A stretch of DNA of 64,000 bases, from contig OY760937.1 of assembly GCA_963664225.1 (NCBI GenBank), positions 1,152,001 through 1,216,000 of the forward strand, in the 5' to 3' direction. This stretch comes from Verrucomicrobiia bacterium. Its GTDB lineage: Bacteria > Verrucomicrobiota > Verrucomicrobiia > Limisphaerales > UBA1319. The notes under the pieces were generated by a model that searched no databases, was not told the origin of the DNA, and saw only the letters and a list, made by a program, of their open reading frames with translations. This document shows positions 1 through 64,000 of this stretch, one piece after another (positions within the stretch are counted from its first letter, which is position 1; the number at the start of each line of letters is the position of its first letter). A program made the translations under genes and the position numbers.

Positions 1-918
1 ACTGAAAAATGTAAGGAATTTGCCATAAAGACACGAATCCTCAAACGTTTCATCGCAGCCGCAGGCGTTCTGGCGGTCAGTGCGACGCTAATTCTGCTGG
101 TGCAGCCTGCCGCTCCGGCCACAAGCGAGTTTGAAACGCTTTCGGAAGTTTCAGTCTTAGAGCTGCCCCATTTGGCTGCGCGCATGGTGGCTGAAGCTCC
201 AAAGGGCGAACAAGGAGCAGTTGTCCGGGATTTACTGCGAAAAGTGGATACACTTTCAAAGCCTGGTATGATTCCATTTACAGTGAGCGCCATATCCCGC
301 GTAGCGCCTGACGCCGTCGATGTAACGGTGAGTACAGCGGCGGCACTCCAGCCACAGGATGCCCTGTATATTGCCAAAGCTGCGTTGAATGCGGCCCCCC
401 AAAAAACGGAGGCGATCATGGAGGCAATTTGCCGACAGGTGCCACAATCCTATCCCTGGGTGGCGGTGATGGCCATCGAGGCGGATTCCGGGGGGCGCGC
501 ACGAATTCTCAGAGGAATCTCGTCGGCCATTCCTGTTTTGGCACTGCCAATTGAGCAAGCCCAAAGGTATTGTGGTGATCGTCCAATGTCGGAGTTGATG
601 GAAAAGGTCCACGAGTTGGCGACGGCGGCTTATCAGGAGCAGATCGCACATCTGAAACGCACGGCCATCGAAAATGCCCTCCAAAATTCGGATGCCGTTT
701 CCGCATCGGGTCATGGCGATGAAGTTGACCAGATACCTGCGTCGATCGATCAGGGCGCCAACATGAACAGTGCCGTTCGCGCACGACTGGCCGCTCTGGA
801 CCGTGGAGTGACTCGCGAGTTAATGGAAACAGGTTTGATTCCTTCCTGCGCCAGCGAGATGGGTTACTTGATGCCGCGGCCAGACATTCAGCCGGATTCC
901 GGCGCGAAGGCTCCGTGA
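1..918 (+). CDS. Hypothetical, probably secreted, Ala-rich helical protein (5' end uncertain)
   Basis: The ORF track starts at 100, but the frame is open back to base 1. The extension adds a signal-peptide-like stretch, KTRILKRFIAAAGVLAVSATLILLVQPAAPA. No family recognised. Confidence 0.65.
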   Translation, partial: TEKCKEFAIKTRILKRFIAAAGVLAVSATLILLVQPAAPATSEFETLSEVSVLELPHLAARMVAEAPKGEQGAVVRDLLRKVDTLSKPGMIPFTVSAISRVAPDAVDVTVSTAAALQPQDALYIAKAALNAAPQKTEAIMEAICRQVPQSYPWVAVMAIEADSGGRARILRGISSAIPVLALPIEQAQRYCGDRPMSELMEKVHELATAAYQEQIAHLKRTAIENALQNSDAVSASGHGDEVDQIPASIDQGANMNSAVRARLAALDRGVTRELMETGLIPSCASEMGYLMPRPDIQPDSGAKAP

Positions 919-1061
919 ATTCGGGCGCCAACTTGGATGATGGTGGAAGTTTAAAGTGCGGCAATTTGATCTGAGTGTGTAACACCATGAAGTTTCTAAA
1001 GACAGGGCAATGTTGGATTCCAAATAAAACCGCTCCTATTGGAAAATGGGTGTCTTAGCGC

Positions 1062-3125
1062 ATGCCAACAATTCTAACTATCGAAGACGATGAGATTTTT
1101 CGTCGCGCCATAACAAAATACCTTGTTAAATCGGGCTTTGAAGTCGTGGTTGCTTCGACCGGGCGGGAGGGGATCGTGAAGGCCATGGAGAATAGCCCGG
1201 ACTTGATTGTGTGCGATCTTGCCATGCCGGGGATGGATGGCTTCGAGGTGCTGGCGGCGCTTCGCAAAGAGGATCGTCTTGCATCGATCCCGGTTATTTT
1301 TCTCAGTGGCCGGGCGGAGCCCAGGCAGGTTCGTGAGGGAATGAATTATGGGGCTGACGATTACCTGACAAAACCCCTCGATCTGGCGGATTTGGTGAAG
1401 GCGGTCAAAGCCAGGCTGACGCGGCGGCAATCTGAAAGGGAAAGGCAGGAAAAGCAGATTGAACGTGCGATGCAGCTTTTCTCGGGGATCATCCATGACC
1501 TGCGCGATCCGCTCTTCGCGGTTTTGGGATTTGTTGACAGGCTTAAGGAGGGCACCGCTCCGCCCGTTCAAAAACAGGGCGATTCCGGCCAGGTGATCGA
1601 TCAATTGCACCAAGTGATTGAACGAATGCAGTCCATCGTATCCCAAACGATGTTCCTGATTCGTTCCCGAATGAAACGGCTGCCATTTGATCCCGGCTCG
1701 TTCGATTTGCGTGAATTTTGCGATCGAGTGGTCTCGGACCATGATCAAAGTCAGCGTCTCAGGTTCACTTGCGCCCCGGGCGAATACCCAATCATCGCCG
1801 ATTCTCTTCGCCTTCGGCAGGCATTGGAAAACCTGCTTTCCAATGGGTTGAAGTATTCGGATAAACCTGTCGTGGTTCGACTAAGCACCGCGGTCGGCGG
1901 CTATTTACTGGAAGTCATGGATCAGGGAATTGGAATACCAACCGAGGACCAAGCCAGTATCTTTGAACCTTTTTTCCGCGCCTCCAACGCCGCCTTCAAA
2001 CCAGGCCACGGATTGGGTCTCAGTATTGTTAAGAGCAGCATCGATCAGCATGGTGGGCGAATCAGCATTGCCAGTGATGTCAGCAAGGGGACAACTGTCT
2101 CCATTGAACTGCCAGCAACGCCGCCTGAGGATTTGGTGCAGACTCACATCGAAGACCATTCCGAAGCTGTCCAGAAGCGTGAAGAAGTGCCAAAAATCGC
2201 AGGCGTTGGAGCAGGTGCAAACGTGCTTGTGCCGCAATTCGGCCTGGTGAATAAGAACACGGGCATCCCACTGAGCGGGCGGGGTAAAGATATTGTATCA
2301 TCTTTCCAGCCGGGATTCTCAGGGAGGGGTGGGGATGCCGGGTTTGGTGCATCGTCCGGGGGGCAAATCCCACCAGAAGGCCTCCTTAGGGCCATTATTG
2401 TTGACGATGAACCGTTGGTGCGGAGCGTGCTGCGCGATTTTATTGAAAAGTCGAATGATATCAAAGTGGTCGGCGAAGCTGGAACTGTGGCGCTGGCTCG
2501 TGATTTGACAAACCAACATAATCCCAATGTTGTATTCCTCGACATCAACCTTCCAGACGGCTTGGGGTTCGATTTGCTTTCCAATTTGCGGCCGCAGACT
2601 GCCGTCGTATTTGTCACGAGCACTGAGGAATACGCGATTCATGCGTTTGATTGTGAAGCGACGGATTATCTGCTCAAGCCGGTCAGTCTCGAACGTCTGC
2701 AAAAGGCATTGCTGCGTGTGAGACAAAACTTGCTGGTGGATGGCAAGCCGCTTTCATCTGTCAGTTCCAAGCTGGAGGAAACGTTTTTAGTAAAGACACT
2801 TGAAGAAAAAAGGTTGGTTAAGTTCGGTGATATCAACCGCATAATAGCCTATGGAGAGTATTCCTGGGTTCACTGGGCAAAAGGAAGGAGCGCGATGCTC
2901 AGGAAATCCCTTAAACAATGGCTAATGGAACTTCCGGGCGAGCAGTTTGTTCGTGTGCATCGCCGGGCCATCGTGAATCTTGCATTCATGGAGCGGATTG
3001 AGAAGATTTCTGGAGCACGGATGCAGATATATTTGCGTGACACGGAAGAACCCATTCTCGTGAGCCTTAGGCTGTCTCCCGGGCTGAATCGAAAACTGAA
3101 AGCGTTCAAGCCTGAGTCGGAATAA
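1062..3125 (+). CDS. Hybrid two-component protein: REC-HisKA-HATPase_c-REC-LytTR
   Basis: N-terminal REC (IEDDE...CDLAMPGMDG...KP), H-box IHDLRDPL, N/G boxes (NLLSNGLKYS, DQGIGIP, GHGLGL), second REC (VDDEP...LDINLPD...LKP) and LytTR tail (FVRVHRRAIVNL). Confidence 0.9.
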   Translation: MPTILTIEDDEIFRRAITKYLVKSGFEVVVASTGREGIVKAMENSPDLIVCDLAMPGMDGFEVLAALRKEDRLASIPVIFLSGRAEPRQVREGMNYGADDYLTKPLDLADLVKAVKARLTRRQSERERQEKQIERAMQLFSGIIHDLRDPLFAVLGFVDRLKEGTAPPVQKQGDSGQVIDQLHQVIERMQSIVSQTMFLIRSRMKRLPFDPGSFDLREFCDRVVSDHDQSQRLRFTCAPGEYPIIADSLRLRQALENLLSNGLKYSDKPVVVRLSTAVGGYLLEVMDQGIGIPTEDQASIFEPFFRASNAAFKPGHGLGLSIVKSSIDQHGGRISIASDVSKGTTVSIELPATPPEDLVQTHIEDHSEAVQKREEVPKIAGVGAGANVLVPQFGLVNKNTGIPLSGRGKDIVSSFQPGFSGRGGDAGFGASSGGQIPPEGLLRAIIVDDEPLVRSVLRDFIEKSNDIKVVGEAGTVALARDLTNQHNPNVVFLDINLPDGLGFDLLSNLRPQTAVVFVTSTEEYAIHAFDCEATDYLLKPVSLERLQKALLRVRQNLLVDGKPLSSVSSKLEETFLVKTLEEKRLVKFGDINRIIAYGEYSWVHWAKGRSAMLRKSLKQWLMELPGEQFVRVHRRAIVNLAFMERIEKISGARMQIYLRDTEEPILVSLRLSPGLNRKLKAFKPESE

Positions 3126-3246
3126 TTTCGAACAAGATGATGAAGCCGGGCCGGACTATGAATATGGAAAATATCCATCCATTTTGAGGGCATCTTCATG
3201 AGATGGGAATTTGGTGTCATCTGTTAATCAACGCGCAATTTTGCTT

Positions 3247-6200
3247 ATGCATGTTTGTCCTGGGCTTGTTTCTCTAATAGCTTGGCTCGCGGTTATTCTG
3301 GCCATGGCGGGGCATCGTCTGGAAGGGGCCAGCACATCAGGGATATTTGGCGGCGGGCCGTTTTATTCCGGAGGCACGCAAGTCATGAACGACCTGCGGG
3401 CCTCGGGTTTCACCACTGTGATCCTGTGGACCATTCATGTGAATGCCAGCACCGGAGATTTGATACTCAACGACCAGAAGGTGGCATCCAACGGCGCTTA
3501 TGTCGGAAATGCCACATGGCCCGGTCAGCTTGCCACATTGAAGCAGGCACCGACATCGGTCAGGCGGATTGAGGTGGGGATTGGATCGTGGGGTGTCAAC
3601 GATTTTCAATCGATCAAGACACTGATGGCCTCTCAAGGAACGAACACCAACAGCATTCTGTTTAGGAATTTTCGCGCGTTGAAAACGGCAACCGGGGCGG
3701 ATGCGATCAACCTGGACGACGAGATGCTCTACGACATTGCGAGCACGGTGAAGTTTTGCCTGATGTGCGCCTCGATGGGATATAAGGTTTCCCTATGTCC
3801 CTACACGAATCCCAATTTTTGGTCCGGTTGCATGACGCAAATCAATAGCCAACTGCCTGGGACTGTGGATGCGGTGTTTCTCCAGTGTTATGCAGGAGGG
3901 GCGGGGAACGATCCTGCATCGTGGAATAGCACCTTTGGTGGTTTTAAGGTGTTTCCCGGAATGTGGTGCCGTCACGGCAGTGCATGCGCGGAAGGCGACA
4001 ATCCGGCTACCGTTGCCAGCAGTATGGCGGCATGGAAGAGAACGGCTGGTGTGAATGGAGGGTTCCTTTGGCTGTATGACGACATGCGATCCTGCACGAG
4101 TGAAGGAACGACGGCCGATTATGCGCGCGCGATTAACTCGGCTTTCCGCCTGCCAGCGCCAAGCGGGTTGGCTGCAATTCCAGGAGGAGGCACGGTGCTA
4201 TTGACTTGGAATCCATCCGTCGGCGCGAATAGCTACAATGTCAAACGCTCGATATATGCCGCTGGTCCTTATGCGGCCATTGCAACAAATGTATTGACCC
4301 CCTGGTTTCTAAATACGGGACTTGGTCTGGGGACGCGCTGGTTTTATGAGGTGAGTGCGGTGGATGCCAATGGCGAAGGCATCAATTCGGTTTCGGTTGG
4401 CGCGTTGACCTGCAATGGACTGTTGCCTGCGGGCTGGTTGGACCTGGATATTGGCAGCGTTGGCCTGACGGGCACCGCCACGTACTGTGGCAACTCCTTC
4501 ACAATCCAGGCAGGAGGCAGCGATATTGGGAATCTGACGGATGGATTTAATTTTGTGAGTGCCTCAGCGTCCGGCAATAGTGCCATCATCTCACGCGTTG
4601 CATTTTTTGAAGAAACAGATCCCGGCGCCAAGGCCGGCGTGATGTTTCGGAATGATGCCTCACGCGGGAGCATGTTTGCGGATATTGTGGTGACTCCGGG
4701 ACAAGGGATACTGATGCAATCCCGGAATATCGCCAACGGTGAGTGTGTTTCGACCACGGTGGCAGGAATCAACACTCCAGTGTGGCTTCAGATGGTGCGG
4801 GATGGCGACACTTTCACTGGTTATTATGCGAGTGATGGCGCTAATTGGACGCAACTTGGGACGGTCAGTATTGCAATGGCCGGTAACGTGATGTCTGGGT
4901 TGGCTGTCACCGCACACAGTATCACCAATTCGGCCCTGGCAATCTTCGATTATGTGAGCACGGGGGCTCCTGCGATTCTGCAACCGTCAAGCCCCGTCAA
5001 TGTGATGCGTTCTGAAGGGGCCAGTTACACCTTTTCCGCAATCGCGAGCGCCGCACTTCCGGTTTATTATTCCTGGACTCAAGACGGAGCGGCTTTGCCC
5101 AATGCCAACCAGGCCTCTCTCACCCTGGTGAATTTGGCGCCGACCAACTCTGGAAATTATTCGATTGTGGTGAGCAATGCTTTTGGGTGCATCACCAACA
5201 GTATTGCAATGCTCACCGTGGTTGCCACAAGCAACAGCCTTTACCCTCGCACGATAGTGGCCGATCACCCGCTAGCTTACTGGCGTTTGAACGAAGTGGG
5301 AGGCAGGGTGGCTTACGACTACGTTGGCGGCAATGACGGCTCGTATTCAAATGTTTGGTGCGGGCAACCTGGTTATACGCCGTCGGACAAATCGGCGAGG
5401 TTCGGATATTTGTCGCGTTCGAACAGTTATGTCACCATCTCGTCGGTGAACTTCGCCACCCCCGCAAATGCGGCGTTTTCGGTGGAGGCATGGGCGAATG
5501 GAATCGCACAGACCAACGACAGCGGCATCCTTGCGAAAGGCACAGGCGCGGGCGGCGAGCAGTTCAACCTTGACTGTGGCAGCGGCAACCACGCCTTTCG
5601 TTTCTTCGTTCGCGATGCCGGAGGTGGCGTGCATCTGGCCAACACGAGTGTTGTGCCAAACGGCAAATGGCATCACCTCGTTGGCGTTTGTGACGAGGTA
5701 CACGGCAGGATCATTATTTATGTGGATGGGATTAGCGCGGGGCAGGGAACGATCACAGCCGGCAGCGGCTTGTTGGCGACTAGCAATCCGATGACGATTG
5801 GGGCGAGGCAATCCGGGGCGAACACCCCGTTCGATTTGCAGTTTAACGGCTACGTCGCCGATGTCGCGGTTTACAACTTTGCGCTCAACGCGGCCCAGGT
5901 GCAGGCGCATTACAGTGTGACTACAAATCGTCCGCCAGTTTTTACCGCAAATCCATTCACCGCGATGGACGCAATCGCCGGTCAGCCTTACAATGGCGGC
6001 ATTGCCAATTTCGCCAGCGATCCCAACGGGGGATTGCTGACATTTTCCAAAACCAGCGGCGCCTCATGGCTGAATATTTCTGCGGATGGAACCTTGTCCG
6101 GCACACCGCTTTCGGTTGATGTCGGCTCCAATGTATTCGGGGTGAACGTAAAGGATCCCACCGGGTTGTCAGCGAGCGCGGTGATGAATCTGAATGTGGC

Positions 6201-6408
6201 AGGCGCTCCGCCAATTACAGTGTCCGTGTCTACGCAGGGGACAAACCTGTTGTTGACCTGGACAGGTGGAATAGCGCCATACGGGGTGGAAATGGCGACC
6301 AACCTGACCAGTCCAACCTGGTGGCACATTGCGACACCGTTTAATGGGCACAGCATCATGCTCGTTTACAGCAATTCGGCTGCGTTTTATCGAGTTGGTG
6401 GACTGTGA
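3247..6408 (+). CDS. Secreted multidomain GH18-like glycoside hydrolase (FN3, beta-sandwich, Ig-like, LamG, putative Ig)
   Basis: Signal-like N-terminus; DAINLDDE resembles the GH18 DxxDxDxE motif; FN3 (PAPSGLAA...LTW...YNVKRS); Ig (YYSW...SGNYSIVVSN); LamG (AYWRLNE...WHHLVGV). ATG at 3247 chosen; the ORF track uses 3211. Confidence 0.8.
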   Translation: MHVCPGLVSLIAWLAVILAMAGHRLEGASTSGIFGGGPFYSGGTQVMNDLRASGFTTVILWTIHVNASTGDLILNDQKVASNGAYVGNATWPGQLATLKQAPTSVRRIEVGIGSWGVNDFQSIKTLMASQGTNTNSILFRNFRALKTATGADAINLDDEMLYDIASTVKFCLMCASMGYKVSLCPYTNPNFWSGCMTQINSQLPGTVDAVFLQCYAGGAGNDPASWNSTFGGFKVFPGMWCRHGSACAEGDNPATVASSMAAWKRTAGVNGGFLWLYDDMRSCTSEGTTADYARAINSAFRLPAPSGLAAIPGGGTVLLTWNPSVGANSYNVKRSIYAAGPYAAIATNVLTPWFLNTGLGLGTRWFYEVSAVDANGEGINSVSVGALTCNGLLPAGWLDLDIGSVGLTGTATYCGNSFTIQAGGSDIGNLTDGFNFVSASASGNSAIISRVAFFEETDPGAKAGVMFRNDASRGSMFADIVVTPGQGILMQSRNIANGECVSTTVAGINTPVWLQMVRDGDTFTGYYASDGANWTQLGTVSIAMAGNVMSGLAVTAHSITNSALAIFDYVSTGAPAILQPSSPVNVMRSEGASYTFSAIASAALPVYYSWTQDGAALPNANQASLTLVNLAPTNSGNYSIVVSNAFGCITNSIAMLTVVATSNSLYPRTIVADHPLAYWRLNEVGGRVAYDYVGGNDGSYSNVWCGQPGYTPSDKSARFGYLSRSNSYVTISSVNFATPANAAFSVEAWANGIAQTNDSGILAKGTGAGGEQFNLDCGSGNHAFRFFVRDAGGGVHLANTSVVPNGKWHHLVGVCDEVHGRIIIYVDGISAGQGTITAGSGLLATSNPMTIGARQSGANTPFDLQFNGYVADVAVYNFALNAAQVQAHYSVTTNRPPVFTANPFTAMDAIAGQPYNGGIANFASDPNGGLLTFSKTSGASWLNISADGTLSGTPLSVDVGSNVFGVNVKDPTGLSASAVMNLNVAGAPPITVSVSTQGTNLLLTWTGGIAPYGVEMATNLTSPTWWHIATPFNGHSIMLVYSNSAAFYRVGGL

Positions 6409-6421
6409 AAAGCGATTGCGG

Positions 6422-8824
6422 TTACTGCATCCCGCCAACGGCGATTGCGTAATTACGACCTTCCCAGCCTTGATTGCCTTTCCAGAAAAAGGTGAATTCG
6501 ATTCCCGCACCGTTGGACAGCGTTGCCGTTGGTAAATCGGCGAACCACAAATGAAGAATTTCTTCCCGGGTTGACTCCATGGTGTGGGTGCTGGCCCAGC
6601 CGTCATCCGACCAAATGATGGCGGCGTCAGAAGCGAGGATGATGCGTAAAATCTTTCCGGCAGGCATTCGGCGAAGAGGGTGGCGGAAGCTCCAGAATTC
6701 GTGCCGGCTTTTCACCGGATACGCCACGTAGCGTTGGAAGGCGGGTTCGACTCGATCAAAGCAGACTCCGTCATGACGACTGCGGACAAGCGAGACATAT
6801 TCCGCATGTGACCAGCAGAGTGGCATCGCCGCGCCGGTGGGATGACCACTTTTAAAACTTCGATCTGGAAGGTTGTCCGCATCCCAGATCTGTTCGGTGA
6901 GCATGCAGCCTGCATTGGCAAACTTCTCCATCGTCGTGATGTAGGGCAAGGGATCGCGTCCGGCTGCAAGTTCGTAATGACCGCGTTCACCCGTCAAGAT
7001 CGGCCAGCAGCGTCCCACGCCGGAGCCGTCAAAAGCACTGCCATCGGCTTTCTGGCCGTAACCGTCGTGGTTGTAGCGGCGCCAGCCGGACCCTTGCGGC
7101 AGGTCGTATTTCAAAACGCGATCCAGAACTTCAATCGAATCCCGCACTATGGGATTATCAGCCGCGCGAATACCCAAACGCACCATGTGAAGAAAATCGC
7201 CGCCGACAATGTTCCTGGCCGGATGGATTCCTCCGCCGTTTGCGACCGCAAGCATTGTGGTATTGGGATCGGCATGAGGATCGGGCGTCTTGGGATCGGT
7301 GGGGTTGATCCGGATGTAGTGGCGTGGAAAACCTTCCACCAACTCCCCGCGAGTTGTGACTGTCCATTCTTCAAGATGCGAGGCGAGCCAATCGGCATAC
7401 GTCAAAATGAGTTCCGCCGTGTTCGTCTTCCCGGATTGCCCGGCGAATTCCGCAGCGCAGACCATGCTGGCGATGACTGTTGCGAGCGTGGGAGGTGAGT
7501 AACCGGCATTTTCCTCCCAGCGTTCCTGGGCTGTTACCGGACCTTCCAGAATGAGATACGCCGCTGCGCGGAAAATCATCACACACGGATTGAAGAGACC
7601 AAAACTGATGCATTCATTGCGCAAACGCCATGCCAACAGTATGGGCGCGGCAATTTCATCAAGCTGCAAACCGGGCCAATACGCCTTGCCATTGATCCAG
7701 CTATTTTGTGGAAAACTGCCGTCGGCCCCCTGGATGGCCGCGAGCCAGATCAAAGCGCGTAGAGGAGTGCCGGTCTGACCCGAAGCAAGCAGCGCCGTCG
7801 CGCTTTGTACCAGGTCACGAGTCCAGACCAGATGATACCCGCCGAGGTCATTGTCATTCTTGGTTTCGCCCCAGGGGATGCTCATGGAGGCGACCAACGC
7901 TCCTTCGAATGTTTTGTCTTCGTGAGCGAGCAAGATGCAGCGGCTCAACCGATACAAATGCCCTCCATCTGTGGTGTGATCGCTGAACTCACATTGCGGA
8001 TTGATCACGGTGCGTTGCCACTGGCGGACAAACGCTTCTCGATGCGCATCAAACGGCTCGGCCAGGGATTGGAGCAGCTTTGTTGCGGTGCTCTGGCAAC
8101 TGCGTCCGAACGCGATGCCAATGGTAAATTCATCGCCATCCTCGAGATTGATTTCGCCGGTCAGCGCTATGTTACCGTCATCTGCCGAGCGAAATTCCCA
8201 ATTCATCCTAAAATTGCTCATCAAATCCCGCCAGCCGTCGCTGAAACCGACATAGCCGACGGAGCGGCGCGAAAAGCCGATGCTGGAACCCATGACCAGG
8301 TAAATTTCTCCGCGTTCAGCGTGGAGTAGTGTGTTACCACCGATTTCGGAACACCATCCGGAATTGCCAGCGCCATAACGCGCGAGGTGCGGGGCCAGCA
8401 GCGCGTAGAGGCGCAACTTGCCGCGCAACGATTCATCAAGCACTTCAACTTTCGTGTGAACGAGCAGTACGGACCGGTGTGGATCCGTCAGAACGTGTTT
8501 TATAATCCGGTAGCGTCCCTTTCGTTCGGAATTGGTGAGACGATAGAACAGACAATCGCGCTCCGGATATTCAAGCCGATGCAGCAGGTCGCGCTTTTCC
8601 TCGTGGCAGAAGGTTTCTCCATCACTGATGAGATATTGGAAATCGCGCGTATTGGGCTGATCGACATGCGGGTAATAAATCTCATTTACGATGCCGTGAC
8701 TGAGAGTAAACCAGAGACGACAGCTCGTGTGATACGCGGTGCCAAGACCCTCCTTGGCACTGGATGTCCAACGGGGCTCAATGCCCGGTGCGCCGAAAGC
8801 TGCTGGATGATCAGGGAGGTTCAT
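6422..8824 (-). CDS. Glucoamylase / glucan 1,4-alpha-glucosidase (GH15, glucodextranase-like N-domain)
   Basis: PGIEPRWTSSAK N-terminus, GGYHLVWTRD, QERWEE and LCWSHAEY motifs. Confidence 0.92.
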   Translation of the reverse strand: MNLPDHPAAFGAPGIEPRWTSSAKEGLGTAYHTSCRLWFTLSHGIVNEIYYPHVDQPNTRDFQYLISDGETFCHEEKRDLLHRLEYPERDCLFYRLTNSERKGRYRIIKHVLTDPHRSVLLVHTKVEVLDESLRGKLRLYALLAPHLARYGAGNSGWCSEIGGNTLLHAERGEIYLVMGSSIGFSRRSVGYVGFSDGWRDLMSNFRMNWEFRSADDGNIALTGEINLEDGDEFTIGIAFGRSCQSTATKLLQSLAEPFDAHREAFVRQWQRTVINPQCEFSDHTTDGGHLYRLSRCILLAHEDKTFEGALVASMSIPWGETKNDNDLGGYHLVWTRDLVQSATALLASGQTGTPLRALIWLAAIQGADGSFPQNSWINGKAYWPGLQLDEIAAPILLAWRLRNECISFGLFNPCVMIFRAAAYLILEGPVTAQERWEENAGYSPPTLATVIASMVCAAEFAGQSGKTNTAELILTYADWLASHLEEWTVTTRGELVEGFPRHYIRINPTDPKTPDPHADPNTTMLAVANGGGIHPARNIVGGDFLHMVRLGIRAADNPIVRDSIEVLDRVLKYDLPQGSGWRRYNHDGYGQKADGSAFDGSGVGRCWPILTGERGHYELAAGRDPLPYITTMEKFANAGCMLTEQIWDADNLPDRSFKSGHPTGAAMPLCWSHAEYVSLVRSRHDGVCFDRVEPAFQRYVAYPVKSRHEFWSFRHPLRRMPAGKILRIILASDAAIIWSDDGWASTHTMESTREEILHLWFADLPTATLSNGAGIEFTFFWKGNQGWEGRNYAIAVGGMQ

Positions 8825-8857
8825 GCTCCAATATTACTTGTTGCCAACATCAGAAGT

Positions 8858-9547
8858 TCAAATTGCCATAAAGTCACACATGTTGTATTTGAGCAATTCT
8901 CCAATGTGATCGATGCTGGCGTCTGCCGCAGGGCTGCCTGCCAGAATCTTTGGATCTGAGGCGTAATGTCCCTGCCGGACGAAAATCGTCGTTACCCTGC
9001 CTTTCCAAATGTGTTTGACCGCGGCCAGGATCCGCAGTTTGTCGTCCACGAGCACGTAATGATCGGCAGGGCAGTGCGCTTCCACGTCTGCCAGTTCGTG
9101 CTCTTTGTGCACATAAATCAGCGCGCGGCCATCGACCGCTTCATAAAGACCCGAGCGGTCGATTTTGCGAGGTTGAAAAACGACGTCGCCGTCCGTAAGA
9201 AGGACCGGGGGGCCCCACTTTGCGACGCGCTCGATGACGTCGAGTGAATTCGGGAAGAGCCGGTTGGCGAAAGGGTAGTTGATGAGAAATCGCGAGACTG
9301 TCAGCAATCGCAAATCGTGAGGATGTTCGCTTCGGTAACGCTGCAACGCGCCCAGATAGTCTGCGTAACCAAGCTTGGCGCGCAACTGCTCGAAAGTGTC
9401 CCAATAATGCTTCGCGTATTCTGGACCCACCTCGCCTATGAGATGCTTCCTGAGATCGGCAGTGACGCGGTCGTTGTCGAGCAATGTGTTATCCACGTCG
9501 AAAAGAAAAACAATTTTGCTCTTCCTTGGTTTTTTTGAATTTTTCAT
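8858..9547 (-). CDS. HAD-family hydrolase
   Basis: Motif I FDVDNTLLD and motif IV VDD. Confidence 0.85.
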   Translation of the reverse strand: MKNSKKPRKSKIVFLFDVDNTLLDNDRVTADLRKHLIGEVGPEYAKHYWDTFEQLRAKLGYADYLGALQRYRSEHPHDLRLLTVSRFLINYPFANRLFPNSLDVIERVAKWGPPVLLTDGDVVFQPRKIDRSGLYEAVDGRALIYVHKEHELADVEAHCPADHYVLVDDKLRILAAVKHIWKGRVTTIFVRQGHYASDPKILAGSPAADASIDHIGELLKYNMCDFMAI

Positions 9548-9954
9548 TCTAATTTGATTTGTTGCCTCTGCCTGATGAGAAAAAATCCGTTTATGCGGCC
9601 AATTCCTTTCGCCTGGATATGGTTCACGTGATGTCTCATGGCGGCGGGATCAGCCCCCGAACTCATTTCAATAGGACAGTTGCATATTGAGACACTGACA
9701 CATTCGGCACGCAATGGACTGAACACTTTCGAAAGCATCCCTCCACCTTATTATTTTAATCTTTGGAAGCCGTGGCGCCCGGTTTCCTTCGTAAAGGTAG
9801 CATTAGTTTGATCCCGTGCTTAGGAAATGTGAGTGGCAATTGGCTTCAGAACGTTTGCCTTGTTGTTCTTATGGCAGTTTTGTTTTCTAAATTCGAAGCC
9901 GGGCTTTTGCCCATTGTCGTTGCCTTATGGGGGAAAATACGTAGGGTTCCAGGG

Positions 9955-10248
9955 ATGGAATCGCTCACAAACGCGCAAACACGTTCGCTCAAGGCCCAGG
10001 CCCAACGGCTCAAGGCCACACTTGAGGTTGGCAAGGAAGGCCTCAGCACAAAGTTTCTCGCGGCTTTGGACGACGCGTTGAAGCATCATGAGCTGATCAA
10101 GGTGAAATTTGGTCATTTCAAGGAAGAAAAGAAGGAGCTTGCGCCTCAACTCGCAGAAAAGAGCGGCAGCCACCTGGTAACCCGGGTCGGTAACGTTGTT
10201 GTGCTTTACCGGCCCAAACCGGTGAAGTCGGACGAATCGGAACAGTGA
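9955..10248 (+). CDS. yhbY: YhbY/CRM-domain RNA-binding protein
   Basis: VGKEG, HELIKVK and RVGNVVVLYR motifs; 97 aa from ATG 9955. Confidence 0.9.
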   Translation: MESLTNAQTRSLKAQAQRLKATLEVGKEGLSTKFLAALDDALKHHELIKVKFGHFKEEKKELAPQLAEKSGSHLVTRVGNVVVLYRPKPVKSDESEQ

Positions 10249-10347
10249 TTTCCGGCTGCAAATAAGCCGTCCTTTCTCCGAAAGTCCGTTGTTTTCAGCT
10301 CCTGAAGGCTCGGAAGGCACTGAAAATTCCAAAAATTCATTTTTAAA

Positions 10348-10376
10348 TGAACCTTTTTCCGTTTCCGGCATTCAAG
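10348..10376 (+). promoter_or_regulatory. Putative ECF-type promoter TGAACCT-N17-TCAAG
   Basis: GAAC-type -35 and TCAA-type -10, ending 8 nt before the ATG of the ECF sigma gene. ECF genes are commonly autoregulated. Confidence 0.45.
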
Positions 10377-10384
10377 TAATTGGA

Positions 10385-10939
10385 ATGTTTGAGATTGCGG
10401 AACCAAATTTGCTGCCAGTGGCGCAAGCCAAAGCCGGGGACGACGGGGCTTGGGACATGCTGCTCCGGCATTTTCGGATGCCGCTCTACATCTATATTTT
10501 CCAGTGGGTCCGCAACGAACAGACGAGCTTCGACCTGGTGCAGGAGACGATGCTCAGCGCCATTCGTCACATTGATGGGATCCAGGACGAAGGCAAGTTT
10601 GGTCCCTGGCTCTTCGGAATAGCGCATCAGAAATGCATTCAGTACTGGCGCAAACAAAATCGTGAGGATGACGCCCTGCAAGAATTCGCCGAAGCGCCAT
10701 CGGATTATGAGGAGGACCCGCGCCAAACCCTCATCCGTCGCGAAAAAGAGGCGCAATTCCTGAGGCTGCTTGAGGATTTACCGTTGTCGCAACGATCGGT
10801 CCTGGTGCTTTACTACATTGAAGAGTTTTCCCTGGAAGAAATCGCCTCGATCACGGGCACCGCACTCGGAACGATTAAGTCACGCCTTTATTACGCCAGA
10901 AAAGCGTTCAGAGATTTGTGGGAAAAGGAGAGTAAATGA
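10385..10939 (+). CDS. ECF sigma-70 factor
   Basis: Region 2 (DLVQET...WLFGIA) and region 4 (SLEEIA...GTIKSRLYYAR). Confidence 0.92.
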   Translation: MFEIAEPNLLPVAQAKAGDDGAWDMLLRHFRMPLYIYIFQWVRNEQTSFDLVQETMLSAIRHIDGIQDEGKFGPWLFGIAHQKCIQYWRKQNREDDALQEFAEAPSDYEEDPRQTLIRREKEAQFLRLLEDLPLSQRSVLVLYYIEEFSLEEIASITGTALGTIKSRLYYARKAFRDLWEKESK

Positions 10940-11376
10940 AAACACCACGGCAGATTTTATATGAGCACCATGCTCCCGCTGACGCCGAGTTAGAACGGAT
11001 CCAGCAACAGGCGCTGGCCTTGGGGTTGCGAAAGAAAAATGAGGCCTTCATTGTTTCCAGTAAACGGAGCGTGTTTAGGCTGCTTTTCAATCCTGCCGTA
11101 TGGGCAGCGGTCTTTCATCCGGCGCGCCAAATCTGGACGGGATTCGCCATTGCATGGGTGGTGATCGTGGTGGTGAATCTCTCGATTGAGACTCTGACCG
11201 TCAGTGGTGTGAAAACGAATCCGGCCCCTGCGAGCGCCATCTTGGCAAACTACAAAGAGCATCAGCGGATTTTGGCTGAGCTGACTGGGCCAACGATTAG
11301 ACCAATAGCTGAGCGCTCCAGGTCATCAGTTCCGAAACCACAGAGCAGACGGAAAACGATTATATCGATTGCTTAA
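10936..11376 (+). CDS. Single-TM putative anti-sigma factor
   Basis: ATGA overlap with the sigma gene; hydrophobic segment WTGFAIAWVVIVVVNL. Confidence 0.65.
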   Translation: MKTPRQILYEHHAPADAELERIQQQALALGLRKKNEAFIVSSKRSVFRLLFNPAVWAAVFHPARQIWTGFAIAWVVIVVVNLSIETLTVSGVKTNPAPASAILANYKEHQRILAELTGPTIRPIAERSRSSVPKPQSRRKTIISIA

Positions 11377-13054
11377 TAAAATGAAAACCGATTCATCAGA
11401 AGCCACACAACCGTCGATCGCCCGCCTTTCCCGAAGATTACGCCGTGTTTTAATCGCACTGGTTGGGCTAATCACTTTGGTCGCGGTGTTTTACACAGTG
11501 GAAGACTGGAGAGGTAAACGGGCTTGGGAAAGCTACAAACATGAGATGGAAGCGAAGGGGCGGCTCGTTGATTGGAAGGCGTTCATTCCTCCTCCAGTAG
11601 CGGATGAGAGCAACATATTCAAGGCGCCCAAAATGGCCGAGTGGTTTGTCGGGAAAGGCACTTCCGCGCTGAACACCAATCTCGACGTTGCGCAGCACAC
11701 CCCGACGAGTATTGTGGTTGTCGCGGAAATCACCGTTGTTTCGAATATTGTCAGTGGTGCAAATGGCGTCTCCATTTACCGGTTGGAAGATGGAGCAGGT
11801 TTGTCGATTGCGGTGAAACAGGTTCATACGGCGTGTGGACCGAGCGCCAGGAGTTGCACCATCGGGGCGTTTTTTGCGTCTCCCCTTGACCAAATCAAAC
11901 CAACGCGAATGGTCCTCCAGGCGGATCGCGCGGTGGGAGTCGCCGACCTGGAGAAGATATTTGGGCCAAAATCTGGCGACACCACCTGCCGCATTGAAGC
12001 GATCGGAACCGGTTCATTCAGGATGGTCGTTCAAAATGCAATGAATGCGGCTGATTTTCTGGTGGCGACTGAGTCTATTAATGCTGATTTTGATACGATC
12101 CGAGCAGGGCTTAAACGTCCGTTCGTCCGGATGGACGACGATTATCAGCAGCTTTTCGAAATACCCATTCCGCGGTTCATTACGATTCGTTCAACAGTGC
12201 AAATGCTCGCCAAGCGCGCCCAGTGTCACATGCTGGAGGGAGAGTCTGAAAAAGCACTACAGGAAGTGACGCTGATCAACGATATGCGCCGCCTGCTCGA
12301 TGCACGTCCCATGACACTTGTGTCCGCAATGATCAATGTTGCTGTTGCTGGACTTTATGCGGATACCGTCGCCGATGGGTTCAGACTTCATGTCTGGGGC
12401 GAGCCGGAGTTGGTGATCATTCAAAAGCAGCTTGCCAATATCAGCCTCATCCCTCCCGTGGCGGAATCCGTTGAAAGCGAGCGAGTGGGTGTAAGCCACC
12501 TTCTTGAAACTCTCAAGCCGCAGAAATTAAGCGAAGTGTTTGGAGGCCTTCAGTCGAAGGTCCTGATTCTGATGCCTCGAGGCTGGTTGTATCAGAACAT
12601 GGCATTCGGGGGCCGTTGGATGGAAAAGTTTAATGAGACCTTTGATTCAGCCCGCCAATATATTTCGCCTCAAAAAGTCGAGGCACTAAAGCGGGATATT
12701 GGGGCAGAAATGGAGCATAGGTCGCCCTACAAATTTCTGGCTGGAGTAGGAATTCCAAATCTCTCGAAAGCCACGCAAACCTGCGGGAAAAATCAAACGA
12801 TGGCCAACCTGGCATTTCTTGCCTGTGCGTTGGAACGATACTGTCTGGCCAACAGTCGATATCCAGAAACACTGGATAAGCTTGTTCCACAGTTTGCCCA
12901 GAAGATCCCGCTGGACGTCGTCAAGGGCCAGCCTTTGCATTATCGTTGCACCGATGGCAAGCGGTTTTCACTCTACTCTGTTGGCTGGAATGAAGCCGAT
13001 GACGGTGGCAATGCCGAGCTGGACTGGATTTGGCAGTATCCGTCCAGTTTGTGA
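11369..13054 (+). CDS. Membrane-anchored hypothetical protein with C-terminal GspG/pseudopilin-like fold
   Basis: N-terminal TM after RRLRR; C-terminus ALERY...YPETLDKLVP...PLD...LYSVGWNEADDGG. Overlaps the upstream gene. Confidence 0.7.
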   Translation: MLNKMKTDSSEATQPSIARLSRRLRRVLIALVGLITLVAVFYTVEDWRGKRAWESYKHEMEAKGRLVDWKAFIPPPVADESNIFKAPKMAEWFVGKGTSALNTNLDVAQHTPTSIVVVAEITVVSNIVSGANGVSIYRLEDGAGLSIAVKQVHTACGPSARSCTIGAFFASPLDQIKPTRMVLQADRAVGVADLEKIFGPKSGDTTCRIEAIGTGSFRMVVQNAMNAADFLVATESINADFDTIRAGLKRPFVRMDDDYQQLFEIPIPRFITIRSTVQMLAKRAQCHMLEGESEKALQEVTLINDMRRLLDARPMTLVSAMINVAVAGLYADTVADGFRLHVWGEPELVIIQKQLANISLIPPVAESVESERVGVSHLLETLKPQKLSEVFGGLQSKVLILMPRGWLYQNMAFGGRWMEKFNETFDSARQYISPQKVEALKRDIGAEMEHRSPYKFLAGVGIPNLSKATQTCGKNQTMANLAFLACALERYCLANSRYPETLDKLVPQFAQKIPLDVVKGQPLHYRCTDGKRFSLYSVGWNEADDGGNAELDWIWQYPSSL

Positions 13055-13169
13055 TTTCAAAACATCGTTAGCGCGTGGATAATGCATGGGAGTTGCGGCA
13101 CCGGAAAATGGAACCTTGAAAAAGTCCATCAGGGTCATCATCCTGCCTCTCCATAACATATCCATTACG

Positions 13170-14453
13170 ATGTCCTCATTGATCAAGACTCTCGCATCAT
13201 TGTGCGCACTGGCCACTTTGCCTGCGTTGGCAGATAATTTCGGCATCGCGGCATTTTCTGCCAATGGCACCTTGAGTGTTACGAACGCCTTCACCAACGG
13301 GGTGGTGACCATTGAGAAAGCGTCGGTTGTGGAGGGGCCATGGGTGGCTGAAAAGAATGCCTTTTCTTTTGCGACGCAGGCCCAGCTCAAACTGGGTTTT
13401 TCAAACGGCACCGCTTTCTTCAGGGCACTCGCCGTCGATTTGTCCGGGTCCAACGGATTCACAAATCTGTTTCAATCATACGGCTTGCTCACCACGGTTG
13501 CTGGTTCTGGTGAAGTCGATTGTATTACCTGCAATAACTGGTGGTCCGGCTATGAAGGAGCGCTGGCCACCGGGGCGGCGCTATCCTCGCCGCACATCGC
13601 CATGGCTGACCGTGCTGGCAATCTATATATTGCGGACAAACGGGCTCACGCGATCCGCAAAGTCACTCCGGGCGGACGCATTTATACCGTTGCCGGGACC
13701 AGTGCTGCCGGTTACGGAGATACGAATGCCGCCCTGGCGACTTCGGCGCCGCTCAATAATCCCAACGGCCTCTATGTGTTCGGAAATGGCATGTTTTACA
13801 TTCTGGATCGAGACAATGGATTGATCCGCAAGGTCGGGACGAATGGAATAATGATGACCATTGTGAATCATGGATCGGCGATTCAAGGTGGGCGGGGCCT
13901 TTGGGTGAATCCTGATGAATCGCTGCTTTATTACTGTGCTGGATCCACCCTCATGCGTTGGGATTCCACCAATGGCCTGACGGCATTTCTCTCCGGATTC
14001 ACGGATTTGGGCAACATCGACATGGATCCCACAGGACGACTTGTTGTCACCGATGCCGGGCAGAGCCGGGTGTTTCGGATTGAACCGGACGGTAGTAAAA
14101 CCGTGATCGCGGGTAATGGAACCAGCAGCGGAGGCGGTGATGGACAATTGGCCATGGAAACTGGGCTCTACCAGGTCCGGGGGATTTGGTATGTACCCTC
14201 GGACGGTTATTTCCTGGCCACAGACGCCGCTTGTCAGGTCTGGTATGTCGATACTTCCGGCACTATTCACCTGGTTATGAGAGGGACCTCAGGAGCCCAC
14301 GCTGGCGATGGCGCGTGGTTTTATGATAATCCAACCTCGCCGAAAATGAGCAATGGAAAGCAGGTCACCATGGATTATGATGGCAACCTGATCATTACCG
14401 AGAGTGAGTATGGTTACGTGAGAAAGATTCAATTCCTCAGGCACGGGCCGTAG
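13170..14453 (+). CDS. Secreted NHL-repeat (beta-propeller) protein
   Basis: Signal peptide MSSLIKTLASLCALATLPALA; repeated GNLYIAD...IRKV...TVAG units. Confidence 0.82.
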   Translation: MSSLIKTLASLCALATLPALADNFGIAAFSANGTLSVTNAFTNGVVTIEKASVVEGPWVAEKNAFSFATQAQLKLGFSNGTAFFRALAVDLSGSNGFTNLFQSYGLLTTVAGSGEVDCITCNNWWSGYEGALATGAALSSPHIAMADRAGNLYIADKRAHAIRKVTPGGRIYTVAGTSAAGYGDTNAALATSAPLNNPNGLYVFGNGMFYILDRDNGLIRKVGTNGIMMTIVNHGSAIQGGRGLWVNPDESLLYYCAGSTLMRWDSTNGLTAFLSGFTDLGNIDMDPTGRLVVTDAGQSRVFRIEPDGSKTVIAGNGTSSGGGDGQLAMETGLYQVRGIWYVPSDGYFLATDAACQVWYVDTSGTIHLVMRGTSGAHAGDGAWFYDNPTSPKMSNGKQVTMDYDGNLIITESEYGYVRKIQFLRHGP

Positions 14454-14465
14454 GACAGGAACCGC

Positions 14466-14783
14466 TCAGGAAATGGATAGCAATTCCACCTCGAAGATCA
14501 GCGTGGCGTTCGGAGGAATGGCTCCCGGATAACCCTGTTCGCCATAAGCGAGGTGGGGAGGGATGGTGAACCGTGTCTTATCTCCAACCTGCATGGTGGC
14601 AACACCCTGATCCCAACCTGCAATCACCTGGCCGGTTCCCAGGACGAACGCAAACGGATCGTCACGATCCACCGAGCTATCGAATTTGGTGCCGTCCGTC
14701 AACCATCCAGTGTAGTGAACCGTAACCGTGTCGCCGCGCTTGGGAGAAGCGCCGGTTCCAGAAGTTAATTTTTCAATTTTCAT
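14466..14783 (-). CDS. FKBP-type peptidyl-prolyl cis-trans isomerase
   Basis: [24 protein letters not shown] and [14 protein letters not shown]. Confidence 0.95.
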
Positions 14784-14854
14784 ATAAATCGTTTTTCTGC
14801 AAATCGTGCCGACTGGAGGTTGGCGGCTTTCTGACAAAACCAAATATCATTCGT

Positions 14855-15334
14855 TTATTCCACCGAGACAATATGGTATTTCACGGTCGAGCCGCCAAGT
14901 TTCGCGGCCCATCGCTCCCCGGCTTTCCTGCCTGTCAGATTCTGGCCCAGGGGGGATTGGGGCGTGATGATGGTGATTTCCTTGCAGCGATATATGATCT
15001 CCAGCCCCCCGTTTTTCGGTCCAATGAAATACGTGGATCGCGTGCCATCGCAATCGAGTTCCACAAGCGCCGTCAGATCAATCGGCTGGCCAGGAGCAAA
15101 GTCCCTTGCCACGAGCGATTGGTAAAGCTTGATTGAGTCCAGGATTTCCTTGGCCTGCCGGGCCTGGCCTCCTGCGAGATAGGCCGCCTCCAGGCCTCGT
15201 GTATCGTATTTATTGTCGGCCTTGCTGCTCTCGTGCGTGGCCTCCTCATGAGAAGCGCGCGCGGCGGATTCCATGACGTTCAGGCTTTCGGTTAAACTCG
15301 CGGCAATCTGCTTTAATATTTGCGTTTTATTCAT
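14855..15334 (-). CDS. GreA/GreB-family protein (atypical)
   Basis: N-terminal coiled coil with KYDTRGLEA; C-terminal ITPQSPLGQNL. Confidence 0.8.
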   Translation of the reverse strand: MNKTQILKQIAASLTESLNVMESAARASHEEATHESSKADNKYDTRGLEAAYLAGGQARQAKEILDSIKLYQSLVARDFAPGQPIDLTALVELDCDGTRSTYFIGPKNGGLEIIYRCKEITIITPQSPLGQNLTGRKAGERWAAKLGGSTVKYHIVSVE

Positions 15335-15485
15335 TCTTAACGGAAGCCGGAATCTAATCTGAATCGCATTCCTTGCGCAAGCCCGCTCCGGTGATCCTGG
15401 TCATTCTCGGCGAATCGTTCAAAGACAGACTTCGGTTTTCGATTCCAAGGCGGTCCCAGAGGGTCTCGAATGGGATTCTGCGCAA

Positions 15486-16562
15486 TTACAGTGGCACGAT
15501 CTGACCGGTTTTGATCGATAATTCCTCGGCTTCGCATATCTCCACGGCACTGAGGCCGTCCTGCGCTGTGACCATCTTGGGAGGTTTTCCGGCCAGAACG
15601 CATTCGGCGAAATAGTTCAATTCTCCCACATAACCATCGCCGCCAGTGGAGGGAATGGTGCGGGCAGGCTGGCCTTTTTCAAATACCCTTAATGCTTCGG
15701 CGCCCCGTGCAAAATCATAGTCCACGGTTGCTCGTTCGAAGATGAAGGTATAGGCCATGTTAAAACCATGACCTCCGTTCATCGCCCAGCCGCCTTCGGC
15801 GGTCACGCTCACCCCGCTGGGATACTGGTAGATCGTGCTGACATGGTCGATGGCTCCGCTCAATGCCGAGAATCCAGTGGAACAGACTGAGCGCGGCCGT
15901 CCAAAGCAGTATTGCACGAAATCCGTATCGTGGATGTGGAGGTCGAGCAACGCACCACCCGATCTCGCGCCGTCCATAAATTCCTTGGACCAGCCGGGAG
16001 GTTCCGAGACGCGACGAAGTCTTGCGGCAAGTACTTTCCCGTAGGAGCCGGCTTCCATCGCTTTCTTCACCCATAGCCATTCCGGCCAGAAGCGAATGCA
16101 GTGGGCGGGCATGAAATAGCCCTTCGCCAATTTGGCGGCCTCGACTATCTCTCGCGCCTGGGTCGAGGTTCGGGCGAGGGGCTTTTCGCAAATCACATGT
16201 TTCCCTGCCTTCAAGGCCATTACCGCGAGTTTGGTGTGTGCCAGCGTCGGCACGCAAAGATCGACGACATCGATGGCTGGATCGGCCAGGACTTCTTCAA
16301 GATCCTTGGTGGCTTTCGTCTGGGCCATGTCCAACTTCAACGGATCGCTGGTTCCTAGATTTCCGGAAATGTTGGAGAAATCACCATCCACGGGCAATCG
16401 GATTGCATCGCAAATGGCCGCAATGCGGGCGCCGGGAACTTTTTGCCACGCCTTGAGGTGGGAAATCCCCATAAAGCCGAGGCCAACCACGGCGACATTA
16501 ATGGTTTTCATGGTTCTATGCGCAATATTTGTTTTGGCAATGGTTGATGGATCGGGGATCAT
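15486..16562 (-). CDS. Gfo/Idh/MocA oxidoreductase
   Basis: GLGFMG, CEKP and DLHIHD motifs; ATGA overlap with the upstream gene. Confidence 0.9.
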   Translation of the reverse strand: MIPDPSTIAKTNIAHRTMKTINVAVVGLGFMGISHLKAWQKVPGARIAAICDAIRLPVDGDFSNISGNLGTSDPLKLDMAQTKATKDLEEVLADPAIDVVDLCVPTLAHTKLAVMALKAGKHVICEKPLARTSTQAREIVEAAKLAKGYFMPAHCIRFWPEWLWVKKAMEAGSYGKVLAARLRRVSEPPGWSKEFMDGARSGGALLDLHIHDTDFVQYCFGRPRSVCSTGFSALSGAIDHVSTIYQYPSGVSVTAEGGWAMNGGHGFNMAYTFIFERATVDYDFARGAEALRVFEKGQPARTIPSTGGDGYVGELNYFAECVLAGKPPKMVTAQDGLSAVEICEAEELSIKTGQIVPL

Positions 16563-17413
16563 TCGCCTCGAAGCAATCTTTCAACGAACAAGCGACCCGA
16601 GCGGATATCCTGCATGCGCTGGTCACCACCCTCGCGTTCAAAACAGAAGTAGCCGTCAAAGTGGATGTCCGCCATCGTCTTGAAGAACGACGCCCAGTCC
16701 ACCTGGCCTGTGCCTACCGCGGCCTCCTCGCCCCAGTTGCCGGGCACCCGGGTCAGAATCCCATCCTTGAGATGACAGGACTTCACATAAGGTCCGACCA
16801 ATCGCAGCGCTTCGATGGGATTGCCGTTGTTATAGAGGATCATATTGGCTGGGTCGAAATTCACAGCCACATTCGGGTCGTCGAGATATTGCAGGAAGGC
16901 TTTCAAATCCGGGCCGGTTTCCTGGCCGGTTTCGCAACCGAGGGTGATCCCGGCGGAGGCAAACAGTCGCGCCACTTTGCGAATGCGATCCACGAGCTTT
17001 GCGAAGGTTGGGTTTTGGCGATCATGAGGCACAAATCCCGCATGGAACATCACGAACTTCAAGCCGAGTCTTTGCGCCGTCTTCACCGTGATTTGCGCAT
17101 TGGTCCAGTTTTGATCCCAGGTGGCATCCGGCACCAGACCGCCGGTGAGGCGAATCGATTCCAGAGTCGTGTAATCCTCACCCACCGTACGGAACATGCC
17201 CGACACCGGTGTAATGCCTGCCTTGGCGAACAGTTCCGGCGCCTTGTTCCATAACTCGGGTTTTTCGCGGAATGGATCGAGGTCAAGCTGCACGCGGCTG
17301 AAGCCGGTTTCCTGAAGTTGCCGGATCAAATGTTCCGGCGAAGTGGGCTGCAACGACCAACCGCAAACGGCCAGCCGATTGAGGAAAGCGGAATAGGAAG
17401 GATTTGTTTTCAT
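16559..17413 (-). CDS. Sugar phosphate isomerase/epimerase (xylose isomerase-like TIM barrel)
   Basis: ETGQE, NFDPAN, HLKD and FERE metal-binding motifs. Confidence 0.88.
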   Translation of the reverse strand: MKTNPSYSAFLNRLAVCGWSLQPTSPEHLIRQLQETGFSRVQLDLDPFREKPELWNKAPELFAKAGITPVSGMFRTVGEDYTTLESIRLTGGLVPDATWDQNWTNAQITVKTAQRLGLKFVMFHAGFVPHDRQNPTFAKLVDRIRKVARLFASAGITLGCETGQETGPDLKAFLQYLDDPNVAVNFDPANMILYNNGNPIEALRLVGPYVKSCHLKDGILTRVPGNWGEEAAVGTGQVDWASFFKTMADIHFDGYFCFEREGGDQRMQDIRSGRLFVERLLRGE

Positions 17414-17466
17414 AATTGATAGAGGTTAAAACTGGGTTTGTGCAATCATCAATGGGGGTTGTTGGT

Positions 17467-18399
17467 TTAATGCATCTCCACGGCGCAGGTGCCGAGACCG
17501 CCGCGATAGTAATTGAACTGCACATTCGGGTGGTCGCCCAGCAACGACATGGGAACCGCCGTATCCGTAATGCCCTTGGAGATCATATATGCGGTGAGCC
17601 TCTGGCCAAAGGGGTTGTCGTGCATGCCCGCCTGCCAGATGGATACTTTCTCCGCTTTCCAGGTTTCCACAGGGCCGACACTGATGGCCATGGTGGGCAC
17701 TAGAGAAATGTTGCCGCCGCCGCTGGTGCGTGCATTTTGTGCCACAGTCAATGGATGGAGTTTGACCTGACGTGTGGCCAGTTTGCGGTACTCGGAGGGC
17801 GGGGGAGGGGTGTTCTTGTATTTGCCGGTACGTTGGGGCGGATCGTTGAATGCCCAGTGTTTCATGTCTCCCTGGCCGCCCTGCATCACGGCGCAGCGCG
17901 CGCCGGAGTCCCAACTCTTCCGATACGGTGCGGTATCCGCTTTTGGAAAATGGAGATGGGCATCGGGTATGCGTCTCTTTGCATCGATGCGATTGAAGCA
18001 AAGCTCACGATCTGCTTTTTCAAAAGAGAGCGGATGGGTCACCGGCGCCTCCTTTCCATCGATCAACCACTCATCCATGCCCCAGAAATGCCCTGCGCGG
18101 ACATCCAGTCCTAGGGAGTTGACGATACGGGCCACCAGCGGAAGTTGCTCGGTGGGGCCAATGGGACCGCAGATGCCCACAGGATTATCCGCAGTGCTCT
18201 TGCGCCAGGCGTCAACGTATTCCAATGCCTCGGCCAGGTAGAAATCCTCAAGCGTGTCATACAGGACGACTTTGAAGCCCGGACGGGAGAGTCGTTCCAG
18301 ATCGCGCGCGGTCAATCGGATGACGGCCTCGATGAGGTCCGCATCAATGGTCGTATAATCCCACCAATCGGGTGCAAGGGCGCTAAGTTTTCTGGACAT
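17467..18399 (-). CDS. Glucosamine-6-phosphate isomerase/deaminase (NagB)-like protein
   Basis: FWGMDEW, HPLSF and HWAFNDP resemble NagB motifs. Confidence 0.78.
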
Positions 18400-18446
18400 A
18401 TAATGAGTTGGCTTATGGTTATAGGTGGTCTGTGAAAGTGGTAACT

Positions 18447-19268
18447 TTATTGTCCGTTTTCAAGCGCAGCTTCGTAGCGTCGGTTGACCATGTAATCGGC
18501 ACCGAGCGCGTCCTTAAGCGGATCGATGTCGGTGGCTGAAAATCCAAGGTGCGAATGTCGTCGCCAGCCTTCAGCGTGGGTGAACCGGCCCGAAAGCCGT
18601 CCGAGTTCTTGCGACATGTCGGCCATTGCCTTCAGGTAGGAGTTCAGCCCCTGGCTGGCATCGAGCCAGGCCTGCTGGCTTTTGTGTTGGGCTAGCGCCT
18701 CGAGCTTGGTCTGATGCACCGGGGCAATATTGACGAACGAGCCCGGCACGATGTTCCGCCTCATGCCATCGCGGAGTCCGTGAGGCAAAGCGTGATACAG
18801 GGTGATATCCCCCTCGACGGCAAAACGTGCGGGGGTGGTTCGGAAATTTGGCATGCCAAGACTGAAGGCGGCGGTCACCGCCAGACGGCAGGTGTTCGTA
18901 TGATCCTCCATGTAGTCGTGCGGCGAGTGGGTGAGGACAATGGAAGGCTTGATTTCGCGCAGCACCGCTGCGAGTTGTCGCAGGGTTTTAAGTTCATAGA
19001 AAATTTCCAGATCATTGACGAAGCCCGGATGCCAGTGCGCGCCGAGCACGCGTGCGGAAGCCCTGGCTTCCTTCCTCCGCATGGCTGCCAATTGTGAAGC
19101 GCCAAATTGGCGACTGCCGCAGCATCCATCGGCGACATTCAAACAGTGAATCTCCCATCCCGCGCGCTGCAACATCAAAAGCGTGCCAGCCATCATGAAT
19201 TCGATGTCGTCAGGATGTGCCCCTATCGCAAGAGCGACTTTAGATGTTTTGCTGTCCGCGGATTTCAT
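18447..19268 (-). CDS. PIG-L/LmbE-family N-acetyl deacetylase
   Basis: AHPDD, DH and HKSQ motifs. Confidence 0.9.
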
Positions 19269-19583
19269 TGGTTTTCACCCTGCATCGCCCTTTCCCTGTG
19301 GCGTTTTATTCAACGGAAATGGAACATCCGGAGTCTAAACTGAATTGCATTGCAGGCGCAAGTCCCCACCGCAAATTGTCCCCACTGCAAATCTCGCATC
19401 ACGCGCCAGACCTTCGACCCGATTGTGGTCATGGCGAACAAATACCGGGAATGGCGCTTGTTCCCGCGACGTGCTATTTTGGCCCGGAATTCGTAATGAG
19501 TTGTTTCATTGCTGCAAGGGGATCGCGGTGATCATTGATGCCTTGAAGCAGAGACCTCATGGCAATTAACTGACAGTGGCATT

Positions 19584-20618
19584 ATGGAATATAGAAAACT
19601 CGGCGGCTCGGGTCTGAAGGTGCCCGTGCTTAGCCTTGGAACCGGCACCTTCGGTGGCGCGGGAGAACTTTTTCGCGCCTGGGGCAATAGCGGCGTGGAG
19701 GAGGCCACCCGCCTGGTGGATATCTGCATTGAAGCAGGCCTTAATATGTTCGATTCAGCCGATGTGTATTCGAATGGATTGGCGGAGGAGATTCTCGGAA
19801 AGGCAATCAAGGGGCGTCGCGATTCAGTGCTCATCTCCACTAAGGCGACTTTCCGTGCCGGGGATGGCCCGAACGATATTGGTTCCTCGCGCCACCATCT
19901 CATCCACGCCGTGGAGGCGAGTTTGCGTCGGTTAGGCACGGACCATATCGACTTGTTTCAACTCCATGGTTTTGACGCGATGACACCGGTTGAGGAAACG
20001 CTAAGCACTCTCGATGATCTCGTTTGCAGCGGGAAGATCCGATACATCGGCTGCTCTAACTTCTCCGGGTGGCACCTCATGAAGTCGCTTGCCGTGTCCG
20101 AGAGATACGGCCTTGTCCGATATGTGGCGCATCAGGCTTATTACTCCCTTATTGGCCGAGATTACGAGTGGGAATTGATGCCCCTGGGGCTGGACCAGAA
20201 AGTGGGCGCTGTTGTCTGGAGCCCGCTGGGCTGGGGACGGTTGACGGGAAAAATCCGTCGTGGCGCGCCTCTGCCGGAAACGACCCGGCTAAAAGGGAAA
20301 GTCTCATCAGAAGCCGGACCCAAAGTGCCTGATGAGTATCTTTTCAAAGTCATCGATGCGCTCGACGCGGTGGCAGCGGAGACCGGCAGGACTGTGCCGC
20401 AGATCGCGCTCAACTGGCTCTTGCAGCGCCCCACGGTTTCCACGGTCATCATTGGCGCGCGCAACGAGGAGCAACTCAGGCAGAATCTCGGAGCGGTTGG
20501 CTGGAAACTCATCCCTGAACAGGTGGCCCGGCTTGACGCCGCAAGTGCAAAGCCGCCTGTCTATCCTTACTGGCACCAACAATTCTTTCCGGAGTTGAAT
20601 CCTTTTCCCGTTTCGTAG
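19584..20618 (+). CDS. Aldo/keto reductase
   Basis: DSADVY, ISTK, IGCSNF and WSPLG motifs. Confidence 0.93.
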   Translation: MEYRKLGGSGLKVPVLSLGTGTFGGAGELFRAWGNSGVEEATRLVDICIEAGLNMFDSADVYSNGLAEEILGKAIKGRRDSVLISTKATFRAGDGPNDIGSSRHHLIHAVEASLRRLGTDHIDLFQLHGFDAMTPVEETLSTLDDLVCSGKIRYIGCSNFSGWHLMKSLAVSERYGLVRYVAHQAYYSLIGRDYEWELMPLGLDQKVGAVVWSPLGWGRLTGKIRRGAPLPETTRLKGKVSSEAGPKVPDEYLFKVIDALDAVAAETGRTVPQIALNWLLQRPTVSTVIIGARNEEQLRQNLGAVGWKLIPEQVARLDAASAKPPVYPYWHQQFFPELNPFPVS

Positions 20619-20699
20619 GGAAATTGATTGGGAAGACACGATGATTGTCTGCGGCTTGAAAGTCGATTCAAGAGGTGCATCGGATTCTGTCATGCAATA

Positions 20700-20744
20700 A
20701 AACAGCGGTGTCGCTTGCTCTTCAAGCGGCTCCGCCTGCTGTTT
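20700..20744. terminator. Hairpin between convergent genes (possible terminator)
   Basis: Outer stem AAACAGC...GCTGTTT and inner stem CGCTTG/CAAGCG. Confidence 0.4.
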
Positions 20745-20764
20745 CCTGACTATTCGGAGATGAA

Positions 20765-23170
20765 TTATTCTTTGGGCTTGAAGTTCTTCAAGTTGTCGAT
20801 CAGCGACTTTATCTGGGCGTTGTTTGGATCGAACTTCAGACTCGTTTCCGCAATCAGTAGCGCATCTTTCGCTCGGCCTGAGGTGATCAATAGATTAACG
20901 TAGCGGAAGAGTGTTTCCGGGCTGGTGGGGCAAAGGGCGTAAGCTTGCCGAAAGGCGTAATCAGCTTCTTTCGTCATCCTCTGCTTCTCGTCCGGAGTTC
21001 TGGCGTTGGTGGCGCGCCAGGCGTAAAGGCCGCCAATGGCGCTGCGCAGCTTGGAGAAGGCCTTCTGAGCCCATGTATCCGCGATGAATTGAGGATCGCC
21101 AGTGAATCCACCCAGATCATGCTTGAGGTAAACCTTCTCTGCGAAGGCGGCAATCTCGGCAACCGACGTGTCTTCTTTGAGCCAATCGCCCATCATGGGC
21201 TGGAGATACCGTATCCAATATTCGCGGTCCTTTTGAGCCAGTTCCTGTGAGAGGCTCTCCAGCGGTTTGCGATTGATTTTTAGGATCAGCCCGTTGGGCG
21301 AGAGGTGGGGATACATCCATTCAAGTGGAAAGCTTTCCTCGATGTAAAACTCGCGATCGGGGTTGCGATCGAAAATGGTTTTTGTGAGCAGGCCATTAAT
21401 GTTCATGACGGCGACTTGGCCGCTGACCTGCACTTTGTTGTCTTTCATCCGCACATCTTCGCCTGGCTTGAGTTTGTTCTCATTGAGCCGTCGGGTGGCA
21501 TCGGACGTATATTCCATGAAGGATTTTTGAGAATCTTCACCAGTGAGGGTATGGATGTTCGGGCCATACATCGCCCGCACGTATTCCAAGTAAGTGGCAT
21601 CGGCCAGGGCGTTCTGCGTGATGGTGTAGAATGGTTTTCCATCGGCATGAGATTCGGACATGGCAGTGATCACGCCGCGACCGGGATCGGTGCCGCCGAA
21701 GTAAATGCTGCCGGGCGGTATCGATTTGATGATGTCATTGCCATAGGCCAGAACATATTTTTCCTTCCAGTTGGAAAACTCCTGCCATGCAAGGTCTGTC
21801 TCAAGGATCGGGCTCCAGACCTTATCCAACGAATCATCCGCTTTCGTCCCTTCGTACTGATGGGCCCGTCCACGCATGGCAACCCAAAGATTTGTGGCCT
21901 TGGTCCAATCCCCGGATTTGCCCGCCTCAAAATAGGGCCAAACCTCCGGGGCCACGGGATTTCCTTCAGCCAGCTTCCGCGCCTGGGCTTCCTTGGCTGC
22001 AAAGAAGGAGCGCAAACGGGCATCGAACCACGGCTTCGCATTGGCTTCGGGCGTCGATGCATTGACCTCGGTCTTCTGCGCGGCAACGCAGGCGACCAGT
22101 GCAAGCACGGCGACTGAGCACAAACTTACGAGCAAGGTGTGTGGAGTGCTGCGAGGGCGGGAGGCATCCACGATGGCAGTGATCCGATCCTTCAGGCGCG
22201 AGGACCTGGCCATGGCGATGGCTTCCACCGGAGGCACACAGCGCAAAGTCGTGGCGATTTCCACAAGATGCGTGGCGTAGTCCGAGGCCTTGCAGCCGCC
22301 GTTCAAGACCATGTCATCGCAGGCGCTTTCGCGTTCGATGCGCATCCGCCGCGCAGCCATCCAGACGAGAGGATTGAACCAGTAAGTTGCGCACGCAAGG
22401 CGGGCCACGAGTTGAGTCAGGAAATCCCGGCGTTTCACATGGGAGAGTTCGTGCAGCAGCACGACCTTGCGCCGTTCCTCCGGCCAGTTGTCTGCATTCG
22501 CAGGGAGAAGGATGACTGGGTGTAACCAGCCCCACGTCATAGGCATCACATCTTCATCCGATTGCAGCAGGGTGACAGGCCGTTGAACTGCCAATTCCGC
22601 GCAAAGCTGGCGCAACAACGGATTCCAGTCGGGATTTATCGGAGGCCTCATCTTACGGTGGAACGACCGGAGCCGCAATTGACCCACCACAATCGAAAGG
22701 AGGATGACACTTGCACCGGCCATCCAACCGGCCACTAGCAGAGCGGCCCAGCCTGTGGTAAAACGGGTTGTAAGTTGCGGCCTTGAGCCTCCTTGTGCGG
22801 CGGCGGATTTTGTGGGAGCCGTGACAGATGAAGGCGCAGTCGTTTGAGTTTTGGCAGTCGTGGGCATTCTTGCTGGGACAAACTCGAGGGTGAGGGTGAG
22901 TTCATTATTGGCGTTCGCGCGCGTCCCTACTGTCCATAGCGGCCTTTGCCAGGAGGGCAGCACTTGTGAAAGGACTGGCAAACAGAGTAATCCCGCCAGC
23001 GCCAGGAACCATACCAGGTGACGCGCGGATGAAGCACTCCGACGCAAGCAAAGGCAGGCGCCGCATGCGACAATAAGAATGACGAGGCTTTTCAGTATGG
23101 CATCCAGAAACATCGCAGCGAACTGGGAGTGCTGGAGCGAGTATAATGTGGCAACGGTCCACGGGGTCAT
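20765..23170 (-). CDS. BlaR1/MecR1-like M56 metallopeptidase with a DUF2723-derived C-terminal extracytoplasmic domain
   Basis: TM helices, HELSHVKRRD (HExxH), WFNPLVW and ERESACDD; C-terminal ~320 aa align by eye with the 45690-49538 protein. Confidence 0.9.
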   Translation of the reverse strand: MTPWTVATLYSLQHSQFAAMFLDAILKSLVILIVACGACLCLRRSASSARHLVWFLALAGLLCLPVLSQVLPSWQRPLWTVGTRANANNELTLTLEFVPARMPTTAKTQTTAPSSVTAPTKSAAAQGGSRPQLTTRFTTGWAALLVAGWMAGASVILLSIVVGQLRLRSFHRKMRPPINPDWNPLLRQLCAELAVQRPVTLLQSDEDVMPMTWGWLHPVILLPANADNWPEERRKVVLLHELSHVKRRDFLTQLVARLACATYWFNPLVWMAARRMRIERESACDDMVLNGGCKASDYATHLVEIATTLRCVPPVEAIAMARSSRLKDRITAIVDASRPRSTPHTLLVSLCSVAVLALVACVAAQKTEVNASTPEANAKPWFDARLRSFFAAKEAQARKLAEGNPVAPEVWPYFEAGKSGDWTKATNLWVAMRGRAHQYEGTKADDSLDKVWSPILETDLAWQEFSNWKEKYVLAYGNDIIKSIPPGSIYFGGTDPGRGVITAMSESHADGKPFYTITQNALADATYLEYVRAMYGPNIHTLTGEDSQKSFMEYTSDATRRLNENKLKPGEDVRMKDNKVQVSGQVAVMNINGLLTKTIFDRNPDREFYIEESFPLEWMYPHLSPNGLILKINRKPLESLSQELAQKDREYWIRYLQPMMGDWLKEDTSVAEIAAFAEKVYLKHDLGGFTGDPQFIADTWAQKAFSKLRSAIGGLYAWRATNARTPDEKQRMTKEADYAFRQAYALCPTSPETLFRYVNLLITSGRAKDALLIAETSLKFDPNNAQIKSLIDNLKNFKPKE

Positions 23171-23171
23171 A

Positions 23172-23555
23172 TTAGCGGTTATCCTTTCTGGCTTTTTCTA
23201 TGAGTTGTTGAAGATTGGTTAAGTCTGATTCTGAAAGTTTCGTATCCGCCGTCTCGAGAAGGGTCGCCATGGTTTGGGCCACTGACCCTTGAAAAAATGT
23301 CGAGACCACGCGTTTCAAGGCCGAGCGACGTGCAGTCTCGGGCGATGTGCGGGAGACATACACGTAGCGGGCCCCGTCTCGGCGATGGCGCACATGGCCT
23401 TTTTCCTCGAGGATGCGGAGCAGGGCACGAACGGCAGAATAACCTGGAGGTTCGGGCAGGTCGGCGAGGACTTCCGCTGCGGTGGCCTGGCCTTTGGAAT
23501 GGAGAACATCCATGATCTGACGTTCGCGGCGGCTGAGTTGTTGATCGTTATTCAT
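23172..23555 (-). CDS. BlaI/MecI/CopY-family transcriptional repressor
   Basis: LSRRERQIMDVL, YSAVRALLRILEEKG and FFQGS; lies 1 nt upstream of the M56 gene. Confidence 0.93.
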   Translation of the reverse strand: MNNDQQLSRRERQIMDVLHSKGQATAAEVLADLPEPPGYSAVRALLRILEEKGHVRHRRDGARYVYVSRTSPETARRSALKRVVSTFFQGSVAQTMATLLETADTKLSESDLTNLQQLIEKARKDNR

Positions 23556-23561
23556 GCTTAA

Positions 23562-23622
23562 GTGCTAAAAAAGTAGCACATCGGCCTGAGGTGTCAAAAA
23601 GAATATGCTAAAATATTAGCAT
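23562..23622 (-). promoter_or_regulatory. sigma70 promoter (TTGACA-N16-TACTTT, extended -10) with two TGCTA-N6-TAGCA operators
   Basis: Palindromes at 23562-23579 and 23605-23622; -35 at 23597-23592 and -10 at 23575-23570 on the minus strand. Confidence 0.75.
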
Positions 23623-23766
23623 TATTTGTGGGCGCTGAATTCGACCATTGAAACAAGGCGCGCAGGTGCCTGCCATTTACCCCGATCCGGCTTCTTGCAG
23701 AACGAGGCTCTGTATTACTGCGTGCGAATTATTGCAACGGAATCACCAGACAAGAACTGTCATACT

Positions 23767-25107
23767 TCACCGGCCTGCGCCCCAGGCGGTGCCGAAGGGA
23801 TTTATATGAACGCGATAGGTCTTGCTGCTGTGAAGCAGCGAGTGGCGTGTGAGTAGAAATGCCAACGCAATAGTGACTCCCACAATGATACTGATGAGAC
23901 TAAAGGAAATTTCGTGGTTCGTGAAAAATACTGTGGGCACGATCTGGAATAGAATCACCGTGAAAAGCATCAAGGCAAAAGCATCCCTTCCCGCACCCAA
24001 CCAGCTTACAAAAACAACACACATCGCGGCAGGCGCGAGAATTAGCGCATAACTTCTTAAGATCATTATTGCCGACGGAGTACCCGAGGTTAATCCTGAG
24101 ACTCCTGCCACAAAGGCCCCAACCGCGATCAGCGGTAGAAGAACCAATCCAATCATCACAGCGGTGAGTTTGGTGGCGGACATGGGGAGTGTACGCAAAA
24201 GGCGTATTTGCAGCAGTGTGGGCATGATGGCAAAGATAATAATGAGCCAGAAGGGCATCGTATTACCTACACCTGCAATGCTGTCCATGACTCGCTTCAA
24301 CGACGTCAAATGCCCCTGTAAAGCCAAAAACACCGGCATCATGACAAACATCACCAGACCGATTAAGAAGGACCGGACAAACGTCGTGCTGATCAAATAT
24401 GGAATTCCCCCAAACCCCGCGGGCGCACGGTGCTGCCCGCGCGGATCTTTGGACTGCAGCCCCGCGAGACGGAAACTGGCGCGGCCAATGACGAATTGTT
24501 CGGCCCGGAACCAGCCGAAGACGGTCAACGAACCGCCAACTGCCAAAAAGCATCCAAATTTAACGGGAGCTTTCAAAACGTCCTGGAAAAACAAAAAGCC
24601 GCCGCCGATCATCAATCCCCACATCATGCTAAAGAAGACATTTCGCGCGCGAACCCACCAGTTCCCATACCAGCCGCGCGAGGTGCTGAAGATAATGGTG
24701 AAGCCTATCCCCAACCATAGCAGGGTAACGAGGCCACACAGAGCAAGCCGGACGAACGGCACAGTCTTGTCGGGGTGAAACAATTGAAAAGTTTCCGCCC
24801 CTAGGATCAGGATTGCGTTCAACGCGACTGCGGGGATGCCAACGGTCGCGAGCCACCAGGCGCGTCCGATTTGTTTGCACGTCAGCGGCAATGCTGCAAC
24901 GGTGCGTGCGAGACCATGCTGGAAATCAAACGCAAGCAGGAACGCGCCTGTGAATAAGGCGACTTGGATTTGAATGCTCGAAGCCATGTCAAACGTGTTT
25001 TCAAGCGCCCTGCCCGAGGTGGACACACCAATTGCGAATTCAACCACCGCGGCAAGTACCAGCACCCACCACCAGCGCCGATAGTGATCGAGAATCAAGC
25101 GTTTCAT
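23767..25107 (-). CDS. Multi-pass membrane protein, probable ABC permease
   Basis: About 12 hydrophobic segments; ATGA overlap with the ABC ATPase. Confidence 0.75.
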   Translation of the reverse strand: MKRLILDHYRRWWWVLVLAAVVEFAIGVSTSGRALENTFDMASSIQIQVALFTGAFLLAFDFQHGLARTVAALPLTCKQIGRAWWLATVGIPAVALNAILILGAETFQLFHPDKTVPFVRLALCGLVTLLWLGIGFTIIFSTSRGWYGNWWVRARNVFFSMMWGLMIGGGFLFFQDVLKAPVKFGCFLAVGGSLTVFGWFRAEQFVIGRASFRLAGLQSKDPRGQHRAPAGFGGIPYLISTTFVRSFLIGLVMFVMMPVFLALQGHLTSLKRVMDSIAGVGNTMPFWLIIIFAIMPTLLQIRLLRTLPMSATKLTAVMIGLVLLPLIAVGAFVAGVSGLTSGTPSAIMILRSYALILAPAAMCVVFVSWLGAGRDAFALMLFTVILFQIVPTVFFTNHEISFSLISIIVGVTIALAFLLTRHSLLHSSKTYRVHINPFGTAWGAGR

Positions 25108-25985
25108 GCGGCCTCCTCTTCCTTGACGAGGGCCACGAACAAATCCTCCAGCGTCAGGCGCGTGAGCGAGATTTGTTGCGCTCCGCGCGTTTCGAGCCAA
25201 TCCAATGCCCCACTTTCCTGGTCGAGCAAAGCTTGCCAGCGGTTTTCGGTCCGCCTCAAAATGGTAAGGCCCTCTCGATTCTGGAATGTCGTGCCGTTAT
25301 TGGTGAAAAACTCCACAAAGCGGTAGCGGTCCACGACTTTGTCGGTCCGCCCTTCGAGAAGCAGTTTGCCGTCCTTGATCATCCCTATGTGGTCGGCGAA
25401 ACGTTCGATGTCGCTTAAACCATGTGACGAAATCAGCACAGTGTGCTCGCCATCCTCGACGGCCTTGAGAAGTTCGCCGAACACCTGCTGCTTGGAAACA
25501 GCATCGAGGCCGGTGGTCGGTTCATCGAGGATCAATATGTCCGGTCGGCGTGAAAGCGCCAGCAGGAGGCTCAACTTGGTTTTTGCGCCAAAGGACAGTG
25601 TGGCAATTTTGTCCGTATCACTGAGATTAAAGGCCTTCATCAATGTGGCGCAGTAGGAGTCATCCCATTCGGGATAAAAGCCGCGCACGAATCGGATGGC
25701 TTTCCCGACCTTGCCCCAAACCTGGAAATTCAAATCGGGGCTGACATAGGCAGCGCGGCGTTTGAGTGCCACAGCATCGGAGCGATGGTCGAGGTCCAGC
25801 ACGCGTATTTCCCCTGCGTCGTTTCTTCCCATGCCGAAGATCAAATCAATGGCCGTCGTTTTGCCCGCGCCATTCGGTCCGATGAGGCCATAGATCGCGC
25901 CGAGTGGAACAGTCAGGTCAAGGGGCCCGAGTTGGAAGCGTGGATACTTTTTGACAAGTCCGCGGATTTCGATGGCATTGGTCAT
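25104..25985 (-). CDS. ABC transporter ATP-binding protein (YtrB-like)
   Basis: Walker A GPNGAGKT, signature LSFG, Walker B ILDEP and SSH switch. Confidence 0.93.
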   Translation of the reverse strand: MTNAIEIRGLVKKYPRFQLGPLDLTVPLGAIYGLIGPNGAGKTTAIDLIFGMGRNDAGEIRVLDLDHRSDAVALKRRAAYVSPDLNFQVWGKVGKAIRFVRGFYPEWDDSYCATLMKAFNLSDTDKIATLSFGAKTKLSLLLALSRRPDILILDEPTTGLDAVSKQQVFGELLKAVEDGEHTVLISSHGLSDIERFADHIGMIKDGKLLLEGRTDKVVDRYRFVEFFTNNGTTFQNREGLTILRRTENRWQALLDQESGALDWLETRGAQQISLTRLTLEDLFVALVKEEEAA

Positions 25986-26030
25986 AGTGTCTTTGGGTCG
26001 GGTTTTGGTCTTGGCGCCAATGAAATCCAG

Positions 26031-26306
26031 TCAGCGCAGCGCGAAGGCAATGCCTGCCCCCAGGATGGCGCAGGCGACCGCGGCAATGGCCATTGTCCTC
26101 ATCTGGCCGCGATTTTGGATCCGCTTTCCAAAGGCGGCAAAATAGGCAATCAAGCTGATGACTGAAAAGGCCACCATGGCGATTCCCCCTCCGTATTTGC
26201 CCAATGGCAAAGCCGGGATGATGATTAACAGGATTACGACAAGGGCGGAGGAGAAAGCCACCTCGTCCGCCTTCATTCTCTGCGTCTCATTTGATTTCAT
26301 AAGCAT
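26031..26306 (-). CDS. Small 3-TM membrane protein
   Basis: Three hydrophobic segments; same strand, between the GntR and ATPase genes. Confidence 0.55.
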   Translation of the reverse strand: MLMKSNETQRMKADEVAFSSALVVILLIIIPALPLGKYGGGIAMVAFSVISLIAYFAAFGKRIQNRGQMRTMAIAAVACAILGAGIAFALR

Positions 26307-26402
26307 ATTGACTGGTTAATGGTGTGTCTGCGTGCCTAAAACCAGTGCCATTAGTGGCATCGGCGGGGACACGTCCGGCAAATTGATTGGAGAGGTCCGC
26401 GT

Positions 26403-26804
26403 TCATTGCTTCTCCTTGAGAATTTCACGGGCAAGTTCAAGAATTTCGGCGGGCTTCAATCCAGCTTCGGCGGCTTCACGAAAGCCCTCACGAAAAAGAC
26501 CGCGCGCTGCGACGAGTTTCGTTTCGCGACTGCGGTCGTGCCCCTGTTCGGCCACAAACGTTCCCAGACCCTGTCGGCGGAAGATGATGCCTTCGCGCTC
26601 CAGTTCCTCGTAAGCCCGCTTGACGGTAATGACGCTGACGAGCAAATCCTCCGCGAGATGGCGGAAAGAGGGCAGGGCGACACCGGGCTCTAGGCGGCCC
26701 TCGCTGATCTCGCGTTTCAGGCGGTCAACGATCTGCTGGTAAAGCGTGCCGCCGGCGGCGGGCGAGATCGGGCCGATCAACCAGGATTTGGGTTCGTTCG
26801 TCAC
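26403..26804 (-). CDS. GntR-family regulator, YtrA subfamily
   Basis: LYQQI...LPSFRHLA...SVITVKRAYEELE...GLGTFV with a short C-terminus, upstream of ABC genes. GTG start at 26804 inferred from the promoter position. Confidence 0.9.
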   Translation of the reverse strand: MTNEPKSWLIGPISPAAGGTLYQQIVDRLKREISEGRLEPGVALPSFRHLAEDLLVSVITVKRAYEELEREGIIFRRQGLGTFVAEQGHDRSRETKLVAARGLFREGFREAAEAGLKPAEILELAREILKEKQ

Positions 26805-26843
26805 TGTGGATACAGTATATAACAGATATATACACCGAGTCAA
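26803..26843 (-). promoter_or_regulatory. Promoter TTGACT-N18-TATACT with overlapping inverted repeats (candidate YtrA operator)
   Basis: The minus strand reads TTGACT cggtGTATATatctgttATATACTGTatccACAGTG. Confidence 0.65.
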
Positions 26844-27175
26844 AAAATATTTTCAAAAATGCAAACAATTGTCAAATTCCCCTTCCCATCCGGGTATCCG
26901 GGAGATGCCGCTGGAATTCAATCGAGTCGCAAGTTGTCAGCATTGATATGTTAAGCGAACCTTGCTGGCCGTGTCCGACGCGTGAGGTTTGAGCGCGGAG
27001 GAAGGAGTGAGATGCATCGAAACGCGGCCCAAGCTGAGGGTGTCAATTGGAGATGTTAGGAGTGCGGATGCTAGGCTGGCTAGATCCCGCATTTCTCATC
27101 CTAAGCAGTTAAATCAACTCGCACCCAATTATGGTTTGCTTGTTTTCTTAATTGAATTCAAACAGTTTAAAGATC

Positions 27176-27478
27176 TCAAGCCAATCGACCGGCGCGTTGA
27201 TTCCAGAAGTGTGCAAATAGGATGTTCAAAGGCAATTCAAACATCATCACGAGGACGAACATCGACAACCACACCATTGGTTCGATTCGGCCTATGAAGA
27301 AAAAGATCAGGCCAATCCCTATTCCCATCCCCGGAAGCCCGAGCAGGAAACTGCTTAAAAGGATGTAATTACGGCTGATGCGACGATGTTTGTCTGGCCG
27401 AAGCCAGTTCAAACCAAACCAAGTGACATCGCTATCAGCGATTTGAAGAAACCAGCGCTCAATTGTTTTCATATGCAC
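27176..27478 (-). CDS. Small hypothetical membrane protein
   Basis: 100 aa, two hydrophobic segments, lower GC than flanking genes. Confidence 0.55.
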   Translation of the reverse strand: MHMKTIERWFLQIADSDVTWFGLNWLRPDKHRRISRNYILLSSFLLGLPGMGIGIGLIFFFIGRIEPMVWLSMFVLVMMFELPLNILFAHFWNQRAGRLA

Positions 27479-27654
27479 AGCCCCAATAAGTTCTGTTCCG
27501 CAGGCGTTCCATGGAAACCGTCCAATTAAAGAACTGAATGTTCCGGTGAAAGGTAACGCAGGACAGGGGCAGATACAAATAAAAGCAATTGCCGGGAAAA
27601 CTCAAGGGTTCAAATTTTATGGTGTATTATAACAGTGACCTGACAAAAGTCTTT

Positions 27655-28851
27655 TCATTGTTTTGAGTGGGGTGAATTTGTGCCGACGGACTCGAGCCAG
27701 GCAATTGGAAAACGGGCAAAGCCGATGCGATTGTAACTGTCGGTTTCAAAGAGACAGCCCACGGCGTTGTCTGCGGTCTTTGTGAGTGCGCTGTAGGCGA
27801 AGCTGCCGGGCCAAAGGAGGCGTTTCACGGGCCAGGTGCGACCGTCGTCGAGGCTCAGGTGAACGGTGCCGGTGTCGCGCTTCATGCTGTCTGGACCGCT
27901 GTAGAGGATCCGGCCGCGCCCGGCGCCGTCGCAGAAGGAGTAACGGAAGATGCTGGCGTTACAACTTGGATCGCGCAGTTCCGGCACATTTTCGACGGCG
28001 GACCAAGTCCTTCCGCCATCCCTGCTTACGGAAGTCTTGCGGAGTTTTGCGCCCGCGAATGCGCGGGAGTTTAGCCGCACGGAGCCGTCGCTTAGTTCAA
28101 CCATTTGGGCCTCATTGAGCTGGCTGCGGCGACCTTGTTTGTCATCGGGCACAAACGCGCCGGGAACGTTTTCGCCGTAGTTCCATGTGCGGCCATGATC
28201 GTCGCTGAAGACTGCAAAGTTGTTCCATTGCCAGTAAGGTCCTTCGTTGAAGGGGATGATGAGGCGGCCTTTGTGCGGCCCGCGTGTGAGTTGGATGCCG
28301 TTACCCGGTCCGCTGGCGAGGGTTGTTGCGGCGGTGGGCCGTTTAGTGGAGCGCGTCACGTCCATTGGTTTGGTCCAGGTGACGCCGTCGTCATCCGACC
28401 AGAGCAGCAAATTGCGATAGACATTCGTTCCCTCGTAGCCGGTTTCGATCGAAGCGCTCGCCTCCTTCAGGTGCGAGGGGATGCGCTGAATCATCAGATA
28501 CACACGACCGGTCTGCTGTTCCACAACGACTGTGGGGTTATTGAGCGAATTCGCGCCATCCTCGGCAATGAGCATGAGGGGTCCCCAAGTTTTTCCGTTG
28601 TCGGCGCTTCGTTTGAGGAGGATGTCGTTGGAGGCCTGGTCGGTGGCCGCCGCGCGACCTTCTGCAAATGCGAGGACTGTTCCCGCCTTCGAAACGGCCA
28701 CAGCGGGAATACGGATGGATTTGTAGCCCTCTTTATCTGAGATGAAAACGTCGGAGAACTCTGGTTCTTCTGCGAGGGTGACGCTGGCCGCAACCGCGCC
28801 CACCACCGCCAAAAACGTCCGCAGCGCAAATGAAGAAATTCTGTCTTTCAT
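27655..28851 (-). CDS. Exo-alpha-sialidase (GH33)
   Basis: RIP motif, five Asp-boxes (SxDxGxTW), AYS near the C-terminus and a signal peptide. Confidence 0.92.
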   Translation of the reverse strand: MKDRISSFALRTFLAVVGAVAASVTLAEEPEFSDVFISDKEGYKSIRIPAVAVSKAGTVLAFAEGRAAATDQASNDILLKRSADNGKTWGPLMLIAEDGANSLNNPTVVVEQQTGRVYLMIQRIPSHLKEASASIETGYEGTNVYRNLLLWSDDDGVTWTKPMDVTRSTKRPTAATTLASGPGNGIQLTRGPHKGRLIIPFNEGPYWQWNNFAVFSDDHGRTWNYGENVPGAFVPDDKQGRRSQLNEAQMVELSDGSVRLNSRAFAGAKLRKTSVSRDGGRTWSAVENVPELRDPSCNASIFRYSFCDGAGRGRILYSGPDSMKRDTGTVHLSLDDGRTWPVKRLLWPGSFAYSALTKTADNAVGCLFETDSYNRIGFARFPIAWLESVGTNSPHSKQ

Positions 28852-28968
28852 GTAAAAATATTCTTTCAAAGTGAGTTTCATTACCAGCGGATAACGACAT
28901 TCGACTGGGTGGTGATTTGACTCAATCAGATATGGATGAATCATCCAGTTTCTGATTTAATCTTCAAC

Positions 28969-29805
28969 ATGATCGCCGAATTAATGCGCCTGTTGAGTCC
29001 ATTAGCGGAACCGTTGGGAATGTTATGGCTCTTGATGTGCATGCTTTCCATTTACCTTGTATTGAAGCGCCACTTGTTGGGAGCGCTGATGCTTGCGATT
29101 TGCGCCGTGGCGTTTTCCATCATTGGCGCCAGTGCGCTGGGGGAAAACCTGCTTGGATCCCTGGAACGCCCTTATATCCGGTCGAACTTGAATGATGTGC
29201 CCGTTTGCGACGCGGTGATCATGCTCGGGGGATTCCACCGGACATCCTCCTATGACGCGTTCGGTTTCGATTTGGGCAACGCCTCGGATCGCATTGTGAC
29301 CGCCGTGGAATTGATGCGTTTGAAGAAGGCCAAAGTCCTCGTTTTAAGCGGCGGCACCAGCATGGATGGAAATACAAAATTTAATCCGGCGGTCTTGCTG
29401 CAAAAATGGTTTACATCCTGGAATATTCCCGCCGGGCAGGTGATCTATCTGGCTCCGTGCCGCAACACATGGGAAGAGGCCCTGGCCGTCAAAGAATTGG
29501 CGCGGCAACAAAGGTGGAGCCGGTTTTTGCTCGTCAGTTCGGCTTATCATTTGAGACGCGCTGAGGCGGTGTTCAAATCGACCGGACTGGACGTGACCAG
29601 TGTAGGCTGTGATTATCAGGTTGTCGGGACTGAAAAAGGCACACGGTTCAGCGGGCCGGTGCCGCGTTCATCATCGATTCTTCAGTTGGAATGTTACCTC
29701 CATGAGGAACTGGGATGGTGGCTTTATCGGGCCAATGGCTGGGTGGGGGATTCGACATCAACGAATGCGACCAAGGCCGAAAAGGAAAAGACAGTGCAAA
29801 AGTAA
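28969..29805 (+). CDS. YdcF/ElyC (DUF218) family envelope protein
   Basis: N-terminal TMs; MLGG, LSGG, RNTWEEA and SSAYHLRRA motifs. Confidence 0.85.
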   Translation: MIAELMRLLSPLAEPLGMLWLLMCMLSIYLVLKRHLLGALMLAICAVAFSIIGASALGENLLGSLERPYIRSNLNDVPVCDAVIMLGGFHRTSSYDAFGFDLGNASDRIVTAVELMRLKKAKVLVLSGGTSMDGNTKFNPAVLLQKWFTSWNIPAGQVIYLAPCRNTWEEALAVKELARQQRWSRFLLVSSAYHLRRAEAVFKSTGLDVTSVGCDYQVVGTEKGTRFSGPVPRSSSILQLECYLHEELGWWLYRANGWVGDSTSTNATKAEKEKTVQK

Positions 29806-29820
29806 TGATCAATGCACCGC

Positions 29821-31494
29821 TTAAATCTGGTCCTCCAAGGGAACCAGGGAGAGAAGTATTGTCATGATCTGACGCCAATAAGCCGCACGTGGATCGAACG
29901 AGTATTTCACCGGTTTGCCGTTTTCAATTGTGTGCCACACCACGATGGATCGGGCATGAATATCATGGATGGGATCGGCAGGGATTTCCTCCAAGCCGAT
30001 GCGATAGCTGTTTTTGGGCTGAACGGCGTCATTAAATAAGGCCGCCACTTGTTCGGCCAGTTCCGGGCTGTCCACGATGAGGCCCATTTCTGTGTTTAGC
30101 CGCAGGGAGCGCGGGTCCAGATTCAAGGAGCCCACGAAAACGGTTCGACGGTCGAAAACAAATGCTTTTGTGTGCAAGCTGGCCCACTTCGATAAACGGG
30201 CGTGCTTGCGTTTGGTGCGGCGGATCAATTCGGCTGAGGGTTTGTACTCGTAGAGTTCAACCCCGCACTGGACCAGCGCTTTCCTATAACGGGTGTAGCC
30301 GATGTGGACGATGGGCGAATCATTCGATGCGAGCGAGTTGCTGAGAATGCGGACGCGCACTCCTTTTTCACGGAGCCGGTGGAAATATTCCATTCCTTCC
30401 TCACCGGGCACGAAATAAGGGGAGACGAGGAGAAGCTCTTTTTCGGTGCGGTTGGCAATGGGTTCTAACTGGGAATGCATGTAACGGACAAAATATTGCT
30501 TGTTGAGTCCGGCAATTTTGCTCGGCGGATCACAAAACAACTGCGAAGGTGCCCATATCAGGCGCAATCTGTCTCGCGAGAGAGTGTTCATGAAATCCGA
30601 ATCGCGCAGGGCGACGGCGTAAGGGGTCTGGCGGCTGGCTTCGTAGAATTCGCGCAGGGACTGGCATTCGTTGGTAAATTCCGAGGCGGTGGGTTTTGAG
30701 GAACGCAGCGCGCCAATGGGCACGGCCCATTCGCTGTTCCAGTAATCGTCGAAACAGGTCGAGACCTGATTTACGATGGGCCCGAAGGCCAGCAAATCCA
30801 AGTCATGAAATTCCATGTCCTCGCTGGCTTCGAAATATTCATCACCGATATTGCGTCCGCCGACGATGGCGGCGGCGTTATCGACCGCAAACACCTTGTT
30901 ATGCATGCGCCGATTCAGGCGTGAGGGATGTATCAGAAAGTCGATGGGCCGCGAAACCATCACGACATGGCGGCCCATGTATGGATTGAACAGCCGCACT
31001 TCAATATTGGGATGCGCGTCGAATGTGGCCATCTCAAAGTCCCGCCCGCCGGTATGGTGGTCGTCGAGCAAAAGACGCACATGTACCCCCCGATCGGCCG
31101 CTTTGAGCAGGTGATACATCAAGAGTTTGCCCGTAAGATCGCCATGCACGATGTAATACTGCACGTCAATGGTGCGTTCCGCAGTGTCCGCCAGATAGGC
31201 CCGCGCCAGAAAGGCGTCCATTCCGATGGAGAGCAGGGAGAATCCTGATTGCCCTGGGTGCGCGGCCTGGTCGGCGGCATACCTGCGTCCAAGGAAGGTT
31301 TCTTCAGGCTTGGGCCAGGCCACGGCATTTGGCCGGGGATAGTTTTTGCGGATGGTGGTGCACCCCGTCGAGCCCAGGATCAGGATTAGAACGAAAAGCC
31401 ATGGGAGGGATACTGTCAGACGACGGCAGAAGCCTGCCGTGGACCGGGTATTCCGGTCGAATTCACAATTCCATCTCAATAAATTCAGCGTCAT
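29821..31494 (-). CDS. Phospholipase D family, cardiolipin synthase ClsC-like
   Basis: Two HKD motifs (HNKVFAVD, HTKAFVFD), GGRNIGDEYF and GSLNLDPRS. Confidence 0.9.
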   Translation of the reverse strand: MTLNLLRWNCEFDRNTRSTAGFCRRLTVSLPWLFVLILILGSTGCTTIRKNYPRPNAVAWPKPEETFLGRRYAADQAAHPGQSGFSLLSIGMDAFLARAYLADTAERTIDVQYYIVHGDLTGKLLMYHLLKAADRGVHVRLLLDDHHTGGRDFEMATFDAHPNIEVRLFNPYMGRHVVMVSRPIDFLIHPSRLNRRMHNKVFAVDNAAAIVGGRNIGDEYFEASEDMEFHDLDLLAFGPIVNQVSTCFDDYWNSEWAVPIGALRSSKPTASEFTNECQSLREFYEASRQTPYAVALRDSDFMNTLSRDRLRLIWAPSQLFCDPPSKIAGLNKQYFVRYMHSQLEPIANRTEKELLLVSPYFVPGEEGMEYFHRLREKGVRVRILSNSLASNDSPIVHIGYTRYRKALVQCGVELYEYKPSAELIRRTKRKHARLSKWASLHTKAFVFDRRTVFVGSLNLDPRSLRLNTEMGLIVDSPELAEQVAALFNDAVQPKNSYRIGLEEIPADPIHDIHARSIVVWHTIENGKPVKYSFDPRAAYWRQIMTILLSLVPLEDQI

Positions 31495-31613
31495 CCAATG
31501 CGTTCCAGCCCGCTCAATAACCGTTGCGAGCCAAACAACAGCGAAGTTCCTTACCCATTGAGCGGTTTAAGTAAAGCGCGAATTGGAGATTTGCGGCACC
31601 AGACACCAGTTTA

Positions 31614-33941
31614 TCAACGATCTTGATGACGCATATGGCGCAAACGAAGGGCGTTCCCAATGACGAATACGTCCGAAACGCCCATGGCCAGGGCACACAG
31701 TATCGGGCTCAAGAAACCCAAAGCAGCCAGCGGAATTGTGGCGGCATTGTAGAAGAATGCCCAGAACAAGTTCTGCTTGATGACACGCAGGGTGGCCTGG
31801 GCCAGGGCCAGGGCTTCGGGCACCGCGTGTATATCCGATTTTAGGAGTAGAATATCGGCGGATTCGCGCGCGATGTCGCTTGCGCGCGTGACTGCAATGC
31901 CCAGATTGGCCTGAACAAGGGCTGGCGCGTCATTAATGCCATCGCCCACGAAGGCCACGCGATGGTTGTCGGTCTGGAGTTTGCGCACGATATCGGCCTT
32001 TTGTCCCGGACGCGTTTCGGCAAAGACATGGTTTTCTGGAATGCCCGCCTGGGCCGCAATGGCTTTTGCGGTGGCGGCATTGTCGCCAGTGACCATGTAG
32101 ATTTCCTTGCCCATGCGCATCAACCGCTGCACGACCTCGGGGGTGCCGGGTTTGATGGCGTCCTTCAATGCGATCAAACCGAACAGTTGATCGTTGATGG
32201 ACAAACCCAGAACGGTTGCGCCCTGGGAAGTCCAGGTGTTCATGAAACGTTGTGCGCCGGTAATATTGATTCCGGATTCCCCAAGCCAGCGCAACGAACC
32301 CAGGCGAAGCATCGCGCCATTCAATGTGCCTGGTTCGGCCATGGTGGCCATTACGCCATCCCCTTTGACTTCGCGCCAATTTTCCAGATGGACCTCGGTG
32401 TGGGTTCCCTGGGCGACGGCCTGGCTCAAGGGATGTTGGGAGGGCGCGCCCAGTGCGGCCGCCAGTTCAGACAGGGCAGGGGATCCGGCGGTTTCGATTC
32501 CCAGACGTTCGCTGGCGGCGATGGAGAGCCGCCCCTGTGTCAGAGTGCCGGTTTTATCGAAAAGGACGGTTGTGATCGCACCGGATTTTTCCAGGGCGTT
32601 GCCGTCGCGAATGAGGATGCCCCGTTCCGCTGCGGCATTGGCTCCAGCCATGATGGCCGCAGGTGTGGCCAACCCCATGGCGCAGGGACACGCCACGATG
32701 AGCACACCGGCGAGGTGAATGAACGCGGCCGCCAGCGCGCCTTCGGGCAAATGCATGTGCCATAGCCAGGGCGCGAGCCACGCATGAACCGCCGTCGCTT
32801 TTTCGTTCGATAAACCCCAGAAAAGCGCCGTGGCAATGGCGATGACGACCACTATGGGAACGAATACGCTGCTCACGCGGTCGGCGAGTTTTTGAATTTG
32901 GGCGCGGCTGTTTTGCGCGCGCTCCACCGCGGCAATGATCTGGGCCAGGGCCGTGGTTTGGCCCATGCCGCTGACACGCGCCACGAGCCGTCCATTTTGA
33001 TTGATGGTCCCCGCATAAACCGCGCTTCCTTCGGTTTTTTCCACAGGCATCGATTCCCCGGTCAGCATCGATTCGTCCAGTGCTGAGGAGCCTTCGATGA
33101 TCTGGGCGTCCACGGGGACGCGATCCCCCGGTTTGAGCAGGATGCGTGTGCCGGTCATGAGTTCGCTCACCGGTATGACTTGTTCCTGATCCTTGTCGTC
33201 GAGCCGGCGGGCAGTGGGCGGAGCGAGGTTCAAGAGCTTGCTCAGGGCCGCTCCGGCGCGCGCGCTGACCAGGGATTCCATCCAATGGCCGGCGCTGATC
33301 AGCGTGATGATGGCGATGGATTCCATGAAGTAAAGGTGCTGCTGGGTTCCCGAAAAGAATCCCCACGCGCTGAATCCATAGGCGGCAGTGGAACCGAGCG
33401 ACACCAGGGTGTCCATGTTCGAATCGCCAATCTTCAGCTGGTTCCATGCGCCGATGTAGAATCGTCCGCCGCACAAAATCTGGACCGCCGAGGCGAGAAC
33501 GAATGTGCCCCAGAGAAACCAGGTCGTTTGTCCGACCCCCAGGACATGTTCCCCAAGCACGACAAATATCAACGCCGCACCGCCCAGGACGACATTGAAA
33601 CGCCACCCTTCCAAAGGGGACCACGCATGGGCCTCACCGACTTCACCGGTGGCTGTGGTTTCCTGAGCCTCGTATCCGGCGCTGACGACCGCGCTGATCA
33701 GTGCGGCGGCGTTGGGCGTCACCTGGGATTTCCAATGAATCAGGGCATGGTGATGATCCAAATCGACTTTGGCGGAAGCAACGCCATCGACGGCTTCGAG
33801 CGCTTCCCTGACATGTCGAACGCAATTCTGGCAGGTCATGCCCCCCACATTGACATGGGTTTCATGATCGCGGCGGGCATCCAATTGCGGCTCGGTTTGT
33901 AATTCCTGAGGTTGCATCTGCTTGTATTGAAAATGCCTCAT
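31614..33941 (-). CDS. copA: Heavy-metal P1B-type ATPase, probably Cu(I) exporter
   Basis: GMTCQNC metal-binding domain, TGES, CPC, DKTGT, GDGIND and YN in the C-terminal TM region. Confidence 0.88.
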   Translation of the reverse strand: MRHFQYKQMQPQELQTEPQLDARRDHETHVNVGGMTCQNCVRHVREALEAVDGVASAKVDLDHHHALIHWKSQVTPNAAALISAVVSAGYEAQETTATGEVGEAHAWSPLEGWRFNVVLGGAALIFVVLGEHVLGVGQTTWFLWGTFVLASAVQILCGGRFYIGAWNQLKIGDSNMDTLVSLGSTAAYGFSAWGFFSGTQQHLYFMESIAIITLISAGHWMESLVSARAGAALSKLLNLAPPTARRLDDKDQEQVIPVSELMTGTRILLKPGDRVPVDAQIIEGSSALDESMLTGESMPVEKTEGSAVYAGTINQNGRLVARVSGMGQTTALAQIIAAVERAQNSRAQIQKLADRVSSVFVPIVVVIAIATALFWGLSNEKATAVHAWLAPWLWHMHLPEGALAAAFIHLAGVLIVACPCAMGLATPAAIMAGANAAAERGILIRDGNALEKSGAITTVLFDKTGTLTQGRLSIAASERLGIETAGSPALSELAAALGAPSQHPLSQAVAQGTHTEVHLENWREVKGDGVMATMAEPGTLNGAMLRLGSLRWLGESGINITGAQRFMNTWTSQGATVLGLSINDQLFGLIALKDAIKPGTPEVVQRLMRMGKEIYMVTGDNAATAKAIAAQAGIPENHVFAETRPGQKADIVRKLQTDNHRVAFVGDGINDAPALVQANLGIAVTRASDIARESADILLLKSDIHAVPEALALAQATLRVIKQNLFWAFFYNAATIPLAALGFLSPILCALAMGVSDVFVIGNALRLRHMRHQDR

Positions 33942-34094
33942 TTCCCAAGCGGCGCAAGAGGCAACGTCCGCGTTATCGGGGAAAGATCAAAAGGGGAACT
34001 TCGCGAGCCTTAATCTCCGGCCAAATCTAAAAATTCGCTGGCGGCGACTCCCTGAATTACGCTAGGCTGGAAGTCCGATTTCAAAATAAAACTT

Positions 34095-35549
34095 ATGGAA
34101 GCTACTGCTGATATTGCGTTGATCGGTTTGGCCGTCATGGGCCAAAACCTGGTTCTGAACATGAACGACCATGGATTCCGGGTGGCGGTGTTCAACCGGA
34201 CCGTGTCCAAAGTCGATGATTTTCTGGCCAACGAAGCCAAGGGAACCCCCATCATCGGGGCGCATTCCATTCCTGAATTAATCAGCCACCTCAAACGGCC
34301 CCGCCGGGTCATGATGCTCGTCAAGGCGGGCAAGGCCGTGGATGAATTCATCGAACAGTTGATCCCGCACCTCGAGCCCGGCGATATCATCATCGATGGC
34401 GGCAATTCCTTTTTCCAGGACACGATCCGCCGCACAAAATATGTCGAAAGCAAGGGATTGCTCTACATCGGCACGGGTGTTTCGGGCGGCGAGGAAGGGG
34501 CGCGTCGCGGTCCCTCGATGATGCCCGGCGGTTCGCCCGCCGCATGGCCGCATGTGAAGGGCATTTTCCAGGCCGTCTGCGCTAAAGTGGAGGATGGCAC
34601 GCCTTGTTGCGACTGGGTGGGTTCGGATGGCGCGGGTCATTTTGTGAAAATGGTTCACAACGGCATCGAATATGGCGACATGCAATTGATCGGTGAGGCC
34701 TATCATCTGTTGTCTGCCGGCCTGGGCATGACCGCGGAGGAAATGCACGCGGTGTTCGCTGAATGGAACGAGGGCGATCTGGATTCCTATCTCATCGAAA
34801 TCACCCGGGACATTCTCGGATTCAAGGACACCGACGGCGTCGCGATGGTGGACAAAATCCTGGACGCCGCCGGTCAGAAAGGCACGGGCAAGTGGACCGT
34901 GAATACGGCCCTGGACCTCGGAGCCCCGGTGACACTCATCAGCGAAGCGGTCTTTTCCCGATGCGTCTCGGCCATGAAGGAAGAGCGCGTTTCAGCAGCC
35001 CGCAAGCTCAAAGGCCCCCGCTCCAAAATTTCCGGCGACCGTGTCAAAATTGTGGAAGACATTCGCAAAGCCTTGTATGCCTCCAAGATCGTTTCCTACG
35101 CGCAGGGATTCATGATGATGCGGGATGCCGCGAAGGAATACGGATGGACGCTCAATAACGGGGGAATCGCCCTCATGTGGCGCGGCGGTTGCATCATTCG
35201 CAGCCGTTTCCTTGGCAAAATCAAGGAGGCCTATGATGGAAACTCGAAGCTCAACAGCCTTTTGCTGGACAGCTTCTTCAAACAGGCGATCAAGGACAGC
35301 CAGCGTTCCTGGCGCAATGTGGTCGCATTGGCCGTCAAAAAAGGAATCCCCGTGCCGGCGTTTTCCACGGCACTGGCCTTTTACGACGCCTACCGATGCA
35401 CGCGGCTGCCGGCCAATCTGCTCCAGGCGCAGCGGGATTATTTCGGCGCCCACACCTATGAGCGGGTGGACCAGCCGCGTGGAAAGTTTTTCCACACGAA
35501 CTGGACCGGCCACGGCGGCAATGTTTCGGCCAGCACTTACACCGCCTAA
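34095..35549 (+). CDS. gnd: 6-phosphogluconate dehydrogenase, NADP-dependent, decarboxylating
   Basis: [26 protein letters not shown] and [12 protein letters not shown]. Confidence 0.97.
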
Positions 35550-35621
35550 ATCGGTTTTGAAGCTGAAACCGGGCGGACTGCCATGAGGGGTGGCGCCCGG
35601 AATTCTCGAGCCTGGAATTTT

Positions 35622-36500
35622 ATGAGCGACAGCATACAAGTATTGAAGGATCTCAAACCCAATCGGGAATTTTTCATTGGCATCGATTCAGACGGCTGCG
35701 TCTTCGATACAATGGAAACGAAGCACAAGGAATGTTTCGTTCCGATGTTCGTGAAATATTTCAACCTCCAGCCCGCCAGCAAATACGCGCGGGAGGCCTG
35801 GGATTTCGTGAATTTATATTCCAAGACCCGCGGAACCAACCGGTTTCCCGCGTTGGTACGTACGCTCCAATTGCTGCGTGAACGCCCCGAAGTGATCGCC
35901 CGCGGGGTGAAGACCATGGACACCAGCGCTCTTGAGGCCTGGGTGGAAAAGGAAAAAAAACTGACCAATTCCACGCTGGCCGAGGAAGTCAAAAACGGCA
36001 ACAAGGCCCTGGAACCGGTGTTGGAATGGTCCATCGCCGTCAATAAAATGATTGCCGACGTCGTCCATGGAGTTCCGCCCTTTCCGCTGTTCAAGGAAAG
36101 CCTGCAGAAAATGATTCAAAAGGCCGACGTGGTCATCGTTTCACAAACTCCCACCGAGGCGCTCCAGAGGGAATGGGTGGAACACGACATCGCCCGCTAT
36201 GTGCGAGCCATTGCGGGACAGGAGATGGGCACAAAGACCGACCACATCAAATGCGCTGCGGGCCGCAAGTATCCAGAGGGCAGGGTGCTGATGATCGGAG
36301 ACGCCCCGGGAGATTTCAAGGCCGCCAAGGCGAACAGCGCTTTGTTTTACCCGATCAATCCCGGACACGAGGAACAATCCTGGAAACGTTTTCACGACGA
36401 GGCGCTCGATCGTTTTTTCAATGGAACCTATGCCGGGGACTACGAGGTAAAACTGGTCAAGGAATTTGACAATTGTCTCCCGGAACGGCCCAACTGGTAA
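35622..36500 (+). CDS. HAD-family hydrolase
   Basis: DSDG motif I and MIGDAPGD motif IV. Confidence 0.85.
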   Translation: MSDSIQVLKDLKPNREFFIGIDSDGCVFDTMETKHKECFVPMFVKYFNLQPASKYAREAWDFVNLYSKTRGTNRFPALVRTLQLLRERPEVIARGVKTMDTSALEAWVEKEKKLTNSTLAEEVKNGNKALEPVLEWSIAVNKMIADVVHGVPPFPLFKESLQKMIQKADVVIVSQTPTEALQREWVEHDIARYVRAIAGQEMGTKTDHIKCAAGRKYPEGRVLMIGDAPGDFKAAKANSALFYPINPGHEEQSWKRFHDEALDRFFNGTYAGDYEVKLVKEFDNCLPERPNW

Positions 36501-36608
36501 ATGATCCGGCGGCGATGAAAAACGGGCGTTCGTCGGTAAAATACCTATTTGATCCGCATGTGGCAAATCTGCTGCCAAACCCGTTTTTATCGGCTTTTTC
36601 ACGTTTTT

Positions 36609-36938
36609 TTACCGGTCCGTTTCCTGTGTGATCCAGTCAAGATATCGCGCGTTGCCGCTGGCCAGAGGCAACGCGATGATTTCCGGCGTGTCGTAAGGAT
36701 GGTTCTTTAAAATCAACGTCTCCAATGACTTAAGTTTATTGGAAGTGGTCTTGAATAACACCAGCGCTTCTTTGGAACATTCCAATTTCCCTTTCCACCA
36801 GTAATGGGATTCGATTTTTGGAATCAGGTTGCCGCAAGCGGCAAGTCTTGCTTTTAAAACGACTTGTATCAGTTTACGCGCGCTCGTTAAATCGGGTGCG
36901 GTGACCATTACGATGCGGAAACTTCGTGCAGACTTCAT
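36609..36938 (-). CDS. cutA: Divalent-cation tolerance protein CutA
   Basis: LAAC, SHYWWKG and HPYDTPEI. Confidence 0.92.
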   Translation of the reverse strand: MKSARSFRIVMVTAPDLTSARKLIQVVLKARLAACGNLIPKIESHYWWKGKLECSKEALVLFKTTSNKLKSLETLILKNHPYDTPEIIALPLASGNARYLDWITQETDR

Positions 36939-37067
36939 CCTGGAATATGAAGCATCCGCACGGAATAACGTCAATTCCAATGCGATCTGCAAAGGGATTG
37001 TTGAATTGGTTGCTACTTGACGCATCGGACCGGCTGACGCACTAATCGGCGGTTATTTATTAATTCG

Positions 37068-38258
37068 ATGACTCAACGCCAGTTAAAGAACGGGTATTTT
37101 ACGCTCGAAGGCATCAATGCCTTCGCGACCGGATATTATTTAAATTATCTCTTTTTCCTTCTGCACGAACAATTTGGATTCGGCAACGCCAACAACTTAT
37201 GGGTGGCCGCGTTGAATGGATTCGTCTATATGGTTTCGGCCTGGTTTGGCGGGCGATTCGGTCAGCGTTTTGGCTACTTCACGGCTTTGAGGATCGGGTT
37301 CGGAGGAATGGCGCTGGCGATGATTTTGGGCAGTCAAATGGATACAGTGACAGGACATTGCGCAATCATGGTTTTCTGGACCCTGAGTTTGTGTTTCACC
37401 TGGCCCACGTTGGAGGCAATGGTCAGCGAAGGCGAAACCACCCGCGGGCTGCAAAAAATGATCGGCCTTTATAATGTGGTGTGGGCTGCGGGCAGCGCCT
37501 TTTCCTATTTCATGGGAGGCGCCATGTTGAAATACTTGGGAATGAAGAGTCTCTTCTGGTTGCCGCTGGCCATTCATCTCATTCAATTAATCATGGTGGA
37601 ATGGCTTCGGAACGCCAATACGCGCAAGCCGTTGCACATCGATGGAACTAATCATCAAAAAGGCGTTGTCAGCGTTCTCAACGATGCGCTCGGGGAAAAC
37701 GCTCACGGTCCGGCCTTTTTGCGGATGGCTTGGGTTGCCAATCCGTTCTCCTATGTGGCTGTAAACACAGTGGTTGCAGTTATTCCAAGCATTGCGCAAC
37801 GTTTCAATTTATCACTCACCATGGCGGGAGTTTTTTGTTCGATATGGTTTTTCGCGCGGCTGGCGTCGTTTTTTCTTTTTTGGGGGTGGTCCGGTTGGCA
37901 CTACCGGTTTGGCTGGTTGATCACCGCATATGGGCTGCTGGTGGGTAGTTTTTTCGGTCTATTAATGGCGCTCAATCTACTCGTGGTCATTGGTGTGCAG
38001 ATTGTTTTTGGTTTTGCGATCGGGCTCATTTATTATTCGTCGCTCTATTATTCAATGCATGTTGGTGCGACAAAAGGAGAGCATGGGGGATTTCACGAAT
38101 CGGCCATTGGCGCGGGGATTTTCGTAGGTCCGGCCATTGGATCGGGCGCCCTCTATTTGTTTCCTGGAAACGCCAATAGCAGCGCGTGGGCGGTGAGCGG
38201 TCTGTTGTTGATCGGGGGGGCGATGATCATGCTGATTCGCCTGCGCAATTCCAACTAA
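37068..38258 (+). CDS. MFS transporter
   Basis: About 12 TM segments and GRFGQRFG, similar to MFS motif A. Confidence 0.85.
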   Translation: MTQRQLKNGYFTLEGINAFATGYYLNYLFFLLHEQFGFGNANNLWVAALNGFVYMVSAWFGGRFGQRFGYFTALRIGFGGMALAMILGSQMDTVTGHCAIMVFWTLSLCFTWPTLEAMVSEGETTRGLQKMIGLYNVVWAAGSAFSYFMGGAMLKYLGMKSLFWLPLAIHLIQLIMVEWLRNANTRKPLHIDGTNHQKGVVSVLNDALGENAHGPAFLRMAWVANPFSYVAVNTVVAVIPSIAQRFNLSLTMAGVFCSIWFFARLASFFLFWGWSGWHYRFGWLITAYGLLVGSFFGLLMALNLLVVIGVQIVFGFAIGLIYYSSLYYSMHVGATKGEHGGFHESAIGAGIFVGPAIGSGALYLFPGNANSSAWAVSGLLLIGGAMIMLIRLRNSN

Positions 38259-38264
38259 CTCCAA

Positions 38265-39047
38265 CTAACCCTGCGCGGAAGGCTTGTTGTCGGCAGGGTT
38301 TGGGCTGGCAACTTTGCGTAACGCGCGTATCTGATCGCGTAAAACAGCCGCTTTTTCAAACTCCTGGGCGGCAATGGCCCTGCGCAGTCTTTTTTCCAAT
38401 TGATCCAGCTTGGATATCGGTTTGGATCTTTCAATCTGGCGCGCGAAAGTCTTTAGCGCGGTCAATGAACGTTCACGTTCGAAGGCATAGATCGCTTCCT
38501 CATTTTCAGGAAGTGTTTGAATTTCGATGCTGGCCTCGCCGATGATTTTCAGCGCGGTATCGAATTGGCCCGATTCCAATTCGCCCATGGCGCGGGCGCA
38601 TGCGCACATGCGCATCACATAGGGCCGCCATTGTTCGAGATAATTCTGGTCCTCGGCATTTTGCGCGTGGCGATGAACGAAATCGAAGAGTTGCAGATTG
38701 CGTTGGGTATCGCGAATGGTGCGAACCCAATCCTTGAGTTTGAAAAGGTTAACATAGCGATAATAATAAAGCATGCTTTCGGAAAACAACTCGGAACATT
38801 CTTCGGAGGGAATGGAAAACACTTTATTGCTGGCCGTCTGACGTGACAACTGGTAATCGAACATTGAATCATACCCATGCGGTTGCAAGCCGTCGGGGCG
38901 CCCATCCAGTTCGTATTGCTCAATTCCCAGTGGGAGTCGCACCTGCATGATTTCGCGGCCATCTCGTCCATGGTCGAGTCGGACATTGTCATCCGCGTCA
39001 TAAGGCCATGCCATCAATAATTGTCGTAAATCCACCGTATCGCTCAT
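38265..39047 (-). CDS. Protein with C-terminal UVR (UvrB/UvrC) motif
   Basis: LRRAIAAQEFEKAAVLRDQI at the C-terminus. Confidence 0.8.
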   Translation of the reverse strand: MSDTVDLRQLLMAWPYDADDNVRLDHGRDGREIMQVRLPLGIEQYELDGRPDGLQPHGYDSMFDYQLSRQTASNKVFSIPSEECSELFSESMLYYYRYVNLFKLKDWVRTIRDTQRNLQLFDFVHRHAQNAEDQNYLEQWRPYVMRMCACARAMGELESGQFDTALKIIGEASIEIQTLPENEEAIYAFERERSLTALKTFARQIERSKPISKLDQLEKRLRRAIAAQEFEKAAVLRDQIRALRKVASPNPADNKPSAQG

Positions 39048-39184
39048 AATCCCATGGCACTATGGCACATCTGGTAGTGTTATCAAATTGGATTGCGAGC
39101 CCATAAGCTTCCCGGATTGAGGTAAAAGAAGCCGTGTGGTTTATTCTTTTTAAAACAGCCGGAATGTCGTCATAATGGAACGGT

Positions 39185-40186
39185 ATGAGATGTTTTGTCA
39201 CGGGCGCTACGGGGTTTGTCGGTGGAAATTTGGTGCGCGCATTGCTGGAGCAGGGGCACGAGGTGCGCGCATTAATGCGTCCAGGCAGTCGATCTTCGGC
39301 GCTAGATGCATTGGATTTCGAGCCAGTAGTTGGGGATGTGCTGGACAGAAATAGTTTGGGGATCGGTCTGGCGCGATGTGACTGGTGTTTTCATGTGGCG
39401 GCAAGCTACCATCTGTGGCTGCCCGATTATGCCTCGATGTACGCCTCGAACGTGGAAGGCACCCGCAATGTGATCGAGGCTGCGGCGATAGCGGGTTGTT
39501 CACGCATCGTTTATACGAGCACAGTGGGATGCATTGGACTTCCTCCGCGCATACAAGGACCCAATAACGGCGGTAATGAATATACGTCGCTTTTGCCCTC
39601 CCAACTGAGCAATCACTATAAACGCAGCAAGTGGCAGGCGGAACAGGTGGCCTTCGAATTGGCGGGAAAAGGTTTGCCGGTGGTGATTGTGAATCCCAGC
39701 ACGCCTGTTGGCCCTGGGGATGTGAAACCCACGCCTACCGGGAAGATCATTATCGATTTCATGCAGCGCAAAATGCCGGCATATCTGGAAACCGGCTTAA
39801 ACTGGGTCCACGTCCGCGATGTTGCCATGGGTCACATTCTTGCGGCTGAGAAAGGGCGCGTGGGAGATCGGTATATTCTCGGGAATGCAGAAGCAAATTG
39901 GACCTTGAAAGAAACCTTTGCAGTTCTCGAGGATTTGACCGGAATACCGGCGCCGCGAGTGCGCATTCCCTATTTGATTGCGTTAATGGCGGCCTACGTC
40001 GATGAAGCCAAATCTTCAGTGACAGGAAAATCCCCTCGTGCACCTCTGGGTGGAGTGCGAATGGCCCGATACAAGATGTTTTTTGATCCTTCTAAGGCGA
40101 TTCGGGAACTCGCTCTTCCACAAACACCGGCCCGCCAGGCATTAAAGGAGGCGGTGGAATGGTTCAAGAACGCTGGAATCGTCTGA
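39185..40186 (+). CDS. hpnA: NAD-dependent epimerase/dehydratase, HpnA-like
   Basis: TGATGFVG, YKRSK and NPSTPVGPGDVKPTPTG. Confidence 0.8.
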   Translation: MRCFVTGATGFVGGNLVRALLEQGHEVRALMRPGSRSSALDALDFEPVVGDVLDRNSLGIGLARCDWCFHVAASYHLWLPDYASMYASNVEGTRNVIEAAAIAGCSRIVYTSTVGCIGLPPRIQGPNNGGNEYTSLLPSQLSNHYKRSKWQAEQVAFELAGKGLPVVIVNPSTPVGPGDVKPTPTGKIIIDFMQRKMPAYLETGLNWVHVRDVAMGHILAAEKGRVGDRYILGNAEANWTLKETFAVLEDLTGIPAPRVRIPYLIALMAAYVDEAKSSVTGKSPRAPLGGVRMARYKMFFDPSKAIRELALPQTPARQALKEAVEWFKNAGIV

Positions 40187-40366
40187 GCCAACCGCTTTTG
40201 ACAGTGGCAGACTGACGTGCGCACAATCTGGTTTTTTAGCTCGGAAGATGGCGATGGATCGGTGGCTTGTTATTCATTGCGAGTCCTTTATGTTTCTTCA
40301 TGAGCGGTGCCTCCACCTTCCGTAACGCGCCTTCCTTCATGGATTATTTCCGAATTTTGAGCCATC

Positions 40367-40396
40367 TTGACATGGTAACGGTTGGGGTGCTAGCTT
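40367..40396 (+). promoter_or_regulatory. sigma70 promoter TTGACA-N18-TAGCTT
   Basis: Consensus -35 and extended -10 upstream of the HNH gene. Confidence 0.55.
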
Positions 40397-40419
40397 ATGG
40401 CCCCTAACGGTTTGCCGTT

Positions 40420-41040
40420 ATGGGCTCCTTTTTACATACTCCTGTATTGGTGCTCAACCGCCTTTGGCAGGCGGTCAATGTATGCACCGCACGACGGGCT
40501 TTGGTTCTGCTTTTCCAAGGTCACGCGCAGGTTGTGTTCGGAGGTGCCGATGGGGACTTCCAGACTTACAACTTCAACCAGTGGCGTGACTTTTCCAGGC
40601 AGCAACCGCATCCGGAAAGCGTTTTTGCCATTTCGTTCCGGGTTCGGGTTCCACGGGTCATCATGTTGCTCGCTTTTGATCACATGCCCAAGAAAGAGGT
40701 CAAATTCACGCGCCATAACATTTTTGAACGAGATAAGAACACTTGTCAGTACTGCGGCAAGGTATTTGATCGGGCTGATTTGAATCTCGACCATGTGATT
40801 CCCAGGGATCGCGGCGGCCCAACGACTTGGGAAAATATCGTTTGCTCCTGCATTGAGTGTAACACGCTCAAGGCCAATAATTTGTATCAAGAGGTTGGCA
40901 TGCGATTGATCCGCAAGCCAAAACGCCCCAAATGGCGGCCATTCATCCAGATCAACATCGGCATTTCCTATCCGGAAAGTTGGAAGCATTTTATCGATAT
41001 TGCCTACTGGAATGTGGAAATCGGCGAGGAGGCGCGGTAA
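40420..41040 (+). CDS. HNH endonuclease
   Basis: CQYC...LDHVIPRDRGG...WENIVCSCIECN..KAN. Confidence 0.9.
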   Translation: MGSFLHTPVLVLNRLWQAVNVCTARRALVLLFQGHAQVVFGGADGDFQTYNFNQWRDFSRQQPHPESVFAISFRVRVPRVIMLLAFDHMPKKEVKFTRHNIFERDKNTCQYCGKVFDRADLNLDHVIPRDRGGPTTWENIVCSCIECNTLKANNLYQEVGMRLIRKPKRPKWRPFIQINIGISYPESWKHFIDIAYWNVEIGEEAR

Positions 41041-41146
41041 CGCCTTTTTTGCAGTGCGTTTGAGTGGTCTGCAAAACAGGGGGAATTATGTTGGCCATAA
41101 TCAAGAGACTTGCACGGAAATGGCGCTTTGATTTAGATTGTCAACC

Positions 41147-42178
41147 ATGAGTGATACGCAGATTGACAATGGAGCCCATGCGCGGATTGACCGGCTGGGC
41201 CAGGAAGTTCTTCGCGGTGAGGCCATCAACCGGGAGGACGCCTTGTGGTTGCTGGATTTGGAGGACTCGGCCGATATCATGGACTTATTGGCTTGGGCGA
41301 ACCGGATCCGGCAGAAGCACCACGGCCACAAGGTTCATCTTTGTTCCATCGTGAATGTCAAATCGGGGGGGTGCTCTGAAAACTGCAAGTTCTGCGCGCA
41401 ATCGGCTTTTAACAAAACAGAGGTGGAACGTTATGGTTTCATTGAGGCCGAACCGATACTCAATGCCGCCGCGGAGGCGGGGCGCAACAGGGTAACAGGT
41501 CTGGGCATTGTTGCGGCGTGGAAGGGGTTGGAAGAGGGGCCGATTCTGGACGAGGTGTGCGATCGCCTGCGCGATATGTCCCGTGATGGAAATGCCCGTG
41601 CAGACGCCTCGTTGGGTTTGATCCGCAGCCAGGTCGTGGCTGACCGTCTCCGGGAGGCGGGCTGCGAGTGTTACAACCACAATTTGGAAACCTCACGGGA
41701 TTTTTATTCGCAGGTCTGCACGACGCACTCCTGGGAAGACCGCATCCAAACACTGGGATATCTTCGCAAGGCGGGCATCAAATTGTGTACCGGCGGCATC
41801 ATAGGCATGGGGGAGACGCGAGCGGACCGTTGCGACATGGCATTTGCCTTGCGCGAACAAAATCCGTTCATTGTGCCCATCAATATTCTAAATCCCATCC
41901 CGGGAACGCCGTTTGAAAAAGTGCCTCCCATAACACCTATGGAGGTCTTAAAGACGATTGCCAGCTTCCGATTTATCCTGCCCACGCAGCACATTACCAT
42001 TGCAGGAGGGCGTGTGGTGAATCTGCGGGATGTGCAACCTTTGGCGCTCATGGGCGGCGCAAGCGCGCTCATGGTGGGGAATTACCTCACCACGGTGAAT
42101 CAGCCGGTGGAAAAAGACCTTCAGATGCTCAAGGATTTGGATCTGGAGCCAATGGGGTTCGTTCAGACGGAAGGCTAA
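41147..42178 (+). CDS. bioB: Biotin synthase (radical SAM)
   Basis: CSENCKFC, YNHNLETS, GGIIGMGET, VPIN and GNYLTT. Confidence 0.9.
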   Translation: MSDTQIDNGAHARIDRLGQEVLRGEAINREDALWLLDLEDSADIMDLLAWANRIRQKHHGHKVHLCSIVNVKSGGCSENCKFCAQSAFNKTEVERYGFIEAEPILNAAAEAGRNRVTGLGIVAAWKGLEEGPILDEVCDRLRDMSRDGNARADASLGLIRSQVVADRLREAGCECYNHNLETSRDFYSQVCTTHSWEDRIQTLGYLRKAGIKLCTGGIIGMGETRADRCDMAFALREQNPFIVPINILNPIPGTPFEKVPPITPMEVLKTIASFRFILPTQHITIAGGRVVNLRDVQPLALMGGASALMVGNYLTTVNQPVEKDLQMLKDLDLEPMGFVQTEG

Positions 42179-42277
42179 GCACCCGACGGCGGCAACGATC
42201 TAATCGTTGAAACAGTCAGGCCCGGTTTTCGACTGAGTGGATTTTTCGATGCAATCTGGTATGGGTGGTAGTGACAA

Positions 42278-43084
42278 ATGAGTGCCTCCGATACACGCAG
42301 TGGCCCGGTCAGACTGGGTCTGAATAAGAAGCATTACGCGGGAGAAACCGTCGCCATGCGAAAGGTCATCCCGGACGTGGTGGCTTCCGCGCGCGTGAAT
42401 GGTTGGTCCGTGGAATGGCTGCAAATATCGTCCGACTATGAACTGCCTGTATTGACTCGGGCATCTGATCAGGAGAAATCCAGGGTTTACATCTCGACCG
42501 GGATCCATGGGGATGAACCAGCCGGACCCCTGTCCATTCAAAGATTGATCGACGAAGACCAATGGCCTTCAACGGTCAGCCTGTGGGTGGTTCCCTGTCT
42601 GAACATGCGTGGATTTGAACTAAACCAGCGCGAAAACCCTGATGGCATTGATTTGAATCGGGATTACCGGCACCTCCAAACGGCGGAGGTGCGTGCGCAT
42701 CTTTCCTGGCTGGAGAAACAGCCGCCTTTTGATTTGTGTCTTTGCTTGCACGAGGACTGGGAGGCTGGAGGTTTCTACCTCTACGAACAGAATCCAGAGC
42801 GCCGTTTTTCGCTCGCGGAAGTCATGACCCAGCGCGTGACCGGGATATGTCCGGTGGACCCATCGCCGATGATCGAGAATCGTCCCGCCACCAACGGCGT
42901 CATTCGGCCCGATCTGGACATCAACAAACGTCCGCAATGGCCGGAAGCATTTTATTTGCTCATGAACAAGACGCGCCAAACTTACACCCTCGAGGCTCCA
43001 TCGGATTTTGCCTTGCCAGTGCGTGTGGCAGCGCTTGTCGCTGCCGTTCACGCCGCCGTAGATACCATTGCAGCCAGAGCTTGA
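42278..43084 (+). CDS. M14-family metallocarboxypeptidase / desuccinylase-like protein
   Basis: GIHGDE, DLNR, LHED and TLE motifs. Confidence 0.85.
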   Translation: MSASDTRSGPVRLGLNKKHYAGETVAMRKVIPDVVASARVNGWSVEWLQISSDYELPVLTRASDQEKSRVYISTGIHGDEPAGPLSIQRLIDEDQWPSTVSLWVVPCLNMRGFELNQRENPDGIDLNRDYRHLQTAEVRAHLSWLEKQPPFDLCLCLHEDWEAGGFYLYEQNPERRFSLAEVMTQRVTGICPVDPSPMIENRPATNGVIRPDLDINKRPQWPEAFYLLMNKTRQTYTLEAPSDFALPVRVAALVAAVHAAVDTIAARA

Positions 43085-43227
43085 TGGCGTGAGTTGGATT
43101 TTTGGATTCCTAAAATTCTTGAGCGAAGTTCGTTTTTCAATGGATTCATTATTCACGCTGGACATGGATACGTATCTATGGTTAACTGCATCCTAATAAG
43201 GACGATCCGGTTGCGATGCGACACACC

Positions 43228-43605
43228 ATGAAAAAGTTATTCATTATCATTGGATTGGCGCTGGTGGCCATTTTTGGAGGCTATGTGGCTCTGGGCACGG
43301 CGACCGCAGCAGCGCGTCCTCTGAAATTAGTCATCAAAGGAACCGAGGGTCAGAAATTCACGGGCTTCTATGTGGCGGATGGCATCACGAACTCTGTAAG
43401 TGCCGTCGCCCCGACAACCCTTGATTTTGAAGCCAGAAATGTGAACTTTGAATTTCGCCGGGAGGGTGGCGTTGGTGAGTTTCGTGTGGAGCTTTACGTG
43501 AATGATCAATGCCGGACCTCCACCATCAGTGATAAACAGAAATGCGTTCGCGGTGTGTTGAAATACACAAAATACTCGGAAAGTTACTCAGCCGAGGGCT
43601 TTTGA
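43228..43605 (+). CDS. Hypothetical exported protein
   Basis: MKKLFIIIGLALVAIFGG N-terminal signal/anchor. Confidence 0.6.
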   Translation: MKKLFIIIGLALVAIFGGYVALGTATAAARPLKLVIKGTEGQKFTGFYVADGITNSVSAVAPTTLDFEARNVNFEFRREGGVGEFRVELYVNDQCRTSTISDKQKCVRGVLKYTKYSESYSAEGF

Positions 43606-43730
43606 ATATCTTCTGCCAGGTGCATGACTGAATTCCGGGCGGGGTCCTGAGTGGCAAAAGTTCCAGAGTCTGATTGAATATTACGCGGGTCCTGTTTGAC
43701 ATTCATGGATGGGAATCGCATACAGCATCC

Positions 43731-44642
43731 ATGGAAAGCTCTCATCAGTGGAATCGGCGTGAATTTATCGGCTCATTGGCCGTCGCAGCTCCCGGTCTGG
43801 TCGCGTTGGCTGCCGCAGTCCCATCCTCCCCAACCATGTCACGATTTCAAATCGTTGCGTTTTCAAAGGCATTTCAGGAGTTGAATTTTGAGGATACGGC
43901 GGATTTGGTGGCGGAGGTCGGCTGGGACGGCATTGAGTGTCCTGTACGCCGTGGCGGTCATGTGTTGCCAGAACGGGTGGAGGATGACTTGCCGCGGTTG
44001 GTGGAGGCTCTGGCGAAACGTGGTAAAACAGCGCTGCATATTACGACTGACATCCTGGATGCCACGGATCCAATCCAACAGCGCGTGCTGCGAACCGCCA
44101 GTAAACTTGGGGTGCGTGTTTATCGGCTCTCCTGGTTTCAATATCGTCCTGGCATTCCGTTGCCACGGCAAATTGCGGAATGTCGCGCCCGGCTGAAGGA
44201 TTTGGCGGCGTTGAACAAGGAATTGGGCCTTTGCGGAGGATACCAGAATCATTCTGGCGCAAAAAATGTTGGCGCGCCCGTTTGGGACATTTACCAGATG
44301 CTGGAGGGATTCGATCCCAAGTATCTGGGTATTTGCTTCGATATCGGTCACGCAACGGTGGAGGGAGGCACTGCTTGGGCGTTGCATGCGCGTTTGATGG
44401 AGCCCCAGTTCAGCGCGGTGTATGTGAAGGACTTCACATGGCAGAAAAAATCCAAAGACTGGCAAACCGAATGGTGTCCATTGGGTGAGGGGATGGTCAG
44501 CCGCAGTTACTTCGATTGGCTGACAAAATCGTCCTATAAGGGAATCATTTCCCAGCACCATGAGTATCCGTTGGGCGCCATTCAGGAACGGGTGCAAGCC
44601 TTTAAGAAAGATTTGGTTACGCTTAAAGCCCTGCTGGCTTAA
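43731..44642 (+). CDS. Tat-exported sugar phosphate isomerase/epimerase
   Basis: NRREFIG twin-arginine motif; QNH, FDIGH and VKD motifs. Confidence 0.85.
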   Translation: MESSHQWNRREFIGSLAVAAPGLVALAAAVPSSPTMSRFQIVAFSKAFQELNFEDTADLVAEVGWDGIECPVRRGGHVLPERVEDDLPRLVEALAKRGKTALHITTDILDATDPIQQRVLRTASKLGVRVYRLSWFQYRPGIPLPRQIAECRARLKDLAALNKELGLCGGYQNHSGAKNVGAPVWDIYQMLEGFDPKYLGICFDIGHATVEGGTAWALHARLMEPQFSAVYVKDFTWQKKSKDWQTEWCPLGEGMVSRSYFDWLTKSSYKGIISQHHEYPLGAIQERVQAFKKDLVTLKALLA

Positions 44643-44736
44643 TGAAGGCAGGCCAGGCCGATCAAAACCAGACGCCCTCAAAAAAGAAGCCAACGCTTAT
44701 ACAAAATGAATGGGTTCGGTGTTTATTAGGTGAAGC

Positions 44737-45294
44737 ATGAACGACGACGTCTCGCCGCAATTGAACTGGTTGGAACGCTTGTATGAAGAACAAGCGACCA
44801 AGCTGGTTCTGTACGGTCGGGCGCTCGGATTAAGTCATTCTGAGTCGGAAGATGTTCTTCAAGAAGTATTTGTATCGCTAATAAAACGCGATTTGCCGCC
44901 TGAGCAACCGACCTTTTATTGTCTGCGCGCCGTCAGGAATCGTGCGCTGAACTACCGGCGATCATTGTGGCGACGGATTCAGCGTGAACTGGAGTCGGCG
45001 GGCTGGTTTGAGACAAACTCTGATGAATTTGAACAGGAAAAGGCGGCCATGCGGTGTCTGGCGAACCTGCCAATGGAACAACGGGAAACGATCGTTTTAA
45101 AAATCTGGCATGGATACACTTATGAAGACATTGGACGGCTTTTGGAGGTTTCCCCAAACACCATTGCGGGGCGTTATCGTTACGGACTGCAAAAAATGAG
45201 AACCGTCTTGAAAGGATGGAATTATGAACGAATCGAATTTCGAGGAGAATCGACTGAAACAGTGGATTCCACGATCAACATCCCCACAACTTAA
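44737..45294 (+). CDS. ECF sigma-70 factor
   Basis: EDVLQEVF, VRNRALN and LPMEQRETIVLK...SPNTIAGRYRYGLQK. Confidence 0.9.
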   Translation: MNDDVSPQLNWLERLYEEQATKLVLYGRALGLSHSESEDVLQEVFVSLIKRDLPPEQPTFYCLRAVRNRALNYRRSLWRRIQRELESAGWFETNSDEFEQEKAAMRCLANLPMEQRETIVLKIWHGYTYEDIGRLLEVSPNTIAGRYRYGLQKMRTVLKGWNYERIEFRGESTETVDSTINIPTT

Positions 45295-45685
45295 AAACCG
45301 CATTTTTAATACATCGCGCGTCGAGGAGAGTCAGTATGACAGTGCCACGGAGATGCCCAAACAGATTTGGGGCGTTTCGGAGGCCCGCCCGCGCGTGATA
45401 TCCTTATATCGATGGCTGGCACCGGCTTTGGGCATGGCATTTGTATTCATGCTGGCGGTTCGACAGAGCGATTTGGGACCGGAAGGCGTCGTTATAGACC
45501 AGTACAGCCGCAACATGACTGGGATGAAGCATGGGAATGCCGGTTGGGATTATCTGGAGACCTCAGCGGAGCACACAATGCTCAACCATTTGCCACCGAT
45601 GATTTTTGAATCGACAAACGTGAGGGCATCCTCTTTTAGTATAGCCTCTTTTCTGCTGTTAAATACCAACGGACTGAAACGTTAA
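45224..45685 (+). CDS. Single-TM putative anti-sigma factor
   Basis: Overlaps the sigma gene by 71 nt; FEENRLKQWIPR N-terminus; one TM segment. Confidence 0.6.
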   Translation: MNESNFEENRLKQWIPRSTSPQLKNRIFNTSRVEESQYDSATEMPKQIWGVSEARPRVISLYRWLAPALGMAFVFMLAVRQSDLGPEGVVIDQYSRNMTGMKHGNAGWDYLETSAEHTMLNHLPPMIFESTNVRASSFSIASFLLLNTNGLKR

Positions 45686-45689
45686 AGCC

Positions 45690-48600
45690 ATGAGTAATGA
45701 AAAGTTAAAGTCGCCCAAGCCGACAACTTCGGGAACGACACCCGCCGCCGCCACCAACGGCACGGCGTTCGTCAAGCATCCGGCCCCCTTGTACCGATCG
45801 ATCGATTGGCTGACCTTTGCGCTAACCACGCTTCTGACGTTTCTAGCCTATTATTACACGCTGGCGCCGGATTTGACTTTGGAGGACTCGGGTGAACTGG
45901 CCGTGGGATCGTTTTATGCGGGCGTGCCGCATCCCCCGGGCTACCCTGTTTGGACCATTTTTACGTGGTTGTTCACGGTGTTGGTGCCCATTTCGAACAT
46001 TGCGTGGCGCGTGGCGTTGGCATCTGCGGTGGCAGCCTCGGTGGCCTGCGGTTTGCTGGCCTTGATGGTGTCCCGCGGCAGCAGCATGATGATTGAAGGA
46101 ATCTCCGACTTTAAGAACATCGAGAAAAAGTGGGAGAACGGGTTGTGCGTGGTGGCCGGTTTTGTTGCGGGCTGCCTTCTGGCGTTCAACGGCTTTTATT
46201 GGAGTCAGGCGGTCATTGTCGAGGTGTATTGCTTTGGGGTGCTATCGCTGATGGGGGTGCTGTGCTGTTTGCTGCGCTGGGTTTATGCGCCGCACCAGTA
46301 TCGCTATCTTTACATCGCGGCGTTGCTCTTCGGCATTTGTTTTACCAATCACCAGACGCTGCTCGTGGCGGCGATGGGCATTGAGGTGGCTGTTTTGGCG
46401 GTGAACCCCAAACTCGGGCGCGACCTGTTCCTTTTTAACAGCATTGTTTATTGCCTGGGTCTCTATGGAAAATACTCAGGCTCCATCGGAGCGTTCGATG
46501 CAAACCTGCCGTTGTTCGCCATTTACAATGCCATTGGGGTGTGGTCAGTGGCAACGGCACTGTGGTATTCGCTGAAGACAGACTGGACTGCGAAGCTTAA
46601 AATCGTGGGAGTTTTGCTGGGGGCTAATGTGCTGGCCTGGATTCTTTACATGATGTCCCATTCCCAGGGGAATCTCTCCGAGGCTTCACACACGATGTTG
46701 CTTTTGCTCATCAATGCCCTTGGTTTTGCATTGCTCTACGCTTTCTATGCCCTGTCTGGAAAGGCGGAGCGGTTGTTTACCGAGTGGAAACCGATGTTGA
46801 TTCTGGCCGGGGCGTGGGCGATTGGCGCGGGTTTCTATTTTTACATGCCGCTGACCTCGATGACCAATCCGCCAATGAACTGGGGCTATCCGCGCACGTT
46901 TGATGGTTTCCTGCATGCGCTGTCCCGGGGGCAATACGAGCGCACTAATCCGACCAACGACATATTCAAGTTTGTGGATCAAGTCCGCATGTTTTTTGAA
47001 GGTGCCACAGAAGAATTCAGCTTTGTGTACCTGCTCTTCGCCATTGTTCCTTTTCTGTTCTACAAAAAGTTACAGAAGCGCGAACGGTCTTGGATGATCG
47101 GGTTGGCGGCGATATTCCTGTTCCTGGGCTTTCTGCTGCTGATCCTGCTCAATCCTGGTACCGACAAACAGAGCCGCGATCTTAACAAGGTGTTTTTCAC
47201 CGCCTCGTATGCGATCATCGCCATTGGGGTGGGGTATGGGTTGACCTTTGTGGGTTGCTTGCTGGCGACCCAGTATGAGAAGTATCGGGAATGGGCGCTA
47301 TATGCAGCAGCGGGGGCGGGTGGCATGGCAGTCTATTCGCTGGCCAAAACGATGCAGGAGGTGGTTAATCCGTTGCTGGTCTATACGGCGATCTTCGGAG
47401 TCGCGCTGTCTGTCATGGCCGTTATCGCCCTGTTTTTCTCCCGCAAGAAAGCGCCCATGATCTGTTTACTGGCCATCTATGCGGCCATGCCGATTCATTC
47501 CATCACCGCGCACTGGTCTGACAATGAGCAGCGGGGGCATTTGTTCGGTTTTTGGTTTGGGCATGACATGTTCACACCACCGGACTTCGGTAAAGCCGGC
47601 CAGTTTTATCCCAAAATGGACAGGGATGCGATTCTGTTTGGCGGAACCGATCCGGGCCGGTTTTGTCCGACCTATATGATCTTCTGCGAGAGTTTTATCC
47701 CGCCGCAAAAAAGGCGCGATCCGGATTTTGACCGTCGTGACGTTTATCTCATCACGCAGAACGCGCTGGCAGACAGCACGTATCTCAATTACATCCGGGC
47801 CCATTACAACCGTAGCACACAGGTGGATTCCCCGTTTTTTCAGGAGATGTTTCGCTCACGGAATGAAAAGGAAGCCAACGTGACGACCAACCTTTTGGCC
47901 CGCATGGTTGGGCCGCTGGATCGGTTCTTCACCAGTTATGGAAAGAAAGTGGAGGATCGCCGACGCAAGGAGGGGGTCTATCCGCCCGTGGAAATTCACA
48001 CCCCCACGGTTGAGGAATCCAAAAAATGCTTTGAGGATTACATCAACGACGCCCAACACAGGTTGATGGCCAATCAATTGGAACCTGGGGAAGATGTGCG
48101 GATCGTCGAGGGCCGCGTACAGGTTTCGGGGCAGGTCTCGGTGATGCAGATCAACGGGTTGCTGACCAAAGTCATCTTTGACAACAATCCGACGAATGAA
48201 TTTTATGTGGAGGAAAGCTTCCCGCTCAAGTGGATGTATCCACACCTGAGTCCGTTCGGGATCATTATGAAACTCAATCGGCAGCAGGTGCCGGAATTCA
48301 CCGAGGCGATGGTGAAGAAAGACCATGACTTTTGGAGTCTTTATACTGAACGTCTTTGTGGGAATTGGATCACCTACGACACACCGGTGAAGGAGATTTG
48401 CGATTTTGCCGATCGGGTCTATCGACACATGGATTACCGGGGATACAAGGGGGATCGAAAGTTCGTGCGTGATAACGACGCGCAAAAAGCTTTTTCGAAA
48501 CTGCGCAGCGCCCAGGCGGGACTCTATGCCTGGCGCATCAATGCGGTTAAACCTGGTTCCCCGGAGCAGGCGCGAATGCTCAAGGAGGCGGATTTCGCAT

Positions 48601-49538
48601 TCAAACAATCCTTTGCCTTTTGCCCCTACAGCCCTGAAGCGGTGTTCCGCTATATCAACCTTTTGGCAACCACTCAGCGGATCGAGGATGCCTTGCTGAT
48701 TGCGGAAACCTGCCAGAAGTTTGATCCCGAGAATAAGGGCGTAAACGATCTGGTAAACCAATTGACGAATATCAAACAGAGTGGTGGGGCTGCCGCCGCC
48801 GCCGCCGCCGCCGCTGCGGCTGCCAATCCTCTGGCGCAATTGGAACAGCAATATGAGACCAATCCGGGGAATTCGCAGGTGGCCCTGACCCTCGCCAACG
48901 CTTATCTCCAGCGGCAGCAGACCAACCGGGCAAACGCCTTATTCGATCAGGCCATCAATCTGATGCTGCCCAAGTTTCGGACCAACCCGGCCGATGCCAA
49001 TACCGCGTTTCTTCTGGCCCAGGCGTATCAGAGCCGTCAGATGAAAGCCGAGGCAGTCTCCGTTCTCGACAAATTGATCGCCCAGCTTGAGCCATTGTGC
49101 GCGACCAACAGCACGAACGACTCGCTGGCGTTTAATCTGGTGCAGGCTTACGTCTTCCGCCAGAAGACGCCTCCCGCCATCGCCCTGCTGGACCGCATGA
49201 TCGCACCGGAGAAGGTGAGCACCAGCACATTGATGGGAGCGGCGCAGTTTTACGCGCAGTTGGGAAGCGTGCCCAAGCTTGAGTTGACCCTTCAGAAACT
49301 GGTTAAGATGGTGCCAGATAATGCGGAAGCCTGGTATGACCTGGCGGCCCTGCAGGCCGTTCAGAACAAAAATACCGAAGCGATTCAGTCCCTGGCCCAT
49401 TCCATTGATCTCAGCAACAAGCGTGCGGAAAAACAGCCGGGATCGAAAGATTTGAGTCAATTGGCCGCCTCGGATCCGCGATTGCAGAATTTGCGGCAAA
49501 TGCCTGAGTACAAAAAAATCGTTAAATCTCCGAAATAA
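45690..49538 (+). CDS. DUF2723/TMEM260-like membrane glycosyltransferase with C-terminal TPRs
   Basis: EDSGEL...GVPHPPGYP matches the TMEM260 signature, followed by many TMs, a soluble domain and TPR-like repeats (PDNAEAWYDLAAL). Confidence 0.88.
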   Translation: MSNEKLKSPKPTTSGTTPAAATNGTAFVKHPAPLYRSIDWLTFALTTLLTFLAYYYTLAPDLTLEDSGELAVGSFYAGVPHPPGYPVWTIFTWLFTVLVPISNIAWRVALASAVAASVACGLLALMVSRGSSMMIEGISDFKNIEKKWENGLCVVAGFVAGCLLAFNGFYWSQAVIVEVYCFGVLSLMGVLCCLLRWVYAPHQYRYLYIAALLFGICFTNHQTLLVAAMGIEVAVLAVNPKLGRDLFLFNSIVYCLGLYGKYSGSIGAFDANLPLFAIYNAIGVWSVATALWYSLKTDWTAKLKIVGVLLGANVLAWILYMMSHSQGNLSEASHTMLLLLINALGFALLYAFYALSGKAERLFTEWKPMLILAGAWAIGAGFYFYMPLTSMTNPPMNWGYPRTFDGFLHALSRGQYERTNPTNDIFKFVDQVRMFFEGATEEFSFVYLLFAIVPFLFYKKLQKRERSWMIGLAAIFLFLGFLLLILLNPGTDKQSRDLNKVFFTASYAIIAIGVGYGLTFVGCLLATQYEKYREWALYAAAGAGGMAVYSLAKTMQEVVNPLLVYTAIFGVALSVMAVIALFFSRKKAPMICLLAIYAAMPIHSITAHWSDNEQRGHLFGFWFGHDMFTPPDFGKAGQFYPKMDRDAILFGGTDPGRFCPTYMIFCESFIPPQKRRDPDFDRRDVYLITQNALADSTYLNYIRAHYNRSTQVDSPFFQEMFRSRNEKEANVTTNLLARMVGPLDRFFTSYGKKVEDRRRKEGVYPPVEIHTPTVEESKKCFEDYINDAQHRLMANQLEPGEDVRIVEGRVQVSGQVSVMQINGLLTKVIFDNNPTNEFYVEESFPLKWMYPHLSPFGIIMKLNRQQVPEFTEAMVKKDHDFWSLYTERLCGNWITYDTPVKEICDFADRVYRHMDYRGYKGDRKFVRDNDAQKAFSKLRSAQAGLYAWRINAVKPGSPEQARMLKEADFAFKQSFAFCPYSPEAVFRYINLLATTQRIEDALLIAETCQKFDPENKGVNDLVNQLTNIKQSGGAAAAAAAAAAAANPLAQLEQQYETNPGNSQVALTLANAYLQRQQTNRANALFDQAINLMLPKFRTNPADANTAFLLAQAYQSRQMKAEAVSVLDKLIAQLEPLCATNSTNDSLAFNLVQAYVFRQKTPPAIALLDRMIAPEKVSTSTLMGAAQFYAQLGSVPKLELTLQKLVKMVPDNAEAWYDLAALQAVQNKNTEAIQSLAHSIDLSNKRAEKQPGSKDLSQLAASDPRLQNLRQMPEYKKIVKSPK
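48789..48824 (+). repeat. GCN x12 poly-alanine tract containing (GCC)7
   Basis: GCT(GCC)7GCTGCGGCTGCC read directly from the sequence. Confidence 0.9.
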
Positions 49539-49560
49539 TATCGTTTCATTAACGCATTTA

Positions 49561-49607
49561 CCCCTCGGGGATTTAACTTTCTATTTTGAATCCCGGAGGG
49601 GCTTTTT
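49561..49607 (+). terminator. Possible intrinsic terminator
   Basis: CCCCTCGGGGATT...AATCCCGGAGGGG followed by CTTTTT; the loop is long. Confidence 0.45.
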
Positions 49608-49761
49608 GCGTCAATCCGTTGGTGGTATTGAAACCGTTCACCGGCATTGAGCCAGTTTCTTATAATTAACGATGAAATGCACACGAAGCGGTGGAATTCA
49701 TCGCAACTGGACAATTCCAGCGGTGTTATGTATGGCAGTAACGTGAATTGAAGGATTAAGC

Positions 49762-50685
49762 ATGAAATGGAAAATGAATTGGATGGCGGCGCTATTGTTG
49801 GCCATGGTGATGGCAGGGGCGAGCGCGTTTGCGCAAGAGGGGCCAAAAACGGTGCCCAGCGACGTCGAGCTTGTTTCTGACGTTGTCTTTGGGAAGGGGG
49901 GCGATCGGGATTTGAAGATGCACATTCTCAAGCCCAAAAAAGCAATCGAGGAACCGATGCCGGTGGTGGTGTTTATTTTTGGCGGGGCGTGGAGGACCGG
50001 GAGCAGGGATGCCGGCATCAAGCCGCTGTCGGCTCTGGCGCAAAAAGGGTATTTTTGCGTTAGCATTGAATATCGTTTCAGCCAGGAGGCGCTTTTCCCG
50101 GCGCAATTGGAGGATGTCAAATGCGCGATCCGGTTTCTCCGCTCGAAGGCCGCCGAATACCACATTAACCCGGATAAAATCGGGGTGTGGGGTCAGTCAT
50201 CCGGTGCATATCTGGCCGTGATGCTGGGCACGACAGGAGATATGAAGGATTTTGAAGGCAAGGGCGGGGCAACTGAGTTTTCCAGTCGGGTAAATGCCGT
50301 TGTGGATTGGTTTGGACCGACAGATTTTACCAAAATGGATGTAGCGGGAAGCAAAATGAAGCATGACCCCGCGGATTCGCCGGAGTCGCGGTTGATCGGC
50401 GGCGCCATTCAGGAGAACAAAGACAAGTGCGCGAAAGCCAGTCCGCTGACCTATGTGACCAGTGATGATCCGCCTTTCTTGATCATGCATGGAGACCGCG
50501 ACCCGGTGGTGCCCTACAATCAAAGTGAGTTGTTGGTGGCAGCCTTGAAGAAGGCCAAAGTGAAGTGCGTGTTTGAACCGGTTCCAGGCGGCGGTCATGG
50601 TTTTGTAGGACCGCAACACGAGAAAAAAGTGCTCGCGTTTTTTGACGAGCAATTGCGCGGCATCAAACCAAAAGCAAAGGAATAA
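49762..50685 (+). CDS. Secreted alpha/beta hydrolase (esterase/lipase)
   Basis: Signal peptide, GGAW, GQSSG nucleophile elbow, HGDRD and GGGHG. Confidence 0.9.
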   Translation: MKWKMNWMAALLLAMVMAGASAFAQEGPKTVPSDVELVSDVVFGKGGDRDLKMHILKPKKAIEEPMPVVVFIFGGAWRTGSRDAGIKPLSALAQKGYFCVSIEYRFSQEALFPAQLEDVKCAIRFLRSKAAEYHINPDKIGVWGQSSGAYLAVMLGTTGDMKDFEGKGGATEFSSRVNAVVDWFGPTDFTKMDVAGSKMKHDPADSPESRLIGGAIQENKDKCAKASPLTYVTSDDPPFLIMHGDRDPVVPYNQSELLVAALKKAKVKCVFEPVPGGGHGFVGPQHEKKVLAFFDEQLRGIKPKAKE

Positions 50686-50737
50686 CCTTTTGTTCGGGCC
50701 CGCCGGGACCTTTAAAGAATTCCGGACTGTTTGTCAT

Positions 50738-50768
50738 GTGCCGCAAGTCGCTCACTGCGGCACTTTTT
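50738..50768 (+). terminator. Intrinsic terminator
   Basis: GTGCCGCA-loop-TGCGGCAC followed by TTTTT. Confidence 0.75.
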
Positions 50769-50787
50769 ATGGCCTGTTGAAACAATG

Positions 50788-50822
50788 AAAAAGGGCTGTG
50801 GTTTCGCAACAGCAGCCCTTTT
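50788..50822. terminator. Bidirectional intrinsic terminator
   Basis: AAAAGGGCTG...CAGCCCTTTT between convergent genes. Confidence 0.75.
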
Positions 50823-50845
50823 ATATGTGACACGGTTTGGACGTT

Positions 50846-51640
50846 CTAGTCCATGGAACGAACGGTAAAACCTCCAGATTTTTCGTCAGCGTCGAGTTTT
50901 AATAAACCTCGTTTTTCTGCTTCAATGAGGAGGTCATTAAATGAACGGAATCCATAGGCGCGTTCATTGAACCCGGGATTGCGGCGTCGGATCGCTTGCT
51001 TGATCATGGACCCCCATGTGCGATCGTCTTCGCTCCGTTCGTCAGTAAGATCTTCAAGCGTCTCGACCACAAGATCCAAAGCGTCGGCCAGGGAAGGACC
51101 TTTGGAATCTCCCTTTGCAGTAGGAGACACAGCCGGGCGTGGACGGCGGTTTTTCGAAGTTTCGGCCCGCACCAGATCGTCGTAAAAAATAAACTCGTCG
51201 CAATTATTGAGAAACAAATCGCTGGTCGAATTTTTCACTCCCACTCCAATAACCTTTTTGGCGTTTTCCCGTAATTTGCTCACCAGGGGCGAAAAGTCGG
51301 AGTCCCCGCTCAGGATGACAAAGGTATCGACGTGGCCCTTGGTGTAGCACAAATCCAGGGCATCGACGACCATGCGGATGTCGGCGGAGTTTTTGCCGGA
51401 CTGGCGAACGTGCGGTATTTCAATCAGCTCGAATGCGGCCTCGTGCAGGTCGCGCTTGAACTCCTTATAGCGGTCGAAATCGCAATAAGCTTTTTTGACG
51501 ACGATATGCCCTTTGAGCAGGAGGCGCTCGAGCGTTTTGTGGATGTTGAATCGGGGGAAATGGGCATCGAGAGCCCCCAGGGCGATGTTCTCCAGATCGA
51601 GGAAAACCGCCATCGTTGTATTTGTTTCTTGAGCGCTCAT
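50846..51640 (-). CDS. NYN domain protein with C-terminal OST-HTH/LOTUS domain
   Basis: FLDLEN, KNSADI, SGDSDF and FNERAYGFRSF. Confidence 0.9.
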   Translation of the reverse strand: MSAQETNTTMAVFLDLENIALGALDAHFPRFNIHKTLERLLLKGHIVVKKAYCDFDRYKEFKRDLHEAAFELIEIPHVRQSGKNSADIRMVVDALDLCYTKGHVDTFVILSGDSDFSPLVSKLRENAKKVIGVGVKNSTSDLFLNNCDEFIFYDDLVRAETSKNRRPRPAVSPTAKGDSKGPSLADALDLVVETLEDLTDERSEDDRTWGSMIKQAIRRRNPGFNERAYGFRSFNDLLIEAEKRGLLKLDADEKSGGFTVRSMD

Positions 51641-51783
51641 ATCATTAATAACTTAAAATACCACAGCGGAGTGGAAATTGCATTGGAAAAATGAAGCTTG
51701 CGCCGATTCGGCTGATCTTGACCATGCAACCACGGTTGTGGCCAACTAAACAACCAAACGATCGGGATCAAAGTTCAGTGCGG

Positions 51784-52770
51784 CTAATCGTAGCGGATGC
51801 CGCATTGAGCGCGGATTTCATCACTGACTTGGGTCATCGACAAGCTGAGATCCAGCGGCATCAGGACGCTTTCCAGCTTGTTTTGCGCGAGACAATTCAT
51901 GACCTCCTGGATTTCAAATTGGAACCCGTTTCCCTCATAAGGTTCCGCGAGAATCCGTGAAGCACCCGAATTCGGACTCACGGTAAGCGATTGGGCTTTA
52001 TACCAGGGACGGTCGAGTGACAGTGTTCCCTTGGAGCCGATGATTTCAGCGGTCAGCGGGGTGTTGGCCTCAACGCTGGAGAGAATATTGGCCATGCGGC
52101 CCTGTTTGTAAAAGAGCAGGGCGTTTATGGACACATCCGCGCCGGTGCTGCATAAGTGGGCGAAGGCTTTGACCTCGTCCGGCTGCCCAAAAAGGAGCAG
52201 CGCCAGAAACAGCGGGTAAACGCCGACATCCAGCAGGGATCCACCGCCCAGCTTCAAATCGTAAATCCGGTTGGCGGGATCGAACTTGAAGAGGGTTCCA
52301 AAATCAGCTCTGAGGTATTTCAGTTCGCCAATTTCTCCCGACTGGAGGAGTTCGAGCGCTTTGCGGGTGGCGGGCAGAAACCGTGTCCACATGGCTTCCA
52401 TAAGAAAGACACGGTGCCTTCGGGCGGTGTCGATCATGCTCCGCGCCTGGGCTTGACTCAGCGCAATGGGTTTCTCGCAGAGGACCGCTTTGCCGGCGCT
52501 GAGGCAGAGTTGGGCGTGTTCCTGATGAAGCGCGTGAGGTGTGGCGATGTAGACCGCATCCACGGCAGGATCGTTGGCCAGGGCATCATAACTGCCGTAA
52601 TGAACCGGAATGGAGAAACGCCTGGCAAAGGCCTCAGCTCGGGCCGGATCCCTCGAAGCCACAGCGTGCAATTGGGCTTGGGGAAGCTCACAAGCCGCGG
52701 TGGCAAAACGTTCCGCGATATTGCCGGGCCCCAGGATGCCCCAGCGCCAGCGTTTGTCTGTGGCGTTCAT
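51784..52770 (-). CDS. Gfo/Idh/MocA oxidoreductase
   Basis: WGILGPGNIA, CEKP, EAMWTRF and LLDVGVY. Confidence 0.9.
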   Translation of the reverse strand: MNATDKRWRWGILGPGNIAERFATAACELPQAQLHAVASRDPARAEAFARRFSIPVHYGSYDALANDPAVDAVYIATPHALHQEHAQLCLSAGKAVLCEKPIALSQAQARSMIDTARRHRVFLMEAMWTRFLPATRKALELLQSGEIGELKYLRADFGTLFKFDPANRIYDLKLGGGSLLDVGVYPLFLALLLFGQPDEVKAFAHLCSTGADVSINALLFYKQGRMANILSSVEANTPLTAEIIGSKGTLSLDRPWYKAQSLTVSPNSGASRILAEPYEGNGFQFEIQEVMNCLAQNKLESVLMPLDLSLSMTQVSDEIRAQCGIRYD

Positions 52771-52820
52771 TGGCTGGTTTTCGCGTGGTGGTTGGTCAGA
52801 TAGGTTCGACTCAGGGCCTT

Positions 52821-54299
52821 TCAGTGGGTGGGTTCTGCAAAGACGCTAATTTCGGAGAGCGCAGGGCAGGCTGCGGCCTTGAGAATACGCAAGCGAATGC
52901 GGTCCGATGCCATGAATTGGGAGCGAACAAGCCGCTGGTTGCCGATGCTGGTGCCTTTGAAAAACTCGCGCCATTGCCCATCCTGCCAGGAGTCGAGAGC
53001 GAAGGCATCGATGCGTTGACCCAGGGGCGTGTATTCACGCAAGCGCACCACATTGAAGGAGACCGGTTTTTTGAAACGAATGACCAGTTCCGGGGTGGTC
53101 ACATCATCATCCGTGGCCCAGTAGGTGTCGCGTTTATTGTCGTGCAAACGGTCGGGGCTGAAGATCGGGTCGCGCCCGCGCACATTGCTGGCCTCGAACT
53201 TCGCGTTTTTGGCGAGATTATTGGCGAAGGTGGCATCGAGGATTTTGCGAAACTCGCGCAGCGTGCTGACATCGTTTGAATGAATCTGGCCGCGACGATC
53301 GGGCGGCATGTTTAAGTTGAGGCAGCAGCCCCGGCCCACAGAGGCATAATATATTTTCAGCAATTGATCGGCGGTTTTAACGGCAGCGTCTTCTTTCGCG
53401 TGGTAGAACCAGCCGGGACGAATGGAGACATCGCATTCAGCGGGCAGCCATTGGTCGCCATTGCGTTCGCCGGAGTTCAGACCTTCCGAGGGTCCTCCGG
53501 GATAGCGGCCTTCCATTTTCATGGTGGACCAGCACGGATCGCCTGCCATACCCGCTTCGTTGCCGACCCATCGAAAATCAGGTCCGCCGTCGCTGAACAT
53601 CACGGCGTTGGGCTGCATCTCGCGAACGATTTTCCATGTGTTTGCCCAATCGTAATAAGTGCGGTTGTCGATGCGGCGCATTTCACGGGCGCCGCCATAA
53701 TAGCCATCGCCGCCGTTGGCGCCATCGAACCAGACGGTAAATACCTCGCCGTAGTTGGAAAGCAGTTCCCGCAGTTGGTTCCGATAATAAGTGATGTAAG
53801 CGGGGGTGGAGTAATCCTTGTTATTGCGATCCCAGGGTGAAAGATAAACACCGAATTTGAGCCCGTATTTGTGGCAGGCATCGGAAAGCTCGCGGACCAC
53901 ATCGCCCTTGCCGTTTTTCCAGGGACTGTTCTTGACCGAGTGCTCCGTATATTTGCTGGGCCACAGGCAAAAGCCATCGTGGTGCTTGCAGGTGAGGACA
54001 AGCCCCTTCATTCCCGCTTCTTTTGCGGTTTTCGCAATTTGATTGGCGTTGAAATCAGTGGGATTAAAGACCGATTCCGGTTCGTCGCCGTATCCCCATT
54101 CCTTATCGGTGAAAGTGTTCACGGTAAAATGCACGAACCCATAGAATTCCATTTCGTGCCAAAGTTGCTGACGGTGCGTGGGCAGCGGGCCGTAGGGCAG
54201 GGGCGCGGGCGTGGCGGCTCGGGCTTTGAATGGGGCAATAGACAGGCTGGTCAGAATGCAGACTGATGAAATAATCTTGGCTAGGTTCACAGTGTTCAT
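52821..54299 (-). CDS. Alpha-L-fucosidase (GH29) with C-terminal F5/8-type domain
   Basis: KHHDGFCLWPS, YLSPWD, WFDGA and ECDVSIRPGWFY; signal peptide. Confidence 0.93.
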   Translation of the reverse strand: MNTVNLAKIISSVCILTSLSIAPFKARAATPAPLPYGPLPTHRQQLWHEMEFYGFVHFTVNTFTDKEWGYGDEPESVFNPTDFNANQIAKTAKEAGMKGLVLTCKHHDGFCLWPSKYTEHSVKNSPWKNGKGDVVRELSDACHKYGLKFGVYLSPWDRNNKDYSTPAYITYYRNQLRELLSNYGEVFTVWFDGANGGDGYYGGAREMRRIDNRTYYDWANTWKIVREMQPNAVMFSDGGPDFRWVGNEAGMAGDPCWSTMKMEGRYPGGPSEGLNSGERNGDQWLPAECDVSIRPGWFYHAKEDAAVKTADQLLKIYYASVGRGCCLNLNMPPDRRGQIHSNDVSTLREFRKILDATFANNLAKNAKFEASNVRGRDPIFSPDRLHDNKRDTYWATDDDVTTPELVIRFKKPVSFNVVRLREYTPLGQRIDAFALDSWQDGQWREFFKGTSIGNQRLVRSQFMASDRIRLRILKAAACPALSEISVFAEPTH

Positions 54300-54450
54300 G
54301 GCATGTCAGGTCATACGGCCGGTGTTCCGACCGATTCAGGGCTCGGTGGATATCATGGAGGAATGGGTCCGATGCGTCAACGGCGCAAAAGGAGGCGAAA
54401 GCGCGAATTTCCTTTCGACCTTGGCGAATGTTTTTTCTACAGTTCGGTCG

Positions 54451-57075
54451 ATGGCAGGCGATGGACAGTTGACACCCATGATGGCGCAGTACCGGCAAAT
54501 CAAGGCCGGTCTGCCGAAGGATGCCCTGTTGCTGTTTCGGCTGGGCGATTTTTACGAGATGTTTTTCGAGGACGCCCTGGCGGCATCGCAATTGCTGAAT
54601 CTGGCGCTCACCAAGCGCGGCACCACGCCCATGTGCGGCATTCCCTATCATGCGGCGCCGGGCTACATCTCCCGCCTGCTCAAAGCAGGCCGAAAAGTCG
54701 CGATGTGCGATCAGATGGAGGAGCCGCGTCCGGGACAATTGGTCAAGCGGGAGGTGACCCAAATCTTAAGCCCGGGAACGCATTTTGACGAGCGGATGCT
54801 TCGGGCTGAGCAAAACAACTACCTGGCCACCGTATATGCCCGGGGGACGTTGTTTGGGCTGGCCTTTGTCGATTTAACCACCGGCGATTTTTGCACCACC
54901 GAGGTGGACGGGGAGCCCGCCCTGCTTGCGGAATTGGAACGCCTGAGGCCGGCGGAGATTGTCCTGCCCACGGAGCAGGCGGCGGCAATAAGAAAACTGG
55001 GCTGCGGTTCTGCAATCGTCAGCGAATATGACGATTGGGTCTTCGCCCCGGAAACCGCGCAGTTCACCTTGAGAGACCATTTTGGAGTGGCCTCGCTGGA
55101 TGGATTTGGATTGAAGGATCATACAGCGGCTGTGGGGGCGGCCGGTGGCGCGGTTCATTATTTAGCGCAGCATTTGCGTCGCGATATTGCTCATTTGACG
55201 AGGATCTCATTTTATCGATCCTCGGAATTTTTGGTGCTCGATGCGACCACGCTCCGGAATCTGGAGATCCTGGAACCGCTTCACCGGGATGCGCCCGCGC
55301 CATCCTCTTTGTATGGAGCGATGCAGCGGACCATGACTCCCATGGGCGCGCGGCGGCTGCGGGACTGGCTCTCGCAACCCCTGGCCTCAGTGGCTGCTAT
55401 CCGGCGTCGGCAGGAGGTGGTCCGCATGTGGCTGGAGGCTGGCGGACTGCTCGATCGGTTCCGCCTGGAATTAAAAGAGGTGCGTGATCTGGAGCGAACG
55501 TTGAGCCGGTTAAGCGCGGGCGGGGGAAATGCGCGCGATATGGCGGCGTTACGCCTGGCCTTGGAGCGGTTGCCAGCCTTGCGGGACTTGCTCGCCGAGT
55601 TGGGCGCGATGCCCAGTCCGGTGAAGGACGCCCCACTGCTTGGCCTGCCTGTTCCGCCCAACGCGGACAATGCGGGTCCGCGCGATGAAAATGGAATTTC
55701 GGGTTCTCAAGCGTCCGCGCCTTGCCGTGACGGGCTTCTGCATGAATTAACCGCTCAGATTGTGCCGTTGCCGGAATTGGTCGATCTGATTCAAAGGACG
55801 ATTTGCGATGAGCCGCCGATTGCCATTAAGGAAGGCGGGATGATTCGGGACGGATTTGACGCCGCGCTGGACGAGCTGCGAATGGCCTCGCGCGGCGGCA
55901 AGGACTGGATTGCGAAATTACAGCAGCAGGAAATCGAGCGCACCGGGATCAGTTCCCTCAAAATCCGGTTCAATTCCGTATTTGGATATTTCATCGAAAT
56001 CACAAAATCCAACCTGGATAAGGTGCCCGAGCAATACATTCGCAAGCAGACCATCGCCAATGGTGAGCGGTATATCACACCCGAGTTAAAAGAGGTGGAA
56101 GGGAAAATTCTGGGCGCGGACGAACGGGCCACGCAGCGGGAATACGATCTCTTTTTGCAGCTCCGTGAGGCGGTCCTGGAGCGAATGGGTGAGATTCAAA
56201 AGACAGCGCAGGGACTGGCCCAATTGGATGTGCTGGCGGGTTTTGCCGAGACCGCGCGTCTATACAACTTCTGCATGCCGGAAATTGGCGAGGCGGGGGT
56301 AATCCATATTCGCGACGGGCGGCATCCTGTGCTGGAGCAGGTGCCGGGCGGCGAACGTTTCGTGCCCAATGACACCGACCTGGACGCGGTGGCCCACCAG
56401 ATTGTTCTGATCACTGGGCCCAATATGGCGGGCAAGAGCACCTACCTGCGGCAAGTTGCCTTGCTGGTGTTGCTGGCCCACACGGGCAGTTGCATTCCCG
56501 CGGCGGAGGCGAGAATCGACCTTGTGGATCGCATCTTCACGCGCATCGGGGCGAGCGACGATCTGTCCCGGGGCCAATCCACATTCATGGTTGAAATGAG
56601 CGAGACCGCCAATTTGTTGAACAACGCGTCATCAAAGAGTTTGATTGTTCTCGACGAAATTGGCAGGGGCACCAGCACGTTCGATGGCCTGAGCCTGGCG
56701 TGGTCCATTGTGGAGCATCTGCACAACCAGGTGGGCGCAAAGACCCTGTTTGCCACGCATTACCATGAACTGACCGAGTTGTCCGGACGGCTGGCCCGAT
56801 TGGTGAATTGCAATGTGGCGGTGCGTGAATGGAACGATCAGATCATTTTCTTGCGCAAGATTGTATCGGGCGGCACGGATAAAAGCTACGGCATCCAGGT
56901 GGCGCGTTTGGCCGGCGTGCCACGGGAGGTCGTTGAGCGCGCCAAAGTCATTTTGCGGAATCTTGAAGAATCCGAACTGACGCCCGAGGGCAACGTGCGT
57001 GCCGCTTCGCGACATCGGGCGGAGCGGGAGAAACTAAAAAATCTGCCTCCCGCAAGTCAACTGGACTTATTTTGA
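54451..57075 (+). CDS. mutS: DNA mismatch repair protein MutS
   Basis: TPMMAQY, GDFYEMF, TGPNMAGKST, DEIGRGTST and ATHYHEL. Confidence 0.97.
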   Translation: MAGDGQLTPMMAQYRQIKAGLPKDALLLFRLGDFYEMFFEDALAASQLLNLALTKRGTTPMCGIPYHAAPGYISRLLKAGRKVAMCDQMEEPRPGQLVKREVTQILSPGTHFDERMLRAEQNNYLATVYARGTLFGLAFVDLTTGDFCTTEVDGEPALLAELERLRPAEIVLPTEQAAAIRKLGCGSAIVSEYDDWVFAPETAQFTLRDHFGVASLDGFGLKDHTAAVGAAGGAVHYLAQHLRRDIAHLTRISFYRSSEFLVLDATTLRNLEILEPLHRDAPAPSSLYGAMQRTMTPMGARRLRDWLSQPLASVAAIRRRQEVVRMWLEAGGLLDRFRLELKEVRDLERTLSRLSAGGGNARDMAALRLALERLPALRDLLAELGAMPSPVKDAPLLGLPVPPNADNAGPRDENGISGSQASAPCRDGLLHELTAQIVPLPELVDLIQRTICDEPPIAIKEGGMIRDGFDAALDELRMASRGGKDWIAKLQQQEIERTGISSLKIRFNSVFGYFIEITKSNLDKVPEQYIRKQTIANGERYITPELKEVEGKILGADERATQREYDLFLQLREAVLERMGEIQKTAQGLAQLDVLAGFAETARLYNFCMPEIGEAGVIHIRDGRHPVLEQVPGGERFVPNDTDLDAVAHQIVLITGPNMAGKSTYLRQVALLVLLAHTGSCIPAAEARIDLVDRIFTRIGASDDLSRGQSTFMVEMSETANLLNNASSKSLIVLDEIGRGTSTFDGLSLAWSIVEHLHNQVGAKTLFATHYHELTELSGRLARLVNCNVAVREWNDQIIFLRKIVSGGTDKSYGIQVARLAGVPREVVERAKVILRNLEESELTPEGNVRAASRHRAEREKLKNLPPASQLDLF

Positions 57076-57278
57076 AATTCGCTTGCCCAATGCATGACCT
57101 GGCGCATATTGTTTTATGTATTGTGCGCGGCGAAAAGGATTTGGAGGCCGTGTAGGTTGGCGCGAAATCGAGAGATGCGCTCCGGGCGGATGTGAATTGG
57201 CTGCTGCCCGAATCTCGTGGCGCAACGCTCTTGGGAGTCCATTCCATAAGAGCGGGAAGTGCTTCATAATAAACGGTC

Positions 57279-57354
57279 GGGCGATTGGCGCAGCGGTTAG
57301 CGCGTCTGCTTTACACGCAGTAGGTCGGGGGTTCAAATCCCTCATCGCCCACCA
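57279..57354 (+). tRNA. tRNA-Val (anticodon TAC)
   Basis: Acceptor stem GGGCGAT/ATCGCCC, anticodon loop TTTACAC, GTTCAAATC T-loop and encoded CCA; 76 nt. Confidence 0.96.
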
Positions 57355-57383
57355 CTCCAATCCGTTAATATAATCGAGGTGTT

Positions 57384-57704
57384 ATGGAAACATATTTCAA
57401 AAACATGACGGCAGAGGAAGGAACCAAGGAAAAATTATTCCACGACCTGAAGATTTTACTTCAGGACGGTCAAACTCTGGTGGCGGCCAGGGGCAGTGAC
57501 CTGGCACAGAAATCCAAGGAAGAGCTGAAGGAACTGGCGGCTCGTTTGAAGACGGTTTGCGGCCGGATTAAGGATCAATCGGTCAACTGCGCGAAAACGA
57601 CCGACCAAGCCATCCGGGCGCATCCGTATCGGTCGCTGATGATCGCATTTGCCGTTGGAGTAGTGGCCGGGGTCGTTTTGCAGAGGAGATGCCGGAAGGA
57701 TTAA
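57384..57704 (+). CDS. DUF883 (ElaB/YqjD)-family membrane-anchored protein
   Basis: TDQAIRAHPY followed by a C-terminal TM and RR. Confidence 0.8.
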   Translation: METYFKNMTAEEGTKEKLFHDLKILLQDGQTLVAARGSDLAQKSKEELKELAARLKTVCGRIKDQSVNCAKTTDQAIRAHPYRSLMIAFAVGVVAGVVLQRRCRKD

Positions 57705-58609
57705 TCCGCTCCGGGAGACGGGGTTGTTCTGCGGGGTTGGTTTGGTCGAATTCCATTCAAGGGCAGTGCTATCGAGTCGTAAACCTGTTGCACCGCAGAG
57801 AGTCCATGGACCGATTCGAGTCTTCTCAGAATGAAATGGCCCCGAGCCATCTTTTGGAAATGGTTCATAAACAACAAGTTGATGGCTGAACCCGTCGTGG
57901 CGCCAATCAGCGGAACGGCCTTGGCCGCAAGCTGTTCCGAAACGAGTATTCCGAATTTGGAGGCGATGCCGCTGATGAGTCGGACCATGACGGGAGCGGT
58001 CTCCTCCAGAATACCCTTGCGCGTGAAATGGATGGCGGCGTCTGAAATGGACTTGGCCAGGGTGGCGCGCACGACCCAATAACCGTTTTCTGCCGCATCG
58101 TCCGATGTGGTGTTACCACCCAGTGCAAAGACTTCCATGCAGGCGAGCCGGGTCTGAATGTCGGTCAGGTCGTGTTGCTCACTTCTGGCGATGTCGGCAA
58201 TGGAGCGCAGGATGAGCGTGGTGGAAATGGGGAGCTCAATGGCGACTGCTGCGAAGCCAAAAGCGCCACCAATAGCCCCGGAGGTTCCTGTTAGAACCTT
58301 ATGCAGGCGATCCGAGGAAGGCTTCCAGGCGGGGTTTCCCATGGACTTGACTGCCAGCTTTAAAGCCGCTTTCAGAGAAGATTGAGTTGTCTTGTGGACC
58401 ACATCACGCCATCCTGTGGGCATTCTTTGGAACAGGGATTCGATGGGAGCGCCAATCAGATGGGCCATGCGCGCTGTCAGATCGGGGGTTTCGAGGAGAA
58501 ATTTTGCGTGCGCCAGACTTTCCCAGTCCCGTGGCGGGAGGCTGGGCAGGCCTGTGGAGCCTGTGGCAACAGGCTTGAAGGCTGTCAGAGCGGTTTGGTC
58601 CGGCATCAT
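57701..58609 (-). CDS. EcsC-family protein
   Basis: GAIGGAFG...ELPISTTLILRSIADIARSE and VPLIGA...N. Confidence 0.8.
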   Translation of the reverse strand: MMPDQTALTAFKPVATGSTGLPSLPPRDWESLAHAKFLLETPDLTARMAHLIGAPIESLFQRMPTGWRDVVHKTTQSSLKAALKLAVKSMGNPAWKPSSDRLHKVLTGTSGAIGGAFGFAAVAIELPISTTLILRSIADIARSEQHDLTDIQTRLACMEVFALGGNTTSDDAAENGYWVVRATLAKSISDAAIHFTRKGILEETAPVMVRLISGIASKFGILVSEQLAAKAVPLIGATTGSAINLLFMNHFQKMARGHFILRRLESVHGLSAVQQVYDSIALPLNGIRPNQPRRTTPSPGAD

Positions 58610-58742
58610 ATTCTATTGCGGGAAATGTATTTATCCTGCGTTGTAAGATGTCACAATAGACGGCAAATGGCAAAATTGTTACAGCTTTCGCTTGCCAAAA
58701 CTGGCTGGCTGCCTAGATTTGGCGACTCGTTTAGTAATTTTT

Positions 58743-59096
58743 ATGAAGTACAGCGATTTTAATGCTTTCTTGGCCATGGCGCCGGCACAACCAGCCGGCA
58801 CCGCACCCAACCCCACTGGACAAATGCTCCAGATGCTGGGGACGTTGCTCTTTTTTGGCGTGGTGATGTATTTTGTGATGATTCGTCCGCAGCAAAAGAA
58901 GGCCCGCGAGCATGAAAACATGCTCAAGACCATGAAGTCGGGCGATAAAGTGATGACCTCCGGCGGAATTCTGGGTGTGATTGTGGCGGTTAAGGATAAA
59001 ACCGTATCCCTGCGATCGGCGGATACCAAATTGGAAGTTTTAAAGTCGGCGGTGACAGAAATAATTGAGCGTTCTGGCGGTTCGAGTGAATCCTAA
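58743..59096 (+). CDS. yajC: Preprotein translocase subunit YajC
   Basis: YFVMIRPQQKK and GDKVMTSGGILG; lies upstream of secDF. Confidence 0.93.
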   Translation: MKYSDFNAFLAMAPAQPAGTAPNPTGQMLQMLGTLLFFGVVMYFVMIRPQQKKAREHENMLKTMKSGDKVMTSGGILGVIVAVKDKTVSLRSADTKLEVLKSAVTEIIERSGGSSES

Positions 59097-59120
59097 ACCT
59101 ACGAAATAGGAAATAGTGGC

Positions 59121-61646
59121 ATGAAGAGAAACAATACCTGGAGATGGTTGTTCGTGATTTTTCTCACAGTCTGGGCACTGCGCGAATTATATCCTCCCAC
59201 GGACCAGAATTTGATCACGGTCTTTCAGACTCGTGCGGTGGGCACGGACACGAATTTTACGGCAATCGTAAATCGTGCGCTGGATTTGCAGAAGCGGCTG
59301 CCAGACCGTAGCTATGGAAACCTGATGGAGGCCATTGGCACCAATAGCGTCGCGCAATACTTCCCTGGCTTTAATGTGACCAATGAGCTGGACCCCACCC
59401 GGGTGGTCCTGAACCGTTTGCAGAAAGAGGCGGCGGGCAAGATCAAGTTGGGCTTGGATTTGCGCGGTGGCACATCGTTTCTCGTGGAAATGGAAACGAA
59501 CCGGTTTGGCGCGACCACGGACAAGGACCGCGCTCTGGCCCAAGCCGTGGAAGTGCTGCGCAAACGCGTGGACAAGTTGGGCGTTTCAGAACCCTTAATC
59601 CAACCTTCCGGTAATAATCGCATTACGATCGCATTGCCGGGATTGACCGACGAAGAGAACGAAAGCGCGCGGCGCCAGATTGAAAAGGCGGCCTTCCTCG
59701 AATTTCGAATGGTCCATCCGGACAGTGTGGAGTATATCGAACAGGGAATTCCCGCTCCTGGTTATGAAATTCTAAAGCAAAAGGCCAAGCGTGGCGACAC
59801 ACGCAGCGCGGTCATTTCCTACCTGGTGAAGATCAAAGCGGAGCAGGGACTCACAGGCAAAAACATCAAATACGCCACGGTGGCGCGTCATCCGGTCTCC
59901 AACCAGCCTGAGATTCATTTCACTTTCGATGACGATGGAGCAAAGAAATTCGCCGATCTTACGCGGGAATACAGTCCGCAAGGAAACAAATATTACCAAC
60001 TGGCCATCGTTCTGGATGGCGAGCTGTATTCGGCGCCGCGAATCATGGGCGAAATTCCGGGCGGCAGCGGCACCATTTCAGGGGAGTTCGATGTGCAGGA
60101 GGCTTTTGAACTGGCTAATGTGCTGGAAAATCCGCTGGAGGCTCCCGTCAAAATCGTGGAGGAACGTCGCGTGGATCCTTCACTGGGCAAGGACTCGATC
60201 CATAGCGGATTAATGTCGGCAGTCATTGGAACGGTGGCCGTCTGCGTGTTCATGATCGTCTATTACATGTTCGCCGGATTGGTGGCTAACGTGGCATTGG
60301 CTTTGAATATCGTCATTTTGCTCGGAGTGATGTGCTACGTGGGAACCACGCTGACAATACCGGGTATTGCCGGTGTCGTGCTCACGATCGGTATGGCGGT
60401 GGATGCCAACGTGCTTATTTACGAGCGCATTCGTGAGGAGCTCGCGGCGGGCAAATCCATGCGGGGCGCTCTGTCGGCCGGTTATGACAAGGCATTTGGA
60501 ACCATCTTCGACTCGAACCTGACGACGCTCATTTCATCCGTGATTCTTATTTACATGGGCACAGGTCCGGTCAAGGGCTTCGGCGTGACGCTGACCATCG
60601 GTATCACGGTGAGCATGTTCACGGCACTGGTGGTCACACGGTTGATTTTTGACTGGCTCCTGGAGAAGGGCATGGTTACGAAACTGCCGATGCTTCACCT
60701 CGTGAAGGGCGAGAAATACGATTTCATGCGCTATGCCAAGATGGCGTTCATCACTTCATGGGCGTTGATCGTTGTGGGTTGTGGCTACGGAATCATACGC
60801 GGCAGTGATACGCTGGGCGTTGATTTTCGCGGTGGTGACGATCTGACACTCCAGTTTGCCCAAAAAGTCGAAGTGGACAAGCTTCGCGATGCGGTGAAGA
60901 AAGCCGGTGCAAACGATTCGCTGATCCAGTACCAGCGCAATATCGCCGTGGGCAAGGAAAACCTCCGAATCACGGTTCCATTCGATATGGGATCCAAAGT
61001 GGAGGCCTCTCTGAAGACCCAATTTCCAGCCTCCAAATTTGAGCGTCTTTCGTTGGACAAGGTGGGGCCAACCATTGGAAAGGAGATTCTGAAGTCCGCG
61101 ATCGTGGCAGGCTTGCTGGCGCTCTTCGGTATTCTCATTTACGTGGCGATGCGCTATGAGTTTTCGTTCGCAGTGGGCGCTGTGTTGGCCATTATTCATG
61201 ATATTCTCATGACGATGGGTTGGTTCTGTCTCTCAGGTCGGGAATTCAGCGCTTTAACCGTTCCGGCCATTCTGACCATCATCGGTTTCTCAATCAACGA
61301 CACGATCGTTATCTTCGATCGTATTCGCGAAGACTTGAAGCTGGGGGTTAAGGGCACCTTTACTGAGGTGATGAACAAAGCGTTGAATCAAACCCTGAGC
61401 CGGACGATTATCACGTCAGGAACGGTGTTTCTGTCCACCCTATCATTGTATTTGTTCGGTGGCGGCGTGATCAACGACTTTGCCTTCACGTTCCTGGTGG
61501 GTATTATCACAGGCACCTACTCCAGTATCTACATTGCCAGCGCGATTGTCTTGTGGTGGCACAAAGGCCAACGGCCCATGGACAGCACGCAATTGATCGT
61601 TCAGGAGGACACCGCTCCGACTAAGGCGTTTCCAACAAAGGCATAG
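59121..61646 (+). CDS. secDF: Fused protein translocase SecDF
   Basis: LGLDLRGG and GMAVDANVLIYERIREE (SecD part); GVDFRGG and GFSINDTIVIFDRIRE (SecF part). Confidence 0.95.
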   Translation: MKRNNTWRWLFVIFLTVWALRELYPPTDQNLITVFQTRAVGTDTNFTAIVNRALDLQKRLPDRSYGNLMEAIGTNSVAQYFPGFNVTNELDPTRVVLNRLQKEAAGKIKLGLDLRGGTSFLVEMETNRFGATTDKDRALAQAVEVLRKRVDKLGVSEPLIQPSGNNRITIALPGLTDEENESARRQIEKAAFLEFRMVHPDSVEYIEQGIPAPGYEILKQKAKRGDTRSAVISYLVKIKAEQGLTGKNIKYATVARHPVSNQPEIHFTFDDDGAKKFADLTREYSPQGNKYYQLAIVLDGELYSAPRIMGEIPGGSGTISGEFDVQEAFELANVLENPLEAPVKIVEERRVDPSLGKDSIHSGLMSAVIGTVAVCVFMIVYYMFAGLVANVALALNIVILLGVMCYVGTTLTIPGIAGVVLTIGMAVDANVLIYERIREELAAGKSMRGALSAGYDKAFGTIFDSNLTTLISSVILIYMGTGPVKGFGVTLTIGITVSMFTALVVTRLIFDWLLEKGMVTKLPMLHLVKGEKYDFMRYAKMAFITSWALIVVGCGYGIIRGSDTLGVDFRGGDDLTLQFAQKVEVDKLRDAVKKAGANDSLIQYQRNIAVGKENLRITVPFDMGSKVEASLKTQFPASKFERLSLDKVGPTIGKEILKSAIVAGLLALFGILIYVAMRYEFSFAVGAVLAIIHDILMTMGWFCLSGREFSALTVPAILTIIGFSINDTIVIFDRIREDLKLGVKGTFTEVMNKALNQTLSRTIITSGTVFLSTLSLYLFGGGVINDFAFTFLVGIITGTYSSIYIASAIVLWWHKGQRPMDSTQLIVQEDTAPTKAFPTKA

Positions 61647-61655
61647 GGCTGATCG

Positions 61656-62597
61656 ATGCTCGAACCCGTTCAAATAGGCTTACGGCACTGGATTGGGTTC
61701 GTTGTTTGCATTCTTCTATTTCTGGCACTCGACCTGGGCGTGTTTCACAAACGCGCCCATGTCGTTCGTTTTCGTGAGGCGCTGCTCTGGACCACTTTCT
61801 GGTTTCTGCTCGCCATGCTCTTTGCTTGGAGCCTGGTCCCCAAAATGGGTCGCGAGCATGCGTTGGAATTTGTGACGGGCTACATCATCGAACTTTCGTT
61901 GTCCATGGACAATGTGTTCGTGATCGCCTTGATCTTCTCCTTTTTCCGCGTGCCAGCCCAATATCAGCACCGGGTACTATTTTGGGGAGTGCTTGGAGCG
62001 TTGATTATGCGAGGCGTGATGATCGGGTTGGGAACCGCCTTGATTGTTGAATTTCACTGGATCCTTTATGTCTTCGGAGCTTTTTTGGTGTTCAGTGGCA
62101 TCAAAATGTTGCGCACCAAGGAAGAAGGGGTGCACCCTGACAAAAATCCGATGGTTCGATTGGCCCGTGCCGCTTTCCCGATGACGTCCGAATTTGACGG
62201 CCAACGTTTTGTGACGCACCGCGATGGACAGGTTTTGTTTACGCCAATGGTGCTGGTACTGGTGATGGTGGAAACCACAGACTTGGTATTCGCGCTGGAT
62301 TCCATACCAGCGATTTTTGCGGTCACCCAGAATCCGTTTATTGTGTTCACCTCGAACGTATTCGCGATTTTGGGCTTGCGATCTCTCTACTTTGTCCTGG
62401 CAGGCGCGCTGAAATATTTTCGGTATTTGAAAGCCGGGTTATCGGTGGTTCTCGTGTTTATCGGCTTGAAGATGTTGGTGGCCAAATGGGTGGGAGATTT
62501 TTCTGCGGCATGGTCGCTGGCCGTCGTGGGCTTGATCATCGTGGGTTCAATAGTATTATCACTGTGGGCCGCCTGGCGTGAAAATCGTCGGGCTTGA
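61656..62597 (+). CDS. TerC/Alx-family membrane protein
   Basis: ELSLSMDNVFV, DLVFALDSIPA and SNVFAILGLR. Confidence 0.92.
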   Translation: MLEPVQIGLRHWIGFVVCILLFLALDLGVFHKRAHVVRFREALLWTTFWFLLAMLFAWSLVPKMGREHALEFVTGYIIELSLSMDNVFVIALIFSFFRVPAQYQHRVLFWGVLGALIMRGVMIGLGTALIVEFHWILYVFGAFLVFSGIKMLRTKEEGVHPDKNPMVRLARAAFPMTSEFDGQRFVTHRDGQVLFTPMVLVLVMVETTDLVFALDSIPAIFAVTQNPFIVFTSNVFAILGLRSLYFVLAGALKYFRYLKAGLSVVLVFIGLKMLVAKWVGDFSAAWSLAVVGLIIVGSIVLSLWAAWRENRRA

Positions 62598-62721
62598 CGG
62601 TTCCCTGCCTGTAAAACACCTTTGTCAGTGTGCAAACCTGGGGCATCATATTTCAGCCTGCGTTGGTTATTCGGTCCGAGTCACTTATGCGGATTCATAA
62701 TATTCTCTTTCGTGCGGCGTC

Positions 62722-64000
62722 ATGAAGTTCCGATGGTCATTGGCATTGCCGGAACCTGCTTCAACCCGGGTCCTTGCCGCCGAACTGGGCATTTCGCCGA
62801 TGCTCGCGCAGTGCCTGATTAATCGCGGATTTCGAACCCTTAAAGAAGCTCAGGACTTTCTCGATCCCCGACTCAAGCGACTCTCGGATCCATTTTTACA
62901 TCCGGGAATGAGCGCTGCGGTGGATCGACTCTACGCCGCGAAGGTCAATGGCGAACTTGTCTTGATTTTCGGTGATTACGACGTGGACGGCGTGACTTCG
63001 ACCGCCATTTTGCTGGAGGTTTTCAAGGCCTTGGGAATTCAAGTGGCGCATTACCTGCCCAATCGCCAGAACGATGGGTATGGGTTGAACCAGGAAACGG
63101 TGAGTCGTTGTTTGCAGCGTTATCCTGCCGGGCTCCTGCTCGCTGTGGATTGCGGCAGCACCGCCACGGCAACCATCCAGTGGCTTGGGGAGCAGGGGGT
63201 CGATGTGGTGGTGCTCGATCATCATCAATTATCCGTGCCTCCGCCACCGGCCCTGGCGCTCGTGAATCCGCTGCTGGGAAGAGCAATTCGAAACGACCAG
63301 AGCACCTTGCTGGAGGAGAATCCATGTTCGGCGGGTTTGGCGTTCAAGTTGGCCCATGCGCTCATGAAACGCGGGCGCGAGTTGGGCGTGGCTGCGGCGC
63401 AAACCTTTGATCTAAAATCGCTTTTGGACTTGGTGGCACTTGGCACCATAGCGGACTTGGTGCCGCTGACAGGCGAGAACCGGATTTTTGCTTCCGCTGG
63501 ATTGAAGTGTCTGGATACCACAACGCGACCAGGCCTGAAGGCGTTGAAGGAGGTGTCGCAATTGGATGGCGCCATCGACGTTCACGGCGTTGGTTTCCAA
63601 CTCGCCCCGCGACTGAATGCCGCAGGCAGATTGGCGGACGCGGACGTGGCATTGAGATTGTTACTATGCTCGGAAGCTGGCGAAGCCTCAAAATTGGTTT
63701 CGTTACTCGATTCCAGCAACCGGGAGCGGCAGGACATTGAGCGGGACATCACCAGCGAAGTGGTCAAAACTGTTCAATCCAGATTCAATTCTGATACGGA
63801 CTATGCCATTGTCGAAGGCCATCAGAATTGGCACGTCGGCGTGGTGGGCATCGTGGCGGCCCGTGTGATGCGCCAGTTTTATCGACCCACGATTATTTTA
63901 GGGGGGGATTCCGGGGAATGGCGGGGTTCCGGCAGAAGCATTGAGGGTTTTGACCTGGCAGCCGCCTTGAGCGCCTGCGGTGAAGTTTTGCTCCGGCACG
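62722..64000 (+). CDS. recJ: Single-stranded DNA exonuclease RecJ (runs off the window end; absent from the ORF track)
   Basis: Manual translation: MKFRW..., GDYDVDGVTS, YLPNR, VDCG, LDHH, GTIADLVPL, PRLNAAGR, GVVGIVA and GSGRS. Confidence 0.93.
   Translation, partial: MKFRWSLALPEPASTRVLAAELGISPMLAQCLINRGFRTLKEAQDFLDPRLKRLSDPFLHPGMSAAVDRLYAAKVNGELVLIFGDYDVDGVTSTAILLEVFKALGIQVAHYLPNRQNDGYGLNQETVSRCLQRYPAGLLLAVDCGSTATATIQWLGEQGVDVVVLDHHQLSVPPPPALALVNPLLGRAIRNDQSTLLEENPCSAGLAFKLAHALMKRGRELGVAAAQTFDLKSLLDLVALGTIADLVPLTGENRIFASAGLKCLDTTTRPGLKALKEVSQLDGAIDVHGVGFQLAPRLNAAGRLADADVALRLLLCSEAGEASKLVSLLDSSNRERQDIERDITSEVVKTVQSRFNSDTDYAIVEGHQNWHVGVVGIVAARVMRQFYRPTIILGGDSGEWRGSGRSIEGFDLAAALSACGEVLLRH

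Follow-up and report, generated by a model that had tools for sequence, protein, structure and literature searches.

What does a BlaI/BlaR1-type switch perceive when its receptor bears no penicillin-binding domain? The question is raised by a gene pair in a 64,000-nucleotide stretch of DNA (henceforth the window) from a Verrucomicrobiia bacterium (Limisphaerales; UBA1319), corresponding to positions 1,152,001-1,216,000 of contig OY760937.1 in assembly GCA_963664225.1. A sequence-only reading of this window had recognized a BlaI-like repressor next to an M56 protease, and had likened the end of the latter to the soluble domain of a TMEM260-like glycosyltransferase encoded elsewhere in the window. 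The pair comprises the following features, numbered within the window:

20765..23170, reverse strand: gene for the M56 protein, 801 residues
22076..23170, reverse strand: M56 membrane-protease module, residues 1-365 (Pfam Peptidase_M56 and hydropathy)
21710..22075, reverse strand: linker, then the sensor's N-terminal helical subdomain, residues 366-487 (model helices and phmmer)
20765..21709, reverse strand: shared domain, residues 488-801 and stop codon, in which TPR-like helices follow an alpha/beta core (BLASTP and model)
23172..23555, reverse strand: blaI, encoding a 127-residue winged-helix repressor of the BlaI/MecI/CopY family (Pfam Penicillinase_R, residues 7-120)

Both open reading frames are as that reading described them, and profile searches bear out their assignments: Peptidase_M56 (PF05569) covers residues 23-333 of the larger protein (1.2e-36; 126.9 bits against a cut-off of 31) and Penicillinase_R (PF03965) matches the frame directly upstream at 3.5e-27, with the NCBIfam CopY/TcrY and BlaI models scoring this repressor below their cut-offs. 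A single base separates the blaI stop codon from the M56 start, and blaI lies directly upstream of the gene for the M56-domain fusion in all eight related loci that could be resolved (L004, L006, L007-L010, L032 and L033). Hydropathy places hydrophobic helices at residues 24-42, 52-70, 144-162 and 346-364 of the M56 protein, and the long loop that joins the third to the fourth contains the zinc site (HELSH, of the HEXXH type). The BlaR1/BlaI and MecR1/MecI systems of Staphylococcus and Bacillus share this placement of the HEXXH motif, as well as the exported C-terminal domain past helix 4, a repressor gene adjoining in the same operon and palindromes over the operon's own promoter. The differences from BlaR1/MecR1 are equally clear: neither Pfam nor NCBIfam detects a class D beta-lactamase-like penicillin-binding domain, the NCBIfam blaR1_generic model reaching 117 bits where its cut-off is 400 and covering residues 142-372 only; the gene order is blaI, then M56; the operator-like sequence is TGCTAA-N4-TTAGCA; and a target gene of the beta-lactamase or PBP2a type is lacking. 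The pair is thus a BlaI/BlaR1-type system in a variant form, a BlaI/M56 module whose C-terminal domain is not of the penicillin-binding kind, and has no bearing on antibiotic resistance since neither a beta-lactam sensor nor a beta-lactamase is involved. BlaI/M56 pairs without beta-lactam sensing are represented by PvmSR of Pseudomonas aeruginosa and BlaIR of Mycobacterium tuberculosis and M. abscessus, as set out in a recent preprint (bioRxiv 10.64898/2026.08.03.742534); the atypical receptors described there lack a sensor domain, whereas the one considered here has an exported domain of 436 residues to which a relative can be assigned.

That relative is encoded at the second locus of interest in the window:

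45690..49538, forward strand: GT117/DUF2723 (TMEM260-like) GT-C glycosyltransferase, 1282 residues, with a membrane module, the shared domain and a TPR tail (Pfam and model)
47628..48779, forward strand: transferase copy of the shared domain, residues 647-1030
44737..45294, forward strand: ECF sigma factor, encoded just ahead of the transferase (Pfam Sigma70_r2 and r4)
45224..45685, forward strand: putative single-pass anti-sigma factor, its gene lying between those for the ECF sigma factor and the transferase, start codon uncertain (position and one hydrophobic segment)

Residues 488-798 of the M56 protein align with residues 647-1029 of the transferase in a single colinear BLASTP alignment (E 3e-100), with 176 of the 384 columns identical (46%) and 74 gap columns, establishing the proposed homology between the C-terminal domain of the former and the post-membrane domain of the latter. 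The alignment contains all eleven blocks from which the resemblance had been read by eye (FGGTDPGR, ITQNALAD, PGEDVR, VQVSGQV, INGLLTK, EFYxEESFPLxWMYPHLSPxG, AQKAFSKLRSAxxGLYAWR, KEADxAFxQ, CPxSPE, FRYxNLL and DALLIAETxxKFDPxN), and the boundaries then given to the two copies (20765-21730 and 47630-48780) hold to within a few codons. The absences noted for the M56 copy are likewise real. It has no match to PF11028 and the alignment begins past the last membrane helix of the transferase, so the catalytic membrane region is missing; a gap marks the absence of the approximately 60-residue insert (transferase residues about 708-768), and a further gap, of 12 residues, falls at a second segment confined to the transferase (677-686). 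Both of these segments hold invariant residues and the sensor has neither; the binding properties of the two domains may therefore differ. Conversely, the N-terminal helical subdomain of the sensor (residues about 378-487) is without counterpart in the transferase, and by phmmer classification is common to stand-alone and M56-fused homologues, i.e. it occurs in non-transferase forms only.

The transferase itself is recognized by PF11028 at residues 66-235 (3.4e-25; 89.3 bits against a cut-off of 24.2) and by its model (mdc0bcfc0f2e0; pLDDT 87), which matches STT3, ArnT, PglB, AglB, Emb and DPY19, with nine Foldseek matches at E <= 0.001 (STT3, ArnT and PglB). Its LEDSGE motif supplies the acidic residues of the first outer loop, D66 being invariant and D61 and E69 nearly so among 55 aligned homologues, and NCBI names a homologue (P0288) 'glycosyltransferase family 117 protein'. 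It thus has the PF11028 region, the GT-C fold and the acidic first-loop motif of TMEM260, a protein O-mannosyltransferase (the activity expected of this family being transfer of mannose from a polyprenyl-phosphate donor to protein Ser/Thr), and like TMEM260 it has its C-terminal region on the outer side of the membrane, whereas the M56 sensor corresponds to the soluble domain only, with no membrane or catalytic module. Taken together, the sequence comparisons identify the sensor as a paralogue of one GT117 domain and not as a transferase in its own right. In the complete genome of this organism the domain is found in two genes only, those for the M56 protein and the transferase; a second PF11028 protein is devoid of it.

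The model of the sensor (m1ed4983d4ff7; pLDDT 94.8, pTM 0.92) predicts that the C-terminal 436 residues of the M56 protein are confidently folded into a helical cap (helices at 15-118), an alpha/beta core (strands and helices at 124-267) and TPR-like helices (277-430). With the whole model as query, Foldseek returned no match at E <= 0.001 for the alpha/beta core (about 120-270). The VIA-align rows for the whole sensor span mainly 251-436, and solely the helical end, with its TPR helical hairpins, matches solved folds; a profile search of PDB sequences likewise recovered TPRs only. We accordingly dismissed a fold match for the sensor as a whole, given that structure and profile searches both yielded TPR-type rows alone. 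In BlaR1 the protease loop is cytoplasmic and the C-terminal domain lies outside. The same disposition is indicated here by the 26 lysines and arginines in the 163-345 loop (three in the 43-51 loop), which place the tail after helix 4 outside. The sensor domain is thus predicted to lie outside the cytoplasm, as had been supposed, a view also supported by lipoprotein-type homologues, by fusions with a membrane helix between a cytoplasmic ECF sigma or TIR module and the domain, and by the positive-inside loops of the transferase. The C-terminal region of human TMEM260 also faces the ER lumen, where it is proposed to select acceptor domains (PMC10214176).

The sequence-only reading had further spoken of a copy of the transferase domain; homology stands, but derivation from the transferase of the same genome does not. 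In a tree of 175 copies of the domain, the transferase-linked ones, all 41 of them, group together on a single branch (support 100), and M56-fused and stand-alone copies are mixed on the opposite side. The sensor is mostly 50-61% identical to transferase copies of other genomes and 55% identical to that of its own. A recent intragenomic duplication was therefore rejected, the transferase copies having their own branch and the sensor resembling its own transferase no more than those of other genomes. Rather, by its position in the tree, the sensor domain belongs to an old and large paralogous clade, apart from all transferase-linked copies. Labels change between M56-fused and stand-alone 17 times on this tree, at least five of the changes being forced by well-supported branches. 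Taking positions conserved in at least 95% of the 41 transferase copies as reference, we compared 116 non-transferase copies and found R498, Q519, N520, Y527, Y530, R561, E571, N592, N603, E611, W618, P625, D648, W652, R709, R719 and Q742 kept in 90-100% of them, with D524 (85%) and E612 (86%) just under 90%. This retention of most transferase-invariant residues, polar and aromatic ones, across the non-transferase clade suggests that the sensor and transferase domains have a ligand in common.

The domain family as a whole comprises 1531 clusters at 50% identity (E <= 0.001), and Pfam and NCBIfam have a model for its terminal TPRs only and none for its core. M56 fusions account for 72 of the best 120 database matches and for 28 of the best 150 clusters at 50% identity. 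Stand-alone forms are the commonest class among those 150 clusters (74), and 52 of the 74 representatives have an N-terminal hydrophobic signal, 17 of these with a lipobox-like cysteine; some apparent stand-alone forms, e.g. P0034 and P0023, are truncated gene calls of M56 fusions. Its fusion partners further include ECF sigma, TIR, ankyrin/Kelch and other modules, and certain M56 fusions bear extra periplasmic modules after it, namely a SecDF P1 head or ExbD. In P0193 and P0245 an N-terminal ECF sigma region is followed by a membrane helix and then the domain, an arrangement recalling ECF sigma/anti-sigma envelope sensors, from which the present pair differs in that its output module is a protease and a repressor rather than a sigma factor. 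Promiscuous fusion to unrelated proteins with no link to DUF2723 had been named beforehand as speaking against a receptor role, and this variety of carriers is in part such a case; the fusions that can be oriented all place the domain outside the membrane. Its presence on many other carriers and by itself means that its role need not depend on M56 signaling. The M56 architecture is recurrent within one group of soil and water bacteria. No published description of an M56 protein with a GT117-related sensor was found in the literature searched, in agreement with the sequence-only reading; the architecture is nonetheless not rare, and the public databases already label the fusions 'M56 family metallopeptidase'.

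As to what the switch controls, the promoter of blaI, inspected by eye and by script, contains the following features:

23606..23621, no strand assigned: distal operator-like palindrome, an exact TGCTAA-N4-TTAGCA located before the -35 hexamer
23592..23597, reverse strand: TTGACA, the likely -35 hexamer, between the boxes (as read from the sequence)
23563..23578, no strand assigned: proximal operator-like palindrome with one mismatch, over the likely -10 region

The two boxes lie 43 bp apart and flank the TTGACA. A box is found at the matching position upstream of the orthologous blaI genes in L007, L008, L009 and L010, all four with the same two-box layout, and TTGAC or TCGAC occupies the corresponding place in the orthologous promoters. 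A scan of the 5.78-Mb genome returned one exact and two one-mismatch sites, and two of these three are the blaI promoter boxes; the third, TGATAACGGGTTAGCA (position 1433687), was set aside as an operator on account of its G+C-rich spacer and lack of a partner. A relaxed pattern gives seven genomic sites, of which the promoter pair alone has the full form, and TGCTA-N6-TAGCA occurs in the genome at the two promoter boxes only. With the boxes confined to the blaI promoter, the operon itself is its sole detectable output. It stops at the M56 gene, as the next gene is convergent, and no conserved target gene adjoins the pair, the neighbors varying among all orthologous loci compared.

The surroundings of the transferase gene offer a further view of the system. 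This gene is near-universal in this verrucomicrobial order; among 151 genomes from the order, 146 have the shared domain, with most of the listed matches in transferase-sized open frames, and co-occurrence of the domain with GT117 is of little informative value for this reason. An orthologue of the ECF sigma factor (E 1e-65 to 1e-71) is encoded directly upstream of the transferase in six of 14 sampled genomes. The putative anti-sigma protein has no Pfam or NCBIfam match; its homologues occupy the same place in L018, L022, L023, L025 and L028, and the sigma/anti-sigma pair is found ahead of the transferase gene both here and in eight of the 14 sampled genomes. In the related genome G450 (L024), blaI, a gene for a sensor-less M56 protein of 424 residues and the GT117 gene stand head to tail, blaI and M56 being directly upstream of the transferase gene. 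This short M56 protein is the form nearest to PvmSR and the mycobacterial BlaIR, and its closest relatives are domain-carrying M56 proteins (the top 10 of 20 rows after its own, E 4e-49 or better). This operon, seen at one of the 14 sampled transferase loci, thus points to a specific link between this M56 subfamily and GT117, albeit from a single genomic case. It was absent from all 79 M56 loci scanned in other genomes, which were mostly generic M56 loci from many phyla (M56 at 74, blaI at 68, the domain at two and GT117 at none).

These observations lead to the proposal, which we give about an even chance of being right, that the pair is an autoregulated proteolytic switch of the BlaI/BlaR1 type whose sensor domain reads the GT117-dependent glycosylation state of the envelope. 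The sensor would bind, in the periplasm, the same kind of ligand as the transferase domain, most likely the acceptor, be it a protein segment still unmodified or its glycan, to judge from other GT-C enzymes; the sequence-only reading had suggested that the pair may sense envelope proteins left unglycosylated or unfolded, or a glycan. Occupancy would be relayed via helix 4 to the cytoplasmic M56 protease, which would clear BlaI from the two boxes and raise transcription of blaI and the M56 gene, the cell thereby reading its envelope glycosylation status. Against it, the operator-like sites occur nowhere else in the genome, and a sensor without a detectable target is odd. Alternatively, the periplasmic domain could be the payload and not a sensor alone, the lipoprotein and M56-anchored copies serving as periplasmic binders (for instance holdases or adaptors that attend to glycosylation-pathway clients), and BlaI and M56 forming a feedback loop that sets the amount of the membrane-anchored binder. 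The confinement of the sites to the operon's own promoter, its termination at the M56 gene, the predominance of stand-alone forms, their frequent interconversion with M56 fusions and the extra periplasmic modules on some of these all favor such an arrangement, some of the stand-alone forms being, on the other hand, truncated gene calls. We nevertheless consider it unlikely: the M56 catalytic motif and the BlaI partner are kept in every resolved orthologue, which argues for real signaling, and BlaR1-type receptors are themselves autoregulated, so that self-control alone leaves room for targets with diverged sites.

The ligand and its source could also be construed otherwise. The domain is membrane-near in every architecture. 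In the transferase it comes straight after the final helix, FGGTDPGR starting about 30 residues beyond (the helices of the model end at 612 and 628); in the M56 protein it begins about 15 residues past helix 4; and other copies have a lipoprotein anchor. What it reads might on these grounds be a lipid on the outer side of the inner membrane, either the sugar donor in its lipid-linked form or free polyprenyl phosphate, so that the switch would report carrier-lipid supply. This is quite improbable: the soluble domain of solved GT-C enzymes contacts the acceptor, the donor being left mainly to the membrane module and its loops, and the sensor lacks a membrane module. Slimmer still are the chances that the sensor docks onto GT117 or its TPR tail and reports transferase occupancy or abundance, the sensor-less M56 of G450 using the transferase domain in trans. 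The G450 operon, with an M56 protein of the same subfamily, would suit docking, as would the helical cap that the sensor has where the transferase has its membrane module and the absence of the transferase-only segments; the operon is a single genomic instance, however, and paralogous domains need not bind one another. Returning to the glycosylation-reading switch, a wider and distinctly speculative extension, which we think probably wrong, would make dedicated periplasmic receptors of the entire non-transferase clade, lipoproteins as well as fusions to M56, ECF sigma, TIR and other modules; they would recognize either the mark that GT117 glycosylation leaves or its unmodified acceptor. Together with the conserved ECF sigma–anti-sigma–GT117 operon these would constitute an envelope glycosylation surveillance network in Verrucomicrobiota, a bacterial counterpart of O-mannosylation-linked ER quality control, with the G450 sensor-less M56 reading the transferase's domain in trans.

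No characterized bacterial GT117 member was found in the literature searched, the studies found there treating the human enzyme, and one of them mentioning bacterial homologues as distant only. A transcriptional switch with a receptor paralogous to the GT117 outer domain provides a genetic handle on the bacterial enzymes, and a blaI-promoter reporter could be used as a screen for the ligand and for conditions disturbing this glycosylation pathway. The locus is also a tangible example of the BlaI/M56 systems without beta-lactam sensing, which are poorly understood, and defines a large family of exported domains. Among the stand-alone members of that family, one copy (L014) is adjoined by a GH38 alpha-mannosidase gene, a single case that we take as chance.

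The blaI-M56 pair is best regarded as an autoregulated switch of the BlaI/BlaR1 type whose outer domain is of a new kind. This domain forms part of a large, unnamed family of exported proteins that are paralogues of the outer domain of the GT117 (DUF2723, TMEM260-like) glycosyltransferases. The statements on structure, homology, location and autoregulation are backed by tool results. The M56 ORF begins one base after the end of blaI:

23172-23555, minus strand: blaI, 127-aa ORF; Pfam Penicillinase_R (BlaI/MecI/CopY repressors), 3.5e-27
20765-23170, minus strand: M56 protein, 801-aa ORF

In the 801-aa protein, Pfam recognizes Peptidase_M56 (residues 23-333, 1.2e-36) and, as the sole further match, a marginal TPR_19 (residues 732-791). 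Four helices are predicted from hydropathy (24-42, 52-70, 144-162 and 346-364), and the loop between the third and fourth harbors HELSH and is rich in K+R (26). Oriented by this loop with BlaR1 topology as the template, the last 437 residues are predicted to lie outside the cytoplasmic membrane. The other four M56 proteins of this genome (contig G000:C1, 2005167-2008019, 2107488-2110937, 5014087-5017326 and 3633882-3636275) carry different large C-terminal regions: one is secretin-like, two show CarboxypepD_reg/Ig-like repeats and one is without assignment. Thus, the linkage of M56 to a non-penicillin outer domain is a general theme in this genome. Immediately upstream of blaI and on its strand (23767-26843, minus) are genes for a GntR regulator, an ABC ATPase and a multi-pass membrane protein of 477 aa with no family match; these are not conserved beside orthologous blaI-M56 pairs. 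Elsewhere, M56-domain genes occur in tandem, two each, at loci L006 (8683-13910, minus) and L041 (2812-9015, plus), those of L006 being preceded by a single blaI.

The sequence-only reading had taken the sensor for a copy of the soluble domain of the transferase, and the homology is confirmed: BLASTP pairs M56 residues 488-798 with residues 647-1029 of the transferase at 46% identity over 384 columns (E 3e-100), and every motif listed in that reading is found in the alignment, where two segments, of 12 and ~60 residues, are peculiar to the transferase. Within the complete genome (a single contig of 5.78 Mb), these two genes alone contain the domain; a second PF11028 protein is without it.

Neither Pfam nor NCBIfam has a model of the shared domain, and we delineated its family by searches with the M56 copy. 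A word-indexed search (query residues 473-801) scored 8000 candidates, of which 6459 proteins reached E <= 1e-5; when 50%-identity representatives were searched exhaustively (query residues 366-801), 1531 clusters reached E <= 0.001, 654 of them at E <= 1e-30. Matches were classed by phmmer, with the window's own modules as queries:

150 best representatives: 74 stand-alone type (an N-terminal cap, corresponding to M56 residues 378-487, plus the domain), 28 M56-fused, 19 transferase-fused, 29 domain only
120 best word-indexed matches: 47 stand-alone type, 72 M56-fused, 0 transferase-fused, 1 domain only

The domain-only class consists mostly of fragments, and the stand-alone class includes truncated calls of M56 genes (e.g. 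P0034 and P0023). The N-termini of the 74 stand-alone representatives are hydrophobic with a lipobox-like Cys in 17, otherwise hydrophobic in 35 and without a recognisable feature in 22. Rarer carriers, as detected with Pfam, combine the domain with ECF sigma regions 2 and 4 followed by a membrane helix (P0193, P0245), TIR and a helix (P0157, P0261), N-terminal ankyrin and C-terminal Kelch (P0196), or M56 with a SecDF P1 head (P0129, P0153) or ExbD (P0096) placed after the domain. In one case (L014, 4847-9019, plus, genome G371), a stand-alone copy is encoded directly 3' of a GH38 alpha-mannosidase gene.

A FastTree of the shared part was computed from 175 rows, comprising all usable 50%-identity representatives and random subsamples of the remainder (the window's own two copies plus 37 other M56-fused, 78 stand-alone, 40 other transferase-fused and 18 unclassified ones). 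A branch with support of 100 sets all 41 transferase copies, together with one fragment, apart from the remaining rows, among which M56 and stand-alone labels are mixed, with 17 changes, at least five of them forced by well-supported branches. Because of this separation, the idea that the sensor is a recent copy of the neighbouring transferase gene does not hold; it is a member of an old non-transferase clade. The unrooted tree is silent on which form is older; we infer that it is the transferase form, as it is far more widely distributed. Most positions conserved at 95% or more in the 41 transferase copies are shared by the 116 M56 and stand-alone copies: G497, R498, Q519, N520, Y527, Y530, R561, E571, N592, N603, E611, W618, P625, D648, W652, G661, R709, R719, Q742 and P748 (M56 numbering) are present in 90-100% of the non-transferase copies, and D524 and E612 in 85-86%. 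The invariants peculiar to the transferase sit in the two segments missing from the non-transferase clade, namely DPxFDRRDVY at 677-686 and, in the insert 708-768, R708, S709, D713, F716, D744, G751, E755, R758, R759, P765 and E768. The N-terminal helical cap is missing from the transferase. A common ligand site may have been retained, the surfaces meeting the catalytic membrane module being exchanged for the cap. One M56-domain protein (L032, 5515-8592, minus, genome G394) shows a ~85-residue insert at the alignment position of the transferase-only insert.

Across a phylum-wide sample, the domain is found in 105 of 301 genomes; nearly all matches listed lie in open frames of ~1000-1500 codons, i.e. 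the transferase form, and among them the window's M56-sized frame is the only one. In the window's order, the domain occurs in 146 of 151 sampled genomes, and its transferase form is nearly universal. M56-fused copies occur in at least nine genomes (G000, the window's own, and G385, G336, G447, G443, G393, G406, G394 and G353) and, among the matches listed, stand-alone-sized frames in at least ~20 genomes of the order; the same-genus genome G347 (93% complete) shows the transferase form alone among its matches listed. The source names of close homologues point to Verrucomicrobiota of the Limisphaerales or 'subdivision 3' kind.

The transferase gene lies ~24 kb from the blaI-M56 pair on the plus strand, as the last gene of one unit (44737-49538):

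44737-45294, plus strand: ECF sigma gene
45224-45685, plus strand: small single-pass ORF, putative anti-sigma, no family match
45690-49538, plus strand: GT117 transferase

Its product has a TMEM260-like PF11028 module (residues 66-235) and TPR repeats beyond residue 1040. An AlphaFold2 model of residues 1-1040, built from 55 homologues (pLDDT 87.1, pTM 0.88), matches STT3, ArnT, PglB, AglB, EmbA/B/C and DPY19 in Foldseek searches, which places the protein among the GT-C enzymes. The LEDSGE of its first loop has an invariant D66 and a nearly invariant E69, and one homologue is named 'glycosyltransferase family 117 protein' by NCBI. The alternation of K+R-rich loops along the model helices is consistent with an outside C-terminal domain. 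The transferase appears to be under envelope-signal control because a homologue of the ECF sigma (orthologues at E 1e-65 to 1e-71) and/or the small ORF is directly upstream of it in 8 of the 14 genomes sampled from the order (L018, L022, L023, L025, L026, L028, L029 and L031). The complete genome G450 (L024, 2390-8246, minus) encodes, head to tail, blaI (7863-8246), a 424-aa M56 protein lacking a sensor domain of any kind (6528-7802) and GT117 (2390-6559). A search of the order with this short M56 yielded 20 rows at E <= 1e-30; the 10 next after its own, each at E 4e-49 or better, are without exception M56 genes that carry the domain, the window's included. Thus, these M56 proteins are a subfamily specifically associated with the domain or the transferase. 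The three-gene operon is a single case, seen at 1 of 14 transferase loci and none of 79 M56 loci from other phyla.

Upstream of blaI are two palindromes of the form TGCTAA-N4-TTAGCA, 43 bp apart with TTGACA between them:

23606-23621: exact
23563-23578: one mismatch

This layout is repeated upstream of orthologous blaI genes (L007, L008, L009 and L010). A whole-genome scan found one exact and two one-mismatch sites, the promoter boxes being two of the three and the sole pair. The relaxed GCTA-N6-TAGC occurs at 7 sites, versus ~83 expected from base composition, and only the promoter pair among them has the full form; CTAG, counted here as contained in this motif, is generally scarce in bacterial genomes. 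The operon ends with the M56 gene, as the next gene is convergent, and flanking genes vary among all orthologous loci compared. Autoregulation of the operon is thus well supported, with no further target visible in the site scan or among the flanking genes of orthologous loci. The absence of a visible second target is the main unexplained point of the switch, and lends weight to an alternative reading in which the membrane-anchored domain would itself be the product under regulation. For the autoregulated switch, which remains the best description, we infer the ligand, protease activation and regulon. Its significance is lowered by the architecture being common in its lineage, the domain having many carriers and no output being found beyond the operon.

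According to the TMEM260 study (PMC10214176), the N-terminal module of that protein is of the GT-C type, and its C-terminal region (411-707), which contains TPRs and lies on the lumenal side of the ER, is proposed to bring in acceptor IPT domains; bacteria enter only as 'distant homologs in bacteria'. BlaI/M56 pairs lacking a sensor domain and not controlling beta-lactam resistance are described in a preprint on P. aeruginosa PvmSR (10.64898/2026.08.03.742534); whereas receptors of that type have no sensor domain, the window's M56 carries an outer domain. The combination of M56 with a GT117-related domain was not found among the papers listed on TMEM260/DUF2723, on GT117, on bacterial O-mannosyltransferases and on BlaR1, M56 and Verrucomicrobia. 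Separately, the window encodes an unusual all-in-one histidine kinase and regulator (1062-3125, plus), a 687-aa protein with two receiver-domain stretches, HisKA, HATPase_c and a C-terminal LytTR DNA-binding domain.

Follow-up and report, generated by a model that had tools for sequence, protein, structure and literature searches.

A conserved sigma-factor operon and its predicted control of a TMEM260-like glycosyltransferase in Verrucomicrobia

What governs the synthesis of a bacterial TMEM260-like enzyme, and what does such an enzyme act upon? Both questions are raised by a locus of a Verrucomicrobiia bacterium in which the gene for a large membrane glycosyltransferase directly follows the genes for an ECF sigma factor and a putative anti-sigma factor. 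The locus lies within the 64,000-nucleotide stretch of DNA that was analysed (the window). Verrucomicrobiota of the Limisphaerales/Pedosphaera type are abundant in soil and freshwater and have been little studied. A literature search on DUF2723, the family of the enzyme, turned up human TMEM260 work only, and searches on ECF sigma factors, Verrucomicrobia, glycosyltransferases and GT-C enzymes found nothing on such a system; that distant TMEM260 homologues occur in bacteria is stated in a passage of the human TMEM260 paper.

The reading we favour, with a probability of about 60%, is a self-activating three-gene operon made up of promoter, sigma factor, anti-sigma factor, GT-C enzyme and terminator, in which the enzyme most likely has a polypeptide acceptor. 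Co-transcription of the operon, its start site and its induction are predictions of this reading.

Anatomy of the operon and its sigma/anti-sigma pair

The initial annotation had described three open reading frames with a 71-nt overlap, a 4-nt gap, a DSGE/HPPGYP motif and TPRs, all of which were confirmed by ORF calls, translations and Pfam. ORF1 (44737..45294; this and all other operon elements lie on the + strand) encodes a 185-aa ECF (group IV) sigma factor recognised by Pfam and NCBIfam. ORF2 (45224..45685) encodes a predicted single-pass anti-sigma factor of 153 aa from an un-annotated family, assigned by alignment and complex prediction. ORF3 (45690..49538) encodes a DUF2723/TMEM260-like GT-C glycosyltransferase (PF11028) of 1282 aa, hereafter GT. 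Its conserved columns and structural model delimit an un-annotated periplasmic domain, termed CTD (residues 631-1035, 47580..48794), and its translation and TPR family matches define a poly-Ala linker followed by a C-terminal TPR array (48795..49535).

The sigma and anti-sigma genes share the 71 nt from 45224 to 45294, and the anti-sigma stop is separated from the GT ATG by the four nucleotides 45686-45689. In relatives, a conserved N-terminal motif of the anti-sigma factor starts at residues 4-8, which favours the upstream start and thereby the 71-nt overlap; the overlapping layout also recurs in the ORF lists of sigma-carrying loci. An ECF-type two-box promoter is predicted at 44697..44726, its second box ending 10 nt 5' of the sigma ATG. 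Downstream of the GT stop stands an intrinsic terminator hairpin with a U-tract (49561..49608; -31 kcal/mol, z -5.8, equalled in 0 of 200 shuffles), and beyond it a predicted sigma-70-like promoter for the gene after the operon (49637-49666). No terminator was found on the + strand ahead of GT, and a scan covering promoters of the sigma-70-like type predicted none inside the anti-sigma gene.

The sigma factor matches Sigma70_r2 (24.3 bits, cut-off 24), Sigma70_r4_2 (39 bits) and Sigma70_ECF (21.9 bits) in Pfam, as well as TIGR02937 in NCBIfam (52.7 against a cut-off of 42.9). It has sigma2 and sigma4 domains only, and its length falls within the range of group IV (about 170-200 aa); orthologues are 47-64% identical. 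Two features of its surroundings are likewise those of an ECF sigma factor, namely an adjoining single-TM ORF at position +1 in 23 of 23 loci, with binding predicted by modelling, and boxes upstream of the gene with the predicted function of an autoregulatory-type promoter.

The anti-sigma factor is matched at E<=0.1 by families of neither Pfam nor NCBIfam, and its nearest Atlas clusters are Verrucomicrobiota proteins labelled 'hypothetical protein', again without a Pfam family. A cytoplasmic putative sigma-binding motif (residues 4-28) is followed by a TM helix at about residues 61-79 and a periplasmic part of ~70 residues, with a short, conserved C-terminal tail in which T131 is invariant (alignment of 22 sequences). 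The lack of a family match and of any Cys in residues 1-60 separates the protein from class I anti-sigma factors of the zinc-binding ZAS/RskA type, which are marked by a recognisable domain family or an HxxxCxxC motif. A comparable single-TM ORF of 124-170 aa always stands between sigma and GT, overlapping the 3' end of the sigma gene, and in most loci its stop lies 0-12 nt from the GT start.

Complex prediction gave the sigma/anti-sigma pair a score of 0.62, compared to 0.01 for the best of three controls. Among solved complexes, 116 of 157 attained the mark reached by this pair, compared to 2 of 215 mismatched pairs; the counts are approximate because the alignments were our own. At least 92% of contacts agreed between runs, partner pLDDT was at least 59, and the predicted interface brings residues 4-28 of the anti-sigma factor into contact with residues 9-49 and 89-158 of sigma. 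Since solved sigma/anti-sigma complexes of other families exist, this pass may partly reflect likeness to them. The prediction supports binding of the 153-aa protein to the sigma factor, and the model suggests that ORF2 acts like an anti-sigma factor yet stands outside the ZAS/RskA-type families.

Class II, CnrY-type anti-sigma factors carry a very short cytoplasmic sigma-binding segment before a single TM helix. ORF2 appears to resemble them in this layout and in a modelled interface that touches both sigma2 and sigma4, but there is no evident sequence relationship, and the ORF2 motifs (W14, R17, P19, F28 and the C-terminal tail) are family-specific. HMMs of the tail and of the N-terminal motif match the anti-sigma factor alone among the 82,242 six-frame ORFs of its own genome (tail E 3.6e-12, next best 0.059; N-terminal motif E 2.3e-11, next best 0.053), and no wider 'sequon' emerged from these ORFs. 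The analysis defines a previously undescribed anti-sigma family together with its cognate promoter.

Gene linkage and promoter across relatives

Control of GT by the adjoining ECF pair had been proposed in the initial annotation, with synteny across relatives as a check. Among 40 relatives of the same order, 24 carry exactly one sigma orthologue per genome (E<=1e-30) and none was found in the other 16. Sigma lies directly upstream of GT on the same strand in 23 of these 24 genomes; in the remaining one (G037), sigma and GT are both at contig ends. We also retrieved 80 public loci with a sigma profile, a set that partly overlaps the 40 relatives. GT is found within 900 nt downstream of sigma in 74 of the 79 assessable loci, and five have no adjoining GT. 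The linkage, seen in both sets, is not chance, and the operon is conserved among a group of Verrucomicrobia from soil and water. This conservation of the sigma/anti-sigma/GT arrangement makes GT appear to be the main output of the switch. Thirteen relatives have GT without the sigma pair, behind unrelated upstream genes (FeoB in four), so the pair is an accessory regulator rather than a requirement.

All 23 loci have two conserved boxes, with a spacer of 12-14 nt, ahead of the sigma gene; in most of them the boxes lie 7-39 nt upstream of its start (-1 in one locus). A position weight matrix (PWM) of this promoter exceeds 20 bits within 80 nt upstream of sigma in 76 of the 79 public loci. Applied to the bacterium's own 5.78-Mb genome, the PWM placed the operon site alone above noise (33.1 bits; next best 22.1, with shuffled genomes reaching 23-26 bits), and no regulon member beyond the operon rose above the shuffle level. 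A sequence model returned one extra match in this genome (14.3 bits, E 0.28), without a gene start behind it. The genome holds a second PF11028 gene (C1, about 753.6-755.7 kb; E 2.3e-9), and the top PWM matches include no promoter site for it.

Scanning 41 genomes with the sequence model yielded 12 extra matches at E<=0.1. Every one of them lies in a genome that carries sigma; the 16 genomes without sigma have none. These extra matches precede genes that encode only a CTD (G034, G020, G039) and a DUF2723 paralogue (G013), and weaker ones precede a paralogue (G031) and a further CTD-only gene (G032). In relatives the motif stands before GT paralogues and before lipoproteins consisting of the GT periplasmic domain.

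Other weaker matches in relatives precede a beta-lactamase-family gene, a TPR lipoprotein, small membrane proteins, an ABC-2 permease and a PAS/GAF protein; we do not claim the genes behind these matches as regulon members.

Gene order, spacing, the promoter ahead of sigma, the lack of a predicted sigma-70-like promoter in the anti-sigma gene and the terminator position together point to control of GT by the adjoining sigma/anti-sigma pair, a prediction from sequence that agrees with the original proposal. The occurrence of GT alone in 13 relatives would also suit an incidental adjacency, with GT expressed from a promoter of its own and the sigma pair governing other genes. Such an arrangement is very improbable given the recurrence of the sigma-GT neighbourhood in both sets of loci, the operon's possession of the sole above-noise promoter site in its genome, the same motif ahead of GT paralogues elsewhere, and the 4-nt gap with no + strand terminator before GT.

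The glycosyltransferase, its periplasmic domain and its acceptor

PF11028 (TMEM260-like) matches GT residues 66-235 (E 3.4e-25; 89.3 bits against a cut-off of 24.2) over profile positions 1-170 of 179, and the genome scan gave 95.1 bits. Compared to human TMEM260, GT aligns with 9rql at E 8.8e-10. The sugar-recognition motif DSGE...HPPGYP, which extends from D66 to P86 of GT (45885..45947), was placed by this alignment; D66-S-G-E69 and H81-P-P-G-Y-P86 are invariant in 24 orthologues. PF11028 and this motif are common to GT and to TMEM260 (PDB 9RQL/9RQM/9RQN; PMC10214176), with D66 aligned to D52 and H81 to H67. A preprint reports both TMEM260 residues to be essential (bioRxiv 10.64898/2026.03.17.711096). 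A candidate donor-loading loop, W398 to Y416 (46881..46937), has the pattern WG...GFL.H..R..Y. A HMMER stretch pairs its R413 and Y416 with the donor-binding R264 and Y267 of TMEM260, an alignment that is insignificant by itself (i-Evalue 2.6e+02), and W398, R402, G406, F407, H409, R413 and Y416 are invariant in the 24 orthologues.

The model of GT residues 1-1035 (pLDDT 78.4, pTM 0.77) has a membrane core of many passes that is similar to those of solved GT-C enzymes, which suggests a GT-C fold. Foldseek matched it to STT3/PglB (E 5e-5 to 1e-4), ArnT (7.5e-4), Emb, Pmt4 and DPY19; ArnT and Emb, with lipid or glycan acceptors, match about as well as the protein-modifying OST and PMT enzymes. 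TMEM260 entries were not among the matches of this 1035-residue model (fold library to 2026-04-08).

The order of parts is alike in both proteins, with a GT-C membrane core, an alpha/beta domain and TPR helices. In GT, TPR families match residues 1042-1250 (Pfam) and TPR-like helices also end the CTD, in keeping with the TPR 'fingers' of the TMEM260-like family. The two enzymes differ in size (1282 aa for GT and 707 for TMEM260), in the second TPR block that GT carries after its poly-Ala linker, and in the expected donor, a bacterial polyprenyl-phosphate sugar instead of dolichyl-P-mannose. They also differ in the periplasmic domain, which is about 400 aa in GT whereas TMEM260 has a Rossmann-like palm of ~150 aa; no match between the two was found.

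The CTD begins with an alpha/beta part that follows the last TM helix and bears a nearly invariant GGTDPGR loop (with D654); TPR-like helices make up the rest. The domain has no Pfam family, and 1375 cluster representatives match it at E<=1e-3. Searching its model (pLDDT 84.8) with Foldseek (PDB) and VIA-align wide gave TPR-type matches only, on the helical half (best Z 10.7); the alpha/beta half returned nothing clear, a blank that does not make the fold new. A CTD profile search of PDB sequences likewise found TPR proteins only, TMEM260 not being among them, and neither sequence nor fold comparison detected a match between the alpha/beta part and the catalytic 'palm' of TMEM260 (base D441).

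The CTD is reused outside GT, as the sensor of BlaR1-type proteins and in lipoproteins. In the window, an M56/BlaR1-type protein (20765-23170, - strand) has as its C-terminal sensor the genome's second CTD copy and matches GT residues 647-1029 with 46% identity (E 2e-101). It had been described as a DUF2723 paralogue. The common domain is real, but it consists of the un-annotated periplasmic residues 647-1029 and not of DUF2723; PF11028 is absent from the M56 protein, and we reject it as a DUF2723 paralogue. Together with a BlaI-type repressor (23172-23555, - strand) it resembles BlaR1/BlaI, the CTD copy standing where BlaR1 has its penicillin-binding sensor. This pair has no GT-C domain and the M56 gene has no ECF promoter site, and we regard the pair as a system separate from the sigma operon. 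The CTD can be viewed as a mobile module, present in BlaR1-like sensors and in lipoproteins with the sigma promoter.

Which acceptor, then, does GT serve? The Ig-rich protein at 3211-6408, earlier put forward as a substrate type, is not supported as a candidate: its Pfam domains are Laminin_G_3, He_PIG, Big_9 and Ig_3, it has no TIG/IPT domain and no promoter site, and it lies 38 kb away. TMEM260 O-mannosylates Thr/Ser in IPT domains. The seven TIG-domain matches of the genome all fall in a single frame of 2895 aa, which lies at a distance of 2.2 Mb and is unlinked to the operon. GT has no linked IPT substrate; more generally, no protein substrate linked to the operon or bearing its promoter was found in the genome.

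This result bears on an alternative in which the regulation is as proposed and the acceptor is a lipid or glycan, of lipid A/LPS type or in the cell wall, making the operon an inducible envelope-remodelling or resistance module. ECF-driven wall-modifying enzymes exist in other bacteria. Besides the lack of a linked protein candidate, the best Foldseek matches include EmbA/B/C and ArnT (E 7.5e-4, TM on target 0.50), and the literature search on DUF2723 gave no acceptor for any bacterial protein of the family. We nevertheless consider this alternative doubtful, given that the closest sequence relative of known function is a protein O-mannosyltransferase, that GT exposes ~650 periplasmic residues (alpha/beta plus two TPR blocks) in a layout with which TMEM260 grips an extended peptide, and that reuse of the CTD in BlaR1-type sensors and lipoproteins fits a ligand-binding module. 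More probably, GT would glycosylate an acceptor protein in this Verrucomicrobiia bacterium.

Proposed mechanism and relation to known systems

Under the favoured reading of a self-activating operon with a polypeptide-modifying enzyme, the first ~28 residues of the anti-sigma factor would, at rest, clamp the sigma2 and sigma4 domains, as the predicted binding suggests. If the protein behaves like the single-pass anti-sigma factors of other systems, a periplasmic cue, which may be 'envelope stress', would act via the C-terminal tail and lead to release of sigma. Free sigma would then act on its own promoter, raising sigma, anti-sigma factor and GT together. GT would be the sole recognisable output in the bacterium's own genome, whereas in relatives the output would also include GT paralogues and the lipoproteins built from the GT periplasmic domain. 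GT itself would be a polyprenyl-phosphate-sugar-dependent GT-C enzyme, the periplasmic alpha/beta domain and TPRs of which most likely grip an extended polypeptide, in analogy to human TMEM260.

GT might also be part of the sensor. Its periplasmic domain or TPRs would bind or glycosylate the anti-sigma tail with its T131. The stability of the anti-sigma factor would then reflect how far GT is occupied, or how much lipid-linked sugar is available, closing a homeostatic loop. The tail is short yet conserved, with its one invariant Thr; tail and N-terminal motifs match this protein alone among the genome's ORFs; in most loci the distance from the anti-sigma stop to the GT start is 0-12 nt; and CTD relatives are sensors in BlaR1-like proteins. 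The TMEM260 preprint describes action on extended peptides ending in Thr/Ser, but the anti-sigma tail does not fit the sequon proposed in it (bioRxiv 10.64898/2026.03.17.711096). In addition, 5 of 79 loci retain the sigma/anti-sigma pair without an adjoining GT, and we consider a sensing role for GT unlikely.

More speculative, and quite unlikely, is an operon that senses glycosylation status: the anti-sigma tail (T131) would be a substrate or pseudo-substrate of the GT periplasmic domain, the occupancy of GT or the availability of lipid-linked sugar would set the stability of the anti-sigma factor and hence GT synthesis, and the copies of this peptide-binding domain on BlaR1-type proteases and sigma-controlled lipoproteins would form a wider network watching unmodified periplasmic polypeptides. 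If true, this would be a bacterial counterpart to the quality control tied to protein O-mannosylation.

Returning to the self-activating operon, a close parallel in architecture is sigV-rsiV-oatA-yrhK of Bacillus subtilis, an autoregulated operon of ECF sigma factor, single-pass anti-sigma factor and membrane envelope-modifying enzyme. The output of the sigV operon is a peptidoglycan O-acetyltransferase, and RsiV, the extracellular domain of which is sizeable, is a known receptor for lysozyme; the operon described here has a GT-C enzyme as its output, and its anti-sigma factor has only ~70 periplasmic residues. A narrow regulon with the enzyme as main output is common to both. TMEM260 has no dedicated transcriptional switch, and a sigma switch with a near-single-enzyme regulon offers an experimental handle on bacterial DUF2723/TMEM260-like enzymes.

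Within ECF classification 2.0, the terms 'DUF2723' and 'PF11028' do not occur in the main text or in part of the supplement, although later groups may differ, and nine of its ten Verrucomicrobia passages give neither this gene context nor this promoter (PMC7826278). The same publication describes glycosyltransferases fused to IDEAL domains for ECF208 of Spirochaetes (PMC7826278, main-text table) and a soluble-type GT2 at position -1 for ECF248 (PMC7826278, supplementary text). From these descriptions, both groups have in common with the sigma factor studied here a putative anti-sigma factor and a conserved neighbouring glycosyltransferase.

Conservation of the sigma/anti-sigma/glycosyltransferase unit

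The three genes lie on the forward strand, and their ORFs and translations confirm the layout read in the initial annotation. ORF1 (44737-45294, +; 185 aa) matches Sigma70_r2, r4_2 and ECF families in Pfam and TIGR02937 in NCBIfam (score 52.7, cut-off 42.9), and its sequence identifies it as an ECF sigma factor. The middle gene, ORF2 (45224-45685, +; 153 aa), for which no Pfam or NCBIfam family was found, overlaps ORF1 by 71 nt, and four bases separate its stop from the ATG of ORF3 (45690-49538, +; 1282 aa), the glycosyltransferase (GT). In Pfam, GT residues 66-235 match the TMEM260-like family PF11028 (E 3.4e-25), and residues 1042-1250 match TPR families.

Of 41 genomes from this order, counting the own genome, 40 have a match to the GT; G015 has none, and G002 has a match of M56 type only. 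Upstream DNA of up to ~3 kb was taken for 40 GT loci of 38 relatives. In 23 of these loci the GT is immediately preceded, on the same strand, by a sigma orthologue (48-67% identical); 15 lack it, and the remaining two are too short for judgement. The sigma-less loci have unrelated genes upstream (FeoB in four; others include alanine racemase, ThiC and a T2SS ATPase): 13 of them represent the main GT of genomes without any sigma orthologue, and two are extra GT paralogues of genomes in which the operon is found elsewhere. Searched in reverse (E<=1e-30), the sigma orthologue is single-copy in 24 of 40 relatives and adjoins the GT by coordinates in 23 of these 24; in the other, G037, the two genes are at the ends of two contigs.

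A sigma profile run against 185,579 species genomes gave 520 relatives, of which the best 80 were kept, mostly labelled Verrucomicrobiota, Limisphaerales or Pedosphaera, with a few under other labels. Among these best 80 of 520, which overlap the 40 relatives and, being kin, are not independent samples, the GT lies at most 900 nt downstream of sigma in 74 of 79 assessable loci; five retain sigma and anti-sigma with other genes next to them, and one locus was too short. The linkage that the initial annotation had read from a single locus extends across relatives, and sigma, anti-sigma and GT form a conserved unit.

Among L053, L059, L061, L063 and L039-L042, the feoB gene is often just upstream of the operon; where the sigma pair is missing, in four genomes, feoB abuts the GT directly, as though the pair had entered or left the space between the two genes as one block. 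Some public MAG contigs bearing the operon (e.g. L138, L140, L125, L126, L170) have labels such as Bifidobacterium, Methylomirabilota, Haliangiales or Akkermansia muciniphila; the operon they carry is typically verrucomicrobial, and the labels probably reflect binning or labelling errors, not gene transfer.

Promoter and probable dedicated control

Upstream of sigma, all 23 loci contain two boxes, of 8 and then 9 nt, 12-14 nt apart, which end 7-39 nt before the annotated sigma start in most loci and overlap it by 1 nt in one. Here, the two-box site (44697-44726, +) is only 10 nt before the sigma ATG, so the mRNA leader would be very short. With a weight matrix derived from these sites, a single site in the 5.78-Mb own genome reached 33.1 bits, compared with 22.1 for the next best and 23-26 for three shuffled genomes. 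No site above 12 bits was found by the matrix at sigma-less GT loci except at one GT paralogue (G013:C71), where a site shortly before the start scores 28.9 bits. A sequence-only model applied to 41 genomes recovered the sigma promoters. Its 12 additional matches at E<=0.1 are confined to genomes that carry sigma; the 16 genomes without sigma have none. Computationally, the promoter is conserved and co-occurs with sigma.

Among the additional matches of this model, those with an identifiable gene behind them precede, first, proteins of ~470-490 aa carrying the periplasmic domain of the GT (CTD) alone, in G034 (26.8 bits), G020 (24.8), G039 (21.5) and, weakly, G032 (13.0 bits, E 0.5); the G034 protein starts with a lipoprotein-type signal peptide, and the site is absent from some CTD-only genes. 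DUF2723 paralogues are preceded by matches in G013 (16.8 bits) and, weakly, in G031 (14.7 bits, E 0.17; paralogue PF11028 E 3e-24). Both paralogues (L062, G013:C71; L106, G031:C19) are short (~480 aa), lack the CTD and lie directly behind the same ECF-type promoter. That of G013 reads DSGI and PQVPGFP, having lost the Glu of DSGE and the His of HPPGYP, and its catalysis may therefore differ.

The GT stop is followed by a strong hairpin and U-tract (-31 kcal/mol, z -5.8) and then by a predicted sigma-70-like promoter of the next gene (49637-49666). We also looked for a separate GT promoter inside the anti-sigma gene, which the initial annotation had named as counter-evidence, and no internal sigma-70-like promoter was predicted there. 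Conserved gene order and a conserved promoter speak for control of the GT by the adjacent sigma/anti-sigma pair; such comparative evidence gives good support to dedicated ECF control of a TMEM260-like GT.

The sole literature mention of DUF2723 that we found is in the accessible text of the discovery paper of TMEM260, a human protein O-mannosyltransferase, which mentions distant homologues in bacteria (PMC10214176). The ECF classification (PMC7826278) has no DUF2723/PF11028 in its main text or the examined part of its supplement; its main text does not mention Verrucomicrobia, and nine Verrucomicrobia passages in that part of the supplement concern contexts other than this operon.

The anti-sigma factor and the glycosyltransferase core

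In the 22 aligned sigma-linked sequences, sigma and GT flank an ORF of 124-170 aa; in most loci it overlaps the 3' end of sigma, and in most it stops no more than about 12 nt from where the GT begins. The alignment reveals a conserved N-terminal motif (E8, W14, R17, P19, F28), one conserved TM helix, and a conserved periplasmic C-terminal tail in which Thr T131 is invariant and an Asn lies near the end. In the ESM Atlas, the clusters closest to this protein consist of Verrucomicrobiota 'hypothetical proteins' (127-131 aa) that have no Pfam family.

The complex of sigma with anti-sigma residues 1-60, predicted using custom alignments, scored 0.62 against 0.01 for the best control. Of 157 solved complexes, 116 reach this mark, as do 2 of 215 mismatched pairs; structures of complexes from other sigma/anti-sigma families exist, so likeness may contribute to the score. 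Contacts agree by at least 92% between runs, with a partner pLDDT of at least 59. The computed contact is a predicted interface of anti-sigma residues 4-28 with sigma residues 9-49 and 89-158, that is with both sigma domains, and supports binding of sigma by the anti-sigma. A periplasmic cue would act on the anti-sigma tail and release sigma, which would then direct transcription from its own promoter in positive autoregulation; feedback via the tail is a possibility. The GT would use a polyprenyl-phosphate sugar as donor and an extended polypeptide as acceptor. The operon offers a useful experimental handle.

GT residues 53-197 align in sequence to human TMEM260 (PDB 9rql, E 8.8e-10), pairing D66 with D52 and H81 with H67. 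According to the accessible text of a recent preprint, D52 and H67 both contact the mannose of dolichyl-P-mannose, and D52A as well as H67 mutation abolishes activity (bioRxiv 10.64898/2026.03.17.711096). A second HMMER stretch, on its own not significant, pairs R413/Y416 with the donor-binding R264/Y267. Across 24 orthologues, D66, G68, E69, H81 and P83-P86 are invariant, as are W398, R402, G406, F407, H409, R413 and Y416. The DSGE/HPPGYP motif and the TPRs that follow it stand as first annotated. Residues 1-1035, modelled with AlphaFold2 (24-row alignment; pLDDT 78.4, pTM 0.77), match the solved GT-C enzymes STT3/PglB (E 5e-5 to 1e-4) and ArnT (E 7.5e-4), together with Emb, Pmt4 and DPY19; TMEM260 is missing among these fold matches (library to 2026-04-08). 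Computationally, the donor-binding motif is intact and lies in a GT-C fold. The own genome has one more, distant PF11028 gene (L002, G000:C1:753603-755735, -; open frame 952 aa, E 2.3e-9); no sigma gene adjoins it in the stretch retrieved, and it is absent among the top promoter matches.

The periplasmic domain and other proteins of the window

The CTD comprises ~400 residues (631-1035) after the last membrane helix of the GT and has no Pfam family. Modelled alone (37-row alignment; pLDDT 84.8, pTM 0.80), it forms an alpha/beta half followed by TPR-like helices; structural matches reach the helical half only, with none to the alpha/beta half, and a profile search of PDB sequences returned TPR proteins only. 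A nearly invariant GGTDPGR loop lies early in the domain, and a 12-Ala linker (48780-48830; GT residues ~1031-1047) joins it to the last TPR block. The order of GT-C core, alpha/beta domain and TPR runs parallel to that in the accessible description of TMEM260, and the CTD may be the equivalent of its catalytic 'palm'.

Exactly two CTD copies are present in the own genome. The M56 protein (20765-23170, -; 801 aa; Peptidase_M56 and TPR), encoded directly downstream of a BlaI-type repressor (23172-23555, -; Penicillinase_R, E 3.5e-27), is 46% identical to GT residues 647-1029 (E 2e-101), and the C-terminal sensor of this BlaR1-type protein is, judged by this similarity, a CTD copy. The initial annotation had tied it to the same domain as the GT; a shared domain holds, namely the CTD, and DUF2723 does not, as PF11028 was not found in the M56 protein.

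A library of 1.84 billion proteins contains 1375 cluster representatives of the CTD (E<=1e-3). Among 32 picked from 150 listed representatives for Pfam annotation, 12 carry Peptidase_M56 (two of them with SecDF_P1_head), three PF11028, one a TIR domain and one ankyrin and Kelch repeats, while ten of 442-490 aa have only a terminal TPR besides. M56 fusions of the CTD recur widely. Lipoprotein or signal-anchored proteins of ~470-490 aa (L115, G034:C16; L103; L105; L116) combine an unassigned N-terminal part of ~190 aa with a CTD whose loop is still of GGTD(A/P)GR type; some genomes have them behind the ECF promoter.

The Ig-rich protein (3211-6408; Laminin_G_3, He_PIG, Big_9, Ig_3) had been offered as a candidate GT substrate type. 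This proposal found no support: no TIG/IPT domain and no promoter site were found for it, and it is 38 kb from the operon. The own genome's only TIG matches (n=7) all fall in one 2895-aa frame outside the window (G000:C1:3375044-3380890), by domain type nearer to TMEM260 substrates than the Ig-rich protein; no link to the operon was found for either. Elsewhere in the window (10289-14453, +), another ECF sigma gene, encoding 216 aa, precedes genes for a 561-aa protein with no Pfam family and a 455-aa NHL-repeat protein, and may belong to a further sigma/anti-sigma unit.
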